Source: an uncultured Gammaproteobacteria bacterium
GTDB taxonomy: Bacteria; Patescibacteriota; Microgenomatia; Levybacterales; GWA1-39-11
NCBI GenBank assembly: GCA_964589835.1
Contig: CAZPUU010000002.1
Location: 1-43,575, forward strand
Length of the DNA stretch: 43,575 nt
Direction of reading: 5' to 3'
A program made the position numbers and the translations under genes. This document shows, one piece after another, positions 1 through 43,575 of this stretch. How positions within the stretch are numbered: the first letter of the stretch is position 1; each line of letters opens with the position of its first letter. The notes under the pieces are model-generated. The model was not told the DNA's origin. It did no database searches and was given only the letters and a program-made list of their open reading frames with translations.

Positions 1-60
1 GAGCTACAGGTCCAATTGTTTTTTATTGTAACCTACAAACCGGAGACTATAAACTACTAA

Positions 61-1383
61 CTACACCTTAGTCGTGTGTTCGACATTGTAGAATCTGATG
101 CGGTCTCCCCTAAAGAGGAGTTCTTTTTCCCCCACAGGACCATTTCTGTGTTTTGCGACCAAAACATTTACTATTCTTTGAGAGGTGAATTCTTCGTCGG
201 GGGAGTAAAGGAACATAACTACATCTGCATCCTGCTCGATCGCTCCCGATTCCCGAAGATCTGCAAGCTGTGGCTTTCCCCCACCCCGCTGCTCGACGGC
301 ACGGGAAAGTTGCGAAAGGCCAAGGACCGGAATTTTTAGCTCTCTCGCCATATTTTTCAGACTCTGGGAGACATAAGACACTTCATTCACCCTGTTCTCA
401 AATTTCTTCCCGGGATTTGCCAGCTGTAAATAGTCGACGATGAGAAGTTTTAGGTTGTGTTCGGACTGCAGACGGCGCGCCTTTGTCCGTATTTCAGGGA
501 TCGACAATCCCGGCGTATCATCGATAAAAATAGGCGCTTCTGCAAGCTGCCCCATCGCAACTGAGAGCTTATCATAATCATCTTCAGAAAGTTTTCCTGT
601 CTTCAATTTCCATGCATCGATATCACTTTGAGATACCAAAAGACGGTCAACAAGCTCTTCTTTACTCATTTCAAGCGAAAACACTCCAACCGCTTGCTTG
701 TTGTTGATTGCCACATGCTGGGCAATGTTAATTGCAAAAGCTGTTTTTCCCTGACCGGGACGTGCAGCAAGAATTATCAAATTCGATGCCTGAAATCCGG
801 ACAACAGATTGTCAAGATCGGTAAATCCTGTCTGAACTCCCCGAATTCCTTCACCCGTTTTCTGAAGCTCTTCAAGCCTGTCAAAACTTGCCGAAAGAGT
901 TTCTTTAATATGAACAAATCCTTGGCGTATATGCTCCTGAGAAATTTTAAATATTTGCTGCTCGGAATTAGAGAGTATTTCAACGGCCTCCCTCTCGTCG
1001 CTGAACGCCCCCTGGCTTATCTCGCCGCTTATTTGTATCAAGCTTCGTCTTACATATTTTTCTCTAATAATTCCGGCATAATACTCGCTATTTGCGGCGG
1101 TCGGAACGACAGTTGTTAATGAAGTAAGATACGCACTCCCACCTACCCGATCGTAAAGTTTTTTCTTTTTAAGAACGTCTGTTAAGGTTAAAAGGTCTAT
1201 CGGCTTTCTGTCTTCGTAAAGGGAAAGCATAGCCTCATAGATATTGCTGTGTCTTTCATCATAAAAATTGTCGGGGGAAATGAGTTGACTGACTGAAATA
1301 ATCGCGTCTTTATCGATAAGAATTGCACCCAGAACGGCCTGCTCGGCATCATCATCATGAGGAGGAATACGTACAACTGCCAT
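61..1383 (-). CDS. dnaB: replicative DNA helicase DnaB
   Basis: 440-aa ORF. N-terminal PPHDDDAEQAVLGAIL signature, Walker A ARPGQGKTAF, LLIVDYLQL Walker B-like motif. Confidence 0.95.
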   Translation of the reverse strand: MAVVRIPPHDDDAEQAVLGAILIDKDAIISVSQLISPDNFYDERHSNIYEAMLSLYEDRKPIDLLTLTDVLKKKKLYDRVGGSAYLTSLTTVVPTAANSEYYAGIIREKYVRRSLIQISGEISQGAFSDEREAVEILSNSEQQIFKISQEHIRQGFVHIKETLSASFDRLEELQKTGEGIRGVQTGFTDLDNLLSGFQASNLIILAARPGQGKTAFAINIAQHVAINNKQAVGVFSLEMSKEELVDRLLVSQSDIDAWKLKTGKLSEDDYDKLSVAMGQLAEAPIFIDDTPGLSIPEIRTKARRLQSEHNLKLLIVDYLQLANPGKKFENRVNEVSYVSQSLKNMARELKIPVLGLSQLSRAVEQRGGGKPQLADLRESGAIEQDADVVMFLYSPDEEFTSQRIVNVLVAKHRNGPVGEKELLFRGDRIRFYNVEHTTKV

Positions 1384-1462
1384 AGGTTAGAATAAAGTAT
1401 CAAGTAAAAAGTATTAAGGGGAAAGGCATCTTAATACTTAATTCTAACTCCTTAATTCTGTT

Positions 1463-1960
1463 TTACTTTTTTTCAAGATACACAACATTTCCTTCAATTT
1501 CTTCTCTTTTCTTAAGATTTACTTTTGCCACCCTCTTTTCCTTCAGAGTCTCGGGGATAAAATCTTCACTTCCATAAACAACAACCAACTTTGAAGAAAG
1601 AGCAGCAAGCGCCGCTTCATCAACGGAAGTGACTGCCTTTACGACGACCACGTCGTACTCGTCTTCATCGGTAAGCTTTGAAATGGAGTTTGATGAGGCA
1701 ATCAAAGCACGGCCCTCAGATGTGTCTATTGAATAGATCGTATCATTTTCCGGCCGTGAACCTTTGATAAGAATTCCACTTGCCTCGTAGTCTCCGGGTC
1801 CGAAGATCACAAGGTTATCATCTGTTTGAGTAATATTTTGATCCGATCCGTCACTGAGAATAATTATTTTTGCGTCCTCTGAAGCATCAGGATCAATCAG
1901 GATATATCCTCTCTTTGAGCTGATTTTCAAACAATTTACGATTGGCGATGAAAGTTCCAT
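1463..1960 (-). CDS. hypothetical protein
   Basis: ORF 1463..2017; the internal ATG at 1958-1960 (MELSSPIV...) is preferred over the upstream alternative start. No catalytic motif recognised; it faintly resembles small degenerate MBL-fold proteins (YILIDP, GPGDYEASG) but lacks HxHxDH. Confidence 0.5.
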   Translation of the reverse strand: MELSSPIVNCLKISSKRGYILIDPDASEDAKIIILSDGSDQNITQTDDNLVIFGPGDYEASGILIKGSRPENDTIYSIDTSEGRALIASSNSISKLTDEDEYDVVVVKAVTSVDEAALAALSSKLVVVYGSEDFIPETLKEKRVAKVNLKKREEIEGNVVYLEKK

Positions 1961-2118
1961 ATTTAAAATGTTTTCTATCTTACCATTAACTCTACTTCCT
2001 TGACAAGATGGGCGCAATTTACTAATATCGTTAAGCGTCTTGCGGCCTCGAATTTATATTAATTTGATTATTCCTTTTGGAATACAAATTACTTAAGATA
2101 GTACTCTGCCCTGGGATT

Positions 2119-2550
2119 ATGAAAGAAAGATTAATAATTATTTTTGTTGCCATTATAGCCGGACTCTTTATAACGTCTGCTGGTTTTTTTATTTATCAGA
2201 CAACGAAGAGTCAAAAAGACACTCCCCCCGTTGAAAAACAGGCAGTAGTAACCCCCACCGAGGAAAAGAAAAATGACGGCAGCGTTTTTGTAAAGGTAGC
2301 CGAGCCAAGAGATGAGATCATAACTCAAAAAAGGACTCTTGTCGTAAAGGGCTCAACCAATCCGGCTAATATTGTAGTTGTTTCAACCAACATAGAAGAC
2401 ATGGAAGTAAAACCGACTCAGGAGGGAGAGTTTTCGGTCTCGATCGATATTGACGCAGGAGCAAATCCCGTAATAACAAGGGCAATCGCACCTGACGGAA
2501 GTGTCGCGCAAGACATCAGAACTATTACCTATTCGACAGAAGACTTTTAG
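2119..2550 (+). CDS. membrane-anchored hypothetical protein
   Basis: The ORF track starts at a TTG (2077); the ATG at 2119 gives MKERLIIIFVAIIAGLFITSAGFFIY, an N-terminal TM helix followed by a soluble domain. Confidence 0.55.
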   Translation: MKERLIIIFVAIIAGLFITSAGFFIYQTTKSQKDTPPVEKQAVVTPTEEKKNDGSVFVKVAEPRDEIITQKRTLVVKGSTNPANIVVVSTNIEDMEVKPTQEGEFSVSIDIDAGANPVITRAIAPDGSVAQDIRTITYSTEDF

Positions 2551-2587
2551 AAAAATTATACAAATATAAATAATAAAAAAATTTAAT

Positions 2588-3346
2588 ATGAAAAAGTTGA
2601 TACTTGTTTCTTTGTTGATATTGCTTGTTATAAGTAATAACTTACAACCCGTTGACGCAGCAACCCCAACTCCTGCGAAAGAAAAGGCAGCATCAACACC
2701 CTCCCCTTCCCCTTCAAATAGTGAAATCCCAAAAAGTACCGACATTGAAAAAATACAACGCATCAAGGATTTGGTCGCTTCTAAAGTTGCAGAGCTTAAT
2801 CTTGTTGAGAAAAGGGGAATAATCGGCACTATCCGCGAAGTAACTAATATGAAAATCGCAATTACGGACATTAAAGGCTCCATCCGTCAAATCGATGTCG
2901 ATGAGCTAACAAAATTCAATATTACAAAATCATCATCCGGAATATCCGATCTTGAAAAAGGAAAGATGTACGCCTTCATCGGGTTATACAATAAAGATAC
3001 AAAAAAACTCCTTGCCAGGGTTATTAACAATACCAATTCAATTCCTGTCCATTTTGAAGGGGCGGTAACGTCAATCGACAGCAAAAAATATCAACTCACC
3101 GCCGTAGACCAAAAAGGAACAAAGAAAAAAATAGATATCGAAAGTTCAACGAAAACCACGCTGGCTGACTCTGAGGGAGACCTTACAAAATCTGGCTTTT
3201 CAAAAATAGAAACCAATAAAAGAATTCTTGCAATCGGATTTGCAGATCAAAAGGATAAAGACCTTATCACAGCTCTTCGCATAATTCATTTTGAGAACAT
3301 CCCACCTTCAAAAGAAATGCAGTCTCACGTAAAAATTGAGGAATAA
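2588..3346 (+). CDS. secreted hypothetical protein with signal peptide
   Basis: 252-aa ORF. MKKLILVSLLILLVISNNLQPVDA signal-like N-terminus followed by a Pro/Ser/Thr-rich linker. Confidence 0.6.
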   Translation: MKKLILVSLLILLVISNNLQPVDAATPTPAKEKAASTPSPSPSNSEIPKSTDIEKIQRIKDLVASKVAELNLVEKRGIIGTIREVTNMKIAITDIKGSIRQIDVDELTKFNITKSSSGISDLEKGKMYAFIGLYNKDTKKLLARVINNTNSIPVHFEGAVTSIDSKKYQLTAVDQKGTKKKIDIESSTKTTLADSEGDLTKSGFSKIETNKRILAIGFADQKDKDLITALRIIHFENIPPSKEMQSHVKIEE

Positions 3347-3360
3347 ACACCGTTTGTCAA

Positions 3361-4746
3361 TTAAATTTTCCTGAGGATTTTTGGTTTTCCTTTTTTCTGA
3401 TCCAACACTTCAAACCCCATGCCTTCAATTTTTTGCCGTATTTGATCGGCGAGCATATACCTTCCTTCTTTACGCAATTTTTCACGTTCGTTTGAAAGTT
3501 CCAAAACTTTTTCCGGAATATCTGCAATTTTTTGGGCAATTTCAAATATATTGAATCCCAAAACTTCATCCATCCGAGTCAATGCTCCGGCTTTTTGAGC
3601 ATCGGATATTTTGCTGTCTCTTACCATCTCCCACATGATGGAAAGTGCTCTTGGCATGTTCAAGTCTTGATTTAGCACGTGTAAGAATTCGACTTCATAC
3701 TTATCGGCGTACCCTTCTGCCTCTGGAAGTTTGCCTGCGATTTCGTAAAGCTTTTTAAGTGCTGTGGCTGCCCCTTCAAGCGCTTCAAAAGTGAAATTCA
3801 TTTTCGCCCGGTAATGCGTCTGGTACGTAAGATACCGGAAAGCCAAAGGATTAAAACCCTTTCCTATCAGGTCAGATAGGATAAAAACATTACCCTTGGA
3901 CCGGGACATTTTTTCCTCATCAACTGATAGAAAACTGGTGTGAACCCACGTATTCACAAATTTTTCTCCGGTAAAACTTTCAGATTGAGCAATTTCATCT
4001 TCGTGATGAGGAAAAACAAGATCTTCTCCTCCTGCGTGAATGTCTAAAGATATTCCTAAATATTTCATCGACATAACACTACACTCAATATGCCAACCTG
4101 GAACGCCCTGACCCCAAGGAGATTGCCATGACATCACTCTGTCCTCAGCTTTTTTCCACAATGCAAAATCGGCACTGTCTTTCTTGTCGGTCTCGACGCT
4201 CACTCTCACCGCCTCTAAGAGTTGATCCATTTTATCTAAAGTATTTCCTGACAGTTTTCCGTAATCCGCAAATTTTTCAACCTTAAAGTAAACATTTCCG
4301 CCGGTTTCATACGCGTATCCTTTATTTATCAACACCTTTATCACTTCGATCATTTCTTCGATGTGATCCGAGGCTTTCGGCATGACATCATGCTCCAAAA
4401 TATTTAGTTTTGCCGCGTCTTTAAGAAATTTGTCTGTGTATATTTTTGAAAGCTCCAGAGGCGTAATTTGAAGCTTCTGGGCTTCTTCAACAACCGGATC
4501 AATAACCTTATTGCTGTCTTTTGAAAATCTGAAATGACCTACGTCGGTTATATTCATGACAGACGTTACCTCATACTCATTTGCTCTAAGAACCCGACGC
4601 AAAATATCCGTTGTCAGATAGGTCCGTAGATTTCCTATGTGAATATCCCTGTATACGGTCGGTCCACACGTATAAAGAGTTACTTTTTTGCCGTTTATTG
4701 GTGTAAATTCACCTAATTGCTTTGTAAATGTATTATAGAGTTGCAT
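3361..4746 (-). CDS. cysS: cysteinyl-tRNA synthetase
   Basis: 461 aa. Class I HIGN motif (DIHIGNLRTY), KMSRSKGN (KMSKS variant) and overall CysRS layout. Confidence 0.95.
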   Translation of the reverse strand: MQLYNTFTKQLGEFTPINGKKVTLYTCGPTVYRDIHIGNLRTYLTTDILRRVLRANEYEVTSVMNITDVGHFRFSKDSNKVIDPVVEEAQKLQITPLELSKIYTDKFLKDAAKLNILEHDVMPKASDHIEEMIEVIKVLINKGYAYETGGNVYFKVEKFADYGKLSGNTLDKMDQLLEAVRVSVETDKKDSADFALWKKAEDRVMSWQSPWGQGVPGWHIECSVMSMKYLGISLDIHAGGEDLVFPHHEDEIAQSESFTGEKFVNTWVHTSFLSVDEEKMSRSKGNVFILSDLIGKGFNPLAFRYLTYQTHYRAKMNFTFEALEGAATALKKLYEIAGKLPEAEGYADKYEVEFLHVLNQDLNMPRALSIMWEMVRDSKISDAQKAGALTRMDEVLGFNIFEIAQKIADIPEKVLELSNEREKLRKEGRYMLADQIRQKIEGMGFEVLDQKKGKPKILRKI

Positions 4747-4902
4747 GAGGTTAATTATACCTGATTTGAGGTAAAGTTGAAAGGCTGACTATTTTTCCGG
4801 TGCTAAAAAGGCAGTTATGCTCCGCTCTATTTCTTCAAGTGAGAGCCCTTTTTTTAAGCCGCCTTCAACAAGAGCATTGTAAATTACTTTTGCTTGTTCA
4901 AT

Positions 4903-5835
4903 TCACATCCCAATATTGTCGCCAATAACTCCGTCAAAATCTACGAACACCAATGCGTCCTTGAATATATCATTGAACCCGGGATCCAAAAGTTGTGCAA
5001 ATGAGTCGATGGCATGGAGCTCTTCACGCTGACGGATATAGTCTTCCCATGTCCCACTTGATCCCTCAGCTTGCGCTTGTGCATTCTGTCCCTCACGGCT
5101 ATATGCAGCCCATATGGGAATTACCTCAAACTGAGAACTCTCATTTCCGAATTTCTCCCGTAATGTTTTCTTAGCCTTGTCAAAATTCTTTACCGAATCC
5201 TCAATAATAACAATCTTCGTCTTCTCTTCCTCAGCTTTGTCCCCTACAAATTCGGAAAGCCTGTCAAATTTATCATCGTCTACCATATAAGCTGTTTTGT
5301 TAGCCAATTCCTTTGCCCTTTCGGGGTACTTACGCACTAATCCTTTAATAAATGACGGGATTATTCCTGATTTGTCTATTTTTCCTGCCTGATACCCGGT
5401 TGCTGCAACATCTCCTGTTGACCAAAGGACAACCCCCTTTACTTCGTCGGCCCTTACGTCAATAAGTGTTTCCAGATTTTCACGCACATGAGGATAAACA
5501 AACGGGCGCATGTCAATCGAGTGAAGTCCTGAAATCATGCGGTTCTCAAAAAATGAAAACTCCTCGTCACTCTTTTCCTCATCAGAATTACCACCAAAGA
5601 CATTTACCCAAAGCCGCTTTGCATATTCGTGATAATCCATAAATCCATCTCTTTCGACGTCTGACTGAAGGGTAAAAAAATATGAGGACAATTCATTGGT
5701 TAGCGGGGGGATCTGGTCCCCATCGGGAGGCGTAACACCATCTACAACAGCATTAGCTGCGCCGAAATGATCACGAGCATAAGCATGTGCATCTTTATAT
5801 GCCGAGAAAATTACTCTTTCTCTTACTTCTACCAT
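4903..5835 (-). CDS. HAD-superfamily-like hypothetical protein
   Basis: 310 aa. VVLWSTGD, MVDDDKF and VIIEDS motifs are HAD-like, but the DxDG motif (FVDFDGVIGDN) sits at the extreme C-terminus. Ends in TGA, with an in-frame open extension to 4792. Confidence 0.6.
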   Translation of the reverse strand: MVEVRERVIFSAYKDAHAYARDHFGAANAVVDGVTPPDGDQIPPLTNELSSYFFTLQSDVERDGFMDYHEYAKRLWVNVFGGNSDEEKSDEEFSFFENRMISGLHSIDMRPFVYPHVRENLETLIDVRADEVKGVVLWSTGDVAATGYQAGKIDKSGIIPSFIKGLVRKYPERAKELANKTAYMVDDDKFDRLSEFVGDKAEEEKTKIVIIEDSVKNFDKAKKTLREKFGNESSQFEVIPIWAAYSREGQNAQAQAEGSSGTWEDYIRQREELHAIDSFAQLLDPGFNDIFKDALVFVDFDGVIGDNIGM

Positions 5836-5895
5836 AGCGGTATTATATCAAGGGAATTGTTTATTGAAAATTTCGACTGACAAATGGAAGGTTTT

Positions 5896-7188
5896 TTACT
5901 TCGAAAGCTCCTGGACTGCGCGCACGACCTGATTATCCATGTGGTCTAACATTTTCGATGAGGCAGAAGCATCATACGAAACAGCAACATCCGGAGTAAG
6001 CCCTTTCCCATGCACCCAATTTTCTTTTGGAGTAAGCCACTTGGCTATAGAAATGTGGACACTTGCTCCGCCATCAACATCAACAGCCTCTTGCACCGTT
6101 CCTTTTCCGAAAGATTGTTCACCGATAAGCTTTGCACGTTTATAGTCTTGCAAAGCACCACTTACAATTTCTGATGCTGATGCCGAACCCTTGTTAATAA
6201 GCACAACAAGAGGCGTATCTAATAGCACTCCCGTCCTATTTACATCCATCGACTCGGTATGACCATTTCCGTCTCTTTGCTTAACGATTGGTCCACTCTT
6301 TATAAATTCTGAGGCAATATACACCGCATCATGCATATACCCGCCGGGGTTATTTCTTACATCAAGGATAATTCCTTTGAAATTCTTAGCTTTTTGTATC
6401 TGAGGCATAATCTTATTCACTGCCTCGAGCCACTCCCTATTAGTGTTATCGCCAAATTGAGATATCCTGACATATGCAACAGATGGACAATTGGCACAAC
6501 CCGTCGCATCTTCGCAAATACTGTTTTTAGAACAATCCAACTGCTTTACCCAGCTTGTTATGCTCTTCACAACAATTGCATCTCTCACTATTGTTACCTC
6601 TTTCTGCTCTTTCTCTTTTGGATGGATAATAGTAATAGTAACCTTGGTACCTTTCTTTCCGCGTATGTGGTCTACCGCTTCCTGAATACCCCATCCTGCG
6701 GTTGATTTACCATCCACCCTTGCAATGATATCCCCGCTTTTAACTCCTGCTTTCTCTGCCGGTGAACCATCGAGAGGCGCAACAACAATAATCTGACTTT
6801 GGTCGTTTTGAGATAATTCAGCACCAATACCCGAGAACTCCCCTGCCAGTTGCTCTTTAAATTCAGTGTTTTGTTTTGGAGGAAAATATGAGGTATACGG
6901 ATCTCCAAGACTTGCTACCATACCCGAGATTGCACCATTCACCATTTTCGTCGCGTCGATTTTAGACTTGTCAAAATACTTTAGATTGAGCTTTTCGACT
7001 ACATCATAAAATACGTGCATGTCCAGATTTTTTGGATCCGGAGGGTTTTGATCGGTAATTCCGATTATCGGCTTGTACTTTTCCCATTTTGCAGAAATCT
7101 TATAATTCCCCAGAACAAATCCAATTCCGACCGAGATCAGAACAATAACGAGAAGCTGGAACACCCGAAGTTTGAGTTGTACTTTCAT
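5896..7188 (-). CDS. ctpA: carboxy-terminal processing protease (peptidase S41) with PDZ domain
   Basis: 430 aa. N-terminal TM anchor, PDZ-like GDIIARVDGKS, S41 catalytic region NKGSASASEIVSGALQD. Confidence 0.9.
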   Translation of the reverse strand: MKVQLKLRVFQLLVIVLISVGIGFVLGNYKISAKWEKYKPIIGITDQNPPDPKNLDMHVFYDVVEKLNLKYFDKSKIDATKMVNGAISGMVASLGDPYTSYFPPKQNTEFKEQLAGEFSGIGAELSQNDQSQIIVVAPLDGSPAEKAGVKSGDIIARVDGKSTAGWGIQEAVDHIRGKKGTKVTITIIHPKEKEQKEVTIVRDAIVVKSITSWVKQLDCSKNSICEDATGCANCPSVAYVRISQFGDNTNREWLEAVNKIMPQIQKAKNFKGIILDVRNNPGGYMHDAVYIASEFIKSGPIVKQRDGNGHTESMDVNRTGVLLDTPLVVLINKGSASASEIVSGALQDYKRAKLIGEQSFGKGTVQEAVDVDGGASVHISIAKWLTPKENWVHGKGLTPDVAVSYDASASSKMLDHMDNQVVRAVQELSK

Positions 7189-7333
7189 AAATAATTCTCT
7201 ATCTTAAGTAATGCTCACTCTAGAATGGGATTTTCGGCTTAAATATAGCTTAAATTGACCACGACAATTGCGAACGTAGCAATAATAATACTATTTTTCG
7301 GATGAATTCTTCAAGAAGCAAACAACAAAATTG

Positions 7334-7579
7334 TTATTCTGCCCGTACAATGAACGGAAGAAGCGCGAGCAAACGTGCTCTTTTTACAGCTGTCGTGAGT
7401 TTTCTTTGATGCTTACTGCAAACACCGGTTCTTTGCCTGCTTTGGATTTTTCCTCTTTCAGAAATAAATTTCTTAAGAGTTTCATAATCCAAAAAGTCAG
7501 GATTCTTTTTTTCCTTACAGAAAAAACACTCTTTTGCGACTTCCTGCATTCTTCTCTTTTTTATTATTTTCTTTTTCAT
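7334..7579 (-). CDS. rpsR: 30S ribosomal protein S18
   Basis: 81 aa. [48 protein letters not shown] is a typical S18 core. Sits in the S6-SSB-S18 cluster. Confidence 0.9.
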
Positions 7580-7606
7580 ATTAGCTTTTGTCTTATTACT
7601 TTTATT

Positions 7607-8086
7607 TTAAAAAGGTATGTCGTCCGGATTTACATCCTCAAACTCCGCTTTTTCTTCAACCTTTTCTTTTTTTGCTTTTTTCACAGGTTTTTCTTCCTGA
7701 TCTTCTGAGGCTTCACCGTATGACATGTCTACCTCATGAACAACGCCCTCTTTTCTCGAGTCAAGAATGATCATGTCATCTATGACTATTTCTGTCGTCG
7801 TTTTTGCCGATCCATCCTGCCCTGTCCAACTTCTCGTCGCGAGCCTTCCCTCAACGTAAACCTTTCTTCCTTTTGTTAAGAGCTGTGAACAAAGTTCACC
7901 AAGTTTGTTCCAGGCAACGATTTTGTGATACTCCGCCTCTTCCTTTTTATCCCCATTGTCAGTTGTCCAAGTTCTGTTGGTAGCAAGTCCAAAGGTGCAA
8001 ACCGCAGTTCCCTGAGGAGTATATCTCAACTCCGGATCCCGCGTCAGATTCCCTATCAGTTGTACCCTATTCAAACTTCGTGCCAT
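7607..8086 (-). CDS. ssb: single-stranded DNA-binding protein
   Basis: 159 aa. OB-fold N-terminus (NRVQLIGNLTRDPELRYTPQG), acidic tail ending DDIPF. Confidence 0.93.
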   Translation of the reverse strand: MARSLNRVQLIGNLTRDPELRYTPQGTAVCTFGLATNRTWTTDNGDKKEEAEYHKIVAWNKLGELCSQLLTKGRKVYVEGRLATRSWTGQDGSAKTTTEIVIDDMIILDSRKEGVVHEVDMSYGEASEDQEEKPVKKAKKEKVEEKAEFEDVNPDDIPF

Positions 8087-8088
8087 AT

Positions 8089-8364
8089 CTAAATTCTCAC
8101 CAAAAGGTGTCTTAATATATCGTCGTTAATTCGGGCTTTGTTCTCAAGTTCTGCAGAAACTGCTACACTTTCGAATTCAAACAATACATAATCACCTTTT
8201 TTCTCACCTTTTATCGGGTAAGCAAACTTTTTCTCGCCAAGATCAACTATTTTATCGTCAGTTATTTTACCACTCCAGCTTTTGATACTTCCCAATAATT
8301 TTTCCTTCGCCTCTTTCTTGAGTTCGCTTTTTAAGATGAGAACGAGCCTATATTTTCTTGACAT
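8089..8364 (-). CDS. rpsF: 30S ribosomal protein S6
   Basis: ORF 8089..8382. The start at ATG 8362-8364 (MSRKYRLVLILK...) matches the usual S6 N-terminus better. Conserved position upstream of ssb-rpsR. Confidence 0.85.
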   Translation of the reverse strand: MSRKYRLVLILKSELKKEAKEKLLGSIKSWSGKITDDKIVDLGEKKFAYPIKGEKKGDYVLFEFESVAVSAELENKARINDDILRHLLVRI

Positions 8365-8496
8365 AATTTGCCTATTATACATGAAGTGAGGCTATAAATT
8401 CAAGCAGAATATACAGCACTTTTTACATCCTGCCGAATACGAAAAAAAGAAGCCGTTATTTTTCCCGCCCCGCCATAACATCGCCTTGCAATTGAT

Positions 8497-8525
8497 TTGA
8501 CATTGTTATTGCCTGGTACTACACT
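8497..8525 (+). promoter_or_regulatory. sigma70-like promoter candidate for the htrA-like gene
   Basis: TTGACA (8497-8502), 17-nt spacer, TACACT (8520-8525), about 65 nt upstream of the ATG at 8590. Confidence 0.35.
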
Positions 8526-8589
8526 AAAAACTGCTAAAAAAAGTGAGCTTTTCAGTAAATTTTAAGTTTTTATTGCTGTAATTTTCACC

Positions 8590-9726
8590 ATGAAAAAACT
8601 CTTCATTCTACTCATCATTCTTTTAATTATTGCGTTTTTCTACGATGGATTAAGCAGATCTAACGTTCTTCCCGGACTTCTTTCTTCTCAAAAAGTAATG
8701 GAGAGCAAAGTGGAACTTCTGCGAGAAGAGTCAAATGTGATAAATGTTGTCAAAGAAGTGAGTCCGAGTGTTATTACAATTGCCATCAAAAATCCGGTCA
8801 CTTCATTCGATACGAGCCCTTTTTCCTTTTTCTTCGATAGAGAACCGAGTCCCGAGCCTGACACAGAAAAAGAGCAGGAACAATATATAGGAACGGGGTT
8901 TGTCATCAAGAAAGAAGGAATTATCGTCACAAACAAGCATGTGGTAAGCTCCCAAACAGAATATACCGTTATTGATGAAAAGGGGAATAAATATGAAGTG
9001 GACAAGATTTACCGTGACCCCTCAAACGATATCGCAATTCTTTCGGTAAAAAATGTCCCTGCAAAAGGGCTTCCCACCATATCCCTCGGAACCTCCTCAA
9101 ATTTACAGGTTGGACAGAGTGTCATCGCCATAGGAACTGCTCTTGGTGAATTTAGAAATACCGTCACAACAGGTGTCGTATCCGGACTGGGCCGTGGGAT
9201 TACCGCCGGAAGCGCATATGAAGGGTTTGCCGAAAGACTGGATAATGTCATACAAACAGACGCAGCAATCAACCCCGGTAATTCCGGAGGGCCGTTACTT
9301 AATGCCCGCGGGCAAGTTATAGGTGTCAATACTGCCGTTTCTTCTCAAGGACAAAATATAGGATTTGCAATTCCTATTGATCTGGTAAAGGATTCTTTGA
9401 ATAATTTCAATCAAACAGGGCAATTCACCCGCCCATACCTAGGGGTCAGTTACAGCATAATTTCAAAAAGAGCCGCACTATTAAACGAACTCCCCCAAGG
9501 CGCACTCATCCAACAGGTTATTCCCGACTCTTCGGCATCCGATGCTCAGATCAAAGTCGGAGACATCTTAACTAAAATCGACGGGGCACAAATCAATGAC
9601 ACTAACGCAACGCTTGCCGTACTGATATCAAAGAAAAAAGTAGGAGATACAATTATTGTAACTATATTCAGAGATGGGGAATCAAAAGACATTGAAGTAA
9701 AACTGAAAGAAGCACCATCACAATAG
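8590..9726 (+). CDS. htrA: HtrA/DegP-family serine protease with PDZ domain
   Basis: 378 aa. N-terminal TM anchor, catalytic triad context TNKHVV / NDIAIL / GNSGGPLL, C-terminal PDZ (VGDILTKIDG). Confidence 0.9.
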   Translation: MKKLFILLIILLIIAFFYDGLSRSNVLPGLLSSQKVMESKVELLREESNVINVVKEVSPSVITIAIKNPVTSFDTSPFSFFFDREPSPEPDTEKEQEQYIGTGFVIKKEGIIVTNKHVVSSQTEYTVIDEKGNKYEVDKIYRDPSNDIAILSVKNVPAKGLPTISLGTSSNLQVGQSVIAIGTALGEFRNTVTTGVVSGLGRGITAGSAYEGFAERLDNVIQTDAAINPGNSGGPLLNARGQVIGVNTAVSSQGQNIGFAIPIDLVKDSLNNFNQTGQFTRPYLGVSYSIISKRAALLNELPQGALIQQVIPDSSASDAQIKVGDILTKIDGAQINDTNATLAVLISKKKVGDTIIVTIFRDGESKDIEVKLKEAPSQ

Positions 9727-9803
9727 ATCATCATCTTTTTTCATTGAAGCTATTACATAAACGCATCATTTACCATTAACCAAGAATCATTTATTATTAG
9801 GGT

Positions 9804-10163
9804 ATGTCTGACAGAAATTCAATTGGTGGAGCTCTTTCCGATCTTGCGAAAGAAACGGTGAAGCAGGTAGTAAGTGCTCCACTTACAATAGCAAAGGGAA
9901 TTCCGGGTCAAGTTGTAAACCGTGACTCTGAGGAAATTGCCGCAAAAAAGAAAGCCGAAAAGGTTGCAACTTTCCACAGAATAAAGGAAATTGAGGCGGA
10001 AATGTCTCAAATCCGAACACAAAATCAACAAAAAGAACAAGCTACTACTCCTTCGTATAAAAAAACCTTGGAGTCGATTGCTTCACGAGGTCACAAAAAA
10101 CTCGACGAAGCCTCACGCCAGGCAATTGGAAAATCCGAACAAGGCCGCAATTTCAAGGGATAA
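9804..10163 (+). CDS. hypothetical protein
   Basis: 119-aa ORF in an otherwise empty intergenic interval. Charged and low-complexity; no motif recognised. Confidence 0.45.
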   Translation: MSDRNSIGGALSDLAKETVKQVVSAPLTIAKGIPGQVVNRDSEEIAAKKKAEKVATFHRIKEIEAEMSQIRTQNQQKEQATTPSYKKTLESIASRGHKKLDEASRQAIGKSEQGRNFKG

Positions 10164-10202
10164 CGGTTTGTTTTCTTTCTACTATCAATTATAATTCCCG
10201 CT

Positions 10203-11018
10203 ATGTAAGAACGTCTTTCCATTGTCAGTCCTCAAGAAACTGTAACCCGCGGGAATCTTACCATTCATACGGGTGAAGCCGTAAGGCAGGACCTGAAAAA
10301 GAGCGGGGATCAAGGGTGGGATTTCAACCAGGGAAATCCGGAATTTTGGAGACATAGCGACAAGCTACTAGTCCCCGGTGGAAGGCTGCTTGATCTGGGC
10401 GCAGGATTTGGAAGAAGTCTCCGATATTTCTCTTTGCACGGAATGACTGTCGATGCCTACGAAAAAGACCCTGTCATAAGCGTGGTTCTTGATGAAATAA
10501 ACAACCAATATCCTCGTGTAGTCAACGTATTTAACACCGATGTCGCTACAGCCAGACTTACCCCAAGCTATTATGACACCGTAATGATGGAATCAGTTTT
10601 TCAACATTTTATTTCTGCAAAAGATGCGTACCAAGTTATGAAAAAAGGTTTTGATTCACTCAAACCGGGGGGATATGCCTACCTCAGAGCTGTGGGCACA
10701 CACGACTCTGCATTTGAATGGTTTCAAGGTGCCGCCAATAGTCCTTATAGCCGCGTTGAGGAGCTGAGTAAAAATTGCTTTATTGGAACCTGTCATTGCA
10801 GCGGCGAAGAAAAGGTTGAACCAATGTTGTTCTTTGACCCTTTGGAGTTGCCTCTCTTTTGGGAGCAAAACGGAATGAAATTAGTTGATGTTCAAATTCT
10901 GCCGCAACAAGATGGATTTAACATTATGTATGGAGAAACGTATGACGATGGCTCACCACCTGAAAACCGTAAGGGCATGATTGGTGGATTTATTACACTT
11001 ATCGGAAGAAAACAATAA
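10203..11018 (+). pseudogene. TehB-like class I SAM-dependent methyltransferase with a disrupted or non-canonical start
   Basis: The track ORF starts at TTG 10434, but the SAM-binding motif LLDLGAGFGR (10386-10415) lies upstream in the same open frame, which is open from 10209. That frame has no ATG/GTG/TTG between 10209 and 10434. An in-frame ATG at 10203 is immediately followed by TAA (10206). Confidence 0.5.
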
Positions 11019-11060
11019 CCAAAACTTGCTTCCTACCCCCCTAAAACGTACAATATCTCT

Positions 11061-12248
11061 ATGAAAATAGAGCCAAGAACTCTCAAAGGCTTTCGTGATT
11101 TTTTACCAAAGGAAGCACGAAAGAGGCAATATGTTATAGAAACCCTGAAAAAGGTATTTGAGTCTTATGGTTTTGAACCACTTGAGACCCCAACTCTTGA
11201 ATACGAAGATATTCTGACCGGAAAATACGGCGAAGAAGGAGACAAACTCATGTACCGCTTTGAGGATAACGGACTACGACGCGTTGCGATGCGCTATGAT
11301 CAAACCGTTCCGCTTGCCCGCGTTGTTGCGCAGTATCAAAATGCACTTCCCTTCCCCTTCAAGAGATATCAAATTCAAAATGTGTGGAGAGCTGACAATA
11401 CGCAAAGAGGACGCTTCCGTGAATTTTTGCAGTGCGACATTGATACGGTCGGAAATGGGCATGTCGGAACCGATGCCGAAATCTTGGCAGTTGTAAATAA
11501 ATCTTTACAAAAACTTGGTTTTACCAATTACAAAATTCTTATTAACGACCGGGCAAACTTTGAGGGAATTGACCAAAAAGCGGTTAGTGTTATAGACAAA
11601 CTTGAGAAAATTTCCGAGGAAGGCGTCATACTAGAGTTAGAGAAAAAAGGATTTGACCCCAATATCCTTGAGCAGATAAAACAAAAAGCACCAACCGAGC
11701 GCCTACAAATTATCCTGAACAATAGCGATGTTACCGGCCCCAACGTAGCATATTCCCCAACACTTGCACGCGGACTCGATTACTACACCGGGCTTATCAT
11801 TGAGGTGGAAATTGAAGGCTTTGACGCAGGATCTGTTGGAGGCGGAGGAAGATATGATGGGCTTATAGGTATGTTTTCCAATCAAGAATACCCTGCGGTT
11901 GGATTTGCCTTCGGATTTGACCGAATTATGGAAGCTATGGAGGAAAAAGGATTATTCCCAACCAATTTAACGACAACGAAAGTTCTGGTTGCCGTTGAGT
12001 TTTCCGAACTCGAGAATACTTCTTACAAAATTAGCGACATGCTTCGCGCGAAAAATATAAACGTAGAGACATATCTCGATAACCAAGCTCAACTTGAAAA
12101 ACAGTTTAAATATGCTGAGAAAAAAGAAATTCCTTATGTTATTGTGCCTATTGATAATCTAACCGTAGAACTCCGTACGAAATCTCTGGCAGGGGAAATC
12201 GTCAAAAAAACTGTTAATATAGAAAGCCTGCCAAATGAGATTATCTAA
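11061..12248 (+). CDS. hisS: histidyl-tRNA synthetase
   Basis: 395 aa. Class II motifs RYDQTVPLAR, FREFLQCDID, GGGGRYDGL and AVGFAFGFDRI. Confidence 0.9.
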   Translation: MKIEPRTLKGFRDFLPKEARKRQYVIETLKKVFESYGFEPLETPTLEYEDILTGKYGEEGDKLMYRFEDNGLRRVAMRYDQTVPLARVVAQYQNALPFPFKRYQIQNVWRADNTQRGRFREFLQCDIDTVGNGHVGTDAEILAVVNKSLQKLGFTNYKILINDRANFEGIDQKAVSVIDKLEKISEEGVILELEKKGFDPNILEQIKQKAPTERLQIILNNSDVTGPNVAYSPTLARGLDYYTGLIIEVEIEGFDAGSVGGGGRYDGLIGMFSNQEYPAVGFAFGFDRIMEAMEEKGLFPTNLTTTKVLVAVEFSELENTSYKISDMLRAKNINVETYLDNQAQLEKQFKYAEKKEIPYVIVPIDNLTVELRTKSLAGEIVKKTVNIESLPNEII

Positions 12249-13143
12249 ACACCAACTCGCCGTACTTGCGCTCATCGTCACCAATCTCATCTGGGGCGCT
12301 GCACCTCCGATTTTCAAGTGGGCGCTTGCCGATATCCATCCGTATACCCTCGCTTTTCTCCGCTTTTTCTTACCCGCTCTTATCATGCTTCCCTTTGTTA
12401 GAAACGATCTTAAAATCAAAAAAAAGGACTGGTTAAAAATGCTTGCTGTAGGATTTTTCGGGGTAACGGTCAACATACTTTTCTTCTTCCAAGGGCTAAT
12501 CATCGCTCCGAGTATAAATGCTGCACTTATCGCAAGTTCTGCTCCGATATTTATCGTACTGTTCTCGCTTTTCTTTTTGCGAGAAAAACCGAAAAGAAAA
12601 GTAGTAACCGGATCGCTTATCGGGCTAGTAGGTGTACTTTTGGTACTAAGTGCCCCTCTAATTCTCAATGGAAAAATTGCCGCACTCGGAAATCTATTTT
12701 ATGTCGTTGCTATGCTTGGTGGAGTTGTTGCTGTGATTCTTGTCAGACAAATTGCAAAAAGAAATTCAGCTCAAAGCATCACATTCTGGTCTTTTCTGAT
12801 CGGAAGCATCGGCTTTGTACCCTTTTTCGTACAGGAAGTGGGTCAATATGGTTTTTTGCCCAATTTGACATCGCACGGATTGATAGGGCTCGTATTCGGC
12901 ATATTTCTATCCTCATTGGCCGCTTACTTCCTGCAAACCTGGGCACTTAAATATCTGGCAGCTGCCGATGTAAGTGTATTTACCTATATTGATCCGGTCG
13001 TGACAATACTCGTCGCAGCGCCTCTTCTTGGGGAATTTCCGGACACTACTTTTGTCATTGGATCTGTTTTGGTAATTTTAGGAATTTTTCTGGCCGAAGG
13101 CAGAGTACACTACCACCCGTTCCATCTCTTTTTGAAGAAGTAA
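12235..13143 (+). CDS. EamA/DMT-family transporter
   Basis: 302 aa, hydrophobic throughout with a two-fold repeated multi-TM layout typical of EamA proteins. Overlaps the hisS end by 14 nt. Confidence 0.8.
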   Translation: MRLSKHQLAVLALIVTNLIWGAAPPIFKWALADIHPYTLAFLRFFLPALIMLPFVRNDLKIKKKDWLKMLAVGFFGVTVNILFFFQGLIIAPSINAALIASSAPIFIVLFSLFFLREKPKRKVVTGSLIGLVGVLLVLSAPLILNGKIAALGNLFYVVAMLGGVVAVILVRQIAKRNSAQSITFWSFLIGSIGFVPFFVQEVGQYGFLPNLTSHGLIGLVFGIFLSSLAAYFLQTWALKYLAAADVSVFTYIDPVVTILVAAPLLGEFPDTTFVIGSVLVILGIFLAEGRVHYHPFHLFLKK

Positions 13144-13182
13144 TAATTGCGTTTCAAGCTATTTTCGGTTATAATAACTCCA

Positions 13183-13473
13183 ATGAAAGCGCAAATCCAT
13201 CCAAAATATTACGATGCAGCCGTTACCTGCTCTTGCGGGAATGCCTTTACTGTGGGCTCAACAAGTGAAAGAATTAGCGTCGAGCTTTGCTACAATTGCC
13301 ACCCTTTCTACACCGGGCAGCAAAAATTCGTCGACACCGCTTCTAGAATTGAGAAATTCCAAAAGAAAATGGACGCTGCACGTCCTGTTATTAAAAAGGC
13401 TCAAAAAGAAACAGCCGACGATTCAGCTCCAAAGACCCTTCGCGAAATGCTCGAAGCCCTCAAGAAAGGTTAA
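13183..13473 (+). CDS. rpmE: 50S ribosomal protein L31 (Zn-ribbon type) with C-terminal extension
   Basis: The ATG at 13183 gives MKAQIHPKYY. CSCG...CYNCHPFYTGQQK is the L31 signature. A lysine-rich C-terminal tail follows. Confidence 0.9.
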   Translation: MKAQIHPKYYDAAVTCSCGNAFTVGSTSERISVELCYNCHPFYTGQQKFVDTASRIEKFQKKMDAARPVIKKAQKETADDSAPKTLREMLEALKKG

Positions 13474-13563
13474 CAACCTTATGTACCCAAGATCTTGTAT
13501 CCGGTATACCCTTTTTTCTGTTTGTTTATACTGGATACACTATACTTAATTCACAAAATACTT

Positions 13564-14490
13564 ATGAACAAAGACGAAATACTGGCACAAATTTATGAAA
13601 TAGATTTCAAGCTAACCGAAGCCGAAAAGCTTTTGGATGATCCTGAAATGGCAACACTCGCCCACGAAGAAATTGCGGCTCTAAAAGCACAAAAAGCAGA
13701 GCTTGAAACACATGTTGATACTTCGCAGTTTGAGAATACTTACGAGGAAAAGCCGGAACCCGGAAGCTCTTTGGATACACGGAATGCGATCATTGAAGTA
13801 AAGGGCGCAGCCGGTGGAGATGAAGCAAGTATTTTTGCCCGCGAGCTTTTGAGAATGTACATGCGTTACTGCGAAAGGCACTCAATCACAAAAGAAATGC
13901 TTGATGAGGACAGTATAAAAATTATTTCAAAAAACGCTTTCGGGCTTTTTAAATATGAATCGGGAGTTCATCGAGTCCAACGCGTACCACTGACTGAAAA
14001 GCGTGGACGGGTTCACACTTCAACTGCTGTCGTCAGTATCTTGCCGGAACTGAAAGACATCGATCTTCACATTGGACCTGAAGATATTGAATTTGAGGCA
14101 TTCCGTGCCGGGGGGCACGGCGGACAAAATGTCAACAAAGTATCAACCGCCGTCAGAGTCAAACATATTCCGTCGGGCATTGTCGTGACAGCCTCGAGAG
14201 AACGTTCCCAGAACCAAAACAGGGAGAATGCCATGGCCCTTTTACGATCAAAATTATGGGAAGCTGAAGTTGAGAAACAACACATGGAGGTAGCAGAACT
14301 CAAATCCACTCAGGTAGGAAAAGGCATGAGAAATGAGAAAATCCGCACCTACAATTTTCCGCAGGATAGAGTTACAGACCACAGAATCGGAAAATCGTAT
14401 CACAACCTACCTACCTTTATGGACGGAGAAATTGATGAAATGCTGGAGGACCTGAGAAGTTCTGAATTACAGGAAGGAACAGTAGAATAA
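13564..14490 (+). CDS. prfA: peptide chain release factor, RF1-type
   Basis: The ATG at 13564 (MNKDEILAQ...) is preferred over the upstream track start. GGQ motif (RAGGHGGQNVNKVSTAVR). PxT-type anticodon motif RVPLTEKRGRVHTS rather than SPF. Confidence 0.85.
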   Translation: MNKDEILAQIYEIDFKLTEAEKLLDDPEMATLAHEEIAALKAQKAELETHVDTSQFENTYEEKPEPGSSLDTRNAIIEVKGAAGGDEASIFARELLRMYMRYCERHSITKEMLDEDSIKIISKNAFGLFKYESGVHRVQRVPLTEKRGRVHTSTAVVSILPELKDIDLHIGPEDIEFEAFRAGGHGGQNVNKVSTAVRVKHIPSGIVVTASRERSQNQNRENAMALLRSKLWEAEVEKQHMEVAELKSTQVGKGMRNEKIRTYNFPQDRVTDHRIGKSYHNLPTFMDGEIDEMLEDLRSSELQEGTVE

Positions 14491-14492
14491 TT

Positions 14493-14828
14493 ATGAATGA
14501 ACGTGTGACAAATTACACACGGAAAGGAGTCAAGACACTTAGTGTTGCTATTATTGCTTCTTCTTCCCTTGCATTGCCATCGGAAATTCACGACGCCGCG
14601 ACAGATGATCTATCAGTAAGAAATGTTTTAGATATTGGAGGTTCTGTGTTCGCAATTTATGTGGGCGCAAATTTTTACAGGAGATCCAATCAATGGTTTC
14701 CAAAGCAAGTAAAATTTGATGACGGAATTATCGAAGGAGAATACCGAGTAATCGAAACACCTAGGCTTTCAGCACCTCAATTACCTGGTCCAGAGTCAGA
14801 GTCGTTCCCTTCATCTCAGGATTCTTAG
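14493..14828 (+). CDS. hypothetical protein (uncertain)
   Basis: 111-aa ORF starting 2 nt after the prfA stop. Its 3' end overlaps the convergent DHH-like gene by 68 nt. No motif recognised. Confidence 0.3.
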   Translation: MNERVTNYTRKGVKTLSVAIIASSSLALPSEIHDAATDDLSVRNVLDIGGSVFAIYVGANFYRRSNQWFPKQVKFDDGIIEGEYRVIETPRLSAPQLPGPESESFPSSQDS

Positions 14829-15657
14829 AGGATCCATTGAGAAGCATTCTTTTTGACGCATGCAAGAACCACGAGGCTGCCGGATCGAGCTCTTTTAATT
14901 TTTCGTAAGCGGAAGTAAGATCGATATTGAGACTCTGCTCTCCTCTTTTGTCGGGAACTGTTTTAATCCTAACAAATCCTCCTGTAGGATCTTTTCGTAC
15001 AGCAAGCCTATATCCCATCATTTGCGCAAGTTTGAGCACTTCGTCATTGATTGTCTCAATTCCGATAGCCTTTCCCCACTTTGATTCAAATTCAATCTTT
15101 TTTTCGGCTATCTCATGCTCTGCCCAAATCTTTTTTTCCAGATTTTGCAAAACAGCATCCAGGCATTCCATGATAAATTCGACAAGCGCCGCGTCATCTT
15201 TTTGGTGATTTAATTTATATCCTTGAATGATGCTAACCACTCCGAATTCGTATATATCATGATCAGCATCGGGATAATACATTTCCTGAAAATGATCATC
15301 GTCAATAACAAGTTCGACAATTCTTTTGACTGCTTCGAGTTTTATTTCATGCTTGTGTAAATTTGAATCGGGGTTAGAGAGTACAAAATCCAGTGTTTTT
15401 GACGCCCCGCAAACATTGTTGTCGGCTGTCTGATGGTGATCCAGCGCTCCCAGCCCAGTATCTACCTGCATCGTCTCAACCCCGTCAACCAGCTCAATTG
15501 CTTCTCCTTCGTTTTCATAATTTCCCGCAAGTTTGTCTCCTGCATTCACAAATTTCACCTCAGCACCGTCCCAATTGGGATGAAATCTCTTAATAATCCA
15601 TACGCTTGTAATGGCATCGGCATCGCTGGATCTGTGAGTAACTATTTGTCGCATCAT
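14761..15657 (-). CDS. DHH-family phosphoesterase-like protein
   Basis: Start at ATG 15655-15657 (MMRQIVTHRSSDADAITS). DHH-type motifs: a DxD-containing N-terminus and GALDHHQ. Confidence 0.6.
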   Translation of the reverse strand: MMRQIVTHRSSDADAITSVWIIKRFHPNWDGAEVKFVNAGDKLAGNYENEGEAIELVDGVETMQVDTGLGALDHHQTADNNVCGASKTLDFVLSNPDSNLHKHEIKLEAVKRIVELVIDDDHFQEMYYPDADHDIYEFGVVSIIQGYKLNHQKDDAALVEFIMECLDAVLQNLEKKIWAEHEIAEKKIEFESKWGKAIGIETINDEVLKLAQMMGYRLAVRKDPTGGFVRIKTVPDKRGEQSLNIDLTSAYEKLKELDPAASWFLHASKRMLLNGSSKNPEMKGTTLTLDQVIEVLKA

Positions 15658-15766
15658 GTTTAATTTTACTGTCTTCCGCTTGCATTTACTATTGCTGAAG
15701 TTGAGTAGTATACAATACCCTCCTCCGCTTGACAAGCAATTTCAAAGATAGCTAAACTGGATAGGT

Positions 15767-16300
15767 ATGGACTCTAAAAAAACCAACCTCACACCGGAAT
15801 TAAAAGAAATTTATGACAGAGTCATGAATACTTCAGGAAAACCTGTTACAAAAGTGCCACCTCAAGCACCGGTACAATCGGCTCCGGCCGCTCCTCCAGC
15901 GGCACCAAATCCTCTTGACCCCGGATTAACAGCCGGTCCTCCTCCTTCCCCAGAGCATCAACCGGCCACCACCCCCCAAGTACCGGCAATGCCAGCCGCG
16001 CCCGCTCCCCCAGCGCCCTCTATGCCTACAATGCCAAGCCCGGAAAACTCTGCCATGCCCGAGCCTACCCCCGCAGAACAGGCGCTTACCAATACACCGG
16101 CAAGACCTCTTTCCGAGGGCAATACTTTTGCGTTTAACGGTACTGTAAAAAACCCGATAAAGCCTGCGACCACCCCCACAGAAGTTACAACCAAAAAGAA
16201 AGCAAAAATTTCACTTCCGGTAATTATTGTTCTTGGAGTTGTTTTTATTGTCGCGTGGGGAATTTTCTGGGCAATTGCTTTGGGACTGATACAAAGATAG
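15767..16300 (+). CDS. Pro/Ala-rich protein with C-terminal TM anchor
   Basis: 177 aa. Long PAPxAP low-complexity core, then a C-terminal hydrophobic helix LPVIIVLGVVFIVAWGIFWAIALGLI. Confidence 0.55.
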   Translation: MDSKKTNLTPELKEIYDRVMNTSGKPVTKVPPQAPVQSAPAAPPAAPNPLDPGLTAGPPPSPEHQPATTPQVPAMPAAPAPPAPSMPTMPSPENSAMPEPTPAEQALTNTPARPLSEGNTFAFNGTVKNPIKPATTPTEVTTKKKAKISLPVIIVLGVVFIVAWGIFWAIALGLIQR

Positions 16301-16302
16301 CG

Positions 16303-17517
16303 CTAGGCAAAAAGTTGATCAACCTGAATATTTGTAACGGTATTTTCCGATCTTTTTTTCAATTCCACCGTTCCTTCTTCAAGCTTTGAACTTACGACAA
16401 TCCTGTACGGAATCCCCAAAAGGTCGCAGTCGGCAAATTTCTGCCCAGGACTAACATCCCGGTCATCGTAAAGGACTTCGATTCCCTTTTCCTTTAGTGT
16501 GTTATACAGTTTTTCTGTTTGCTCATCCTTCCCGATAGACATAAGAAAGTGGGTAAATGGTGCAACACTTTCAGGCCATATAGGTCCACGCTCATCATGA
16601 AATACTTCGGCAATAACTCCCATCAAACGCGTAAGACCAATTCCATAACTTCCGAAGTACACGTACTTTTTTTCTCCGTTTTTATCCGTGTATGAAACGT
16701 TCATTTTCTCGCTATATACGGTTCCAAACCTGAAGATATTTCCTACCTCGATAGCTTTCACTTTTTTCAATGGTCCATGTCCAAGATCGCACATCTTTCC
16801 TTCGTTGACCTTACAGATCTCGGTATTTTGGGAAAAATCTCCACCCGGACAATATACAATCTCGTCCTCACCCGATTCGGAAATCACTTGAAATTCGTGT
16901 GTAGTACTATCGGTAAAAACCCCACCACCGGCTTCGGTAACAATTGCGTCTAAACCGACTCTTTTAAACACTTTTATGTAGGCATTTTTGACTTCTTCAT
17001 AATACCTGTCCAAATCTTCAGCCGAATCGTGCACGCTATACAGATCCTTCATCAGAAATTCGCGACCCCTTAAAATTCCCGACTTTGCCCGCAATTCATT
17101 TCTGAATTTTGTCGAAAAATGGTAAATTTTGACCGGTAGATCTCTATATGTTGTGACATGCTTTCTCATAAGATCCAAAACGATTTCTTCATGTGTGAAT
17201 GAAAGTGCGTATTCACGGTCTTCCTTTTTGAACTGATACATCACTTCCCGCGCAGTATCCCACCGGCCGGTTTCGTTCCAGATTTGCTTCGGATGTAAAA
17301 GAGGCATAAGAACCTCTTGAGCACCGGTTGCATCCATTTCTTCTTTTATAATATTTTCGATCTTGCGCTCAACAATCCGCCCCAACGGCAGCAACGTGTA
17401 TGAGCCCGCCATCATTTTATCGATAAATCCGCCTCTCAGAAGAAGCTTTGCATTGACTGCAACTTCTTCACTCGGAGCTTCTTTAATTGTCTTCGGGAAA
17501 AATGCTGAATATCTCAT
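16303..17517 (-). CDS. proS: prolyl-tRNA synthetase, short form without editing insertion
   Basis: 404 aa. Class II motif 2 FRNELRAKSGILRGREF, motif 3 GSYGIGLTRLMG, N-terminus MRYSAFFPKTIKEAP typical of ProRS. Confidence 0.9.
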   Translation of the reverse strand: MRYSAFFPKTIKEAPSEEVAVNAKLLLRGGFIDKMMAGSYTLLPLGRIVERKIENIIKEEMDATGAQEVLMPLLHPKQIWNETGRWDTAREVMYQFKKEDREYALSFTHEEIVLDLMRKHVTTYRDLPVKIYHFSTKFRNELRAKSGILRGREFLMKDLYSVHDSAEDLDRYYEEVKNAYIKVFKRVGLDAIVTEAGGGVFTDSTTHEFQVISESGEDEIVYCPGGDFSQNTEICKVNEGKMCDLGHGPLKKVKAIEVGNIFRFGTVYSEKMNVSYTDKNGEKKYVYFGSYGIGLTRLMGVIAEVFHDERGPIWPESVAPFTHFLMSIGKDEQTEKLYNTLKEKGIEVLYDDRDVSPGQKFADCDLLGIPYRIVVSSKLEEGTVELKKRSENTVTNIQVDQLFA

Positions 17518-17599
17518 TTTTACTGTGAGGATAGTATATCAAGCTTTTTGGAAAGTTCAAAAACTAAAATTGCAGGCGGCTTACCTGCAAAGTCTTTCC

Positions 17600-18409
17600 T
17601 TACGCCGCCTGCAATGTTTCGCTTTGGGGCATCTGAGAAATTTTATCGTCTGTTCTTATCTTTCCTTGATCCTGCAGTTTTTTTACTACCCTATCCATCT
17701 TTGCCCCGTCGTGTCTTACAAAAGATCCCGGCTTTTCCATCTGCTGTCCTGCCTCATGAACTGTTTCAGTTTCCTCAGGTATGAACATCGCCTTCATGAG
17801 CTTTGAAAGGAGAAGTATGATCATCTCAAGTCCGCTGATCTTTTCTTCATCGTCTTCCTCTTCCTTGAGCATTTCATGCATTATGATGGTCATTTCAAGC
17901 ATTGCCTGCATTGCGAGAGTATTTTTTGACTCGATTGATTTTACTTTTTCGAAAAGCTCTTTATTCTGCTCTTCCAGTTGAGTTGCTTTCATCTCGAGTA
18001 TTTCGACTCTTGCATTCGGAACCTCAGGATTTGTGATACTTGCCTCATGAATATCTGTCCGGGTTGTATTTTCATCCGCCTGTTCACCTTCAATCGCTCC
18101 ATCTTCAACCTGTGTAATTTCGCTTATCTCCCGTACCTCTTCAGCGCGTATCTCTTCAACTACTGTTCCTTCATCTGATTTTTCAAAATCTCCATTGGCA
18201 AGATGAACTAGGGCCCCTTCCAATCCCTCTTCTTTTGCCGCAACAAGCAATTGATCCGCAAAATCGTCCTTAGTATCCTGAATTTTCGGCACATCGGGAT
18301 TGACGTGAGTTCCTGCAAAACTGTGACCGGACTCAACCCTACCTTCATGCAAAGACCCTCCCACGGTAACCGGAGTGCTCGAATTCATTTGTATTTCATT
18401 AAATTCCAT
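17600..18409 (-). CDS. acidic hypothetical protein
   Basis: The ATG at 18407-18409 is preceded by a strong SD (GAAAGGAGGTG, then 6 nt). Highly acidic Glu-rich sequence; no domain recognised. Confidence 0.6.
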   Translation of the reverse strand: MEFNEIQMNSSTPVTVGGSLHEGRVESGHSFAGTHVNPDVPKIQDTKDDFADQLLVAAKEEGLEGALVHLANGDFEKSDEGTVVEEIRAEEVREISEITQVEDGAIEGEQADENTTRTDIHEASITNPEVPNARVEILEMKATQLEEQNKELFEKVKSIESKNTLAMQAMLEMTIIMHEMLKEEEDDEEKISGLEMIILLLSKLMKAMFIPEETETVHEAGQQMEKPGSFVRHDGAKMDRVVKKLQDQGKIRTDDKISQMPQSETLQAA

Positions 18410-18728
18410 GTTGTTCACCTCCTTTCAGATTTTCGTTGACAATCGCTCTTTTGATGTGTGTTCGTGCCAGGACTAATCCTTCCATAACCTCTTCATCTTC
18501 ATATTCCTTTACTGCTTTGATGTACGCCTCAAGCATTTCGGGATATCCATAACAGAGCTTGTTTAATGTTGTTATAAAATTCTCCGGATCTTCATTTTTA
18601 AGCACAGGAAGAAAAGCTTGCGCAATCCTCCTGGCTCGAAGGCTTGATATTTGACCTCTTCTTATCCTGGTTATGATCTGGAACAATAATTCCCGCTCAA
18701 AGTTATTTTGTAATTTTTTGTATGTCAT
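18399..18728 (-). CDS. hypothetical protein
   Basis: 109-aa ORF. Its stop overlaps the start of the downstream acidic protein by 11 nt, suggesting an operon. Confidence 0.55.
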   Translation of the reverse strand: MTYKKLQNNFERELLFQIITRIRRGQISSLRARRIAQAFLPVLKNEDPENFITTLNKLCYGYPEMLEAYIKAVKEYEDEEVMEGLVLARTHIKRAIVNENLKGGEQHGI

Positions 18729-18749
18729 AATTGTTAAATTTTGTAATTC

Positions 18750-18992
18750 TTAACCCGTTAATTCTGTTATCTTTTCTTTTGTTTCTTTACCTTTCTCCTC
18801 GGCTTCTGCCCGTCTTTCCGCGGCAGCTTGAGCTTCGATTAACTCCAACTCAAGGCTTCGTGTATCTTCCTCTGCTTCCTGCGCGTCAAGGCTTATCTCC
18901 ATAACCTCCTGCTTTGCCTCGACAAGCATTTTTTTCAGACTCCCCTCTTCAAAGGTGTTTGCTTTCATAATTTCTGCGTTTGCGTGTCTCAT
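18750..18992 (-). CDS. small coiled-coil hypothetical protein
   Basis: 80 aa, Glu/Ala/Lys-rich heptad-like sequence. First gene of a three-gene minus-strand set. Confidence 0.45.
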   Translation of the reverse strand: MRHANAEIMKANTFEEGSLKKMLVEAKQEVMEISLDAQEAEEDTRSLELELIEAQAAAERRAEAEEKGKETKEKITELTG

Positions 18993-19078
18993 ATTTTTTA
19001 TCTTTCAAAAACGAGTTTAACAGCCACGATGAGCCTCAACTTGACCATAAGTTCTTAAGAACCTCACAAAACGGTAAC

Positions 19079-19345
19079 ATGATTAACCATACTATTTTAA
19101 GAATTGAGTGTTATGCTACATCTATAGAAAGACGTGCTGTTGGAAGGATTAAAAAAATTGCATTAAGAAGCGCTGAAATAGGACTTGGCGCGGCGACGCT
19201 TCTTTACGCAGCCTCCACAGCCGATGCGCTAATCGACCACGACTACGAGGATGCAAAAATCCAAGCAACCGAAACGGGAAAACTCGGATTACTTACTGCG
19301 CTCACGGTAGGTACGGAAGTGTATTTAAAAAACAAGCAGAATTAA
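19079..19345 (+). CDS. hypothetical protein (uncertain)
   Basis: The track ORF 18980..19345 starts at a non-ATG codon; the first ATG is at 19079. Contains a hydrophobic stretch (IGLGAATLLYAAS). Confidence 0.3.
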   Translation: MINHTILRIECYATSIERRAVGRIKKIALRSAEIGLGAATLLYAASTADALIDHDYEDAKIQATETGKLGLLTALTVGTEVYLKNKQN

Positions 19346-19349
19346 GATT

Positions 19350-20249
19350 CTACAAAGATTTCGCAAGAAGGGATGATAAGCTCAGAATCTCAAGTTTTTC
19401 AAAATGCTTCTGTGGGGGCACTGGCATCGCATCTGTCACAAATATTTTAGTAGCTTTTGAATTCTGAAGTAGGGTCACTGCCTGATCGGAAAAAACCGGA
19501 TGGGTTGCAAATACGTACACATTCTCAGCGCCAAGATCTATCAATTTGTCAACCGCCTGCACAATCGTTTTCCCACTTGCGATGATATCATCAACGATAA
19601 AACACGTCTTTTTCACCTCTCCGTGGATGCCGGATGCGCTGATGTCACCCGTATCATAATCCCTGTCCTTCTCGATCGACGTAAAAGGAAGCCCCCCCAA
19701 CATCTCTGACAATTGCTCCATGCGCCTGAGTCCTCCCATATCGGGACTGACAATTACAGCATTACTCCGGTCAAATTTAATTTCTCCAATTTTATCCGCA
19801 AAAATAGGAAGCGCTGATAAATTGAGCACATCGATTTCAAACATCTCAGACATTTTGATTGTATGAGGATCAACGAAAATTATTTTCGAAAGGCCGGCAC
19901 CTTCCAAAATCTTTATTACGACCTCAAGTGGAACCGCCTCTCCACTGCGGAACACGTGATCCGCGCGGCAATATGGCAAATATGGAAGAATCCCGGTAAC
20001 ACTTTTTGCTCCGCTCCTTTTAAATCCATCTATAAGAAAAGCTGTCTCAACAATGAGTGAATCCACATTGTCCGTCACACTTCCCGTCTTAAGGAATATA
20101 ACGTCCTGATCAACCACCTCTTCAACAATCCTGATTCTTCTCTCACCATCGGAAAATACAGTAACCTCAGGATAATGAAGCGGCACAGAAAGACCGGCAG
20201 CTACATTTTTTGATAGCTTGTCATTTGTCTCGTCTCCAAAAAAAATCAT
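19350..20249 (-). CDS. prs: ribose-phosphate pyrophosphokinase
   Basis: 299 aa. PRPP-binding loop IVDDIIASGKTI, SPDMGG, tandem PRT-type domain layout. Confidence 0.9.
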   Translation of the reverse strand: MIFFGDETNDKLSKNVAAGLSVPLHYPEVTVFSDGERRIRIVEEVVDQDVIFLKTGSVTDNVDSLIVETAFLIDGFKRSGAKSVTGILPYLPYCRADHVFRSGEAVPLEVVIKILEGAGLSKIIFVDPHTIKMSEMFEIDVLNLSALPIFADKIGEIKFDRSNAVIVSPDMGGLRRMEQLSEMLGGLPFTSIEKDRDYDTGDISASGIHGEVKKTCFIVDDIIASGKTIVQAVDKLIDLGAENVYVFATHPVFSDQAVTLLQNSKATKIFVTDAMPVPPQKHFEKLEILSLSSLLAKSL

Positions 20250-20251
20250 AC

Positions 20252-20542
20252 TTACTTTCCTCCTAGCCCTCCGAGTAACTCTTGCAGTCCTGCGCCCATT
20301 TGTTGCATTTTTTGCGCGCTCTTTTTTTGTGCTTTATCGACGGCTTCGTTGACAGCATCCCGTGCGTCCTTCATTTCTTCACCGTTGATTTCGACAGATT
20401 TTACTTTCATATCCCCCGTCATAACAATTCTTACCCGTCCCTTTTCAGCTTCAACTTCAATTTGCGATAGTTCGTCTTGGATTCTTTTTGCCTGATCACG
20501 AAGTTTTTTTATTTCTCCTGCTTGTTTGAATGGATTTATCAT
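20252..20542 (-). CDS. ybaB: YbaB/EbfC-family nucleoid-associated protein
   Basis: 96 aa. Typical YbaB layout (KKLRDQAKRIQDEL...VRIVMTGDMKVKSVEI...). Confidence 0.85.
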   Translation of the reverse strand: MINPFKQAGEIKKLRDQAKRIQDELSQIEVEAEKGRVRIVMTGDMKVKSVEINGEEMKDARDAVNEAVDKAQKKSAQKMQQMGAGLQELLGGLGGK

Positions 20543-20646
20543 GTTTTAAAACACCCCCCTTCGCCAAGGCTCCGGTGGGCATGGCCTCCAAATAACCTTA
20601 ATGGCTAGGATTTATATTACAAAATGCGAATCAATAACACAAGGCG

Positions 20647-21624
20647 TTAGAAAAGATGGGTTTCGGAAAGTTTGGCTCCATCTGCAGGGTTATTTGGAAT
20701 AATTTTTATAACGAAAGGCAACTGCTTGAGCTTCTCCACCAGCTGATTTTCGTCTTTCCCCTCGACAATGAGATGAATATTTTGTCCGGTATTAAGCGTA
20801 AAATATACTTGCAACCCTTCACTCCTCCATTTTTTGACCAGTCTCATAATTCTTAAAGTCTCAGGAAGTAAATATATAAGTGACGGGTGAGAAGTAAGCA
20901 TTATTGAATGAAGCTCTAACGCCTCGGATTCCAGTAATTCACCAAATGCTTCAAAGTCCTTTTTTAAAAGAAGATTTCTACACTCTTCTATTTTCTGCGG
21001 CATATGTTTCCTTCTCACCTCAAAGAACTGGCTTTCCTGCGCTCCCTTTTGACCTTCGCTCGTTGGAACTTCCTTCACCTCGGTACTGACAACGGCAACA
21101 ACATCGACTATGTTCCAATATTTCTTCGGGTATAGTGAATAAGCGTACGACTCTTCACTGCTATTCCCATCCCTCCATTCGACAAATCCATCCGGAATTG
21201 ACCTGCAAGCCGATCCCGATCCCTGACGGGCCAAAATACTGAGCTCTTTTTCAGAAAGATCTAATCCCGCAGCTTTCGTACCGGCCATTGTAAGCGCCGC
21301 GTATCCTGAAGCGGAAGATGAAAGACCCGTTCCTGAGGGAAAATTATTCTTCGTTACGATTTTGACGGGCGTTTTTTTATTTGCGAGTTTTCTAATCCTA
21401 TCTATATGCGCGATTGCGCGGTTGCCGTGAATTTCTTCCTCCGTTCCATTATAGGTAAGGCTATCTTTTTTAAATTTGGAGGAAAACTCAACGGTTGTTG
21501 TCGTCAGAAGATTTGATAAATTCATCGAGATACTGCCATTTTCAGGCAATCTGAGGATTTCATCTTTCCTTCCCCAATATTTGATAAATGCTATGTTTGA
21601 TGGTGCGATACTTGTTGCTTTCAT
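20647..21624 (-). CDS. mvaD: diphosphomevalonate (or phosphomevalonate) decarboxylase
   Basis: 325 aa. APSNIAFIKYWGRKD and GLSSSASGYAAL, the GHMP-type MVD signatures. Last gene of the operon. Confidence 0.85.
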   Translation of the reverse strand: MKATSIAPSNIAFIKYWGRKDEILRLPENGSISMNLSNLLTTTTVEFSSKFKKDSLTYNGTEEEIHGNRAIAHIDRIRKLANKKTPVKIVTKNNFPSGTGLSSSASGYAALTMAGTKAAGLDLSEKELSILARQGSGSACRSIPDGFVEWRDGNSSEESYAYSLYPKKYWNIVDVVAVVSTEVKEVPTSEGQKGAQESQFFEVRRKHMPQKIEECRNLLLKKDFEAFGELLESEALELHSIMLTSHPSLIYLLPETLRIMRLVKKWRSEGLQVYFTLNTGQNIHLIVEGKDENQLVEKLKQLPFVIKIIPNNPADGAKLSETHLF

Positions 21625-22121
21625 AATATTCCCAGTTCCTCAAAACTCCGTATTGCGGTCGGTGCAATCTGAGATCTTAAAGACTCAACATCCTGAGGAG
21701 CTACATATTCTACTGTTTCTACTTCACTTGCGTTAAGCTTCAGCTCTCCTTCAAATTTTCCCGTAAAAAGCGCGACATACTCGGATTCTAGTGTGTTTTT
21801 AAGTAAAAATTTAGTTTTAAATTCCAGAGGAACGTCGAGCCCAATTTCTTCAAACAGCTCCCTTTTTGCGGTTGATTCGTATGACTCTCCTTTATCTACA
21901 TGCCCTGACGCACTCACTGTAAAGTATCCGGGGTAAAGATCTTTGGTCATACTCCTTTTTTGCATCAAAACTTTACCCTCGTTGTCAAAAAGTACGATCT
22001 GAACACTTCTGTGAATAAGACTCTTGTCTGAATGGCATTCTCCCCTCGTCCTATAATCCACGACATTATCATTTTCATCGACAACAATAAATAGCTCGTT
22101 TTGGTTATCTGTTGTTTTCAT
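21621..22121 (-). CDS. IDI type-1-like Nudix protein (catalytic Cys position is Ser)
   Basis: 166 aa. Gapless alignment by eye to E. coli Idi: PGYFTVSASGHVDKGES versus [17 protein letters not shown]. ExE retained (LESEYVALF). 4-nt ATGA overlaps on both sides. Confidence 0.7.
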   Translation of the reverse strand: MKTTDNQNELFIVVDENDNVVDYRTRGECHSDKSLIHRSVQIVLFDNEGKVLMQKRSMTKDLYPGYFTVSASGHVDKGESYESTAKRELFEEIGLDVPLEFKTKFLLKNTLESEYVALFTGKFEGELKLNASEVETVEYVAPQDVESLRSQIAPTAIRSFEELGIL

Positions 22122-23092
22122 TTTTCAATTCTAACACCCTGCGCGTTTGTTTTGACTTTTAAAATCTCTCCTCCGGCATTTTCGATGGCTTTTTTGATGT
22201 GTGACATTTTGTCATCCGGACCAAGCGCAATCATACAATCCCCTCCTCCGGCACCTGAAAGTTTCGCACCATACGCTCCATTTGTTATCGCACTTGATAT
22301 TATGTCATCCAATTTTGAAATACTTACTCCAAGCTCTGAAAGCAATTTTTGATTGTCATTCATAAGCCTTCCCACCTGATCCCATTTTTCCAAAACGACA
22401 TACTGTTTTGCCTTATCAACAATGGATGCTACTTCATCATATATTTGCTCAAGTCTTTTTTTATTTCCGGAAAATTTTTCTGCAACTTTGTCGATAAGAA
22501 TTACCGTATCTGCTTTTATTCCGCTGTATCCAATTATAAGCGGGATGTTTTTGATCTTTAGAGATTCTATTGTCTTTCCGCCGGTTACAAAATAAAGCGT
22601 CCCGCCAAAAACAGCTGACGCCACATCAAACCCGGATCCTTTTTTTTGGACATCCAATACCGTTTTATATGCACTATCAAAAATTTGTCTTTGCGAAAGC
22701 TTTAATGCAAATAACTCCGACAATGCTTTTACGGTACAAACAGTCGAGGCGGATGATGAGCCAAATCCGAATTTTGAGGAGAATTCCGAACGGGTTGAAA
22801 CAGCAAGCCCATTTACTTCAATCTTGTATTCGGCGAGCACATTTTTGACAGCAATTTCAATAAATTGAGCCCCTTTTGGGATTTCACCAATACCCAAACT
22901 CTTTATTGGTTTTGAATAATTTGAAACTTCCACTTCCGGAGCATTGAGAACAAACATTCCGGAATTGTTTTTCTCAACCGTTACAAACATCCTCTGATCA
23001 ACCGAGGTCACTATACACGGGCGTCCATACACAACAGCGTGCTCCCCAAAAAGCATCAATTTCCCCGGCGCACTAACGGTAATTTTATTCAT
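22118..23092 (-). CDS. mvaK2: GHMP kinase, probable phosphomevalonate kinase
   Basis: 324 aa. APGKLMLFGEHAVVYG, GFGSSSAST, GSGFDVASAVFGG and LSGAGGGDCMIAL. The MVK-specific HGxPSGxD motif is absent. Confidence 0.55.
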   Translation of the reverse strand: MNKITVSAPGKLMLFGEHAVVYGRPCIVTSVDQRMFVTVEKNNSGMFVLNAPEVEVSNYSKPIKSLGIGEIPKGAQFIEIAVKNVLAEYKIEVNGLAVSTRSEFSSKFGFGSSSASTVCTVKALSELFALKLSQRQIFDSAYKTVLDVQKKGSGFDVASAVFGGTLYFVTGGKTIESLKIKNIPLIIGYSGIKADTVILIDKVAEKFSGNKKRLEQIYDEVASIVDKAKQYVVLEKWDQVGRLMNDNQKLLSELGVSISKLDDIISSAITNGAYGAKLSGAGGGDCMIALGPDDKMSHIKKAIENAGGEILKVKTNAQGVRIEK

Positions 23093-24032
23093 AATTTTCT
23101 ATTCTTACCCCATCTTTGACTATTTTCAGAGCAAAATTTTTCCATGTGTTTTTCTTACAATAGCCAAGCACTTCTTTGTCTTTTGTGAACCCTGTCACAA
23201 TTACTCCCGAACCTGTTTTTATCCCTCCCCCACCCGATATTTTTGCAGCAAATCCCTGTTTCTTTAATTTTGCAATAATTCCCCGGGCATTCTTCCCTAC
23301 AACTCCGGTTTTTTCAAGATTTACTTGAGCCTCGGAAAGACCTTTTTCAAACTCCTTCACGTCTCCCGAAATAAGACTGTCTGCCATTTTTTTCGTAAGA
23401 TTCTCTTGATCTTTAACAAATTGCAGAATCAACTTAGGATTTTTTTTCATTTTTTCGCCGACAAAGGCAACCATTTCTTTTGTTGATTCACTCGGTTTTC
23501 CCGTGTCAATAACGATGAATTTTGAAGGAATTTTAGATGACATAGCAATTTTTTTTACCAGCTTTATTTGTTCCGTTTCTTTCCGGAAATAAATAACCCC
23601 ACCATAAACACAGGCAGCTAGATCTCCCCCTGAAGGATTCCCATGAAAAACTTTTTCCCCTTCGTACGCGGCAGAAAAAATCTCATCAATCCCAACGGGT
23701 AATTTATGCAGCTCAAAGAGCGCTCCTGCCATGGCGGCAGAAATGGCCGCTGACGATCCCATTCCACGCCCGACCAAAAGATCTCCGGCAACTTCGATCA
23801 ACAACCGTTCAACCGGAATTCCATAATTTTGCTTTAGGAATTTTTGGATCGCAAATAACGCTTGATACAGCTTTTTCTCCCGTACCGGAAATGATCTTCC
23901 CGAAGTCCGTGTTAGCTTAACCGAAATTCGCTTGCTGATGGCGATCAAAATTGCAGGCGCACCATATACAGATGAGTGCTCTCCTATCAAATGGATTTTC
24001 CCGGGTGCAGATGCTACAGCGACATTTCTCAC
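23085..24032 (-). CDS. mvk: mevalonate kinase
   Basis: 315 aa. APGKIHLIGEHSSVYG, GMGSSAAISAA and the MVK-type EGEKVFHGNPSGGD motif. The C-terminal glycine-rich motif is divergent (KISGGGGIKTGSG). Confidence 0.65.
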   Translation of the reverse strand: MRNVAVASAPGKIHLIGEHSSVYGAPAILIAISKRISVKLTRTSGRSFPVREKKLYQALFAIQKFLKQNYGIPVERLLIEVAGDLLVGRGMGSSAAISAAMAGALFELHKLPVGIDEIFSAAYEGEKVFHGNPSGGDLAACVYGGVIYFRKETEQIKLVKKIAMSSKIPSKFIVIDTGKPSESTKEMVAFVGEKMKKNPKLILQFVKDQENLTKKMADSLISGDVKEFEKGLSEAQVNLEKTGVVGKNARGIIAKLKKQGFAAKISGGGGIKTGSGVIVTGFTKDKEVLGYCKKNTWKNFALKIVKDGVRIENYE

Positions 24033-24337
24033 AGTGGTCTGAATTTTATCACATATGGAATAACGTCCTTCTTGCCCTCCGTACGTCCTCGCCTGATTAC
24101 AGCGACAACCTTTTGCCCGATTTTCAATTCACTCTCATGATAATCGGTAATTTGCGCTATTAATTTTATCCCGCCTGAGAGTTTAATGATCGCAACCGGA
24201 TACGGTGCGTATTGTACAAATCCCATTGGCGCGACTCTCACCAATGTAATGCTCTCGATAACTCCTTTCTTTCCAATAAGAGAAGAAATTTTTTCTTTCC
24301 TTCTCCAAATTTTGACGGGCGTATTGGTAATGCTCAT
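24029..24337 (-). CDS. DUF35-like OB-fold protein (thiolase/HMGS scaffold family), lacking the Zn ribbon
   Basis: 102 aa, positioned between the thiolase and MVK genes with ATGA overlaps. OB-fold-like C-terminal sequence. Contains no cysteine at all. Confidence 0.55.
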   Translation of the reverse strand: MSITNTPVKIWRRKEKISSLIGKKGVIESITLVRVAPMGFVQYAPYPVAIIKLSGGIKLIAQITDYHESELKIGQKVVAVIRRGRTEGKKDVIPYVIKFRPL

Positions 24338-25482
24338 ATTTTAAGAATGTGGACAGCGGCAACAGCACCGGACCCGCCTACGTTGTGGGTGAGTCCTACT
24401 TTTGCTTCTTTTACTTGACGTTTTCCGGCAACTCCTTCAAGTTGCATGGCAATTTCAATAATTTGCTTGATACCCGTGGCCCCCACAGGATGTCCGCACG
24501 CCTTCAGCCCGCCTGAGGGGTTGACAACCAGTCCACTGCTTCCCAATGTCATAAGCCCATCTTTAATATCCAGAACCCCCCTGCCTTTTTTTGAAAAAGA
24601 CAAATCCTCAAGTGCAATTGCTTCTGCTATCGAAAAACAATCGTGCACTTCCGCAACGTCGATGTCCGTATGCTTGAGTTTTGATTCCTGATATGCTTTT
24701 TTTGAAGCCACAACCGCCGACTTGAGAGTAGTCAAATCCTCTCTCCCACAAAGACCTATCGAGTCGGTACCGATTTGACTTGCAACTATTTCAACACCTT
24801 TTGATTTTGCGAGCAGTCTTTGGTCGGACGTAATAATTACTGCCGACGCTCCGTCGGTTATGGGAGAACAATCAAGAAGCTTTAATGGATCTGCGATTTT
24901 TGCACTTTTCATGACAGTTTCAACCGTTATGATATTTCGGAATTGTGCCTTCGGGTTAAAACTTCCGTGAAAGTGATTTTTTACCGGAATTGAAGCCAGA
25001 TCCCCTTCAGAAATACCATATTTTTGCATGTATGAGGATGCGATCAAAGCGTACAGTCCGGCGAACGTTAATCCCGCTACTCTTTCCTCGTCACTTCCGG
25101 CAGCCATTAGCGCTGCAACAACCTCGTCCTGTGGATGATCGGTCATTTTTTCAATTCCCAAAACCATAACCGTTTTGTAGACACCTGCTTTAACGCTCTG
25201 CATTGCGTTGTGCAAAGCAACACTCCCGGACGCGCACGCTGCCTCGACTCGCACCGAAGGGACAAATGAACCCAACTCCTCGGCATAAAAACTCGCCAAA
25301 TTAGCTTGATTGCCCAAAATTCCCGAAAGCATGTTTCCGACATATAACGCCTCTATTTTGCCTGCCTCAAGCCCGGCATGTTTGAGAGATGTCGTCATGA
25401 CCTCCTGAGCCAGATCCCGCGGAGAACGGTCCCATAACTCTCCGAATTCACTTGTAGAATATCCGATGATTCCTATTTTCAT
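24334..25482 (-). CDS. acetyl-CoA acetyltransferase (archaeal/SCP-x-type thiolase)
   Basis: Start at ATG 25480-25482 (MKIGIIGY...), which forms an ATGA overlap with the HMGS stop. Nucleophile context VEAACASGS; C-terminal GHPVGATG and HNVGGSG. Confidence 0.85.
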   Translation of the reverse strand: MKIGIIGYSTSEFGELWDRSPRDLAQEVMTTSLKHAGLEAGKIEALYVGNMLSGILGNQANLASFYAEELGSFVPSVRVEAACASGSVALHNAMQSVKAGVYKTVMVLGIEKMTDHPQDEVVAALMAAGSDEERVAGLTFAGLYALIASSYMQKYGISEGDLASIPVKNHFHGSFNPKAQFRNIITVETVMKSAKIADPLKLLDCSPITDGASAVIITSDQRLLAKSKGVEIVASQIGTDSIGLCGREDLTTLKSAVVASKKAYQESKLKHTDIDVAEVHDCFSIAEAIALEDLSFSKKGRGVLDIKDGLMTLGSSGLVVNPSGGLKACGHPVGATGIKQIIEIAMQLEGVAGKRQVKEAKVGLTHNVGGSGAVAAVHILKI

Positions 25483-26522
25483 AAAAGATGTAAAAATGTT
25501 TTTTTCAAAAAATCGATGTACGAGATGTACTCGACGTTCTGACAATACGAAGCAAAAGTTACCGCCTTTTTTTGTTTGGGTAAAATATTTTTTGTTGTTT
25601 CAAATATAAATGCGTCAGATCCTGCCCCCGATCCGTAGGAAACAAAAAATATTTTCTGCCCGGGTTTTGCAATATCAAGAACTGCCGCAAGACCCGTGAG
25701 CGTCGAGGCAGAATACGGATTTCCTATCTGATCAACAATTAAAGACGGGGCGAGTTGCTCCGGTGTAAATCCGAGGCTTACTGCAACAGACCGGGGGAAT
25801 TTGCCGTTGGGCATATGAAAAACACAGTAATCAAAATCCTGAGGTTTGCTTTTTGTTTTTTCAAAGAGTCTTTTTGCCGCACCTATGACGTGAGTAAAAT
25901 ATGCAGGTTCTCCGGTAAATCTTCCCGCGTGTGACGGAAATTTCATCCCTTCCCTTCTCCAGAAATCAGGAGTATCGGAAGAGAAAGAAACGCTATCAAC
26001 AACTTTAGCGATTACTTCCTCAGGTTTTCTACCTAAAATATACGCTGCTGCTGCAGATGCGGCGGTGTACTCGAGCGGGTCATGAGGTTTTGCTTGCGCG
26101 GTATCACTCCCGATAACAAGTCCGTAATCAATAGCTTTACTGTCAACATGTGATGCGGTCAGTTGAAGGGCTGCTGTTGCTGCCTTGCAGGCAAATTCAA
26201 AATCCGCAGCGGAAAAGAGTCTGCCGACACCTAAAAAGTCAGCGATAATTGTTGAGGTTGGATTGACGACGTACGGATGGCTCTCAGACCCTACATATAC
26301 TGCCCCGAGCTTTGATGCAGAAATTCCCCCGACAGCAAGCGCATGCTTGGCTGCTTCAATTCCCATTGTGACCGCGTCTTCATCCTCGCCGGGAACCGCT
26401 TTTTGTGTTACTTTCAGGCCTCCGATTATTTCTCTCGCATCTTTTTTCCAGACGGATGCGATATCCTCTGTCCGGATTCTGTATTTTGGAACATACACAC
26501 CGTATCCGACAATTCCACTCAT
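25479..26522 (-). CDS. HMG-CoA synthase, archaeal type
   Basis: 347 aa. GIVGYGVYVPKYRI N-terminus, Cys context FEFACKAAT, HMPNGKF. The short length is typical of archaeal-type HMGS. Confidence 0.85.
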   Translation of the reverse strand: MSGIVGYGVYVPKYRIRTEDIASVWKKDAREIIGGLKVTQKAVPGEDEDAVTMGIEAAKHALAVGGISASKLGAVYVGSESHPYVVNPTSTIIADFLGVGRLFSAADFEFACKAATAALQLTASHVDSKAIDYGLVIGSDTAQAKPHDPLEYTAASAAAAYILGRKPEEVIAKVVDSVSFSSDTPDFWRREGMKFPSHAGRFTGEPAYFTHVIGAAKRLFEKTKSKPQDFDYCVFHMPNGKFPRSVAVSLGFTPEQLAPSLIVDQIGNPYSASTLTGLAAVLDIAKPGQKIFFVSYGSGAGSDAFIFETTKNILPKQKKAVTFASYCQNVEYISYIDFLKKTFLHLL

Positions 26523-27643
26523 TTTTCCTTTCTCCTTCCGAGGCTTTTATGAGCTTTTCCTAAAGTTCCGGTCGCAATTGCAGACAACAGTGATATTTCA
26601 CCGGCAACAACCGCTCCTCCTATAATTTCTGCCAATTCGACAGATTTTGAGGTTTTCTTAATTCCCATGATCTCAAGTGCATGCCTCTGGGTCGGCAGTA
26701 CCGTTCCTCCACCGACTACTCCCACAAGAAGAGCAGGAATATTTACACTGACATACAAACTCTTACCCTTCACCATACACGTTGTTATTCCCATGCTTCC
26801 TTCAACAACATGTGAAGGATCCTGACCGGTTGCTATAAAAATCGCTGCGATAATATTCGCAAAATGGCTGTTGTATCCCAAAGAACCGCTCGCGTAGGAA
26901 CCTATCATGCATTTTGCGAACCACACATCATATACACGTTGAGCAGTCACATGCAGTACATCTCTTAACACTTTCTCAGGAATTTCACACTCGGCAAGTA
27001 CTTCAAATCCTCGGCCGTCAATGGTATTTAGATATGCGGGTTTTTTGTCTATATCGAAATTCCCCGCAACGGCTAGGCACTTAGCTTCGGTCTTTTTCTC
27101 GATGAGTGCAACAATCGCCTCGGTAGCCAAAGTTACCATGTTCATCCCCATAGCATCCTTTGTATCAAATGAAAATCTGACGAACGACATATTTCCTATG
27201 ACTTTTACCTTGGCCCCCAGATACGAAATATGTGAAGAAACACTTGAGGAAGCGTCTGAAATTGATTTACTATTCCCCTCCACCCATTTTTTGAAAGCTA
27301 TTCCTTCTGCTACACCACCCGTCTCAAAAACCGGACCCCGCGTCTGACCGTGCATGACAACAACACTTTTCACCCCTCCACTCAACAAAATTGCCTTGCA
27401 ACCACGGTTGACCGAAGCGACAAGTGCACCTTCTGTTGTGGAAAGAGGAATGTATCTTTCTTTTTTGTTTACTGAAATTGGTCCGGCAACTCCAACCGGC
27501 ACCCTGACTGCGCCTATGAGATTTTCACAATGAACTCTGTCATCATTTTCGAGGTTCTCGTCGGAAAGATCCGACAACTTGATGCGTAATTCTGTTTCGA
27601 GAAATTCGCGGCGTTTTGCCGATGTGAAGTTGCGCAAACTCAT
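26519..27643 (-). CDS. hmgA: HMG-CoA reductase (class I-like motifs)
   Basis: 374 aa. TTEGALVASVNRGCKA, DAMGMNMV and VGVVGGGTVL. First gene of the operon. Confidence 0.9.
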   Translation of the reverse strand: MSLRNFTSAKRREFLETELRIKLSDLSDENLENDDRVHCENLIGAVRVPVGVAGPISVNKKERYIPLSTTEGALVASVNRGCKAILLSGGVKSVVVMHGQTRGPVFETGGVAEGIAFKKWVEGNSKSISDASSSVSSHISYLGAKVKVIGNMSFVRFSFDTKDAMGMNMVTLATEAIVALIEKKTEAKCLAVAGNFDIDKKPAYLNTIDGRGFEVLAECEIPEKVLRDVLHVTAQRVYDVWFAKCMIGSYASGSLGYNSHFANIIAAIFIATGQDPSHVVEGSMGITTCMVKGKSLYVSVNIPALLVGVVGGGTVLPTQRHALEIMGIKKTSKSVELAEIIGGAVVAGEISLLSAIATGTLGKAHKSLGRRKEK

Positions 27644-27800
27644 GGAAATAAAAAAATAAAGGGAACTACTCCCTTTTGCACCCGTTAGTATATACTCTCA
27701 TGCCCGTTATTTGCAACAAAGCGCATGTAGCCTCGTACAGTATGGAATAAACAACTTCACAACTTTCTGGAATTATACGAATGCTTAGTCTACAATACTA

Positions 27801-28355
27801 ATGATGAATTTATCCGTCGATTATTACAAGCAAAAAATTATGATCGCCCGCTGCAATAGGCAGGGGGAAATATTGGGTGAGATAGAACGTTGGGAGGCAC
27901 ACGAAAAAGGGATCTTGCACCGGGCATTTACTGTCGCGATCATGTACCGGGGAGACATTGTCTTGCAGCACCGCAAACATCCCGTCTTTGATGGGGTTAT
28001 TGATGTGACCTCATCCTCACATCAAATATACAAAAATGAGGTTCTTCAAGACACAATTGAGGCTACCTATAATTGCCTTGAACGCGAGTGGGGAATTGTT
28101 AAAAAAAATCTTTCAAAACAGCCTGAAGATATGGGGTGGGTATATTACAAGGCCAAAGACAAGTTTAGCAAGTATACCGAGCACGAAATATGCAACGTTG
28201 TTATCTGCGAAGTAAAAGCGCTTCCGTCGCCGAATTTTGAAGTTTCGTATGGGTATTCCGTCGCCTCACCAAAAGAAATCAAAAAGACCTCGTCGCGCCT
28301 TTATCAAAACCTTGCCCCTTGGGTAAAGGCTATGATACGAGAAAAAATGATTTAA
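27801..28355 (+). CDS. second IDI type-1-like Nudix protein (Cys position is Ser)
   Basis: 184 aa. [14 protein letters not shown] (LHxAFS hallmark), [12 protein letters not shown] aligned to [20 protein letters not shown] aligned to ENEVCPVF. Divergent from the mevalonate operon. Confidence 0.6.
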   Translation: [184 protein letters not shown]

Positions 28356-28397
28356 AATTCCCAGAGAATACAACTCCACAATTTTCATCCTATAGGT

Positions 28398-28425
28398 TTG
28401 AATTTAAACGACTCAATGGTATAAT
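28398..28425 (+). promoter_or_regulatory. sigma70-like promoter of the GC-rich islet
   Basis: TTGAAT (28398-28403), 16-nt spacer, TATAAT (28420-28425). A second TATAAT lies at 28431-28436. Confidence 0.45.
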
Positions 28426-28568
28426 CACTCTATAATTTTGGTCTTGAGAGCATACTGCAAGCTCTTAAAGAGCAAAATGCACATTAAAAAGTTGCGGATT
28501 TTGTGAGTGGCATTTTGTACAGGACAACGTGTATGAAATGCCACTCATACGTGGCGAGAGGACACCAA

Positions 28569-28868
28569 ATGTCAGTCGTCATCGACACACAAGGATTCGA
28601 AAACGTACTGAAGTGCAGCCCTTGCGGCAAGCACTTCGGTTACCATGACCATGAGGTCGAGCACTGGCATCCGGAAGGCGAAACGTTCCACAGCAATTGT
28701 GGGATTCTCGTCAACTGCCCTTCGTGCGGAACCCGAAACTTCATCCCGCCGCTTGAGCGGCACCGGTATCTCGGCGCGACGTCGCCGGCAAGACTGGTGA
28801 ACCGTCCCAACCAGACCAGGACTCCCGTCCCGGCCGCAGTCGACCGTTACGGAGAACACCAAACTTGA
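28569..28868 (+). CDS. small zinc-ribbon-like protein
   Basis: The ATG at 28569 is preceded by GAGAGGA 6 nt upstream. CSPC...CPSC cysteine pairs. GC-rich codon usage. Its stop TGA overlaps the next ATG (TGATG). Confidence 0.45.
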   Translation: MSVVIDTQGFENVLKCSPCGKHFGYHDHEVEHWHPEGETFHSNCGILVNCPSCGTRNFIPPLERHRYLGATSPARLVNRPNQTRTPVPAAVDRYGEHQT

Positions 28869-29053
28869 TGGGACCCATACTCAAAGGCAATCTCGAATCC
28901 ATCCTACGACAACGCAGGGCGATCCGCCACTGGTTGTCCCAACCAAACCCTGAGCTCGGCGGCCAAACGCCGGACTCATACCTTGAAAAAGGAAAGGAGG
29001 ACGAAGTCAACCGGGTTCTTCTAAAAACCCTGGGCCACTGGGTGCACTATTGA
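28868..29053 (+). CDS. DUF2384-like (Xre/MbcA/ParS antitoxin toxin-binding domain) small protein
   Basis: 61 aa. RHWLSQPNPELGGQTPDSYLEKGKEDEVNRVLLKTLGH fits the W-L-x-x-P-N-x-x-L-G-G-x-x-P ... V-x-x-x-L pattern of DUF2384 (recognised by eye). Confidence 0.5.
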   Translation: MGPILKGNLESILRQRRAIRHWLSQPNPELGGQTPDSYLEKGKEDEVNRVLLKTLGHWVHY

Positions 29054-29150
29054 CCCTGGTCGATACCCCGGCACGCCCGGGGTCATCCCGTCGCATCTTC
29101 CGCTTTGGTCACCAAGGCGTAAGATCAACCACAAAGGAGCTGGAAACAAG

Positions 29151-29432
29151 ATGTCCTTCCTGAAAAGGAACAAACCTGCTGAAGCAACGGCTGCAGCACC
29201 CGCCACCAAACCCGGTATCGAACCGGCAACCGAATGGCTGGATAAGCCGGATGGAGCAACCGACGAAGAATTACGTGACGGCCGGACCATGCCGTTCTAC
29301 TCGCCCAACCCTGCGCACAAATGCGGCGGCTACATGCGCAACGCCAACGGCGTGGTTGTACTGTGTTGGTGCCGCTTCGGCGGCGACAACAACACTTCCT
29401 ACGCCAAACAGGCAGCCGCTGACTCAGCCTGA
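29151..29432 (+). CDS. hypothetical small protein
   Basis: 93 aa. AAGGAG lies 11 nt upstream of the ATG. Ala/Pro-rich N-terminus and a Cys-containing C-terminus. In GC-rich DNA, so a spurious ORF is possible. Confidence 0.35.
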   Translation: MSFLKRNKPAEATAAAPATKPGIEPATEWLDKPDGATDEELRDGRTMPFYSPNPAHKCGGYMRNANGVVVLCWCRFGGDNNTSYAKQAAADSA

Positions 29433-29456
29433 CATCCGCAACGCAATTTGGGTCTT

Positions 29457-29475
29457 CCGGCGCTTACCGCGCCGG
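29457..29475 (+). terminator. GC hairpin at the end of the GC-rich islet
   Basis: CCGGCGC-TTACC-GCGCCGG, located 25 nt after the stop of the 29151 ORF. No clear U-tract follows. Confidence 0.3.
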
Positions 29476-29529
29476 GGGACCCATCCACAAATATTCAAAG
29501 AAATGCGCAACTTTCCGGGGAATTTAAAA

Positions 29530-30933
29530 TTATTTCGTCTCAACCGTAACGGTTACTTCAACTTTTTTTCCGCATACAACCTCTGCCACTTTCACTAAGT
29601 CTTCAAATACCTTGTCCGATTTCAATCTCTCGGCATGTATCGGGAATGGGGTACTTATCGTCAGAATACTACCCTCCAGTAAAGCATTTTTTGCAGACCG
29701 CAAAAGAGCTGCTCCCGGTTTGTTGATTTTATTTAACTCGTTGAACAAATCAGAAAGCAAATTAGTGGACTTTGGAGAGATAACATTCGCTTTCGCAACC
29801 GGCACGTCATTTCTAGGTGTTTCAACTACACTGCTTTGGGTCTGTTGGCTTCCAATTTCCGGTTTTTTAGCATCCAGAATACAAAATTTTACAGTCATAA
29901 GTTCTAGAGGCAATGTCGGAATAACGGCAACTTTCAACTCGACGTATGCTTCATTCGACATCTCAAGCAAATTCTTAATATCTTCAATAGATAACCCTTT
30001 TATATCTTTTTCCCGGCTTTCTATCCCGTTTCTTAGCATAAGAAGACCCCGCAAATGGTCAACTATTCTTCCGATTACAACTTTAAAATCCGACCCGTTC
30101 ATGTGAAGCGTTGTAATTACTTCCAATGCTTTTTTTGCATCCCGCCGTGCGTACGCGCCCAAAAGATCGTAAATCTCCTCATACAAACCTTTTGTTTTGA
30201 AAGTATCGTCAAAAAGGGAGACCGTTATCTTTTTGCCTTTTGATGAGAGCACCAATTCCTCCAAAAGTTTTGCAGCATCCCGGAAAGCCCCGTCAGAAAC
30301 TTCGGCAACTTTCAAAAGCACTTCCTTTTCGATATCCAATTTTTCACCCAAAATAATTCTTTCAAGACTATTGGCTATCTGCGCATGGGTTGGTTTTTCA
30401 AACAGGATCTGAAAAGTACGCGACACAACCGTTGCGGGAAGCTTCCACAATTCTGTAGTTGCAAGAATAAATATTACATGACTTGGCGGCTCCTCAAGCG
30501 TCTTGAGTAATGCATTGAAAGCGCCTGTTGAGAGCATGTGCACTTCATCGATGATATAGACTTTGTATTTCAGAGTAGTAGACGCAAATTTCACCCGCTC
30601 GCGAAGTGTTCTCATCTCCTCTACTCCCCCGTTTGACGCTGCATCGATTTCCAGAACATCGATATTTGAACCGTTCGTAATTGAGGTGCATGCATCGCAT
30701 ACATTACACGGCTCTATGGCACTTGATCCCTTGTCCTTTGAAGTATGTCCGGTGCAATTTATCGCCTTTGCCAAAATCCTTGCACTTGATGTTTTGCCAA
30801 GACCCTTACTCCCCGTAAATAAAAATGCATGCGGCAGCTCTTTTGAAGATAAAATAGCGGTGAGCTTTTCCCTCACCGATGGAAGATCAAGATCTGAGAT
30901 TGTTTGAGGCCGGTATTTTCTGTAGTACACCAT
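29530..30933 (-). CDS. dnaX: DNA polymerase III subunit gamma/tau
   Basis: 467 aa. Walker A GSKGLGKTS, Zn module CNVCDACTS, IIDEVHMLS, and SRT-type sensor TVVSRTF. Confidence 0.9.
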   Translation of the reverse strand: MVYYRKYRPQTISDLDLPSVREKLTAILSSKELPHAFLFTGSKGLGKTSSARILAKAINCTGHTSKDKGSSAIEPCNVCDACTSITNGSNIDVLEIDAASNGGVEEMRTLRERVKFASTTLKYKVYIIDEVHMLSTGAFNALLKTLEEPPSHVIFILATTELWKLPATVVSRTFQILFEKPTHAQIANSLERIILGEKLDIEKEVLLKVAEVSDGAFRDAAKLLEELVLSSKGKKITVSLFDDTFKTKGLYEEIYDLLGAYARRDAKKALEVITTLHMNGSDFKVVIGRIVDHLRGLLMLRNGIESREKDIKGLSIEDIKNLLEMSNEAYVELKVAVIPTLPLELMTVKFCILDAKKPEIGSQQTQSSVVETPRNDVPVAKANVISPKSTNLLSDLFNELNKINKPGAALLRSAKNALLEGSILTISTPFPIHAERLKSDKVFEDLVKVAEVVCGKKVEVTVTVETK

Positions 30934-31030
30934 AGTTTTGAGCGTTTAGATGATTAGAGTTTTGCGTTTAGTTTATATATCATAGCTACGTAATAATCAA
31001 ACTTAACCCTACACGATATCTAACTAAACC

Positions 31031-31417
31031 CTACCTATGGTGGAATCCAAGAAGATGCATAAGGCTATGTTCTACCAATTCATTTACCCTGTCGTCGATA
31101 AGCATATTGTCACGCGCGCACTCCTCCACAACTTTGGGATATGAAAGTACTATGTCCCCCAAATATAATTTATCGGGATGCTGAACGACTCCTTCGCCTT
31201 CGGTTTGTGAGAAAGACAAGACATTAGTAGATTTATCGATATCTCTATATTTTTTATTCAAAGACCTCATTTTTCTGTTGCCGATAACAGCCACGCTAAC
31301 CTCAACAGGACTGGTAATATTTTGCTTCAAAAGCACTTTTATTATTGTTTCCTTTATCTTTTTCCGGTTGATCTTGTACCGGCTCTCCACGTAAATAGGA
31401 ATCGAAATAGCATTCAT
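31031..31417 (-). CDS. ybeY: rRNA maturation endoribonuclease YbeY
   Basis: 128 aa. C-terminal HSLMHLLGFHH, the H-x3-H-x5-H zinc motif. Confidence 0.85.
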   Translation of the reverse strand: MNAISIPIYVESRYKINRKKIKETIIKVLLKQNITSPVEVSVAVIGNRKMRSLNKKYRDIDKSTNVLSFSQTEGEGVVQHPDKLYLGDIVLSYPKVVEECARDNMLIDDRVNELVEHSLMHLLGFHHR

Positions 31418-31507
31418 AGCATTTAGAAATTTCTAGTTAACCTAGAAGCAGCTTTAATGTTGTCAAAATGAAACACGGGAATTAATTAGAAATTAAGAAC
31501 TAAACAA

Positions 31508-31693
31508 TTAATAATTATTGTGCTTGTTCATCTTCCGGGCCAACTCTTTTCTGAACTTTTTCGCCAAAGAAGGCTTTAGATGAAATTCCCTTTTTTTCAT
31601 TTCATGAATAATTCCCTCGCTCATAACCTTGCGGGAAAATTTTCTTATCATTGCGTCCGGACTATCACCGGGTTGTTTTTTTACAAAAACCAT
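31508..31693 (-). CDS. rpsU: 30S ribosomal protein S21
   Basis: 61 aa, basic. IRKFSRKVMSEGIIHEMKKREFHLKPS is a typical S21 core. Confidence 0.9.
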   Translation of the reverse strand: MVFVKKQPGDSPDAMIRKFSRKVMSEGIIHEMKKREFHLKPSLAKKFRKELARKMNKHNNY

Positions 31694-31716
31694 AATTTAA
31701 AAACACCACCTTTCAA

Positions 31717-31739
31717 ATATCTTGTTTACTACAAGATAT
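31717..31739 (-). promoter_or_regulatory. perfect 9-bp inverted repeat in the rpsU upstream region
   Basis: ATATCTTGT (31717-31725), TTACT, ACAAGATAT (31731-31739), 24-46 nt upstream of the rpsU ATG. A TATAAT-containing stretch lies just beyond it on the minus strand. Confidence 0.35.
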
Positions 31740-31793
31740 GCATATTATATTACAATCGTATCTGAATTTAAACCATCACAGGCGAAATACTAA

Positions 31794-31822
31794 TTGATCT
31801 GTCAAATATCCGGGCGTATAAT
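31794..31822 (+). promoter_or_regulatory. sigma70-like promoter of the GC-rich non-coding unit
   Basis: TTGATC (31794-31799), exactly 17-nt spacer, consensus TATAAT (31817-31822). Confidence 0.5.
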
Positions 31823-31828
31823 CTCCGT

Positions 31829-32590
31829 AACTGAAGTCCAAAGCTGCCAGCTTTGGGCGCAGGAGTTCTTTGACTTTATCGCATGTTCCATCCGGAAACC
31901 ACCGGATGTTGCAGTTGAATCCTATCAGCAGGAGGGTACGCGTATGTCGCTCACCGGTCTTTCCGGTAACAAGGGTCCTCCGGGATCCGCATCCTAACCG
32001 CGAAATGCGGTACGCAAAGGCGAAGATCAGATCTTCGCAGAAAGGACCGAAGCGTCGACGGATGGGGCTGACGGCCCCAAAACCGAGAGCTCATCCCCCG
32101 TGGAAAATCTACATGGACTTGCCGTCCGTACCTGCCAGGTACGGCTCTGCCGTCCATTTCTATCGCCAACGGCGAGCAAGTCGCGGGGACTCGACTCCTT
32201 TTGCCCGCTCTGTTGGCGGCAATGTCGATGGATCGGGTGCTTGCACCCGGTTCTCTCCCTGACCGGTGGGGGTTCTCCGGGACCCCCTTCCGGTTTTTCC
32301 AACTGCAAGCCGGGGCAGATTCCCGGCAACATCCTCAATTTTGGAGTATGGGAACATGTCCAAGATACGCTACGTGACGTCGGCCTCCGCCGTCACCTGA
32401 CGTTTCGCCGGGGGTCGCCGCATACCTTAGCGGCACCGCTCCCGGAAGGGAGCAACAAAAAGACACGGGGCAAAAGTCCTGATCCGTCGGTCACCCGAAT
32501 GCGCGGTGATACTCCGGTTCTCGGAACCGGCACCAACGGTGCCACCCCGTCTCGTCCCCGGCCGTCTCCACAAGAGGCGGCCGGGGGTTT
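31829..32590 (+). ncRNA. candidate large structured non-coding RNA of unknown class (about 760 nt)
   Basis: A 959-nt intergenic gap lies between rpsU and the HIT gene. Its core is about 60% GC (38 of 60 nt at 32221-32280) against AT-rich surroundings. It contains only overlapping Arg/Pro/Gly-rich ORFs in several frames on both strands. It holds at least 10 strong hairpins and is bracketed by a consensus promoter and a 13-bp GC hairpin. Confidence 0.45.
32556..32590 (+). terminator. terminator-like hairpin closing the GC-rich unit
   Basis: CCCCGGCCGTCTC-CACAA-GAGGCGGCCGGGG (13 bp including one G-U) followed by GTTTGAT. The U-tract is short. Confidence 0.4.
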
Positions 32591-32652
32591 GATAAATCCC
32601 CAGCAAAAATTACACCGTTATTTCTCTATAAATTGATTTCTACCAAAAGCTT

Positions 32653-32985
32653 TTACTGTATCGGTACATGAAGACCCGTTGGGCCAATGAGGTGAAAATG
32701 AAGATGATTGATAACTTGTCCCCCGCCGCCATTAACGATAATTTTATACCCTTTTCCGACAAGTTCGGTCTCCTCAATTATTTTCTGAATTCCTTTTCTT
32801 ACTGAAGCAAGGATTTCATCATCGTACAATTTTTCAAAGCTATCGACATGCTCCTTAGGTATAAATAAAACATGCACTTTTGCAACAGGGTGTATGTCAT
32901 CAAAAGCCAGTACATTCGCATCCTTGAAGCGGAATTCTTTCGGGATATCCCCCTTTACTATTTCGCAAAATATACAATCCGTCAT
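32653..32985 (-). CDS. HIT-family nucleotide hydrolase/transferase
   Basis: 110 aa. CIFCEI N-terminus and histidine triad HLHFHLIG. Confidence 0.9.
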   Translation of the reverse strand: MTDCIFCEIVKGDIPKEFRFKDANVLAFDDIHPVAKVHVLFIPKEHVDSFEKLYDDEILASVRKGIQKIIEETELVGKGYKIIVNGGGGQVINHLHFHLIGPTGLHVPIQ

Positions 32986-33076
32986 TGAATTTATTGTACC
33001 TCAAGAACGATCTATTTTAAATGCCTCACGGGGCATGACTTGTGATTCAAAAAATTGTTTGTTAGAATCGCTCATC

Positions 33077-34201
33077 ATGGTAAATCCACATGAATCACAA
33101 GAATTCACTGGCCAAATAGGCTATCCCATCGAACATGGTGCGAATGAACGGCACGAGAATGTCGGTATTATTCTTCCCGGTCAGGATGTAAGAAAAATCG
33201 GAATGTTCGACAAAATTATGCAATCCCCCGCAGGAGCCGAGGTTCTCGTTCGTGGGAATGATTATTTAAAAGAAAACTACGGATTTGACTTGTTGGAAAT
33301 GTCCAAAGAAATCCCCGATGAAGACGATGAGTCAAAACAAAAAAGAGCGGATACACTTCGCGAAACCCGGTTTACCCAGCCTGCGGTTTACCTTTTCTCC
33401 ATGGCTCTGCACAATATTAAAAGACACCACCTCAACGAACCCGGATACAGAACAACCCCTGAGCATCTTACAGGAATCAGTATGGGAATGGGAACCGCTG
33501 CCGTTCTGGCAGGCTACATGGATTTTGAGACAGGACTGATGTTCCATGCCGAGCGTGGACGCATCATGCAGGAGGAAAGTGATCCGACACCGACTTCCAT
33601 GGCAACACTTATCGGCGATGAGCAAAAGGTGAAAGCGTATCTTGCATTACCCGAAAATGAATCACTCGACCTTTGTATTGTTAATGCCGACAACCTTTTC
33701 GTTGTAGGCGGACCAGATAACCCCCCAGATCCCACCTCTCCGATGCAGCGGGTCAGACGCGAAGCAAAAGATCATGGATTCAAAAGAGTGATAGATGTTG
33801 ATACCGACAGGGCAATGCACGGGCGATACGTAAGACCCGCCAGGGAAGCCTTTGACCGACTTGTCGATGGTATAGAGTTCAAGGACGCGCACTCAGTTGT
33901 TATAAGCAGCATTACAGGTGAACCAATTTATAATGCGCACGACATGAAAGAAGAGCTCAAGCAAGGATTCGACCACACGATCGACAACAGACTTCCTCTG
34001 GAGTATATGAAAGAGCGAAAAATACATATTGTTTCTGAAGTGGGAAGTGAAAAAGGATTCTTTGCAAAAGCTCTTGGAAGTCACAAAGTACAAGCCGCTG
34101 CAGCAATTGGTGCGAGTCTTGTAGCCGCAGGACTTGTAACAGGATATGAAATTATGACTCACCATCATCCTTCTCACCCCGAAAACGGGAAAAAAGAGTA
34201 A
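33077..34201 (+). CDS. divergent FabD-like (malonyl-CoA:ACP transacylase superfamily) acyltransferase with C-terminal TM anchor
   Basis: The track ORF begins inside the HIT gene; plausible starts are ATG 33035 or 33077. Collinear with FabD by eye: ILPGQDVRKIGM / TRFTQPAVYLFS / GISMGMGTAAVLAG (GHSLGE position) / RGRIMQEE / AMHGRYVRPA. Has a C-terminal hydrophobic helix and a His-rich tail. Confidence 0.55.
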   Translation: MVNPHESQEFTGQIGYPIEHGANERHENVGIILPGQDVRKIGMFDKIMQSPAGAEVLVRGNDYLKENYGFDLLEMSKEIPDEDDESKQKRADTLRETRFTQPAVYLFSMALHNIKRHHLNEPGYRTTPEHLTGISMGMGTAAVLAGYMDFETGLMFHAERGRIMQEESDPTPTSMATLIGDEQKVKAYLALPENESLDLCIVNADNLFVVGGPDNPPDPTSPMQRVRREAKDHGFKRVIDVDTDRAMHGRYVRPAREAFDRLVDGIEFKDAHSVVISSITGEPIYNAHDMKEELKQGFDHTIDNRLPLEYMKERKIHIVSEVGSEKGFFAKALGSHKVQAAAAIGASLVAAGLVTGYEIMTHHHPSHPENGKKE

Positions 34202-34202
34202 T

Positions 34203-34712
34203 TTATTGTCTCTTCGGATTTGAGGACTTTCTTGCTTTTTTTACTACTTTTCCGAATGGATTTATCACCTTCCGGTAATTCTCTTCGTACTCTTTTTGTG
34301 CTTCTTCGGTTGCTCCAATATGCGGAAGGTGCCTTCTTACCTCCCGTAAAACTCTCAAATCGCTCAGTGAGGTCCGAAGACTCCCGGATGAGAGATTGCT
34401 GCATCTATCTGTAAATACATGTAAATTGTCCCGAACAAGACTTAGTCTTTCTGAATCAATTTCGATCCCGTGCGTTCCGAAATCTTGCAAAATCCCGTCA
34501 ACATTTTGATCCAAAAAACCTACGAGAATATTTGCGGATCCTACTGGTATTTTAGCACTCCAAATTCTCTCGTAAGGTTTTGGTTTTTCCCCGCTTGGGA
34601 GTAACTTTACCTGATCAAGTATTCCGGTAAGCTCTGAATGGACAGGACTTCCTATCCCGTCAGGAAATGCATTTAAGAAAGCTTGAGGTATGGGATATTT
34701 TTCGGCACCCAT
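34203..34712 (-). CDS. hypothetical protein
   Basis: 169-aa ORF 8 nt downstream of ychF on the same strand. Basic C-terminal tail; no motif recognised. Confidence 0.5.
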   Translation of the reverse strand: MGAEKYPIPQAFLNAFPDGIGSPVHSELTGILDQVKLLPSGEKPKPYERIWSAKIPVGSANILVGFLDQNVDGILQDFGTHGIEIDSERLSLVRDNLHVFTDRCSNLSSGSLRTSLSDLRVLREVRRHLPHIGATEEAQKEYEENYRKVINPFGKVVKKARKSSNPKRQ

Positions 34713-34720
34713 TGCAATAT

Positions 34721-35821
34721 TTACCTTCCTATTTTAAATTCTACTACGTCTCCGTCGTGCATGATGTAATCGCGTCCTTGAAGTCCTGCCTTTCCTTTTT
34801 CTCGTGCGCCCTTCCAGCCATTGCAGTCAACAAAATCGGAAAAACTCACAACCTCGGCTTTTATAAATTTATCCATAAAATCCGTGTGGATTTCACCGGC
34901 CGCCTCAACAGCGGTTGCACCAATTTTGACTGTCCATGCCCGTACCTCTTTTTCTCCGCAGGTAAGATATGACATGAGCCCCAATTTCTCGTACGCCTTT
35001 TGAATCAGCCTTTCAAGCCCGGATTTTTCAACGCCAAGTTCTTTCAAATACTCCTTTGCATCCTCATCACCTAATGCCGCAAGCTCCGATTCGATTTTTG
35101 CGCTTATCACGACAAAATTTTCCTTTTCCATACCCATAGCCTCCGCGTATTCGGAAATAATTGCGTCGAATTTTTCCTCCTGATAGTCTCCTTCTGTGAC
35201 ATTAAGAACGATAAGCTCGGGTTTTGAAGTCAAAAGCGATAACTGTTTTGACGCTGCCTCTTCCCCTTCGGTAAGCAAAGCGCTTCTTGCGGGAAGCCCT
35301 GTATTCATATGATTTTTGAGTTTTGTAACTGCGGAATTGAGAGTATTGTCGGTCCTTAGAGTTTTATCATTTACTTTCTGTAACGTATCAAGATCTGCAA
35401 GAAGAAGTTCGGTTGTGATTGTCTCGTAATCCTCTTTTATACCAACGCTCCCCTCACGGATCACGTCTTTGTCTTCAAAAGCCCTCACAACGTGCGCGAT
35501 CACTTTTACCTCCCGTATGTGCGAGAGAAATTTGTTGCCAAGACCTTCCCCTTCGTGCGCACCTTTGACTAACCCCGCAATATCAACGAATTCGATCATG
35601 GCTGGCTTGAGAGGCGGAAGCTCCGCCATCCCTTCCTCATTCTTTGTGATTTCGGCAAGTGTAGTGATGCGCTCATCAGGGACAGCAACCACCCCGACAT
35701 TTGGCTCTATGGTTGCAAATGGATAATTTGCAGCCAAAGCCGCCTGCTTTTTGAGCAAAGCATTGAACAATGTAGACTTTCCTACATTCGGCAACCCAAC
35801 AATTCCTACAGACAAATTCAT
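34721..35821 (-). CDS. ychF: ribosome-binding ATPase YchF
   Basis: 366 aa. G1 [18 protein letters not shown]3 DIAGLVKGA, and a C-terminal TGS-like domain ([31 protein letters not shown]). Confidence 0.93.
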
Positions 35822-35868
35822 AGTTTATTTTGAATGCAGTCCTGCGCAACGCCGCAGGATAGATTCAT
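35818..35868 (-). other. 16-codon scar ORF beginning with a truncated ychF start; its stop overlaps the ychF ATG
   Basis: ATGAATCTATCC... encodes [16 protein letters not shown]. Its TGA (35818-35820) overlaps the ychF ATG (35819-35821) as ATGA. On the minus strand, TATAAT lies 7 nt upstream of its ATG. It contains the hairpin CCTGCG-N6-CGCAGG (35841-35858). Confidence 0.4.
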
Positions 35869-35920
35869 GAAGGTAATTATAACAAAACTAATATGATTTT
35901 AGTTCACTAAGCTTGAATCA

Positions 35921-37738
35921 TTATGGGTTTACCACCTCAATCATAAATTTATTTACTTCTTCCGCGGGAGAGAATGCTGGACCATGTAATGAGCACAGCA
36001 ACTCTGCTGTTGGAAGGAGGGGAACTTGACTAACCAGAGAATTGGCCACGTTGCTGCCCATTCTCCTTTTTGTTAAATGTTCGAATGCTTTAACTTTTCC
36101 CAAGTCTTTTGGAAGAAAAACATGTTTTAGCGGCTTGATAAGAACAGGATTATCAAAACCCCCTGAAGTCATTGATATACCAGTTGCATAACTAGGCATA
36201 AATGAAGACATAACTGCCTGAATTTCTGGATAATTAGATTTCAGATACCCAAATGCAAGAGAAAACATGCTACTACTCGTATTACCTGGTGTGCCCGGCC
36301 TACTATAAAGTCGTGTAAGGTCGTAACATTTGCGAGGATCGTATCCATTAAGTATTAATGTGTTTGCCTTATAATCTCTGTCTATTTTCTCAAAAGCAAG
36401 GGCTGAGAATGGAAGCTCTTCTCCTTCGACAAACAAACCAAATGAGATATCAGCCCTTGGGGTATGTATATAGTGTAAGTCGTTATGAATTTGAGCAGCC
36501 AGTGCAGGATCGATTTCCTCAAAACGCAAACCTACACTGTCGCTAACTGACGTAATCCCCTCCTCTTTTACAGCCCTCACGGTACCATTTTTCCTCTGAA
36601 TTACCCAACCCGGTTCAGCAAAAATGCCCCGAGGCGTAAGAATGCTTTCAAGAGGTAGTGGACTTCTCTCCATTCTCTCTTGGATAACTGCAGCCTGTTC
36701 AGAAATTACAAATTCAACAAGGTCATCATTCATGGAATAACTTCTCACAATATCGGGATCAGTTTTTAATATATTGCGCCAATCATGATAATTTCCATTT
36801 GCTTGTAAATATTGCTCCAGTTCCTGACCCGCGTGAAAAAGCGATTTAACAGGAAATGTAGTCAGTCTAAAAAGCACCTGATACTTTAAATCTTGGGGAT
36901 CACATAACATCTCTGTTTTTCCAAGAAAATCACCAGTCTGCCGTGCAACACACTCCCTAATATAAGTCATTAATGGGTCTCTTGGCCAATCTGATAGTTT
37001 AAACTTCGGTTCAAGATTTATTTTTCTATTTTCGATACTCCTTTTTAATGCTTTCTGTTGCTCCAAAATTGCCTCGGTAAATACTATCTCTCTTAACAAA
37101 GCAAACTTTGCACTCGTCCTATTTCCACCTAAGAATACTTTGCTTGCTTTTCTTCTAATGTCAGGCTTTACTTCTGTTTCCTTGTCACATATAACTATTC
37201 CTAAACCGTTTTCGACCAATTGTTCTGGAGCAGACTGGGACACAACAATGCCGACATTTTCTGCCAAATATTTCTTTACAAATCCAAGCACCCTTCCATA
37301 TATTGCCCTATCATTCTTCAATCGAGTTATTTCAGCTACTTCTCCATCAAACTGAGATTTTCCTTTCTCGCTCGTATCTTTATCCTCATCGCTACGAAAG
37401 GCTATCCGAAAACTATCAGGACCTTTCTCAATTTGAATATCATCAAGTATATTCGATACAATCTGTCCTCTTTCTTTTTTATAATTATTTCCTGCACGTA
37501 GTTCTATACCATTCTGAGCCAATTTGTAATTGATAGCACCGAATAACAAATCTAATGAGAGCTCTTTAAAGCCCAAATCTCGGGCACCCTCTAACATTTC
37601 AGGTGTTGCTCCACTTTCCGATTCGCAAGATGTAATACCAATATTCATTCTCTGCTGAAAGCTTCTTTTCATGTAAGGATCAAGCGAAAAGTAGGCAGCA
37701 CCAACTTGACTACTAATTAAAGCTTCTGATGAATTCAT
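35921..37738 (-). CDS. 605-aa protein of unknown function; C-terminal domain resembles Mom/GNAT-like acyltransferase folds
   Basis: Long clean ORF. The C-terminal pattern LHYIHTPRADISFGLF...SALAFEK...DLTRLYS...NTSSSMFS...AVMSSFMPSYATGISMTSGGF recalls GNAT/Mom-like proteins. This is by eye only and low certainty. Confidence 0.6.
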   Translation of the reverse strand: MNSSEALISSQVGAAYFSLDPYMKRSFQQRMNIGITSCESESGATPEMLEGARDLGFKELSLDLLFGAINYKLAQNGIELRAGNNYKKERGQIVSNILDDIQIEKGPDSFRIAFRSDEDKDTSEKGKSQFDGEVAEITRLKNDRAIYGRVLGFVKKYLAENVGIVVSQSAPEQLVENGLGIVICDKETEVKPDIRRKASKVFLGGNRTSAKFALLREIVFTEAILEQQKALKRSIENRKINLEPKFKLSDWPRDPLMTYIRECVARQTGDFLGKTEMLCDPQDLKYQVLFRLTTFPVKSLFHAGQELEQYLQANGNYHDWRNILKTDPDIVRSYSMNDDLVEFVISEQAAVIQERMERSPLPLESILTPRGIFAEPGWVIQRKNGTVRAVKEEGITSVSDSVGLRFEEIDPALAAQIHNDLHYIHTPRADISFGLFVEGEELPFSALAFEKIDRDYKANTLILNGYDPRKCYDLTRLYSRPGTPGNTSSSMFSLAFGYLKSNYPEIQAVMSSFMPSYATGISMTSGGFDNPVLIKPLKHVFLPKDLGKVKAFEHLTKRRMGSNVANSLVSQVPLLPTAELLCSLHGPAFSPAEEVNKFMIEVVNP

Positions 37739-37846
37739 AATATTTGGGTATTATAGGATAGAAATGTTAAGCCGTCAAATGTACCATTATTTGAATTCCT
37801 AACCTATCACATATATAATCAACAGATAATTATCGAATCTCTTCGC

Positions 37847-38410
37847 ATGACTGACATATATTTTGTAACTAGCAATAACTATAAGTTCAGAAAGTTTTCG
37901 GAATCTCTATCGACGACTCAGTTTAATTTTATTCAGCTCAATGAAACAACTCCAGAGATACAGTCTACCAATAATTCAGATGTAGCAGAATTTTCAGCAA
38001 AATGGGCATCTCAAACATTCAATAAACCTGTTATATGTGAAGATGTTGGACTTTACATCGATGCTCTCCATGGATTTCCGGGACCATATTTATCTCATAT
38101 TGAAAAATGGATAGAAACTGATGGCTTTCTTAATCTTATGTCTGGAGTAGGTAACCGAGAAGCACATTGGGAATATTGTGTTGCATTCTGCGTACCAGGG
38201 TCAAAACCAGTTTCATTTAGTACTTTCCCAAGAGGATCTATTGCCTACACTGCCAAAGGAAAAGACGGATGGTATGCCGATAAGATTTTCTTACCTGAGA
38301 ACGAAAAACTAACCATCGCAGAAATGCTTGACCTGAAGATATATAAAAGAAATAAAGATCACTACGAAAAACTTCTGGAATATCTCAAAAAAGAATATCA
38401 ATTTTCATAA
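37847..38410 (+). CDS. Ham1/ITPase-family non-canonical NTP pyrophosphatase-like protein
   Basis: 187 aa. IYFVTSNNYKFRKF, EDVGLYIDALHGFPGPY, EAHWEYCVAF, and a C-terminal KRNKDHYEKL (SHR-like region). Opposite strand to its neighbours. Confidence 0.7.
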   Translation: MTDIYFVTSNNYKFRKFSESLSTTQFNFIQLNETTPEIQSTNNSDVAEFSAKWASQTFNKPVICEDVGLYIDALHGFPGPYLSHIEKWIETDGFLNLMSGVGNREAHWEYCVAFCVPGSKPVSFSTFPRGSIAYTAKGKDGWYADKIFLPENEKLTIAEMLDLKIYKRNKDHYEKLLEYLKKEYQFS

Positions 38411-39034
38411 TAATAAATCGCGGCATTCCTGTACCATTTCACAAGCAATGGAATCAGTAAATGAGGGATCATTTTTCACAATAACCATCCCCGCACCCAA
38501 TCTTGTTGCCATTGCGTATGTTCCCAATCTAGCAATTGTTTGATGTAGATTTATGTCATCCATAAGCTCTATCTCCCTTTTCCTTTTATCCTGATTTTCA
38601 ATTCTCCACTGGCTAATTTGATCCGGATCCGACTCTATAAACAAATACTCGAGTGCCTTTGTACGCAATTCGCTTTGAGGGTTCATAACATATGAACCTC
38701 GTTGCTTGAAAACGACATGAGTCATCTGAAGACTGGGTTGAAGACTTATAAGTCTATCAAGCGTTCGCTGAATATATGCATCTAGGTCGTCAAGCTGCAT
38801 ATCTTTTAACGCGTCTTGTGTAATGAAATCTGCATCAGCAAGTGATTGGCGGATGCTTGCAAGTAACTCAGATCCAAAATTGAAAATTGCTATTTTGCCA
38901 CCTAGTAATTCGGGTTCGAGCTCGCTTGCCTTTTTAACTAGATAGTCCTTTCCCGCACCTGATATTCCCGTAACGGTAATAATCCTATTTTTATCAGAAG
39001 CATTTTCGACTGGTCGTATCCGCTCAATTTGCAT
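38405..39034 (-). CDS. P-loop nucleotide kinase resembling archaeal-type adenylate kinase (AdkA family)
   Basis: 209 aa. Walker A TVTGISGAGKDY. Collinear by eye with archaeal AdkA (MTHVVF at the DTH position, INLHQ at the IEQHQ position, GAGMVIVKND at the GATVKIVQN position). Confidence 0.55.
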   Translation of the reverse strand: MQIERIRPVENASDKNRIITVTGISGAGKDYLVKKASELEPELLGGKIAIFNFGSELLASIRQSLADADFITQDALKDMQLDDLDAYIQRTLDRLISLQPSLQMTHVVFKQRGSYVMNPQSELRTKALEYLFIESDPDQISQWRIENQDKRKREIELMDDINLHQTIARLGTYAMATRLGAGMVIVKNDPSFTDSIACEMVQECRDLLL

Positions 39035-39040
39035 ATTTTC

Positions 39041-40048
39041 CTAAGTGAGTGGTACTTCTGATTTTGGTAGACTTAATAACTCCTGAGTATATCTTTTTCC
39101 CAACTCTTCTGTCCAAATATCCCTCATTGCTTGCTGATTGTCCATCAACTGAATGTGATACTCTTTTTCCCTTTGTACGGTCTGAGGAAAATCAATTACC
39201 TTCGAGGGAAATACCCGAAGAAGCATATTTGGATGGACCTCCTCTTGAATTTTATCCATCAGAGAGGGAATCGCTTCTCTAGCTTCCGCGACCGATTCTC
39301 CAAGCAAGGTAATATAAGTATAGGTATCTATACCTGCTTCCACCAACCTTCGCAATGCTTCTATTTGCAGATCGAAATATTCCTGTGCTGCACCCGTATT
39401 TCTTGAAAAAGACTGAGGGCTTATTCCCTTTATGCATGTGGCTCGGGCATAATTGGGGTATTTCGCAAATCGATCGAGTTGCTCAGGGGTTAACTTCTCA
39501 AAGAGAAAGAGCGAACTTAGATTATCATCCTGCCATAAAAAATGAGTCTTATCCATGCCTCTTTTTTCAAGTTCATCCATCATCCAAAGCGTCCATTCTG
39601 GCACAAGATCAGGTTGACCACCCGTTAGGTAAAATGTAGGAGCTTGGACCTCTTCTTGTTCATATAAATCTATTAAATCACTTGGAGACTTAAAATCACC
39701 CCGTGAAGAGTCAGCCTTTAAATATCTAAAGTCGACAAAACAATACCAACATCTAAAATTACAGGCTCCAACTCTGAATATTTGCGTAAGTGATGCATCC
39801 TCTTCCGATATTCCTAGCTTTGCAGGAACTAATTCCGGAAGTATATCAATATCTGGCCAGTCAGGTCTTTGCGTAACGGCCCGCCTCACTATTCCGAATC
39901 CGTCACAGTTAATGTATGCATGAGTACTATCAACCAGCTCTTCTTGCGGAATTTTTGATATGAAAATTTCTCTTGATTCAGGACGAATTATCCTTTCCCG
40001 AAAAGACTCTCCGAGTGCCACCGAATCAAAACCACCCTCCTTTCGCAT
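39041..40048 (-). CDS. radical SAM enzyme
   Basis: 335 aa. Canonical CxxxCxxC cluster motif GACNFRCWYCF and a GGE-like LTGGQPDL. An N-terminal extension of about 90 aa precedes the cluster motif. Confidence 0.8.
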   Translation of the reverse strand: MRKEGGFDSVALGESFRERIIRPESREIFISKIPQEELVDSTHAYINCDGFGIVRRAVTQRPDWPDIDILPELVPAKLGISEEDASLTQIFRVGACNFRCWYCFVDFRYLKADSSRGDFKSPSDLIDLYEQEEVQAPTFYLTGGQPDLVPEWTLWMMDELEKRGMDKTHFLWQDDNLSSLFLFEKLTPEQLDRFAKYPNYARATCIKGISPQSFSRNTGAAQEYFDLQIEALRRLVEAGIDTYTYITLLGESVAEAREAIPSLMDKIQEEVHPNMLLRVFPSKVIDFPQTVQREKEYHIQLMDNQQAMRDIWTEELGKRYTQELLSLPKSEVPLT

Positions 40049-40089
40049 AACTATATGATACCATCACGTGTCAAGAACAAATATCGTAT

Positions 40090-40182
40090 CTAAGCCAAAG
40101 CCGCCTGCTTTTTGAGTAAAGCATTGAACAATGTAGACTTTCCTACATTTGGCAACCCAACAATTCCTACTGATAGATTCAT
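40090..40182 (-). pseudogene. ychF: displaced 5' fragment of ychF (first 30 codons, then a stop)
   Basis: 40093-40182 matches 35732-35821 with 5 mismatches in 90 nt, all synonymous. It encodes [30 protein letters not shown] and is followed immediately by TAG. Similarity ends abruptly at codon 30. Confidence 0.85.
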
Positions 40183-41373
40183 ATTTCAACTAATCCTTTC
40201 ATAATAATTATATTAGTCATTTCTCTTAAGACGCAACGTAGTAGCATGTAGTTTTTTGATAAAATCGTCAAATATCGCCAGGGTTCCTACAACAAATTTC
40301 TTATTAGAAAATATTGGATCTTCGGATGGCACTTCGTCTTGATTCAACATGCCAGAAAGAGGTGAAACATGAATAATTTTATGTCTAAAATTGAATACTT
40401 TTTTAATTTTACTAACATCTTTAGAAGCGATATTCAATTCATCGAAATCTATATCATATGTAATTTTAAATACTTTTTTGCATAATGCATAATCTTGAAA
40501 ATTAATTAAGCCTTTCCCCTTCTTACCGTTTACGAGATATTCTATCAATACTAAATTGTCTTTAACAACCGCTGCTTTTATAGCCTCCTGCTTTTTAAGA
40601 GAGAATAACTTAGCTACTAATTCTTCAAGCTCTGGCTTGATACCTTCTTGCTCCAATTCCCTAAATCTTGCCTTCGAATATGTTTCAAACCCTGTTATTA
40701 AAATCGATAATGCTTGGTTAGCTACGATAGACTCAAAAATATATCCTTCGATAGAAGTTCCATTTATAAGTTTCTCGACTGAGAATATCGAATTTTTCCA
40801 ATTATCTAATGCTGAGGGTTTAAGAGTTTGCTTACCATTTTCGTAAACGCTTAATGCCATAACTTCAACGCCCTCATCCCCTACTTGAACAACTTTTCCA
40901 TCCTCGCCTATTTGAAATTTTTTTTGAGAAATTTCACCTTCACTTGTTACCAACTTTCCTCCTTCAACATCTTTTGGTCCAATACTTAATCGTGTCTCAT
41001 TCGGAGACCACACAAAATAAAAGAAAACTTTTTTACTTGGAATGACTGCATTTAGATCAATCGTTGCCACTCTAGTTCCGGTTCCTGGTGAAGAGTGATA
41101 AAATTTTGCTTCAAAATTATCGGTTCTTTCAAGAAGAAAATAATGTTTACCCGATATAATTTCAAAAATCTTATCCCCAGGGATATCTCGATTAAATAGT
41201 TCGTCATTGTCAAACGTAAACGTAAATGCTGCAGCACCCTCTTGCCGTTTAAGAGCATCACGAATTTGTTCTATTATTTCTGATGATAAATTTTTCATAT
41301 ACGTTTTTCTTCTTTAGGTTAGGCAATATAAAACGAGAACAAAATTCTAAAATTGAGTTAACAACCTGACTTT
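40183..41373 (-). mobile_element. inserted cassette 2 in the ychF 5' region (single gene)
   Basis: Bounded by the 30-codon ychF fragment (40093-40182) and a third ychF start copy (41374-41391). Confidence 0.45.
40213..41298 (-). CDS. 361-aa hypothetical protein with C-terminal R-x4-H (HEPN-like) motif
   Basis: Clean ORF. VFNFRHKIIHVSP lies near the C-terminus within a helical region. The N-terminal half is beta-rich and unassigned. Confidence 0.55.
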   Translation of the reverse strand: MKNLSSEIIEQIRDALKRQEGAAAFTFTFDNDELFNRDIPGDKIFEIISGKHYFLLERTDNFEAKFYHSSPGTGTRVATIDLNAVIPSKKVFFYFVWSPNETRLSIGPKDVEGGKLVTSEGEISQKKFQIGEDGKVVQVGDEGVEVMALSVYENGKQTLKPSALDNWKNSIFSVEKLINGTSIEGYIFESIVANQALSILITGFETYSKARFRELEQEGIKPELEELVAKLFSLKKQEAIKAAVVKDNLVLIEYLVNGKKGKGLINFQDYALCKKVFKITYDIDFDELNIASKDVSKIKKVFNFRHKIIHVSPLSGMLNQDEVPSEDPIFSNKKFVVGTLAIFDDFIKKLHATTLRLKRND

Positions 41374-41391
41374 CCCGACAGACAGATTCAT
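41347..41391 (-). other. third remnant of the ychF start with a native-like upstream sequence
   Basis: ATGAATCTGTCTGTCGGG (MNLSVG) matches the ychF start at 15 of 18 nt, then diverges to a stop after 14 codons. The 15 nt upstream (GATATACTTACCCTC) match the 15 nt upstream of the 35868 copy (GTTATAATTACCTTC) at 12 of 15. Confidence 0.5.
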
Positions 41392-41425
41392 GAGGGTAAG
41401 TATATCACGCTGGGATATAGCCCGG

Positions 41426-42571
41426 TTACCTGCCGGGGAAGGTGTTTTTGGGGACTGCGACTCTGAGTCCGTTGCCCAGGTCAAATTCTTGATCCCCATT
41501 TTCTTCCTCAAGCTGGAGGATGGCAAGTATTGAGGGGACATAAGTGTCAGAGTAATCACTTAACTTTGAAATTACTTTTCTTTTTACCTGCTCATTACTA
41601 ACGAGTTTGTAAAAATCTAATTTGTCTCGAGCCATGAGTTTTTTGGCTTTATCCACATCAATATTGCCTTCGTAAAACCCAATATCTTCACCGTATTTAT
41701 CCTGAAAATAAACAGACAATGCCTCATTCACATTTCCTATTCCTGCATGATAAGACCAGATGGTGAGTCCTATGTCACCTCCAAGCATAGCTTGGTGGTC
41801 GCGTAAATAGCGGCCTGCCGCATCGATGCTTAAAACCGGATCACCACGGTGATCGTATCCCTTTTCCTTGTCAATGAGTCCGTATTGCTCTCCCGTATCC
41901 ACCATGAACTGTGCTACTCCACGCGCACCGGACATTTTGTTGGTCACATCTTCACCACCCCCATTTTCAATTGCAATAATTCCATAAAGCATTGCTTCTG
42001 AGATGCCATACGCGTGCGCTGTTTGTTGAATTATTTCTTTATACTGCTGAGGAATTTGCCTATGCTGTTTTTCATAACCGGGCTTGTCTTCCAGTCTTGC
42101 CTTGAACATATCGACCCAGGCGTTAGCTTCCTGTTGTTGTTGAGGAGTCAGGTCATGAAAAACAGTTTCAGAAAGTGATGTGCCGCCATGCACATTTTCT
42201 TGAGCTTTCACAACGGCTACATTTTTGGATTCATGTGTTTCGGCTGTATGTGGCTGAACGGCCGATTCTACACCCGTTGCATTTACATCTTGTTGTTCGA
42301 ACCCACTTGCGTGGGCTCCATCACCGTCAATCTCGTCAACGACCGCTGCCCCTCCGCCAAGCGTTGCTCCCAATACCGCAATTGCCGCCGCTTTACTTCT
42401 CCAAGAACTCCCCTTATTTGAATCAACAGTATTCGACCTGCGTGACTCAACGGAAGAGGCATTTTTCCTGCGGACAATCCCATCAGGACTGACAACAGGC
42501 TGACCGATATTTCCTGCATTTTTCCGGCGGATTATTTGCCCCTGAGGTTGCTGCTCTGCTGAAGGATCCAT
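41426..42571 (-). CDS. lytic transglycosylase (SLT-domain) protein
   Basis: 381 aa. TM segment AAIAVLGATLGGGAAVV. SLT catalytic context GIIAIENGGG...SGARGVAQFM. Confidence 0.75.
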   Translation of the reverse strand: MDPSAEQQPQGQIIRRKNAGNIGQPVVSPDGIVRRKNASSVESRRSNTVDSNKGSSWRSKAAAIAVLGATLGGGAAVVDEIDGDGAHASGFEQQDVNATGVESAVQPHTAETHESKNVAVVKAQENVHGGTSLSETVFHDLTPQQQQEANAWVDMFKARLEDKPGYEKQHRQIPQQYKEIIQQTAHAYGISEAMLYGIIAIENGGGEDVTNKMSGARGVAQFMVDTGEQYGLIDKEKGYDHRGDPVLSIDAAGRYLRDHQAMLGGDIGLTIWSYHAGIGNVNEALSVYFQDKYGEDIGFYEGNIDVDKAKKLMARDKLDFYKLVSNEQVKRKVISKLSDYSDTYVPSILAILQLEEENGDQEFDLGNGLRVAVPKNTFPGR

Positions 42572-42678
42572 TACAATTCAGTATAACAATATTTGAAAAG
42601 GCCGTAAAATAGGCTCACGGATATACTCCCAAGGCAAGACACTTGACAAGTACCAAAAAGCGGGTTCATACTCAATAT

Positions 42679-43455
42679 ATGGCTAGAAGAAGACTTGCAA
42701 AACACTTGAAAAACTCGACTACCCATCTATATATCCTCTTCGGATTGACAACATTTTTCTTCGGGATAATTGCGGCGTTCATGATCTCAAATGTTTTCGC
42801 ACAAAATGCCGACACCAACCAGATCTACTCATGTGTCAATAACACAAACGGCAATATGAGAATGGTAACGTCATTAGACACTTGCAAGAACGGTGAAAAA
42901 TCGGTCAAGTGGTCTATCCAAGGACCTCCGGGACCGGCGGGTCCTGCAGGCGACACGGGAGGACTCAATCAATATTTTGGACTGCCGTTTTTCTGCGCGA
43001 CCTGTAATTTTGTCAGTATTGCAGATAGATTTGTAGACAAAGATTTTTCTTATGCACAAATTGTCAAAAGTGAATTCAGCGGCTCAGACATCCACGGAGT
43101 AATTTTTAAAGGCGCGTATCTTAATGGAAATACTTTTAACAATACAAATATGACCAACTCCGACCTGAGCAGTATGAAGGAATTGCCGGGCTGGGGAAAT
43201 TCCCGCAGAAATACATTTTGGAATTCAAATCTTACGAATTCTAATTTTTCAAACAGCATAGTCCAGGAATTTGAATTTACGAATGCCAATCTTATGAATG
43301 CCAATTTTTCAAATGCTCTTATAAAGGGATCCAAATTCACCGGTGCGACAAATTTGTCTACGGCAAATTTTAGCGGTGCGACTTGGGAAAATTCCACATG
43401 TCCTGACGGCACAAATTCCAATAACAACGGGAGTACCTGCCAAGGACATTTTTAA
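42679..43455 (+). CDS. membrane-anchored pentapeptide-repeat protein
   Basis: The ATG at 42679 (MARRRLAKH...) is followed by a TM helix, a short collagen-like GPPGPAGPAGDTGG, and C-terminal pentapeptide repeats (NLTNSNFSNSIVQEFEFTNANLMNANFSNALIKGSKFTGA). Confidence 0.75.
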   Translation: MARRRLAKHLKNSTTHLYILFGLTTFFFGIIAAFMISNVFAQNADTNQIYSCVNNTNGNMRMVTSLDTCKNGEKSVKWSIQGPPGPAGPAGDTGGLNQYFGLPFFCATCNFVSIADRFVDKDFSYAQIVKSEFSGSDIHGVIFKGAYLNGNTFNNTNMTNSDLSSMKELPGWGNSRRNTFWNSNLTNSNFSNSIVQEFEFTNANLMNANFSNALIKGSKFTGATNLSTANFSGATWENSTCPDGTNSNNNGSTCQGHF

Positions 43456-43575
43456 AACCCGAACTTCCTCCCCGTGGGTTCACCATTTCAAACTATTTTT
43501 GCGACCAATTCCTGCAAATACTCATACTGCCAATCTCGTTCTTTAGTAACCTCCTCCATAGAATTTGTTGCTCTA

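Follow-up and report, generated by a model that had tools for sequence, protein, structure and literature searches.

A candidate hairpin-array RNA gene in the variable HIT–rpsU slot of an uncultured bacterial lineage

The long bacterial RNAs closest to the element described here include: (i) OLE, GOLLD, ROOL, HEARO/IscB omega RNA and raiA, which combine conserved nucleotides with multi-stem junctions and pseudoknots and can be aligned across phyla, and (ii) RNAIII of Staphylococcus aureus, which is 514 nt long with 14 hairpins and a short translated ORF. The element lies at 31794-32590 on the + strand of a 43,575-nt window (the whole stretch of DNA that was analysed). With the first group it shares the signature of discovery, a long GC-rich and ORF-free intergenic region in an AT-rich genome, together with a size of 0.6-0.8 kb and a function unknown at first discovery. 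Unlike these RNAs, the element is a simple string of hairpins that turns over fast within one lineage and locus, and the covariance models of OLE, GOLLD, ROOL, HEARO and raiA are unmatched in the window and in seven relatives. Similarly to RNAIII and other dual-function sRNAs (SR1, SgrS), the element would be a long RNA of consecutive independent stem-loops with its own promoter and terminator (both predicted), a short ORF (translation predicted) and G-poor, C-containing loops. By contrast, it has no sequence or structure homology to RNAIII-type RNAs (Rfam is negative), many of its loops are rigid UNCG/GNRA caps rather than accessible C-rich loops, the peptides of the related units are unconserved, and there is no quorum-sensing context at the locus. 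The rpsU–HIT stretch appears to be transcribed on its own as a chain of very stable hairpins and matches no catalogued RNA or protein family; we infer its transcription, RNA ends and stability from sequence signals.

The interval between rpsU (31508-31693, - strand) and HIT (32653-32985, - strand) covers 31694-32652. Checked gene coordinates bear out the 959 nt given by an earlier, sequence-only reading of this DNA, which had set the gap against a genome where most gaps are under 150 nt. The latter is roughly right, but other ORF-free gaps of 300-560 nt occur in the window (e.g., 8087-8589 and 18419-18979), none of them GC-rich. The GC content is 0.53-0.64 across 31800-32600 and 0.31-0.39 on either side (200-nt windows), in keeping with the reported core of ~60% GC vs ~40% in the flanks. 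The ORFs of the element overlap one another in several frames on both strands, as had been described, and none has a Pfam match above noise. The loci compared here (L-numbers) are those of related uncultured bacteria and of same-strain contigs (L001-L010). Eight same-strain contigs (L001-L008) match the whole gap at 100% identity, as do two truncated ones (L009, L010) for as much of it as they contain; thus, there is no same-strain variation to analyse. On L001, the JGI contig of this strain, the gap carries no gene call. On the rpsU side, a promoter-like site for rpsU (TTTAAA-17-TATAAT, 31744..31772, - strand) stands back to back with the predicted promoter of the element and marks the conserved left border of a variable slot: the ~85 nt nearest rpsU can be aligned in all relatives, and alignment is lost beyond ~31780.

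Searches of catalogued families return nothing for the element. Rfam 15 at gathering scores gives no match in the whole window, only sub-threshold noise at E<=10 over 28500-33200, and nothing on the elements of seven related loci, including at E<=1; ARAGORN finds no tRNA and no tmRNA. The sequence-only reading had seen no RNase P, tmRNA, SRP RNA or group II intron and had proposed a search against all Rfam families: the Rfam (E<=10) and ARAGORN results agree with the former, and the latter finds no family. The GGAA hairpin described below coincides with a 14-nt local, sub-threshold match to archaeal SRP. RNase P RNA, tmRNA, SRP RNA and 6S RNA are rejected on the lack of a covariance-model or ARAGORN match and on the element being missing in close relatives, and a group I/II intron is rejected on the lack of an RF00028/RF00029 match at E<=10, the intergenic site and ORFs devoid of Pfam matches. 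Comparison of the element to 50,697 phage and 72,556 plasmid records by blastn in distant mode gives no match. The relatives in a dnaX scan of GTDB species genomes are only 33-44% identical and offer no useful synteny, the hairpins have no similar copy elsewhere in the 43.5-kb window, and no description of such elements was found in a full-text literature search.

The + strand carries the signals expected of a transcription unit. A sigma-70-type promoter (TTGATC-17-TATAAT, 31794..31822) is found by promoter scan with 10/12 matches, and promoters of the same orientation head all related units, namely those of L099, L091 (two), L096, L098, L107 (two) and L290 (two). No - strand promoter is found inside the element by a promoter scan of 31800-32600. 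At the opposite end is T2 (32556..32590, +), which on direct reading is a terminal 13-bp hairpin, CCCCGGCCGTCTC / CACAA / GAGGCGGCCGGGG (32556-32586), followed by GTTT (GUUU in the RNA), and which is the likely 3' end of the RNA. The stem of T2 includes G-U pairing and its U-tract is weak (GUUUG); T2 is not called by the terminator scan because this tract is too short. In L098, L091, L107 and L103, equally oriented terminal hairpins carry U-runs, and the U-runs after the T2-equivalent hairpins of L098, L091 and L107 occur in this orientation only. Promoter and terminal hairpin are thus as the sequence-only reading had given them, and the predicted promoter-to-terminator layout on the + strand is repeated in 9 related units.

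Between the promoter and T2 lies a second terminator-like element, T1 (32262..32298, +), in which an outer stem ACCGG/CCGGT surrounds an inner hairpin GGGGGU..ACCCCC and is followed by U5; the terminator scan calls it terminator-like (32277-32293 plus TTTTT). T1 divides the element into modules A and B, which in L091, L107 and L290 are separate units, each with its own promoter. The nested T1 design recurs in L099 with the tail CCGGUUUU(U)CC, and the tail is kept in L097. The element resembles attenuators of the Salmonella mgtL/mgtP type in two respects: ahead of T1 it has a short ORF that follows a Shine-Dalgarno site and contains consecutive Pro codons (…GPPG…), and T1 is followed by more (predicted) transcript. 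Unlike in these attenuators, the ORF is ~265 nt from T1 with many hairpins between, and there is no downstream protein gene.

The hairpins listed by the earlier reading are all present where it had placed them. Perfect stems of at least 7 bp are at 31838-56, 31889-908, 32020-38, 32126-44 and 32514-30, and direct reading gives the nested stem 32262-32294 and the hairpins 32374-96, 32439-52 (GGAA), 32529-43 and 32163-75, the last two being those credited with a shared form NNCC-AAC-GGNN. Perfect hairpins of at least 7 bp number ~7 per kb in the element vs ~0.6 per kb elsewhere in the window. Folding of the element gives z-scores of -7.1 (+ strand) and -5.3 (- strand), and of -8.6 in a separate run. 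Near the 5' end of the predicted transcript is H1 (31838..31856, +), a hairpin kept at this place in relatives while its sequence is not. The conserved 5' domain (31865..31922, +) comprises CTTTGAC..GCATGTTC, H2 and TTGCAG, with H2 (31889-31908, +) forming a perfect stem (CATCCGG/CCGGATG). A c(UCCG)g-capped hairpin (GGGUCC-UCCG-GGAUCC, 31973..31988, +), the stem of which includes G-U pairing, has a near-repeat inside T1 (32270-32291). The central hairpin chain (32020..32144, +) includes 19-nt palindromes at 32020-38 and 32126-44 and a hairpin at 32063-79; the element has three 19-nt perfect palindromes. Farther along, direct reading finds a GNRA (GGAA) tetraloop hairpin (CUCCC-GGAA-GGGAG, 32439..32452, +), which at the aligned position of L097 is replaced by a different, fully paired UGCCCC..GGGGCA. 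The 3' domain (32508..32543, +) consists of a GATACT box and then the hairpins 32514-30 and 32529-43. The 3'-domain block GATACTCCGG...GGTGCCACCCCGTC is common to the element and L097, and a GATAC box is found 60-90 nt upstream of the terminator in L103 and in the second unit of L091 (L091u2).

Relatives keep the gene order ychF..HIT-(slot)-rpsU-ybeY-dnaX, with genes 72-78% identical in DNA and HIT 75–86% identical among relatives. The slot itself varies among relatives, from empty through unrelated protein genes to one or two units. In about half of the relatives it has one or two promoter, hairpin-chain and terminator units oriented as in the window; GC-rich units without called genes fill it in L091, L096, L097, L098, L099-102, L103, L107 and L290. 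The gap is 73-154 nt with no element in L092-L094 (144-154 nt), L104, L108 and L289. In L287 and L288 the slot is taken up by unrelated protein genes of 453 aa and 252 aa, respectively, and L107 and L290 have units together with a protein gene. The element is dispensable, since roughly half of the relatives either have no such unit or have protein genes in its place. Unit length runs from 260 to 980 nt, and most units cannot be aligned with one another; all 12 fold far better than shuffles (z -4.6 to -16.3, with z = -19.6 for L099 in another run), and L091 has internal repeats of ~100 nt. The direct repeat AATTGAT (31792-98 and 32631-37), earlier taken as a hint of insertion, is present, with its left copy overlapping the -35 box. 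The hint does not hold: there is no single-copy target site in the empty-slot relatives, and comparison with these rules out a target-site duplication.

About ten independent homologues of the element were found, most of them unalignable, and the recognisably conserved parts are only the 5' domain and the putative terminators T1 and T2. The 5' domain can be aligned between the element, unit A of L107 (L107A) and L099. Its pattern has 1 match in the window vs 0 expected, an nhmmer profile of the domain recovers only its three training sequences (the element, L107A and L099), and the matches of the pattern listed for viral contigs, at least 120 in number, are all chance, none having the hairpin and a GC-rich context. 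H2 covaries at 4/6 pairs with none broken (CATCCGG/CCGGATG, CACGCC/GGCGTG, CACCGG/CCGGTG), and the T2-aligned hairpins have double compensatory changes (four in L097, two in L098), again with no pair broken. In a consensus fold of the element and L097, 11/50 pairs are compensatory. When the local structure of the element is laid on a MAFFT alignment with L097, 6 pairs are compensatory vs 1-5 in slid controls, a weak result; the covariation counts on MAFFT alignments are weak because hairpins are misaligned. Template-switch (quasipalindrome) mutation can yield perfect stems and "compensatory" changes without selection. Homologues with covarying stems, a check named by the sequence-only reading, are thus found in part: H2 and T2 have compensatory changes, but most of the sequence is unalignable between species.

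The loops of the hairpins differ between strands. GNRA/UNCG caps are present on 23/98 sense vs 4/96 antisense tetraloop hairpins (Fisher p = 1e-4) and, in the element alone, on 5/12 sense vs 0/7 antisense (window background 5–6%, at 15/322 and 23/384). This sense-strand enrichment points to selection on an RNA read from the + strand. CUCCG occurs 14 times vs 2 for its complement. Folding energies do not separate the strands, the sense strand being more stable in 7/12 units, and are uninformative as a strand test. The loops are 15% G, UCCC occurs 71 times vs 38 expected, and C-rich motifs are enriched, many of them inside rigid UNCG caps; this rigidity argues against C-rich loops as base-pairing seeds. 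No conserved loop motif fit for a binding site is found. A protein sponge of the CsrB/RsmZ type is rejected, as GGA is present in 7/190 predicted hairpin loops and ANGGA occurs 32 times vs 26 expected. Taken on balance, the + strand of 31794-32590 is probably a genuine RNA gene under RNA-level selection. The earlier designation of a large structured ncRNA stands with respect to its RNA-level features and the lack of an Rfam family but not with respect to an "ornate" fold of the OLE/GOLLD/ROOL type; the element is instead a string of simple local hairpins, the number and sequence of which turn over quickly.

The same designation included the term non-coding, which stands insofar as there is no conventional protein-coding signal. 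Short ORFs after Shine-Dalgarno sites are present, however, and the element thus cannot be called purely non-coding. The nine ORFs of at least 50 aa, when translated, have no match at E<=1e-3 among 5.8 billion proteins, nor do the concatenated ORF translations, which were searched in the same set for the frameshifted gene that the sequence-only reading had named as a refutation. The latter search likewise brought up no homologous elements. Codon-position GC periodicity is weak in the element and clear in a coding GC island at 28.5-29.5 kb. A decayed or frameshifted protein gene is excluded by this weak periodicity and by the absence of Pfam and protein matches. The second GC-rich island (28.4-29.5 kb) clearly encodes protein, bears an Xre_MbcA_ParS_C domain and has a 16-nt leader in common with unit A of L107. 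The element has no similarity to the island (28.5-29.5 kb); thus, paralogy is rejected.

The rival that survives best, albeit unlikely, is that the stretch is an mRNA for one or two functional micro-proteins (17 aa and 14 aa), the hairpins of which are stabilising or regulatory UTRs. Short ORF 1 (MSLTGLSGNKGPPGSAS, 17 aa, 31944-31997, +) follows a Shine-Dalgarno AGGAGG at 31930-31935 (+) and short ORF 2 (MSKIRYVTSASAVT, 14 aa, 32356-32400, +) a Shine-Dalgarno-like GGAG at 32343-32346 (+), both of them good and properly spaced sites from which translation is predicted. A start codon is found 4-10 nt downstream of Shine-Dalgarno-like motifs at 26/44 sense vs 8/56 antisense sites, an enrichment on the sense strand only. 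In L099, a 14-17-codon ORF at the place equivalent to short ORF 1 has the NKGPP stretch in common with the element. Pro-Pro is present in short ORF 1 of the element, L099, L098, L107B and L290A (5 of ~8 first short ORFs by post-hoc manual count). Short ORF 2 retains its start and stop at aligned positions in L097, and an M-(S/Q)-K...T-stop ORF is at the equivalent place of L091u2 and L103, each pair with in-frame length differences. By contrast, peptide similarity among the units, as searched by tblastn of all stop-to-stop segments in every frame on both strands, is no better than out-of-frame and antisense noise, and the candidate conserved peptides RYVTS and MRKKSPP/MKKTKPK were dropped on this ground. 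ORF lengths vary from 2 to 26 codons, the first unit of L091 and L107A are devoid of an equivalent ORF, and the short ORFs account for <12% of the transcript; >600 nt of tetraloop-capped hairpins go unexplained on this reading. Type I toxin-antitoxin mRNAs (hok/sok, AapA/IsoA) are stable, highly structured RNAs with a very short ORF at an accessory, variable locus, as the element would be. In contrast to these mRNAs, the predicted peptides of the units are either hydrophilic or of insufficient length to form a membrane helix, the element has no internal antisense promoter, and no toxin mRNA comes near its hairpin array in length; a type I toxin is rejected on 11-residue Kyte-Doolittle means of <=0.70 for the 14-17 aa peptides of the element, with the highest value (1.55) in a relative.

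Less probable still is that the stretch is a functionless, decaying remnant of horizontally acquired GC-rich DNA (e.g., an old gene cassette) in a recombination-prone slot. The hypervariability of the slot (empty in L092-L094, with protein genes in L287 and L288, and mixed in L107 and L290) is consistent with such an origin, as are the protein-coding island with its Xre_MbcA_ParS_C domain and the 16-nt leader that it has in common with L107 unit A. Yet high GC content, promoter, orientation and 5' domain, as well as T1 and T2, are retained between species that differ by 22-28% in gene DNA, whereas AT-biased decay would have wiped out these features; the sense-specific GNRA/UNCG enrichment requires selection on RNA, and there is zero trace of protein similarity.

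An action in cis is very improbable, whether by a transcriptional insulator or a cluster of terminators that separates the divergent rpsU promoter from the convergent HIT gene or by antisense read-through that regulates HIT. The position between rpsU and HIT is fixed, several hairpins are terminator-like, and the weak U-tract of T2 makes read-through antisense to HIT possible; however, strong T2 terminators in L098, L091 and L107 would block such read-through, relatives with a 144-nt gap need no insulator, and insulation needs neither a dedicated consensus promoter nor a conserved 5' domain. The prospect is remote that the palindromes act at the DNA level, as binding or recombination sites or as mobile GC-rich mini-palindromes. 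The stems are perfect, three of them 19-nt perfect palindromes, L091 has its ~100-nt repeats, and, as with yeast mitochondrial GC clusters, REP/BIME, MITEs and Rickettsia palindromic elements, the palindromes are GC-rich and clustered in the intergenic DNA of an AT-rich genome. In contrast to those elements, the hairpins are all different, have no copy elsewhere in the 43.5-kb window and lie inside a predicted promoter-terminator unit; there is no target-site duplication, stems include G-U pairs (T2 and the UCCG hairpin at 31973-88), and the strong strand asymmetry of the tetraloops is not predicted by a DNA-level function. A highly divergent RNase P, tmRNA, SRP, 6S, group I/II intron, OLE, GOLLD, ROOL or omega RNA missed by the Rfam models is barely credible: the lack of a close GTDB species relative (best dnaX 35-44%) could cost the models sensitivity and the 14-nt archaeal SRP match exists, but nothing exceeds noise at E<=10 (window) or E<=1 (seven relatives), ARAGORN is negative, mutually unalignable units of 260 to 980 nt are unlike any universal RNA, and absence from close relatives is incompatible with an essential RNA.

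The preferred reading, a genuine RNA gene, predicts a stable RNA of ~770 nt that would work as RNA rather than via a conventional protein. From its 5' side, the proposed layout comprises the sigma-70-type promoter, H1, the CTTTGAC..GCATGTTC box, H2 and TTGCAG, and then ~15 independent, very stable local hairpins, many with GNRA or UNCG caps, in two modules with T1 (U5 tail, 32262-32298) between them and the 13-bp T2 as closure. The element would be one member of a fast-evolving, one-lineage family in the HIT–rpsU slot of related uncultured bacteria that retains architecture and hairpin stability, not primary sequence. How such an RNA might act is put forward with low confidence and is doubtful: ribosomes would load on the short ORFs at 31944-31997 and 32356-32400, translation would shield the transcript from Rho and tune read-through at T1, and module B would thereby be made conditionally. 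Once complete, the array would act in trans, either by providing a hairpin- or double-stranded-RNA-binding factor with a nuclease-resistant scaffold or sink or as a dual-function RNA of the RNAIII type. Credible, though short of probable, is the broader proposal of a new clade-specific class of 0.3-1.0-kb hairpin-array RNAs beside rpsU-ybeY, with tetraloop-capped stems, a 5' domain, an internal attenuator and micro-ORFs, which would evolve by hairpin turnover and duplication with architecture alone being kept. Were only the architecture retained, as proposed, the function would depend on generic RNA structure and not on one specific fold; it could be titration of an RNase or double-stranded-RNA-binding factor or ribosome-linked regulation.

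If real, the element represents a further RNA family, found in an uncultured bacterial lineage about which little is known, and would exemplify an unusual evolution of a long bacterial RNA, in which architecture and hairpin stability are kept and sequence, hairpin number and length are free. RNAs of this type escape discovery pipelines based on covariance models and alignment. The genes rpsU and ybeY are linked to the 3' end of 16S rRNA, and the fixed site beside them is a testable lead. With its short ORFs, the element is a candidate for a regulatory coupling of translation and RNA synthesis in organisms whose RNA biology is scarcely known.

The hairpin-array element at 31794-32590 on the + strand is best read as the gene for a stable RNA, predicted to consist of two modules of chained hairpins. 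It occupies the gap between rpsU (31508-31693) and a HIT-family gene (32653-32985), both on the - strand, and the gene coordinates confirm the length of 959 nt that the sequence-only reading gave to this gap. The claimed GC-rich core is equally evident, with a GC content of 0.53-0.64 at 31800-32600 (200-nt windows) compared to 0.31-0.39 in the flanks and about 0.41 in the window overall. The proposed promoter (TTGATC-17-TATAAT, 31794-31822, + strand) is recovered by a promoter scan, the closing 13-bp hairpin lies at 32556-32586 and is followed by GTTT, and all hairpins listed at that stage are found in the sequence. In the element, perfect hairpins of 7 bp or more reach about 10 times their density in the rest of the window, and the folding z-score is -7.1 for the + strand and -5.3 for the - strand.

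The strongest evidence on strand comes from the hairpin caps. Extra-stable tetraloops are relevant in RNA only, and on one strand only. Among tetraloop hairpins with stems of 5 bp or more, counted in 12 units (promoter, hairpin chain and terminator), GNRA or UNCG caps are found on 23 of 98 in the sense strand and 4 of 96 in the antisense strand (4.7% expected by chance; Fisher p = 1e-4, binomial p = 1e-10). The element itself has 5/12 on the + strand and 0/7 on the - strand, and the rest of the window 15/322 and 23/384, respectively. CUCCG, the signature of the c(UCCG)g cap, occurs 14 times versus 2 for its complement. This sense-strand excess argues for selection acting on an RNA of the + strand, consistent with the orientation of the promoter and terminator, and the strand specificity of the caps speaks against a rival reading, palindromes that act at the DNA level.

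No known RNA class is matched, in agreement with the first inspection by eye: Rfam 15 gives 0 matches at gathering scores over the whole window. A very divergent known RNA would be a rival reading; at E<=10 the element yields noise only, none of the related units is matched by Rfam, and ARAGORN detects no tRNA or tmRNA. The overlapping ORFs were considered to have no real product, and this is upheld, as Pfam matches none of the nine that reach 50 aa. A protein gene is rejected on this basis, together with the lack of a match for the concatenated ORF translations among 5.8 billion proteins (E<=1e-3) and a weak codon-position GC periodicity, in contrast to the clearly coding GC-rich island at 28.4-29.5 kb. 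Phage and plasmid records include nothing similar to the element, and no similar copy is present elsewhere in the window.

The identical HIT protein is encoded on 23 public contigs. Eight of the fetched contigs (L001-L008) match the gap at 100% identity over its full length, and two partial contigs do so over the part they contain, thus indicating one widespread strain. More distant HIT homologs were found at 56-86% identity, and contigs were fetched for twelve. The gene order ychF..HIT-[slot]-rpsU-ybeY-dnaX is conserved in these relatives, while the interval between HIT and rpsU behaves as a hotspot of gene gain and loss. This slot is: (i) 73-154 nt and AT-rich (L092-L094, L104, L108, L289), (ii) filled by an unrelated protein gene (L287, 453 aa; L288, 252 aa), or (iii) GC-rich in stretches with no called genes (L096, L097, L098, L099-L102, L091, L103, L107, L290). 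The L288 gene is AT-rich and on the strand opposite to HIT and rpsU. A 413-476-aa protein without Pfam domains, encoded on the HIT/rpsU strand, is found in the slot of L287, L107, L290 and the P0011 contig (a further relative), alone or alongside hairpin-array units.

The GC-rich stretches of the relatives share a layout with the element in the window orientation: a sigma-70-like promoter at the rpsU side, a GC-rich hairpin chain, and a strong hairpin adjoining HIT, which is followed by a U-run in L098, L091, L107 and L103 in this orientation only. An element acting in cis, as an insulator or antisense source, is a further rival. Two tandem units, each with its own promoter, occur in L091, L107 and L290. 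All 12 units fold much better than dinucleotide shuffles (z -4.6 to -16.3), and z reaches -19.6 in L099. Short tandem repeats immediately follow the HIT stop codon, ahead of the element's terminator, in several relatives, including (ATTAGCC)x13 in L290 (5334-5430), a 14-nt period of TAGGTTTCAGGTTC-like copies in L107 (780-960), ATTCATAACTCATG-like copies in L103 (460-560) and a repeat in L091 (6334-6370); the window has none after its HIT stop codon. L100 carries a 131-nt poly-G/poly-C run (about 3270-3400), absent from L099, L101 and L102, exactly at the apex of the 18-bp hairpin of the L099-type unit. An artefact of sequencing or assembly at a palindrome probably accounts for this insert, although it could be a genuine extension of the palindrome.

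At the DNA level, the flanking genes share only 72-78% identity with those of relatives; thus, neutral DNA should be unalignable. Between species the units are mostly unalignable, with four alignable pieces. The 5' domain aligns among the window element, L099 and unit A of L107, in the order promoter, hairpin H1, YTWTTTGAC, GCATGYTY, hairpin H2 (31889-31908), TTKCAGWGT, U-rich linker and Shine-Dalgarno site; the window has a single copy of its core pattern, versus 0 expected. H2 exists as CATCCGG/CCGGATG, CACGCC/GGCGTG and CACCGG/CCGGTG, with 4/6 pairs covarying and 0 broken. An internal terminator-like element, T1 (32262-32298), has an outer ACCGG/CCGGT around a GC hairpin, then U5. The nested design recurs in L099 with another inner stem and an identical CCGGUUUUCC tail, which L097 also keeps. 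The last ~250 nt align with L097, where a different, fully paired hairpin replaces the GGAA hairpin. In the terminal 13-bp hairpin, L097 differs by 4 double compensatory changes and L098 by 2, and no pair is mismatched. A MAFFT alignment gives 6 compensatory pairs compared to 1-5 in slid controls, a weak signal from few sequences.

Two short ORFs follow good Shine-Dalgarno sites: GGAGG-8-ATG (31944-31997, encoding MSLTGLSGNKGPPGSAS) and GGAG-9-ATG (32356-32400, encoding MSKIRYVTSASAVT). Across units, a start codon lies 4-10 nt after Shine-Dalgarno-like motifs at 26/44 sense and 8/56 antisense sites, and the second ORF aligns in start and stop, with in-frame length differences, between the element and L097 and between the second L091 unit and L103. 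Translation is plausible, and an mRNA for micro-proteins is a rival reading; the encoded peptides, all short, are for the most part hydrophilic, and in an all-against-all translated comparison of units their similarity does not exceed that of out-of-frame noise. The data do not support a function exerted by the peptides.

A decaying foreign cassette, another rival reading, would fit the hypervariable slot and the nearby coding island, whose leader (28432-28447, TATAATTTTGGTCTTG followed by a hairpin) shares an identical 16-nt sequence with L107 2503-2518 (-), the start of hairpin-array unit A. The AATTGAT repeat, taken earlier as a hint of insertion, does not represent a duplicated target site: in relatives whose slot is empty, no single-copy site is seen, and only the rpsU-proximal ~85 nt align to the window.

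The coding island (28398-29480, 56-61% GC), found immediately downstream of dnaX, is protein-coding, unlike the element, with clear codon periodicity. It includes a promoter (28398-28425), a zinc-ribbon-like ORF rich in CxxC that ends at 28868, a 62-aa ORF overlapping it (28865-29053) in which an Xre_MbcA_ParS_C antitoxin domain scores 28.2 bits (cut-off 24.5), and a 93-aa ORF (29151-29432); the P0011 contig has 62-aa and 106-aa genes in the same position. An inverted repeat in the leader (28504-28547; 18 nt, 89% complementary, 8-nt spacer) overlaps the GTG opening the longest ORF, for which an ATG at about 28569 with a GAGAGG Shine-Dalgarno site is the more likely start. The GC-rich islands may have a common promoter/leader type. 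A mevalonate-pathway cluster (about 20650-28355) includes an archaeal-style trio (thiolase, HMG-CoA synthase and DUF35/OB-fold protein), HMG-CoA reductase (26519-27643), GHMP kinases and a 184-aa ORF with no recorded Pfam family (27801-28355); such a cluster is unusual in a bacterium with so distant a dnaX (at most 44% identity among GTDB species representatives). Three gaps of 300-560 nt with no ORF of at least 110 aa (8087-8589, 18419-18979 and 20250-20646), not GC-rich, may hold small genes.

For the hairpin-array RNA, a mechanism is proposed in which the short ORFs would load ribosomes, shielding the transcript from Rho and modulating read-through of T1, such that module B (32299-32590) would be made conditionally. 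Module B lacks its own promoter in the element and L099 and has one in L091, L107 and L290. The mature RNA would resist exonucleases and may provide a scaffold, or a sink, for a factor recognizing generic hairpins; no repeated loop motif naming this factor is found, and CsrA-type GGA loops are absent. The nearest functional analogs are the RNAIII-type dual-function RNAs, which are long stem-loop strings with an embedded short ORF, but are not homologous. The likeness to OLE, GOLLD and ROOL holds for the discovery signature and not for structure, as conserved junction-rich folds are missing and the models of these RNAs do not match the element. The element is rated a candidate orphan long bacterial RNA of a narrow family. 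The family is best read as restricted to a single lineage and a single variable locus, preserving its architecture and hairpin stability.

Follow-up and report, generated by a model that had tools for sequence, protein, structure and literature searches.

The 5' end of ychF as a probable recurrent insertion hotspot in Levybacteria, with two successive insertions recorded in one genome

Introduction

Tandem arrays of SXT-type elements are known, and SXT is said, after Hochhut and Waldor in 1999, to supply a new promoter and 5' coding sequence, with its target gene staying functional. SXT has its own integrase and inserts at the 5' end of the target gene, as described in PMC2791158. The locus described below lies in a 43.6-kb window (the whole stretch of DNA that was analysed) from the chromosome of an uncultured bacterium of the Levybacteria (CPR) and resembles SXT in prfC in that the 5' coding end of a conserved gene of the translation-factor GTPase family receives the insertion. 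However, SXT has a tyrosine recombinase of its own, which defines its family, together with Xis, conjugation genes and fixed short attP/attB sites, whereas the window has no recombinase, its two blocks of 1.2 kb (block B) and 4.3 kb (block A) contain nothing but cargo and the breakpoints are not fixed. CIMEs and tandem accretion at the att sites of ICEs are also known, e.g. with ICESt1/ICESt3 at fda of Streptococcus thermophilus. They too are integrase-less, att-flanked cargo stacked at one target gene with att-like repeats left between, but their att sites are recognisably those of a cognate ICE, itself known, which moves them in trans, and they mostly occupy the 3' end of a gene. The window yielded neither a cognate element nor a common att core nor a recombinase.

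The defence hotspots of E. coli and Pseudomonas are flanked by core genes and hold variable cargo without mobility genes. As at the present locus, their position adjoining a conserved gene is fixed, an integrase is often lacking and the cargo is lineage-specific, including HEPN-type and nucleotide-modifying candidates; exchange there is however thought to be a double crossover in both conserved flanks, without gene-start duplications, whereas in the window the insertions interrupt the start of the coding region and conservation is limited to one flank. Integron cassette arrays likewise stack promoter-less cargo downstream of a resident promoter, and block B is integron-like in being headed by a captured ychF promoter, but the window lacks intI and attI, its cassettes do not end in imperfect palindromes of the attC type, and its "array" is bounded by copies of the host gene start.

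Incoming linear DNA has been documented to integrate by homology-facilitated illegitimate recombination (HFIR) or by ligation and a subsequent single crossover; as would apply here, HFIR combines one homologous anchor with one non-homologous end in a RecA-dependent manner, with event-specific junctions and no dedicated recombinase, and single crossover duplicates the anchor (PMC3240628). Both are known as infrequent events, from laboratory work with competent bacteria and with E. coli, whereas the window would represent a recurrent natural route to one gene start, with a replacement promoter. At the dnaN-ychF site of pneumococcus a satellite prophage has been described (PMC6375853; attB listed in PMC8637289). 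There too a mobile element lies directly upstream of ychF, the promoter is rearranged and ychF expression is changed (PMC6375853), but this prophage, from another phylum, encodes an integrase, is flanked by 14-bp repeats and occupies an intergenic site, and the coding sequence is not duplicated.

Results

The ychF start is present four times on the minus strand of the window, and all four copies were re-located at the positions that an earlier note on this DNA had given (Table 1). Read along that strand, the order is the SLT gene, the native ychF promoter with 18 nt of ychF, the HEPN-family gene, an SD with 90 nt of ychF and a TAG, a four-gene nucleotide-modification module, a second promoter with 12 nt of ychF in a structured 47-nt leader and, at the end, intact ychF. 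The segments 40093-40186 and 35732-35825 match at 94% over 94 nt and are the sole repeat in the whole window (BLAST E ≤ 1e-3). Alignment bears out the 30-codon copy of the earlier note (40093-40182, five synonymous mismatches in 90 nt, then TAG): 85 of the 90 coding positions are identical, TAG follows the left copy directly and the differences, at ychF nt 7, 9, 12, 33 and 66, are synonymous in 5/5 cases (P = 0.0008 under random placement). The two short copies of 12 and 18 nt have a common promoter-like context, since the pattern TATAMTTACCYTCATGAATCTRTC is found exactly twice (35858-35881 and 41381-41404; expected 0.00 from 100 shuffles), and the identity of 12 in 15 nt claimed upstream of them, with a -10 box 7 nt before the ATG, was recovered as well. 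In the 18-nt copy a weak resemblance to ychF reaches about nt 30 (22/30), the similarity past nt 18 being not significant (p = 0.08-0.15), and this displaced start now opens a 14-codon ORF (MNLSVGKVRLLTQF, then a stop; 41391-41347).

Table 1. Features of the ychF locus, listed in the direction of the minus strand
Feature	Position	Strand	Evidence or remark
SLT-domain lytic transglycosylase gene	41426-42571	-	Pfam PF01464, E = 4e-16
P1, native ychF promoter: extended -10 (TG-A-TATACT), 7 nt, ATG; leaderless type	41392-41407	-	probable function
Displaced native ychF start, 18 nt (MNLSVG)	41374-41391	-	
Block B leader	41299-41373	-	homologous to leader of a different cargo gene in L091
Block B cargo: 361-aa protein, C-terminal HEPN (RiboL-PSP type) domain	40213-41298	-	family-level evidence
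Block B right end: SD-like ATGAAAGGA..AGTT..AA. directly before ychF ATG	40183-40212	-	
Displaced ychF 5' fragment, 30 codons + TAG; left direct repeat of block A	40090-40182	-	85/90 identical to 35732-35821
Block A promoter-like TTGACA..TATAGT region + radical SAM gene (335 aa, CX3CX2C)	39041-40089	-	PF04055, E = 7e-12
Block A P-loop nucleotide kinase, 209 aa	38405-39034	-	NF003122 adenylate kinase, E = 9e-15, below cut-off; AAA_17
Block A Ham1/RdgB non-canonical NTP pyrophosphatase, 187 aa	37847-38410	+	PF01725, E = 9e-26
Block A 605-aa protein: N-terminal CMP-kinase-like fold, C-terminal phage Mu Mom-like GNAT fold	35921-37738	-	
P2, second ychF-type promoter: TG-T-TATAAT, 7 nt, ATG	35869-35884	-	probable function
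12-nt ychF-start copy + 35 nt = structured 47-nt leader	35822-35868	-	RNA fold; homology to L017
Intact ychF	34721-35821	-	TIGR00092 YchF, 389.7 bits, cut-off 279
Right direct repeat of block A = first 90 nt of intact ychF	35732-35821	-	alignment
ychF nt 70-101, 32 nt without variation at any codon position across five lineages	35721-35752	-	

Some 19 separate samples (JGI, ENA, Logan) yielded contigs that are collinear at ≥ 99.6% identity. The left 90-nt copy is crossed by L003, L004 and L096 and the right one by L001, L002, L004 and L113-L115, and the single contig L004 runs from SLT to ychF. Many short-read contigs (L005, L093, L095, L098) stop within the 90-nt repeat, as is expected at repeats and as an assembly chimera of strain variants would also produce, but given that both copies and both unique exits are crossed by contigs of different samples and assemblers, the probability of such a chimera is negligible. 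As far as assemblies can show, misassembly is excluded, and the arrangement is identical, with no polymorphism, in the ~ 19 assemblies of this species.

The SLT gene is the conserved upstream flank in this lineage, with orthologues upstream of ychF in L091, L009 and L103. The architecture of P1 is found directly before intact ychF in L105, L106, L011, L009, L103 and L108, and P1 is orthologous to the L091 copy. The block B leader aligns with that of L091 with a score of 36 compared to 11.9 ± 3.6 for shuffled sequences, of which 0/2000 reach 36. Relatives of the block B cargo form 346 clusters, and two residues of its Rx4H motif, R305 and H310, do not vary; PF18735 is matched by 10 of 40 family members (best E = 7e-8), and the window's own 361-aa protein has no Pfam or PADLOC match. 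The SD at the right end of this block is kept in L091, and in L112 ATGAAAGGA is followed by a different 8-nt spacer.

In block A, the radical SAM protein matches viperin models weakly and in its N-terminal part only (PADLOC pVip 4e-6; NCBIfam 22.6 bits for a cut-off of 180), and its promoter region is also kept in L116. The 605-aa protein matches PF25680 Mom at 29 bits (cut-off 27.1), and its AlphaFold model (pLDDT 90) retrieves Mom (8bv8, E = 1e-6) and CMP kinases (E = 4e-5) in Foldseek; in some relatives the Ham1/RdgB protein is fused to the Mom-like one. Both blocks are compositionally foreign, with a GC content of 31-36% and 35-41% compared to 44-47% in the flanks. The claim that neither block holds an integrase, transposase or relaxase was confirmed by Pfam search, which also found none in the rest of the 43.6-kb window. 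This absence covers 43.6 kb of the genome, and a recombinase could act in trans.

The junction of block A, between nt 90 and 91 of ychF, falls within the 32-nt invariant stretch, while the second longest invariant run is 9 nt and 17% of third positions are invariant overall in the five lineages. A join in the middle of this ultra-conserved stretch would be a coincidence under HFIR and would equally suit a site-specific attB. Upstream of intact ychF, the 47-nt leader RNA folds at -17 kcal/mol (z = -4.25) and encodes a 16-codon uORF whose TGA overlaps the ychF ATG (ATGA), a layout also present in L017 and L010. The interior of this leader is homologous to the native ychF leader of L017 (score 8 compared to -7.5 ± 3.3; 0/5000 shuffles). 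Hence the 12-nt copy, which had been taken for a displaced fragment in its own right, generated in this genome, belongs with the next 35 nt to an L017-type leader/uORF, and both were most likely brought in by block A, as its right end. P2 presumably now drives intact ychF.

Among relatives, an empty site occurs in at least six Levybacteria lineages (L105, L106, L011, L009, L103, L108/L111): the ATG of intact ychF is preceded, at 6-8 nt, by an extended -10 (TGnTATAAT), and fragments are absent. The closest relative, L091 (YchF 91% identical), carries alternative cargo at the same scar: SLT is followed by the promoter with 15 nt of ychF, a homologous leader of ~ 70 nt, an unrelated 305-aa protein with a HEPN motif, the conserved SD and intact ychF. 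P1, fragment, leader and SD are in common with the window and block A is absent; since the block B scar is common to both, it must be old. In L116, another species, ychF likewise holds the four-gene module, but broken at nt 63 rather than nt 90: a 63-nt displaced fragment follows a promoter of native type, and the restoring promoter is a different one. The two L116 copies are 86% identical over 63 nt (longest identical stretch 17 nt), their mismatches extend to the very edge of the repeat, and 9/9 differences are synonymous (P < 1e-5). The sequence common to both versions of block A consists of the four genes and the radical SAM promoter, and the junctions share nothing. In a third species (L117/L118) the module is found between tRNA genes, with tRNA-fragment repeats; given its presence both there and at ychF, the module moves between hotspots. 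Across events the breakpoints fall at 12, 15-18, 63 and 90 nt of ychF, and nearly every lineage has different genes upstream of ychF. A donor genome with module, P2, leader and ychF in a row and without the left fragment was not found among the relatives.

Discussion

Given that the relatives do not all carry the identical arrangement, but include empty sites, other cargo and an independent insertion, comparison of their sequences supports the 5' end of ychF as a real and recurrent insertion hotspot in Levybacteria. The same relatives support the serial insertion proposed in the earlier note, with a restored ychF N-terminus and displaced 5' fragments. Its "attachment site" finds no support in the site-specific sense, as the breakpoints vary and no sequence is common to the two pairs of block-A junctions. 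Furthermore, the exclusively synonymous differences in the window and in L116 show that displaced and restoring copies diverged inside functional ychF genes of different lineages, and thus that the new 5' end came in with the insert.

Two successive insertions in this genome are well supported. The ancestor would have carried SLT, then a leaderless-type ychF promoter (TGnTATAAT, 6-8 nt, ATG), then ychF. In a first event, before the split from L091, a HEPN-gene cassette with its own SD and ychF start would have entered after about nt 15-18, stranding upstream the native promoter and start, which would now head the HEPN cassette. A second event, in this lineage only, would have inserted the 4.3-kb block at nt 90 of the restored ychF, with a radical-SAM / kinase / Ham1 / CMP-kinase-Mom-like module as cargo and, at its right end, a full foreign ychF 5' region made of P2, the L017-type leader/uORF and the first 66 nt of ychF or more. 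The earlier 30-codon start would have been pushed leftward, ending in TAG, and the working ychF would be a donor/recipient hybrid expressed from P2.

The lack of polymorphism among the ~ 19 assemblies and the age of the block B scar would also agree with an old, fixed local rearrangement without any mobility, made of in-situ duplications of the ychF start and ordinary gene gain. This is very improbable and largely refuted by the comparative data, that is the empty sites, the alternative cargo and the independent insertion of the same module; moreover, a dead fragment decaying in situ would not be left with synonymous differences alone, the GC of the blocks is foreign and the P2 leader matches the native leader of another lineage (L017). 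Decayed or cargo-only integrative elements (CIME- or IME-like), moved by a site-specific recombinase encoded elsewhere, are a possible if rather doubtful source of the blocks; their attB would lie in the ychF start and/or nt 70-101, and their attP would carry a gene-restoring mimic of the ychF 5' end, like SXT in prfC. Indeed, each block is flanked by direct repeats, the target gene is made whole again under a new promoter, the stacking resembles tandem accretion and several old scars cluster in nt 5-18. A junction in the 32-nt invariant stretch is typical of the target choice of integrases, the tRNA-fragment repeats around the L117 module are typical of their att sites, and integrase-mediated insertion adjoining ychF is known in pneumococcus (PMC6375853). 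However, there is no recombinase in the blocks or the window, the two related block-A insertions break at 63 and 90 without common arm sequences, the L116 repeats have no identical segment > 17 nt and are mismatched up to their edge, and IMG/VR viral contigs gave neither a ychF mimic nor a cargo relative.

Because the window has no integrase and the breakpoints vary, RecA-type integration through one-sided homology anchored in ychF is favoured over site-specific recombination. Homology would exist on one side only, inside ychF, as the genes upstream of it vary from lineage to lineage. The molecule that came in, itself hypothetical, would be either a linear fragment, integrated by homologous recombination in ychF and an illegitimate join at the other end (HFIR), or a self-ligated circle carrying a ychF 5' piece, integrated by a single crossover. 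By both routes host RecA-type functions would suffice, the gene start would be duplicated, the breakpoints would vary per event and ychF would stay intact, as selection would demand, the direct repeats then permitting clean loss by recombination; natural competence of the organism is an assumption of the model. To the whole explanation, a recurrent landing site with two insertions by recombinase-free, one-sided homology, we give about an even chance.

For a circle entering by single crossover, the 63 nt at 86% identity of L116 or the 18 nt of block B would be very short for RecA. The clustering of old scars in the first 18 nt of ychF could reflect a defined crossover core, and not decay.

Organisation of the ychF locus

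The best relatives of the window YchF and SLT (lytic transglycosylase) are found in Levybacteria MAGs, and the window, 43.6 kb of chromosome from an uncultured CPR bacterium (Levybacteria/Levyibacteriota), is filled with housekeeping genes (DnaB, CysRS, SSB, HisRS, a release factor, ProRS, the mevalonate pathway, dnaX, ybeY and ychF). The four ychF start copies and the gene order described in the earlier note were found again in the window sequence. Between SLT and ychF lie block B, headed by the ychF-type promoter P1, and block A, which ends in a second promoter of this type (P2) and its leader. In what follows, nt numbers are positions within ychF, and handles such as L091 denote contigs or loci of relatives or of other assemblies of the same species.

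Features of the ychF locus, listed from SLT towards intact ychF
Feature	Position	Strand
SLT	42571-41426	minus
P1, extended -10 box TG-A-TATACT, 7 nt, then ATG	41407-41392	minus
ychF start copy, 18 nt	41391-41374	minus
Block B leader, 75 nt	between 18-nt copy and 361-aa gene	minus
361-aa gene (block B)	41298-40213	minus
SD-like ATGAAAGGA stretch	between 361-aa gene and 90-nt ychF copy	minus
90 nt of ychF, then TAG	40182-40090	minus
Left block A junction, displaced 90-nt copy into block A: ...GGCT / TAGATACG		
Block A genes: radical SAM, P-loop kinase, Ham1 (opposite strand), 605-aa Mom-like	40048-35921	
P2, TG-T-TATAAT, 7 nt, then ATG	35884-35869	minus
12-nt ychF start copy + 35 nt	35868-35822	minus
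Intact ychF	35821-34721	minus
Boundary at nt 90 of ychF, sequence expected if block A is lost: ...GGCT / GCAAATTATCC		

Block A is flanked by 90-nt direct repeats derived from the target and block B by 18-nt copies, weakly recognisable to about nt 30. The long repeat (94 nt, 94% identity) is the sole one in the whole window at E ≤ 1e-3. A 24-nt promoter-plus-start pattern common to both short copies occurs exactly twice (0 expected), and a 17-nt degenerate ychF-start pattern matched the three longer copies (0 expected) and one more place, the start of an ORF at 27801. The GC content of the blocks is 31-41% compared to 44-47% in the flanks. We considered whether the 18-nt scar of the window and the 15-nt scar of its relative L091 are degraded 90-nt copies and rejected this, the extension not being significant (p = 0.08-0.15 in the window, 0.74 in L091). 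A generic scan for sigma-70 promoters and terminators (25 against 17.7 ± 4.1 in shuffles, thus not above) does not list P1 and P2, which have no recognisable -35 box, and no Rfam family matched in the window at gathering score.

An assembly chimera, named in the earlier note as a possible source of the repeats, is ruled out at the level of assemblies by contigs that cross both repeats in different samples. Indeed, in about 19 public samples from three assembly sources, contigs are collinear with the window at an identity of at least 99.6%, each repeat copy is crossed into unique sequence on both sides by several contigs, and a single contig (L004) spans from upstream of SLT to ychF. The identity of the two copies over nt 34-65 explains why many short-read contigs end inside the repeat; no variant without block A was observed among same-species contigs, those ending inside the repeat being uninformative. 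In L095, a contig of the same species (SRR11567540, 8655-9739), the gene call splits the 361-aa HEPN-family gene into two ORFs (129 and 215 aa), with one gap relative to the window; either a frameshift in this allele or a fault of the assembly may underlie this.

Empty sites and alternative cargo in relatives

In L105, L106, L011, L009, L103 and L108/L111 (YchF 61-86% identical), ychF is intact, an extended -10 box of the TGnTATAAT type is found 6-8 nt before the ATG and no start fragments are present at ychF. This state is best read as the ancestral empty site that the earlier note had proposed to look for in related genomes. No SD is present before ychF in L105, L106, L011, L009, L103 and L108 (position 9976-10000 or equivalent), and since this, together with the short spacing between box and ATG, implies leaderless-type mRNAs, we infer that the ychF transcript is leaderless or nearly so. 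In L106 (9930-10000) a tandem duplication of about 37 nt of the ychF promoter region is observed.

L091 (GCA_030645455.1), with YchF and SLT 91% and 69% identical to those of the window, displays the order SLT, GATATAAT-TACCCTC-ATGAATCTATCTGTT (promoter and 15 nt of ychF), leader, 305-aa gene, SD-like stretch and intact ychF, without block A. Its leader is homologous to that of block B (score 36 against 11.9 ± 3.6, 0/2000 shuffles), and the SD-like ATGAAAGGA..AGTT..AA. before ychF is the same in L091 and the window. Given that scar, leader and SD are common to both, the insertion of block B appears to be older than the split of the two lineages, its cargo having since been exchanged, or having diverged past recognition, between conserved ends. 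A comparison of the two cargos (361 and 305 aa) showed the Rx4H motif alone in common (BLASTP E = 0.13). L091 thus holds other cargo at a common scar, a case that the earlier note had proposed to look for in relatives.

L116, a contig of a third species (YchF 83% identical over 132 residues), has the four-gene module of block A inserted in ychF with its order kept (rSAM 90%, kinase 75%, Ham1 76% and Mom-like 68% identical). On its left side a native-type promoter (TAAAAT, 7 nt, ATG, as in L103) is followed by 63 nt of ychF, a palindrome and the module, and on its right side come a different promoter (TGGTAGAAT, 7 nt, ATG) and intact ychF. Apart from the four genes and the rSAM promoter, the window and L116 have unrelated junctions. 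L117/L118 carry the module elsewhere (rSAM 77%, kinase 51%, Ham1 66%, Mom-like 54% identical), flanked by tRNA-Cys, with two 29-nt tRNA-fragment repeats behind it, and by tRNA-Ile. In L117 (ERZ27293407 contig; 7180-7700 and 12187-12260) a 5' tRNA-like half, a free tRNA 3' end and the two 29-nt repeats are seen upstream of the module, and by its sequence this tRNA site looks like the scars of integrase-type insertions; a nucleotide-metabolism cluster (dCTP deaminase, dNK, dUTPase, ThyA, DHFR) follows the module there.

The genes downstream of ychF are syntenic and its immediate upstream neighbours differ in almost every lineage examined: HEPN-361 and the module in the window, a 305-aa protein with the HEPN motif in L091, a 363-aa protein in L009, a glyoxalase-like and a 209-aa protein in L103, an Imm5-like and a DUF4185 protein directly against ychF in L108 and L112 respectively, and other genes in L105 and L106. 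Different cargo and empty sites are therefore found at one position in related genomes, as in a variable hotspot, and the relatives bear out the reading in the earlier note that incoming blocks restore the ychF start and displace older ones. Given the positions of the Imm5-like and DUF4185 genes in L108 and L112, reshuffling between lineages seems to extend over the entire region upstream of ychF. Upstream of SLT, in the window (42643-43455, plus strand) and past its end (L003, 2618-3037), a pentapeptide-repeat protein, an Imm5-like protein, a DUF4185 protein and a 433-aa protein are encoded.

A metagenome scan with the SLT alignment returned two loci, of which L090 is unrelated and L089 has SLT and no ychF within its 2.7 kb. 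The best match of a GTDB scan with YchF was 70% identical and no duplicated ychF N-terminus was found at the protein level among 80 GTDB loci, hence the phenomenon is not general outside close Levybacteria.

Origin of the restoring copies

The 90-nt copies of the window differ at nt 7, 9, 12, 33 and 66. The 63-nt copies of L116, in which identical stretches do not exceed 17 nt, differ at nine sites, each of them a third codon position. Taken together, 14 of 14 differences are synonymous (random placement, P = 0.0008 and < 1e-5). This indicates that the copies diverged as working ychF starts in different lineages and were later joined; decay of a dead fragment in place would not spare the protein and is rejected as the source of the differences. 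From this pattern the restoring copies appear to be foreign. Since both 90-nt copies are about equally near L091 (84 and 85 of 90 identical), the repeat itself does not discriminate and the native copy was assigned by its flanks: the left copy appears native in the window, where the SD upstream of it is orthologous to that of L091, and in L116, where a native-type promoter precedes it.

The 47-nt leader behind P2 (12 nt and 35 nt) folds stably (-17 kcal/mol, z = -4.25) and contains a 16-codon ORF with a TGA stop that overlaps the ATG of ychF. Between its 35-nt interior and the 32-nt interior of L017's native ychF leader there is significant similarity (score 8 against -7.5 ± 3.3, 0/5000 shuffles), and the ychF of L017 has the same promoter, MNLS start and ATGA overlap as the P2 region. 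Given this similarity, P2 and its leader are read as a genuine ychF 5' region of another lineage type, the simplest account being that block A brought it in as its right end. The 12-nt copy is part of the L017-type leader and not the footprint of a third insertion at this place, but a far older insertion may have left it as a stabilised scar. An analogous 14-codon uORF ending in an ATGA overlap is found in L010 (9945-10000), and in L112 (4600-4652) the promoter is followed by a 17-nt leader, ATGAAAGGATGTCGAGT, before the ATG, which starts with ATGAAAGGA as at the right end of block B. Together, the comparisons give good support to a history in which block B would have been inserted first and block A second, each with its own ychF start and with displacement of the older starts.

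Cargo of the two blocks

The block B protein is a member of a family that is widespread and uncharacterised (346 clusters at 50% identity) and in which the Arg and His of the Rx4H motif are invariant. A quarter of the members scanned match Pfam HEPN_RiboL-PSP, and we take the block B protein for a probable HEPN RNase of the conflict-system type. AlphaFold without alignment gave an unusable model of the 361-aa protein (pLDDT 36.6), and PDB sequence searches with three cargo proteins and the HEPN-family profile returned no matches.

In block A, the radical SAM protein shows weak, partial resemblance to viperins and QueE. PADLOC gave weak N-terminal pVip matches for it (4e-6) and nothing for the remaining block proteins, and its assignment as a prokaryotic viperin was rejected, given 22.6 bits for NF038283 against a cut-off of 180 and a match restricted to residues 94-166. 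The block also encodes an adenylate-kinase-like P-loop kinase and a Ham1 NTP pyrophosphatase, and the model of the 605-aa protein (pLDDT 90) shows a CMP-kinase-like fold at the N-terminus and a phage Mu Mom/GNAT fold at the C-terminus, the Mom-like protein being fused to Ham1 in some relatives. Block A thus appears to be a conserved nucleotide- or nucleic-acid-modifying module, for which an antiviral role is plausible; it falls in no PADLOC system in the PADLOC scan. Searches of IMG/VR viral contigs gave no relative of the Mom-like, rSAM or HEPN cargo. The conserved 18-nt ychF motif had five matches there, all by chance and in unrelated genes, and the G1-region pattern had none, hence no phage-borne ychF mimic is seen in IMG/VR.

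Mode of insertion

Profile scans agree with the earlier note that the blocks contain no integrase, transposase or relaxase: no recombinase or DDE transposase was found in the five block proteins (Pfam, NCBIfam, PHROGs, PADLOC), and no integrase, transposase or relaxase family matched among the other window genes. For this reason we lean towards a recombinase-free route, to which we give a chance just short of even. Integration would proceed through one-sided homology, in ychF itself, either with homologous recombination at one terminus and an illegitimate join at the other or by a single crossover of a self-ligated fragment. Homology-facilitated illegitimate recombination (HFIR) and ligated single crossover are documented for incoming linear DNA (PMC3240628), and homology on one side with event-specific non-homologous junctions is what is found here. 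Furthermore, the ychF side alone is conserved between lineages, the breakpoints vary by event (12, 15-18, 63 and 90 nt), the two related block A insertions have no common arm sequences and the L116 repeats are too diverged to hold a long identical stretch, all of which favour this route. The main rival, a site-specific recombinase acting in trans on CIME-like blocks (integrase-less cargo elements), seems to us rather unlikely. It can draw on a resemblance to SXT in prfC (PMC2791158), on the clustering of the old scars within the first 18 nt and on the block A junction, between nt 90 and 91, in the middle of a 32-nt invariant stretch (nt 70-101), but the two independent events have no common crossover position (nt 90 in the window, nt 63 in L116) and their junction sequences are unrelated. 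The remaining explanations together make up the remainder of the probability.

The stretch nt 70-101 (AAAAAGCAGGCGGCTTTGGCTGCAAATTATCC; window 35721-35752, minus strand) is invariant in five lineages, including all synonymous sites, compared to an overall ychF DNA identity of 74-83% among them, 17% invariant third-codon positions elsewhere and a second-longest invariant run in ychF of 9 nt. Its folding shows no unusual stability (z = -0.95). It would serve equally well as the sole segment long enough for RecA between diverged lineages, and candidate reasons for its invariance are a role as recombination anchor or as attB, or some other function at the nucleotide level. A further reading, which we consider improbable, is that the Levybacteria ychF start is a dedicated landing pad, composed of the leaderless promoter, the first codons and nt 70-101, for a previously undescribed kind of gene-targeting cassette. 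Small cargo-only modules would then carry a functional mimic of the ychF promoter and 5' end and would spread between CPR lineages by host recombination alone or by an unrecognised trans-acting enzyme, and the first ~100 nt of the host ychF would be overwritten, and so homogenised, during this spread.

Relation to known systems

CIME accretion, in which integrase-less blocks are stacked at one att site, and variable hotspots flanked by core genes are known, and SXT reportedly inserts within the 5' end of prfC, which is restored by an element-borne promoter and start. The present locus differs from an integron in that no intI is found by profile scan, no inverted repeat is present at the cassette ends and the sole strong hairpin lies in the P2 leader. 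Target-derived direct repeats are present as in ICEs, IMEs, prophages and satellites, but a self-encoded recombinase is absent. In pneumococcus, ychF-adjacent integration is intergenic and integrase-mediated (PMC6375853). We regard as new the combination of cargo-only cassettes inside the ychF coding start, variable breakpoints and no recombinase, the leaderless-type promoter captured by the first cassette, and the occurrence in CPR bacteria, supported by a series of relatives among which a second, independent hit is found.

The locus provides a dated series from empty site to one and then two cassettes, together with the independent hit in another species, and indicates that foreign genes can stack inside the start of a conserved housekeeping gene, kept alive by the imported promoter and 5' end. 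To our knowledge, almost nothing has been reported on how CPR/Patescibacteria, with their tiny genomes, acquire accessory or candidate defence genes, and we know of few integrative elements, att sites or hotspots described for them. If the recombinase-free route is true, gene flow between diverged lineages could use conserved gene starts as universal homology anchors; should a trans-acting recombinase turn up, the locus would define its attB. It also draws attention to a conserved four-gene nucleotide-modification module (radical SAM, kinase, Ham1 and CMP-kinase-Mom fusion) and to the leaderless-type ychF promoter architecture in the phylum of the Levybacteria.

Other observations in the window

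A fifth ychF-like start (TACAAT, 7 nt, ATGAATTTATCCGTCGA; MNLSVD...) is found at 27788-27820 on the plus strand, at the start of a 184-aa ORF (27801-28355), where the 17-nt ychF-start pattern is matched with one mismatch (0.00 expected in shuffles). The gene has the layout of Levybacteria ychF (-10, 7 nt, ATG), and its orthologues in L091, L105, L009 and L103 keep the promoter and differ in their starts (MSIQNS..., MSS..., MKHS...). This start could be a small ychF conversion patch or a convergence of leaderless starts.

Between the HIT gene and rpsU, about 800 nt (31800-32600) have a GC content of 49-67% compared to ~42% for the genome. Public annotations of the same contig (L001) leave this interval without a gene call, and no Rfam match was obtained even at E ≤ 1. 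The left part alone aligns to L091 (71%), and a gap of similar size is seen at this position in L091, L103 and L105.

Follow-up and report, generated by a model that had tools for sequence, protein, structure and literature searches.

The window, the whole stretch of 43,575 nucleotides that was analyzed, contains a mobile cassette of about 4.3 kb in the start of ychF. Its four genes encode a Mom-like protein, a Ham1-type pyrophosphatase, a nucleotide kinase, and a radical SAM enzyme (Table 1). The first three form a conserved core, and the radical SAM enzyme is accessory. By analogy with T4-style pathways, the cassette may encode a self-contained route to a non-canonical purine nucleotide, acting on free nucleotides; this reading is tentative, and we give it somewhat less than an even chance. 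The purine would probably be adenine-derived. The four open reading frames, the motifs (CNFRCWYC, TGGQPDL, and GISGAGKD), and the spacing described in an earlier sequence-only reading were all found in place. Its domain calls (Radical_SAM, AdkA-like kinase, Ham1, and Mom) were reproduced by profile searches, and that of Mom also by structure.

Table 1. Features of the cassette and of the 605-aa protein, in window positions.
Feature	Positions	Strand	Basis or remark
Direct-repeat copy 1	35732..35825	-	First 90 nt of intact ychF + 4 nt upstream; one insertion border
Gene of 605-aa three-domain Mom-like protein	35921..37738	-	Pfam Mom + AF2/Foldseek
Mom-type GNAT domain (residues 401-605)	35924-36538		Pfam Mom + 8bv8 match
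Helical domain (residues 236-400)	36539-37033		Invariant D280, D283, Q287, F290, L292, Q348
CMP-kinase-like domain, dead P-loop (residues 1-235)	37034-37738		Foldseek + P-loop comparison
Divergent intergenic region, Mom-like gene / Ham1	37739..37846	.	Back-to-back promoter-like sites
Ham1/ITPase-family NTP pyrophosphatase, 187 aa	37847..38410	+	PF01725
AdkA-like P-loop nucleotide kinase, 209 aa	38405..39034	-	NF003122
Radical SAM enzyme, 335 aa, unnamed family	39041..40048	-	PF04055
Direct-repeat copy 2, orphan ychF 5' fragment	40093..40186	-	ATG + 29 codons, then TAG; other insertion border

A repeat search showed that the ychF 5' end is present on both sides of the cassette, as direct repeats of 94 nt that are 94% identical. 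All in-frame differences between the two copies were synonymous when the two sequences were read by eye, and an equivalent repeat pair of 100 nt was found at locus L012. The gene at the insertion was identified as ychF by Pfam (YchF-GTPase_C, E 7e-33; MMR_HSR1, E 3e-23). The 5' end of the intact gene and the orphan fragment flank the cassette as direct repeats, which bears out the insertion at ychF that had been proposed. The cassette interval shares about 99-100% DNA identity with a second genome, where the flanks are about 42-86% identical. In a Levybacteria genome, the four genes are found in unchanged order with 51-77% protein identity and different flanks; in the Levybacteria relative L001, the cassette adjoins tRNA-Cys, a different insertion site. 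The four genes are a horizontally mobile unit, and their recurrence in Levybacteria and the second genome shows that the grouping is beyond chance. Within the cassette, the kinase gene starts 6 nt downstream of the radical SAM stop codon, and the convergent kinase and Ham1 genes overlap by 6 nt. Promoter-like sites were found on the minus strand at 37778-37750 (TTGACG-17-TATAAT, 11/12 matches) and on the plus strand at 37791-37819 (10/12 matches). They are weak evidence, because the total site count in the region was not above that of shuffled controls.

The Ham1-type protein matches PF01725 (E 9e-26), and a PDB sequence search identified PH1917 (E 5e-28), Mj0226 (E 1e-26), and KomB (E 1.6e-15) as its nearest relatives. 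The catalytic motifs are intact, and the base-recognition motifs are altered: GWYADKIF replaces GFGYDPIF and KDHY replaces ISHR, and these changes are kept within the clade. The kinase matches, over its full length, both the archaeal adenylate kinase family NF003122 (E 8.6e-15) and archaeal adenylate kinases in the PDB (E 4e-9). Its cassette homologues keep the GxGKD motif of the P-loop and the LID-type Arg motifs. The NCBIfam equivalog scores were all far below the cut-offs: 54.7 bits vs 155 for the kinase (NF003122), 136 bits vs 203 for Ham1 (NF011396), and 110 vs 145. The kinase and Ham1 families include housekeeping members, which would fit a chance adjacency of an ordinary adenylate kinase, an RdgB/ITPase, a cofactor maturase, and an acetyltransferase. 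This explanation is scarcely credible: besides the low equivalog scores, it is contradicted by co-occurrence and fusions of the genes elsewhere and by their joint travel as a repeat-bounded cassette at two insertion sites. Housekeeping hits combined with a lack of co-occurrence, which would have spoken against the sequence-only reading, were looked for, and this combination was not seen.

The Pfam Mom profile (PF25680) matches residues 404-511 of the 605-aa protein (E 1e-6, 29.0 bits vs the gathering score of 27.1), over only the first half of the profile. The best PDB match of the AF2 model (pLDDT 92.4) in Foldseek was 8bv8, the crystal structure of Mom from phage Mu (E 1e-7, TMt 0.59-0.65); the next matches were cytidylate kinases. 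The Mom call was thus independently confirmed by the predicted structure; by sequence search, the Mom-like family profile failed to reach 8bv8. The P-loop is degenerate in all members of the 600-aa subfamily, and a CMP-kinase fold with a dead P-loop across the subfamily fits a nucleotide-binding module. In the hhalign alignment to Mu Mom, H48/Y49, R101, and S114 correspond to H422/Y423, R476, and S489, and the Mom-like family is invariant at the positions equivalent to Mom H58/Y59, R111, and S124. In a manual sequence alignment made without structural superposition, Mom D149 corresponds to the invariant P515 and R151 to Y517, Mom Y159 corresponds to M, and the HTH-like DNA-binding insertion is shortened, with much of it not conserved. 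In Mom itself, D149 and R151 lie on the acceptor side, around the flipped dA (PMC13219725). As aligned, the 605-aa protein appears to retain only part of the essential residue set of Mom. The Mom/GNAT-like C-terminus of the sequence-only reading stands on the GNAT fold, Pfam, and 8bv8, qualified by the partial residue set and by two extra domains, one of them CMP-kinase-like and dead. Phages widely carry Mom domains, which protect them against restriction, and Mom-REase fusions exist.

The core trio is found again in other ultra-small (CPR) bacteria and in a single bona fide phage, and the close Mom-like subfamily adjoins a kinase and Ham1 in every contig with room. Clustering of the neighbours across 17 loci showed that the trio families and the radical SAM alone recur; no polymerase, glycosylase, or other installation enzyme was linked, and no effector, nuclease, or sensor recurred with the core. 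The radical SAM gene is present at about 5 of the 13 distinct loci (about a third), and most Mom-like trios have none nearby. The proposed four-gene system thus holds for the Mom-like/Ham1/kinase trio, and the quartet is not obligate. Of the radical SAM/kinase/Ham1 trio whose conservation had been put forward for checking, the kinase and Ham1 recur, with the Mom-like protein in the core instead of the radical SAM. In a distant 533-aa Mom-like subfamily, neither a kinase nor Ham1 was detected next to many of the members. Ham1::Mom-like fusions were found in P0183-P0186, L006, and L106, and P0227 consists of Ham1, a linker, and a Mom-like part; in the fusion forms, Ham1 takes the place that the N-terminal domain has in the 605-aa protein. 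P0295, P0307, and P0326 carry the Mom-like module fused to a Cytidylate_kin domain whose Walker A is intact. Kinases of three families unrelated to each other occur in the kinase slot, which suggests that the activity itself is needed. The phage (TerL, E 1.9e-39) carries a kinase and Ham1::Mom pair near nucleotide-sugar pathway and packaging genes. Co-occurrence, fusions, and domain families agree with the earlier proposal that the genes are functionally linked and nucleotide-centred.

The linkage of the genes, their fusions, the mobility, the folds, and the conserved residues are observed; the substrate, donor, product, sequence of steps, and biological role described next are inferred. The Ham1-type pyrophosphatase would cleave an NTP or dNTP down to its monophosphate, and the nucleotide might be held on the dead CMP-kinase-like domain of the Mom-like protein. 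The base would then receive an acyl or aminoacyl group from the Mom-type GNAT domain. The chemistry of Mom depends on aminoacyl-tRNA (PMC13219725), and by analogy the donor could be an aminoacyl-tRNA. The modified NMP would be re-phosphorylated to the NDP by the AdkA-like kinase and returned to the pool. In some lineages only, the radical SAM enzyme, whose gene is co-transcribed with that of the kinase, might perform an optional second tailoring step. Nucleic acid is the likely destination, where the product would shield bacterial or phage DNA in virus-host or restriction conflicts.

Alternatively, the 605-aa protein might modify adenine in DNA (or RNA/tRNA) in the manner of Mom, with an aminoacyl-tRNA or acyl-CoA donor. 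The extra domains would bind the target, Ham1 and the kinase would police or recycle released nucleotides, and the radical SAM enzyme would tailor the adduct on the polymer. Mu Mom, the best structural match, works after replication, on dsDNA rather than free nucleotides (PMC13219725). The four key Mom residues retained, invariant in the family, would still allow direct DNA/RNA modification, which counts against the free-nucleotide reading, and the wide occurrence of protective Mom domains in phages points the same way. However, a kinase with an NTP pyrophosphatase would form a futile cycle if pool hygiene were the sole purpose, and a transferase fused to Ham1 or to an active CMP kinase is hard to explain with a polymer substrate. 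Mom D149, R151, and much of the HTH-like insertion are not conserved in the manual alignment, and there is no REase partner, unlike in the Mom-REase fusions. Modification after replication is considered rather unlikely.

The radical SAM enzyme matches PF04055 (E 7e-12) and has CxxxCxxC at residues 96-103 (C96/C100/C103), an N-terminal extension of about 90 aa with the invariant N47-C48-x-G50-x-G52, and, at C205, another cysteine that does not vary. Its family, with at least 491 homologues, has the motifs NCxGxG, GGQPDL, and DDNLS. In the Foldseek search, the AF2 model (pLDDT 94.2) matched the generic radical SAM core only, with PFL-AE as the best match (TMq 0.47). The enzyme is not viperin, QueE, or Elp3. 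The viperin HMM gave 22.6 bits vs the cut-off of 180, and the fold TM-score of about 0.44 corresponds to the generic core; the by-eye impression that it is unlike viperin or QueE was right, and the viperin analogy found no support. No Elp3 structure was present among the 50 fold matches listed. A split Elp3-like system, in which the radical SAM and GNAT proteins carboxymethylate a base via an acetyl-CoA-derived radical, as Elongator does for U34, is very improbable. The two genes share the cassette, and a trans-acting radical SAM enzyme was once hypothesised for Mom (PMC7261163). However, the Mom reaction is a transfer from Gly-tRNA with rearrangement, unrelated to Elongator chemistry (PMC13219725), the trios mostly occur without the radical SAM gene, and most members of the radical SAM family have no GNAT partner.

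BlsE, the radical SAM enzyme of the blasticidin S pathway, was among the closer fold matches, with the highest identity (19%), but was no better than other generic radical SAM hits. A diffusible aminoacyl- or acyl-nucleoside(tide), serving as an antimetabolite or signal and not installed in nucleic acid, would be in line with this match and with the absence of a linked installation enzyme; PacB-type tRNA-dependent GNATs act in nucleoside natural-product pathways (PMC13219725). Such a small-molecule product seems quite improbable, since exporter, immunity, and further tailoring genes did not recur across the 17 loci, and the phage version near packaging genes is atypical for antibiotic clusters.

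Prokaryotic viperins make chain-terminating nucleotides. In an anti-phage defence or abortive infection system, the radical SAM enzyme, fed by the kinase, might make a poisonous or chain-terminating nucleotide; Ham1 would shield the host, and the Mom-like protein would sense or further modify the nucleotide. In 60 of about 80 loci of other genomes, the radical SAM family lies in the effector slot directly downstream of an RmrA-like Xre/M78 regulator (about 486 aa, HTH_3 + Peptidase_M78, PADLOC RmrA E 2.5e-11), often with DUF6932 (PADLOC candidate PDC-M63A). This usual RosmerTA-like context suggests a toxin/effector role, which fits defence as well as tailoring. In Rudanella, a relative of the enzyme shares its operon with a VakA-like kinase (PADLOC E 1.8e-10) and adjoins CBASS, and dCTP-deaminase-like genes lie beside family members in 13 loci; these repeated ties to nucleotide enzymes were counted for the free-nucleotide pathway. 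The resemblance of Ham1 to KomB and the mobility of the cassette are also consistent with defence. However, the radical SAM gene is missing from about two thirds of the loci with the core trio, the cassette carries no regulator or sensor, and neither the HMM nor the fold makes the radical SAM enzyme a viperin. No PADLOC model matches the kinase, Ham1, or the Mom-like protein; the sole match was a weak pVip match on the radical SAM N-terminus. The core pair in a real phage, with no recurring effector, nuclease, or sensor, favours a modification pathway over classical defence, which we regard as unlikely. Of the earlier reading of modification or defence, the first part is thereby favoured. As that reading had also stated, the combination is no named system: none of the PADLOC models covers it, the equivalogs are below cut-off, and the source names say 'hypothetical'.

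Several known systems share features with the cassette. The dITP signalling of Kongming (KomA/KomB/KomC) involves a HAM1-like protein. The cassette Ham1 is homologous to KomB; however, archaeal Ham1 NTPases are much closer, and no KomA-like deaminase or KomC-like SIR2 lies in or near the cassette. RosmerTA consists of RmrA (an Xre-HTH + M78 peptidase regulator) and a variable RmrT effector. The radical SAM family lies beside RmrA-like proteins elsewhere, in putative defence loci, whereas the window cassette has no RmrA-like gene and its radical SAM enzyme matches no PADLOC RmrT model. As in pVip/VakA, the radical SAM gene is immediately upstream of a nucleotide kinase, and the Rudanella operon is similar; but viperin HMMs match only the cluster-binding N-terminus (PADLOC E 4e-6, about 70 aa), and the N-terminal extension and the invariant motifs are particular to the family. 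Phage Mu Mom, a GNAT that depends on tRNA, turns dA in dsDNA into N6-carbamoylmethyl-dA. The C-terminal ~200 aa of the 605-aa protein share its Mom-type GNAT fold, with the dead CMP-kinase-like and conserved helical domains added N-terminally; Mom acts alone, whereas the close Mom-like subfamily is linked to the kinase and Ham1. The T4-type pre-replicative pathway uses the dCTPase gp56, the dCMP hydroxymethylase gp42, and the dNMP kinase gp1, and PurZ/MazZ/DatZ form the aminoadenine pathway. The cassette families (Ham1, Mom-like GNAT, and AdkA-like) are unrelated to both, and the carriers are mostly bacteria rather than phages. Unlike in the T4-type pathway, the predicted target is a purine, not a pyrimidine, and there would be an optional radical SAM step. 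Nevertheless, the cassette would share with both pathways the logic of three activities, an NTP pyrophosphatase, an NMP base modifier, and an NMP kinase, and its core pair is also phage-borne.

The four genes form a cassette bordered by ychF-derived repeats. All four ORFs were present where the sequence-only reading had placed them, with its 6-nt gap, its 6-nt convergent overlap and the motifs that it had listed. Profile scans against Pfam and NCBIfam also bore out every one of its domain calls, including a Radical_SAM domain (E 7e-12) and a Ham1 domain (E 9e-26). In the NCBIfam scan, no cassette protein matched an equivalog at its cut-off. The PADLOC scan, covering the four proteins and both upstream neighbours, gave nothing beyond weak pVip (prokaryotic viperin) matches, confined to the N-terminal, cluster-binding part of the radical SAM protein. 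A promoter scan gave an overall count not above chance.

Coordinates of the cassette genes and the flanking repeat copies
Feature	Position	Strand	Description
Radical SAM gene	39041-40048	-	ORF
Kinase gene	38405-39034	-	ORF
Ham1 gene	37847-38410	+	ORF
605-aa protein gene	35921-37738	-	ORF
Repeat copy 1	35732-35825		start of intact ychF
Repeat copy 2	40093-40186		orphan ychF 5' fragment, 30 codons, TAG end

The four genes make up a mobile unit. They are flanked by 94-nt direct repeats, 94% identical to each other; ychF 5'-end sequence lies on both sides, and the insertion site is the one recognised earlier. As read from the sequences, the in-frame differences between the orphan fragment and copy 1 are all synonymous. 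In 100-bp windows, L012 (a second genome, syntenic with the window) is 97-100% identical over about 35800-40100, whereas ychF is only 42-86% identical and the sequence past 40200 is unalignable; an equivalent repeat pair of 100 nt is present. In a Levybacteria relative (L001/L002), the same four genes keep their order and orientation, with protein identities of 77%, 51%, 65-66% and 54%. The cassette of this relative sits between tRNA-Cys, with two extra partial 3'-end copies, and tRNA-Ile, and its neighbours are unrelated to those in the window. In L001 (7637-7879 and 12490-12563), the tRNA-Cys is just upstream of the cassette and the tRNA-Ile downstream; the partial copies are 31 nt long, 81% and 74% identical. 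This layout is the signature of an integration site other than ychF, the one used in the window. Three-gene relatives are also repeat-flanked: L007 has 124-nt repeats at a distance of 4.7 kb, and L010 has perfect 28-nt repeats that enclose an rve integrase as well. No integrase was found within the cassette itself.

Several features were observed around the insertion site. Just beyond the cassette repeat, where the GC content of the region is lowest (0.31-0.36), lies a 361-aa ORF (40213-41298, minus strand) with no match in Pfam, NCBIfam or PADLOC. It was rejected as a fifth component, being outside the repeats, absent from L012 and L001, and without family hits. In L012, two other ORFs, of 373 aa and 378 aa, stand in its place between SLT and the cassette; the position is therefore a second variable slot beside the insertion site. 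A GC-rich patch at 31750-32750 (0.54-0.60 against about 0.40-0.45 around it) contains only two overlapping ORFs (130 and 178 aa), and no tRNA or Rfam family at the gathering threshold was found in it. The L012 contig (CAYTCO010000002.1) is labelled 'uncultured Gammaproteobacteria bacterium'; the named homologues of the cassette genes come mostly from CPR/Patescibacteria (Levybacteria, Pacebacteria, Dojkabacteria), and the label of L012 is probably wrong.

The four genes had been read as one unit. They do move together as a cassette, but the conserved core is the trio of Mom-like protein, Ham1 and kinase, and the radical SAM gene is present in only about 5 of 13 distinct loci (window/L012, L001, L011, L099 and L107). 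These loci show two gene orders, with the kinase gene directly after the radical SAM gene in both. The 605-aa family is rare, with about 80 clusters at 90% identity; 1.84 billion proteins yielded 223 representative clusters at E <= 1e-3. Wherever the contig has room, members of the close Mom-like subfamily adjoin a P-loop kinase gene and a Ham1 gene. The kinase slot is occupied by three unrelated kinase families, as judged by neighbour clustering. Clustering of all neighbours from 17 loci gave no further recurrent family beyond the trio and the radical SAM gene; the linked genes thus include no nuclease, glycosylase, polymerase, transporter or regulator.

Gene fusions were found among the relatives. 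Ham1::Mom-like fusions occur in P0183-P0186, L006 and L106, and P0227 consists of Ham1, a linker and a Mom-like part. In P0295, P0307 and P0326, an N-terminal Cytidylate_kin domain (E-values down to 1e-13) is fused to the Mom-like module, and its Walker A motif is intact (GSVTSGKS, GGAATGKT and GGTATGKS). The contig of L106 (also L154; IMGVR_UViG_3300002460_001159) is a real phage contig, with a large terminase (1.9e-39), a small terminase, endonuclease VII, HNH genes and a spanin. Its kinase and Ham1::Mom-like fusion genes lie directly upstream of a heptose-type nucleotide-sugar pathway (9056-13219), comprising a SIS_2 isomerase, a GHMP kinase, an NTP_transferase, an epimerase and a split transketolase, which sits between this pair and the terminase genes. 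The sugar pathway could serve DNA glycosylation or surface modification. In a distant Mom-like subfamily of about 533 aa, many members (L114-L133, L150) have no detectable kinase or Ham1 neighbours; they have instead a divergently transcribed gene whose product, about 150-170 aa long, matches DUF4406 only weakly and below threshold (such as L118 7554-7997, minus strand). Other members (L008, L134, L139-L146) have a guanylate-kinase-like gene and Ham1.

The 605-aa protein matches the Pfam Mom family (PF25680) at residues 404-511, scoring 29.0 bits (E 1e-6), just above the gathering score of 27.1, over profile positions 2-108 of 202; precomputed PF25680 hits also exist for its family homologues. 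PDB sequence searches with this protein and with the radical SAM protein gave no matches. The top PDB match of the AF2 model (pLDDT 92.4, pTM 0.91) was phage Mu Mom (crystal structure 8bv8; E 1e-7, TMt 0.59-0.65), and the modelled fold is of the Mom-type GNAT kind. Cytidylate kinases were the next PDB fold matches (TMt about 0.54), and we assign these to the N-terminal 235 residues. The would-be P-loop of this domain is degenerate in every member of the 600-aa subfamily (SCESESGAT in the window), which makes the domain a pseudokinase; most plausibly it has been retained for nucleotide binding. The 600-aa subfamily proteins are always accompanied by a separate kinase. The most conserved motif of the family, D280-x-x-D283-L-K-Y-Q287-V-L-F290-R-L292, lies in the helical middle domain. 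In the viral structure library BFVD, phage Mom and NAT_SF proteins headed the match list. The library contains partners for the Mom domain only, including the Mom-REase fusions that are already known (PMC7824862), and the whole 605-aa architecture is absent from it.

Adenine hypermodification has its founding example in Mom. The enzyme takes glycine from Gly-tRNA(Gly) and attaches it to N6 of dA in dsDNA, after which a rearrangement takes place on the base (PMC13219725); this chemistry was settled only in 2026. This tRNA-dependent mechanism supersedes the iron/acetyl-CoA radical model (PMC7261163), and with it the idea that a radical SAM enzyme serves Mom in trans. H58, Y59, R111, S124, D149, R151 and Y159 are important in Mom (numbering of PMC13219725); D149 and R151, which are essential, and Y159 surround the flipped target dA, and an HTH-like insertion at about residues 175-209 is essential for DNA binding (PMC13219725). 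By hhalign, H58/Y59, R111 and S124 correspond to H422/Y423, R476 and S489, all four invariant in the 46-sequence family alignment. The family profile did not reach 8bv8 by sequence, so the mapping past Mom position 136 was done by eye. This manual alignment places D149, R151 and Y159 opposite P515 (invariant), Y517 and M523, in a region outside the blocks aligned by hhalign and Pfam, so that the three appear not to be conserved. Where Mom has its HTH-like insertion, the AF2 model shows a β-hairpin (540-555), then a 4-residue helix and coil (556-576); by the manual alignment, the segment is about 8-10 residues shorter than that of Mom and mostly coil. Judging from these residues, the donor side looks Mom-like and the acceptor side looks different from that of Mom. 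Direct modification of a polymer in the manner of Mom, with pool hygiene left to the other enzymes, is a rival reading that we consider rather unlikely.

The Ham1 protein is closest to archaeal NTPases (PH1917, 5e-28; Mj0226, 1e-26), and also resembles KomB of the Kongming system (1.6e-15). It keeps the superfamily fold and the phosphate/metal motifs (TxNxxK, PEIQ, ED.GL and FPG). The purine-recognition motifs are altered, with GWYADKIF for GF(G/A)YD(P/S)IF and KDHY for ISHR, and these replacements are conserved in its own clade. The motif pattern suggests an active enzyme with a non-canonical substrate. A housekeeping XTP/dITP diphosphatase (RdgB/Ham1) was rejected, since the canonical base-recognition motifs are replaced and the scores lie below the equivalog cut-offs (NF011396, 136 against 203; TIGR00042, 110 against 145). 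The kinase matches archaeal adenylate kinase NF003122 over its full length (E 8.6e-15), but with 54.7 bits against a cut-off of 155. It is collinear with AdkA structures, again over the full length (E 4e-9), and retains GxGKD and an arginine-rich LID-type motif. The kinase is therefore a relative within the AdkA family, not an ortholog. Housekeeping genes that are adjacent by chance would account for the family membership of these two proteins; beside the linkage and fusions of the trio, this explanation is hardly credible.

The radical SAM protein belongs to a large, unnamed family, with at least 491 homologues, and 251 species genomes across many phyla. Its invariants are N47-C48-x-G50-x-G52 in the N-terminal extension, the C96/C100/C103 cluster motif, GGQPDL, DDNLS and C205. 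The model (pLDDT 94.2) matches the generic radical SAM core only (PFL-AE, TMq 0.47; SuiB, 0.48). By eye, the protein had been judged neither viperin nor QueE, and the HMM and fold scores agree. The viperin model NF038283 gave 22.6 bits against a cut-off of 180, over residues 94-166 only, and PADLOC pVip matched about 70 residues (E 4.3e-6); viperin-like structures (TMq 0.41-0.45) were no better than PFL-AE, SuiB or NifB. QueE scored 20.6 bits against a cut-off of 260 (TIGR03963), with TMq 0.28-0.29 for its structures. A split Elp3-like enzyme would pair a radical SAM with a GNAT domain, on the Elongator pattern of an Elp3-type radical SAM domain that works with an acetyl-CoA-binding KAT domain. 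These domains lie here on separate proteins that occur together in only about one third of the trio loci, no Elp3-specific Pfam domain was hit, and no Elp3 structure was among the 50 fold matches listed, so that this reading is very improbable.

In other genomes, the radical SAM homologues have different partners. In 60 of about 80 loci, the gene lies directly downstream of one whose product, about 486 aa long, combines HTH_3 and Peptidase_M78 domains and matches PADLOC RmrA, the regulator of RosmerTA (E 2.5e-11). DUF6932 (the PADLOC candidate PDC-M63A) or DUF4160 is often upstream, and a dCTP-deaminase-like gene adjoins in 13 loci. Among L011-L090, outside CPR, the module of DUF6932 or DUF4160, RmrA-like protein and radical SAM is recurrent (such as L044 7062-8522 and L026 7420-7875), often with a nearby HNH_5 gene or a dCTP-deaminase-like protein bearing a hydrophobic, possibly membrane-spanning C-terminal tail. 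These modules resemble a RosmerTA-type system, undescribed so far, in which a radical SAM enzyme would be the effector. No RmrA-type gene (Xre HTH and M78 peptidase) was found in or beside the window cassette. The CPR clade of the family (at least 49% identity to the window protein) is the one that shares contigs with Mom-like genes. Since the radical SAM elsewhere fills the effector slot of a RosmerTA-like pair, the window cassette joins two modules, the trio and the radical SAM.

In Rudanella, the radical SAM gene lies beside a CBASS operon, and a VakA-like kinase is in the same operon as the radical SAM. The operon of Rudanella lutea (L003 8001-11284) encodes DUF4186, the radical SAM, a 408-aa protein (weak mad2), a 177-aa protein (weak ASCH) and the VakA-like kinase, and directly adjoins the CBASS genes (SMODS-E2, Sa_NUDIX and HNH_5). 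The 408-aa and 177-aa proteins were rejected as equivalents of the Mom-like protein and Ham1, as they are not homologues. Defence by means of a toxic nucleotide would fit such neighbours of the radical SAM homologues; it is unlikely for the cassette, whose constant core is the trio.

The linkage of the trio, the fusions to Ham1 and to active NMP kinases, the dead kinase domain, the interchangeable kinases and the retuned Ham1 together suggest that the working substrate is a free purine nucleotide. Pre-replicative modification of the T4 type follows a logic of pyrophosphatase, base modifier and NMP kinase, and the trio would supply the same three activities. We therefore favour, tentatively, a nucleotide-level hypermodification pathway with optional radical SAM tailoring, whose product would probably end in nucleic acid. 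A small-molecule product is another rival reading; with no transporter linked, we regard it as quite improbable. A more specific form of the favoured pathway is possible, if doubtful: an aminoacyl-tRNA-dependent Mom-type GNAT rebuilt for free purine mononucleotides, which would be the first pre-replicative adenine-hypermodification pathway and make a new DNA adenine. The dead CMP-kinase domain, or the fused Ham1, would hold the nucleotide; Ham1 and the NMP kinase would be the partners, with a new radical SAM tailoring enzyme in some lineages. Such a pathway would spread among CPR bacteria and their phages in the form of a small cassette without an integrase, and its product would be a previously undescribed hypermodified adenine in DNA.

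We regard the cassette as a candidate modification system of the Mom family, novel in its architecture and in its obligatory partners. The earlier view that it is not a named system holds, as there is no PADLOC model for the trio and no source name for the proteins. The literature searched covers Mom, Mom-REase fusions and other radical SAM defence systems, and does not describe the combination; an earlier in-silico mention is possible in the 2009 and 2013 work of Iyer et al., reportedly cited for bacterial 'momylation systems'. Kongming (KomABC) is alike only in that the cassette Ham1 resembles KomB. No KomA deaminase or KomC SIR2 gene was found among the window ORFs and Pfam hits (the PADLOC 2023 library may predate Kongming), and the system was ruled out on architecture, as was Ophion (radical SAM, PHP and PRTase; bioRxiv 10.1101/2025.09.30.679545). 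The mobility of a gene cassette in CPR bacteria is documented here with precise borders, and an uncharacterised, widespread radical SAM family, whose usual partners are RosmerTA-type regulators, is tied to nucleotide chemistry. Relatives of Mom are placed in a very different setting, as part of a multi-domain protein always linked, contig permitting, to an NTP pyrophosphatase and an NMP kinase, sometimes fused to them and sometimes with a radical SAM enzyme alongside. If it acts on the nucleotide pool, the system could supply new modified nucleotides for biotechnology, and would be a purine counterpart to the classical pyrimidine pathways of T4.
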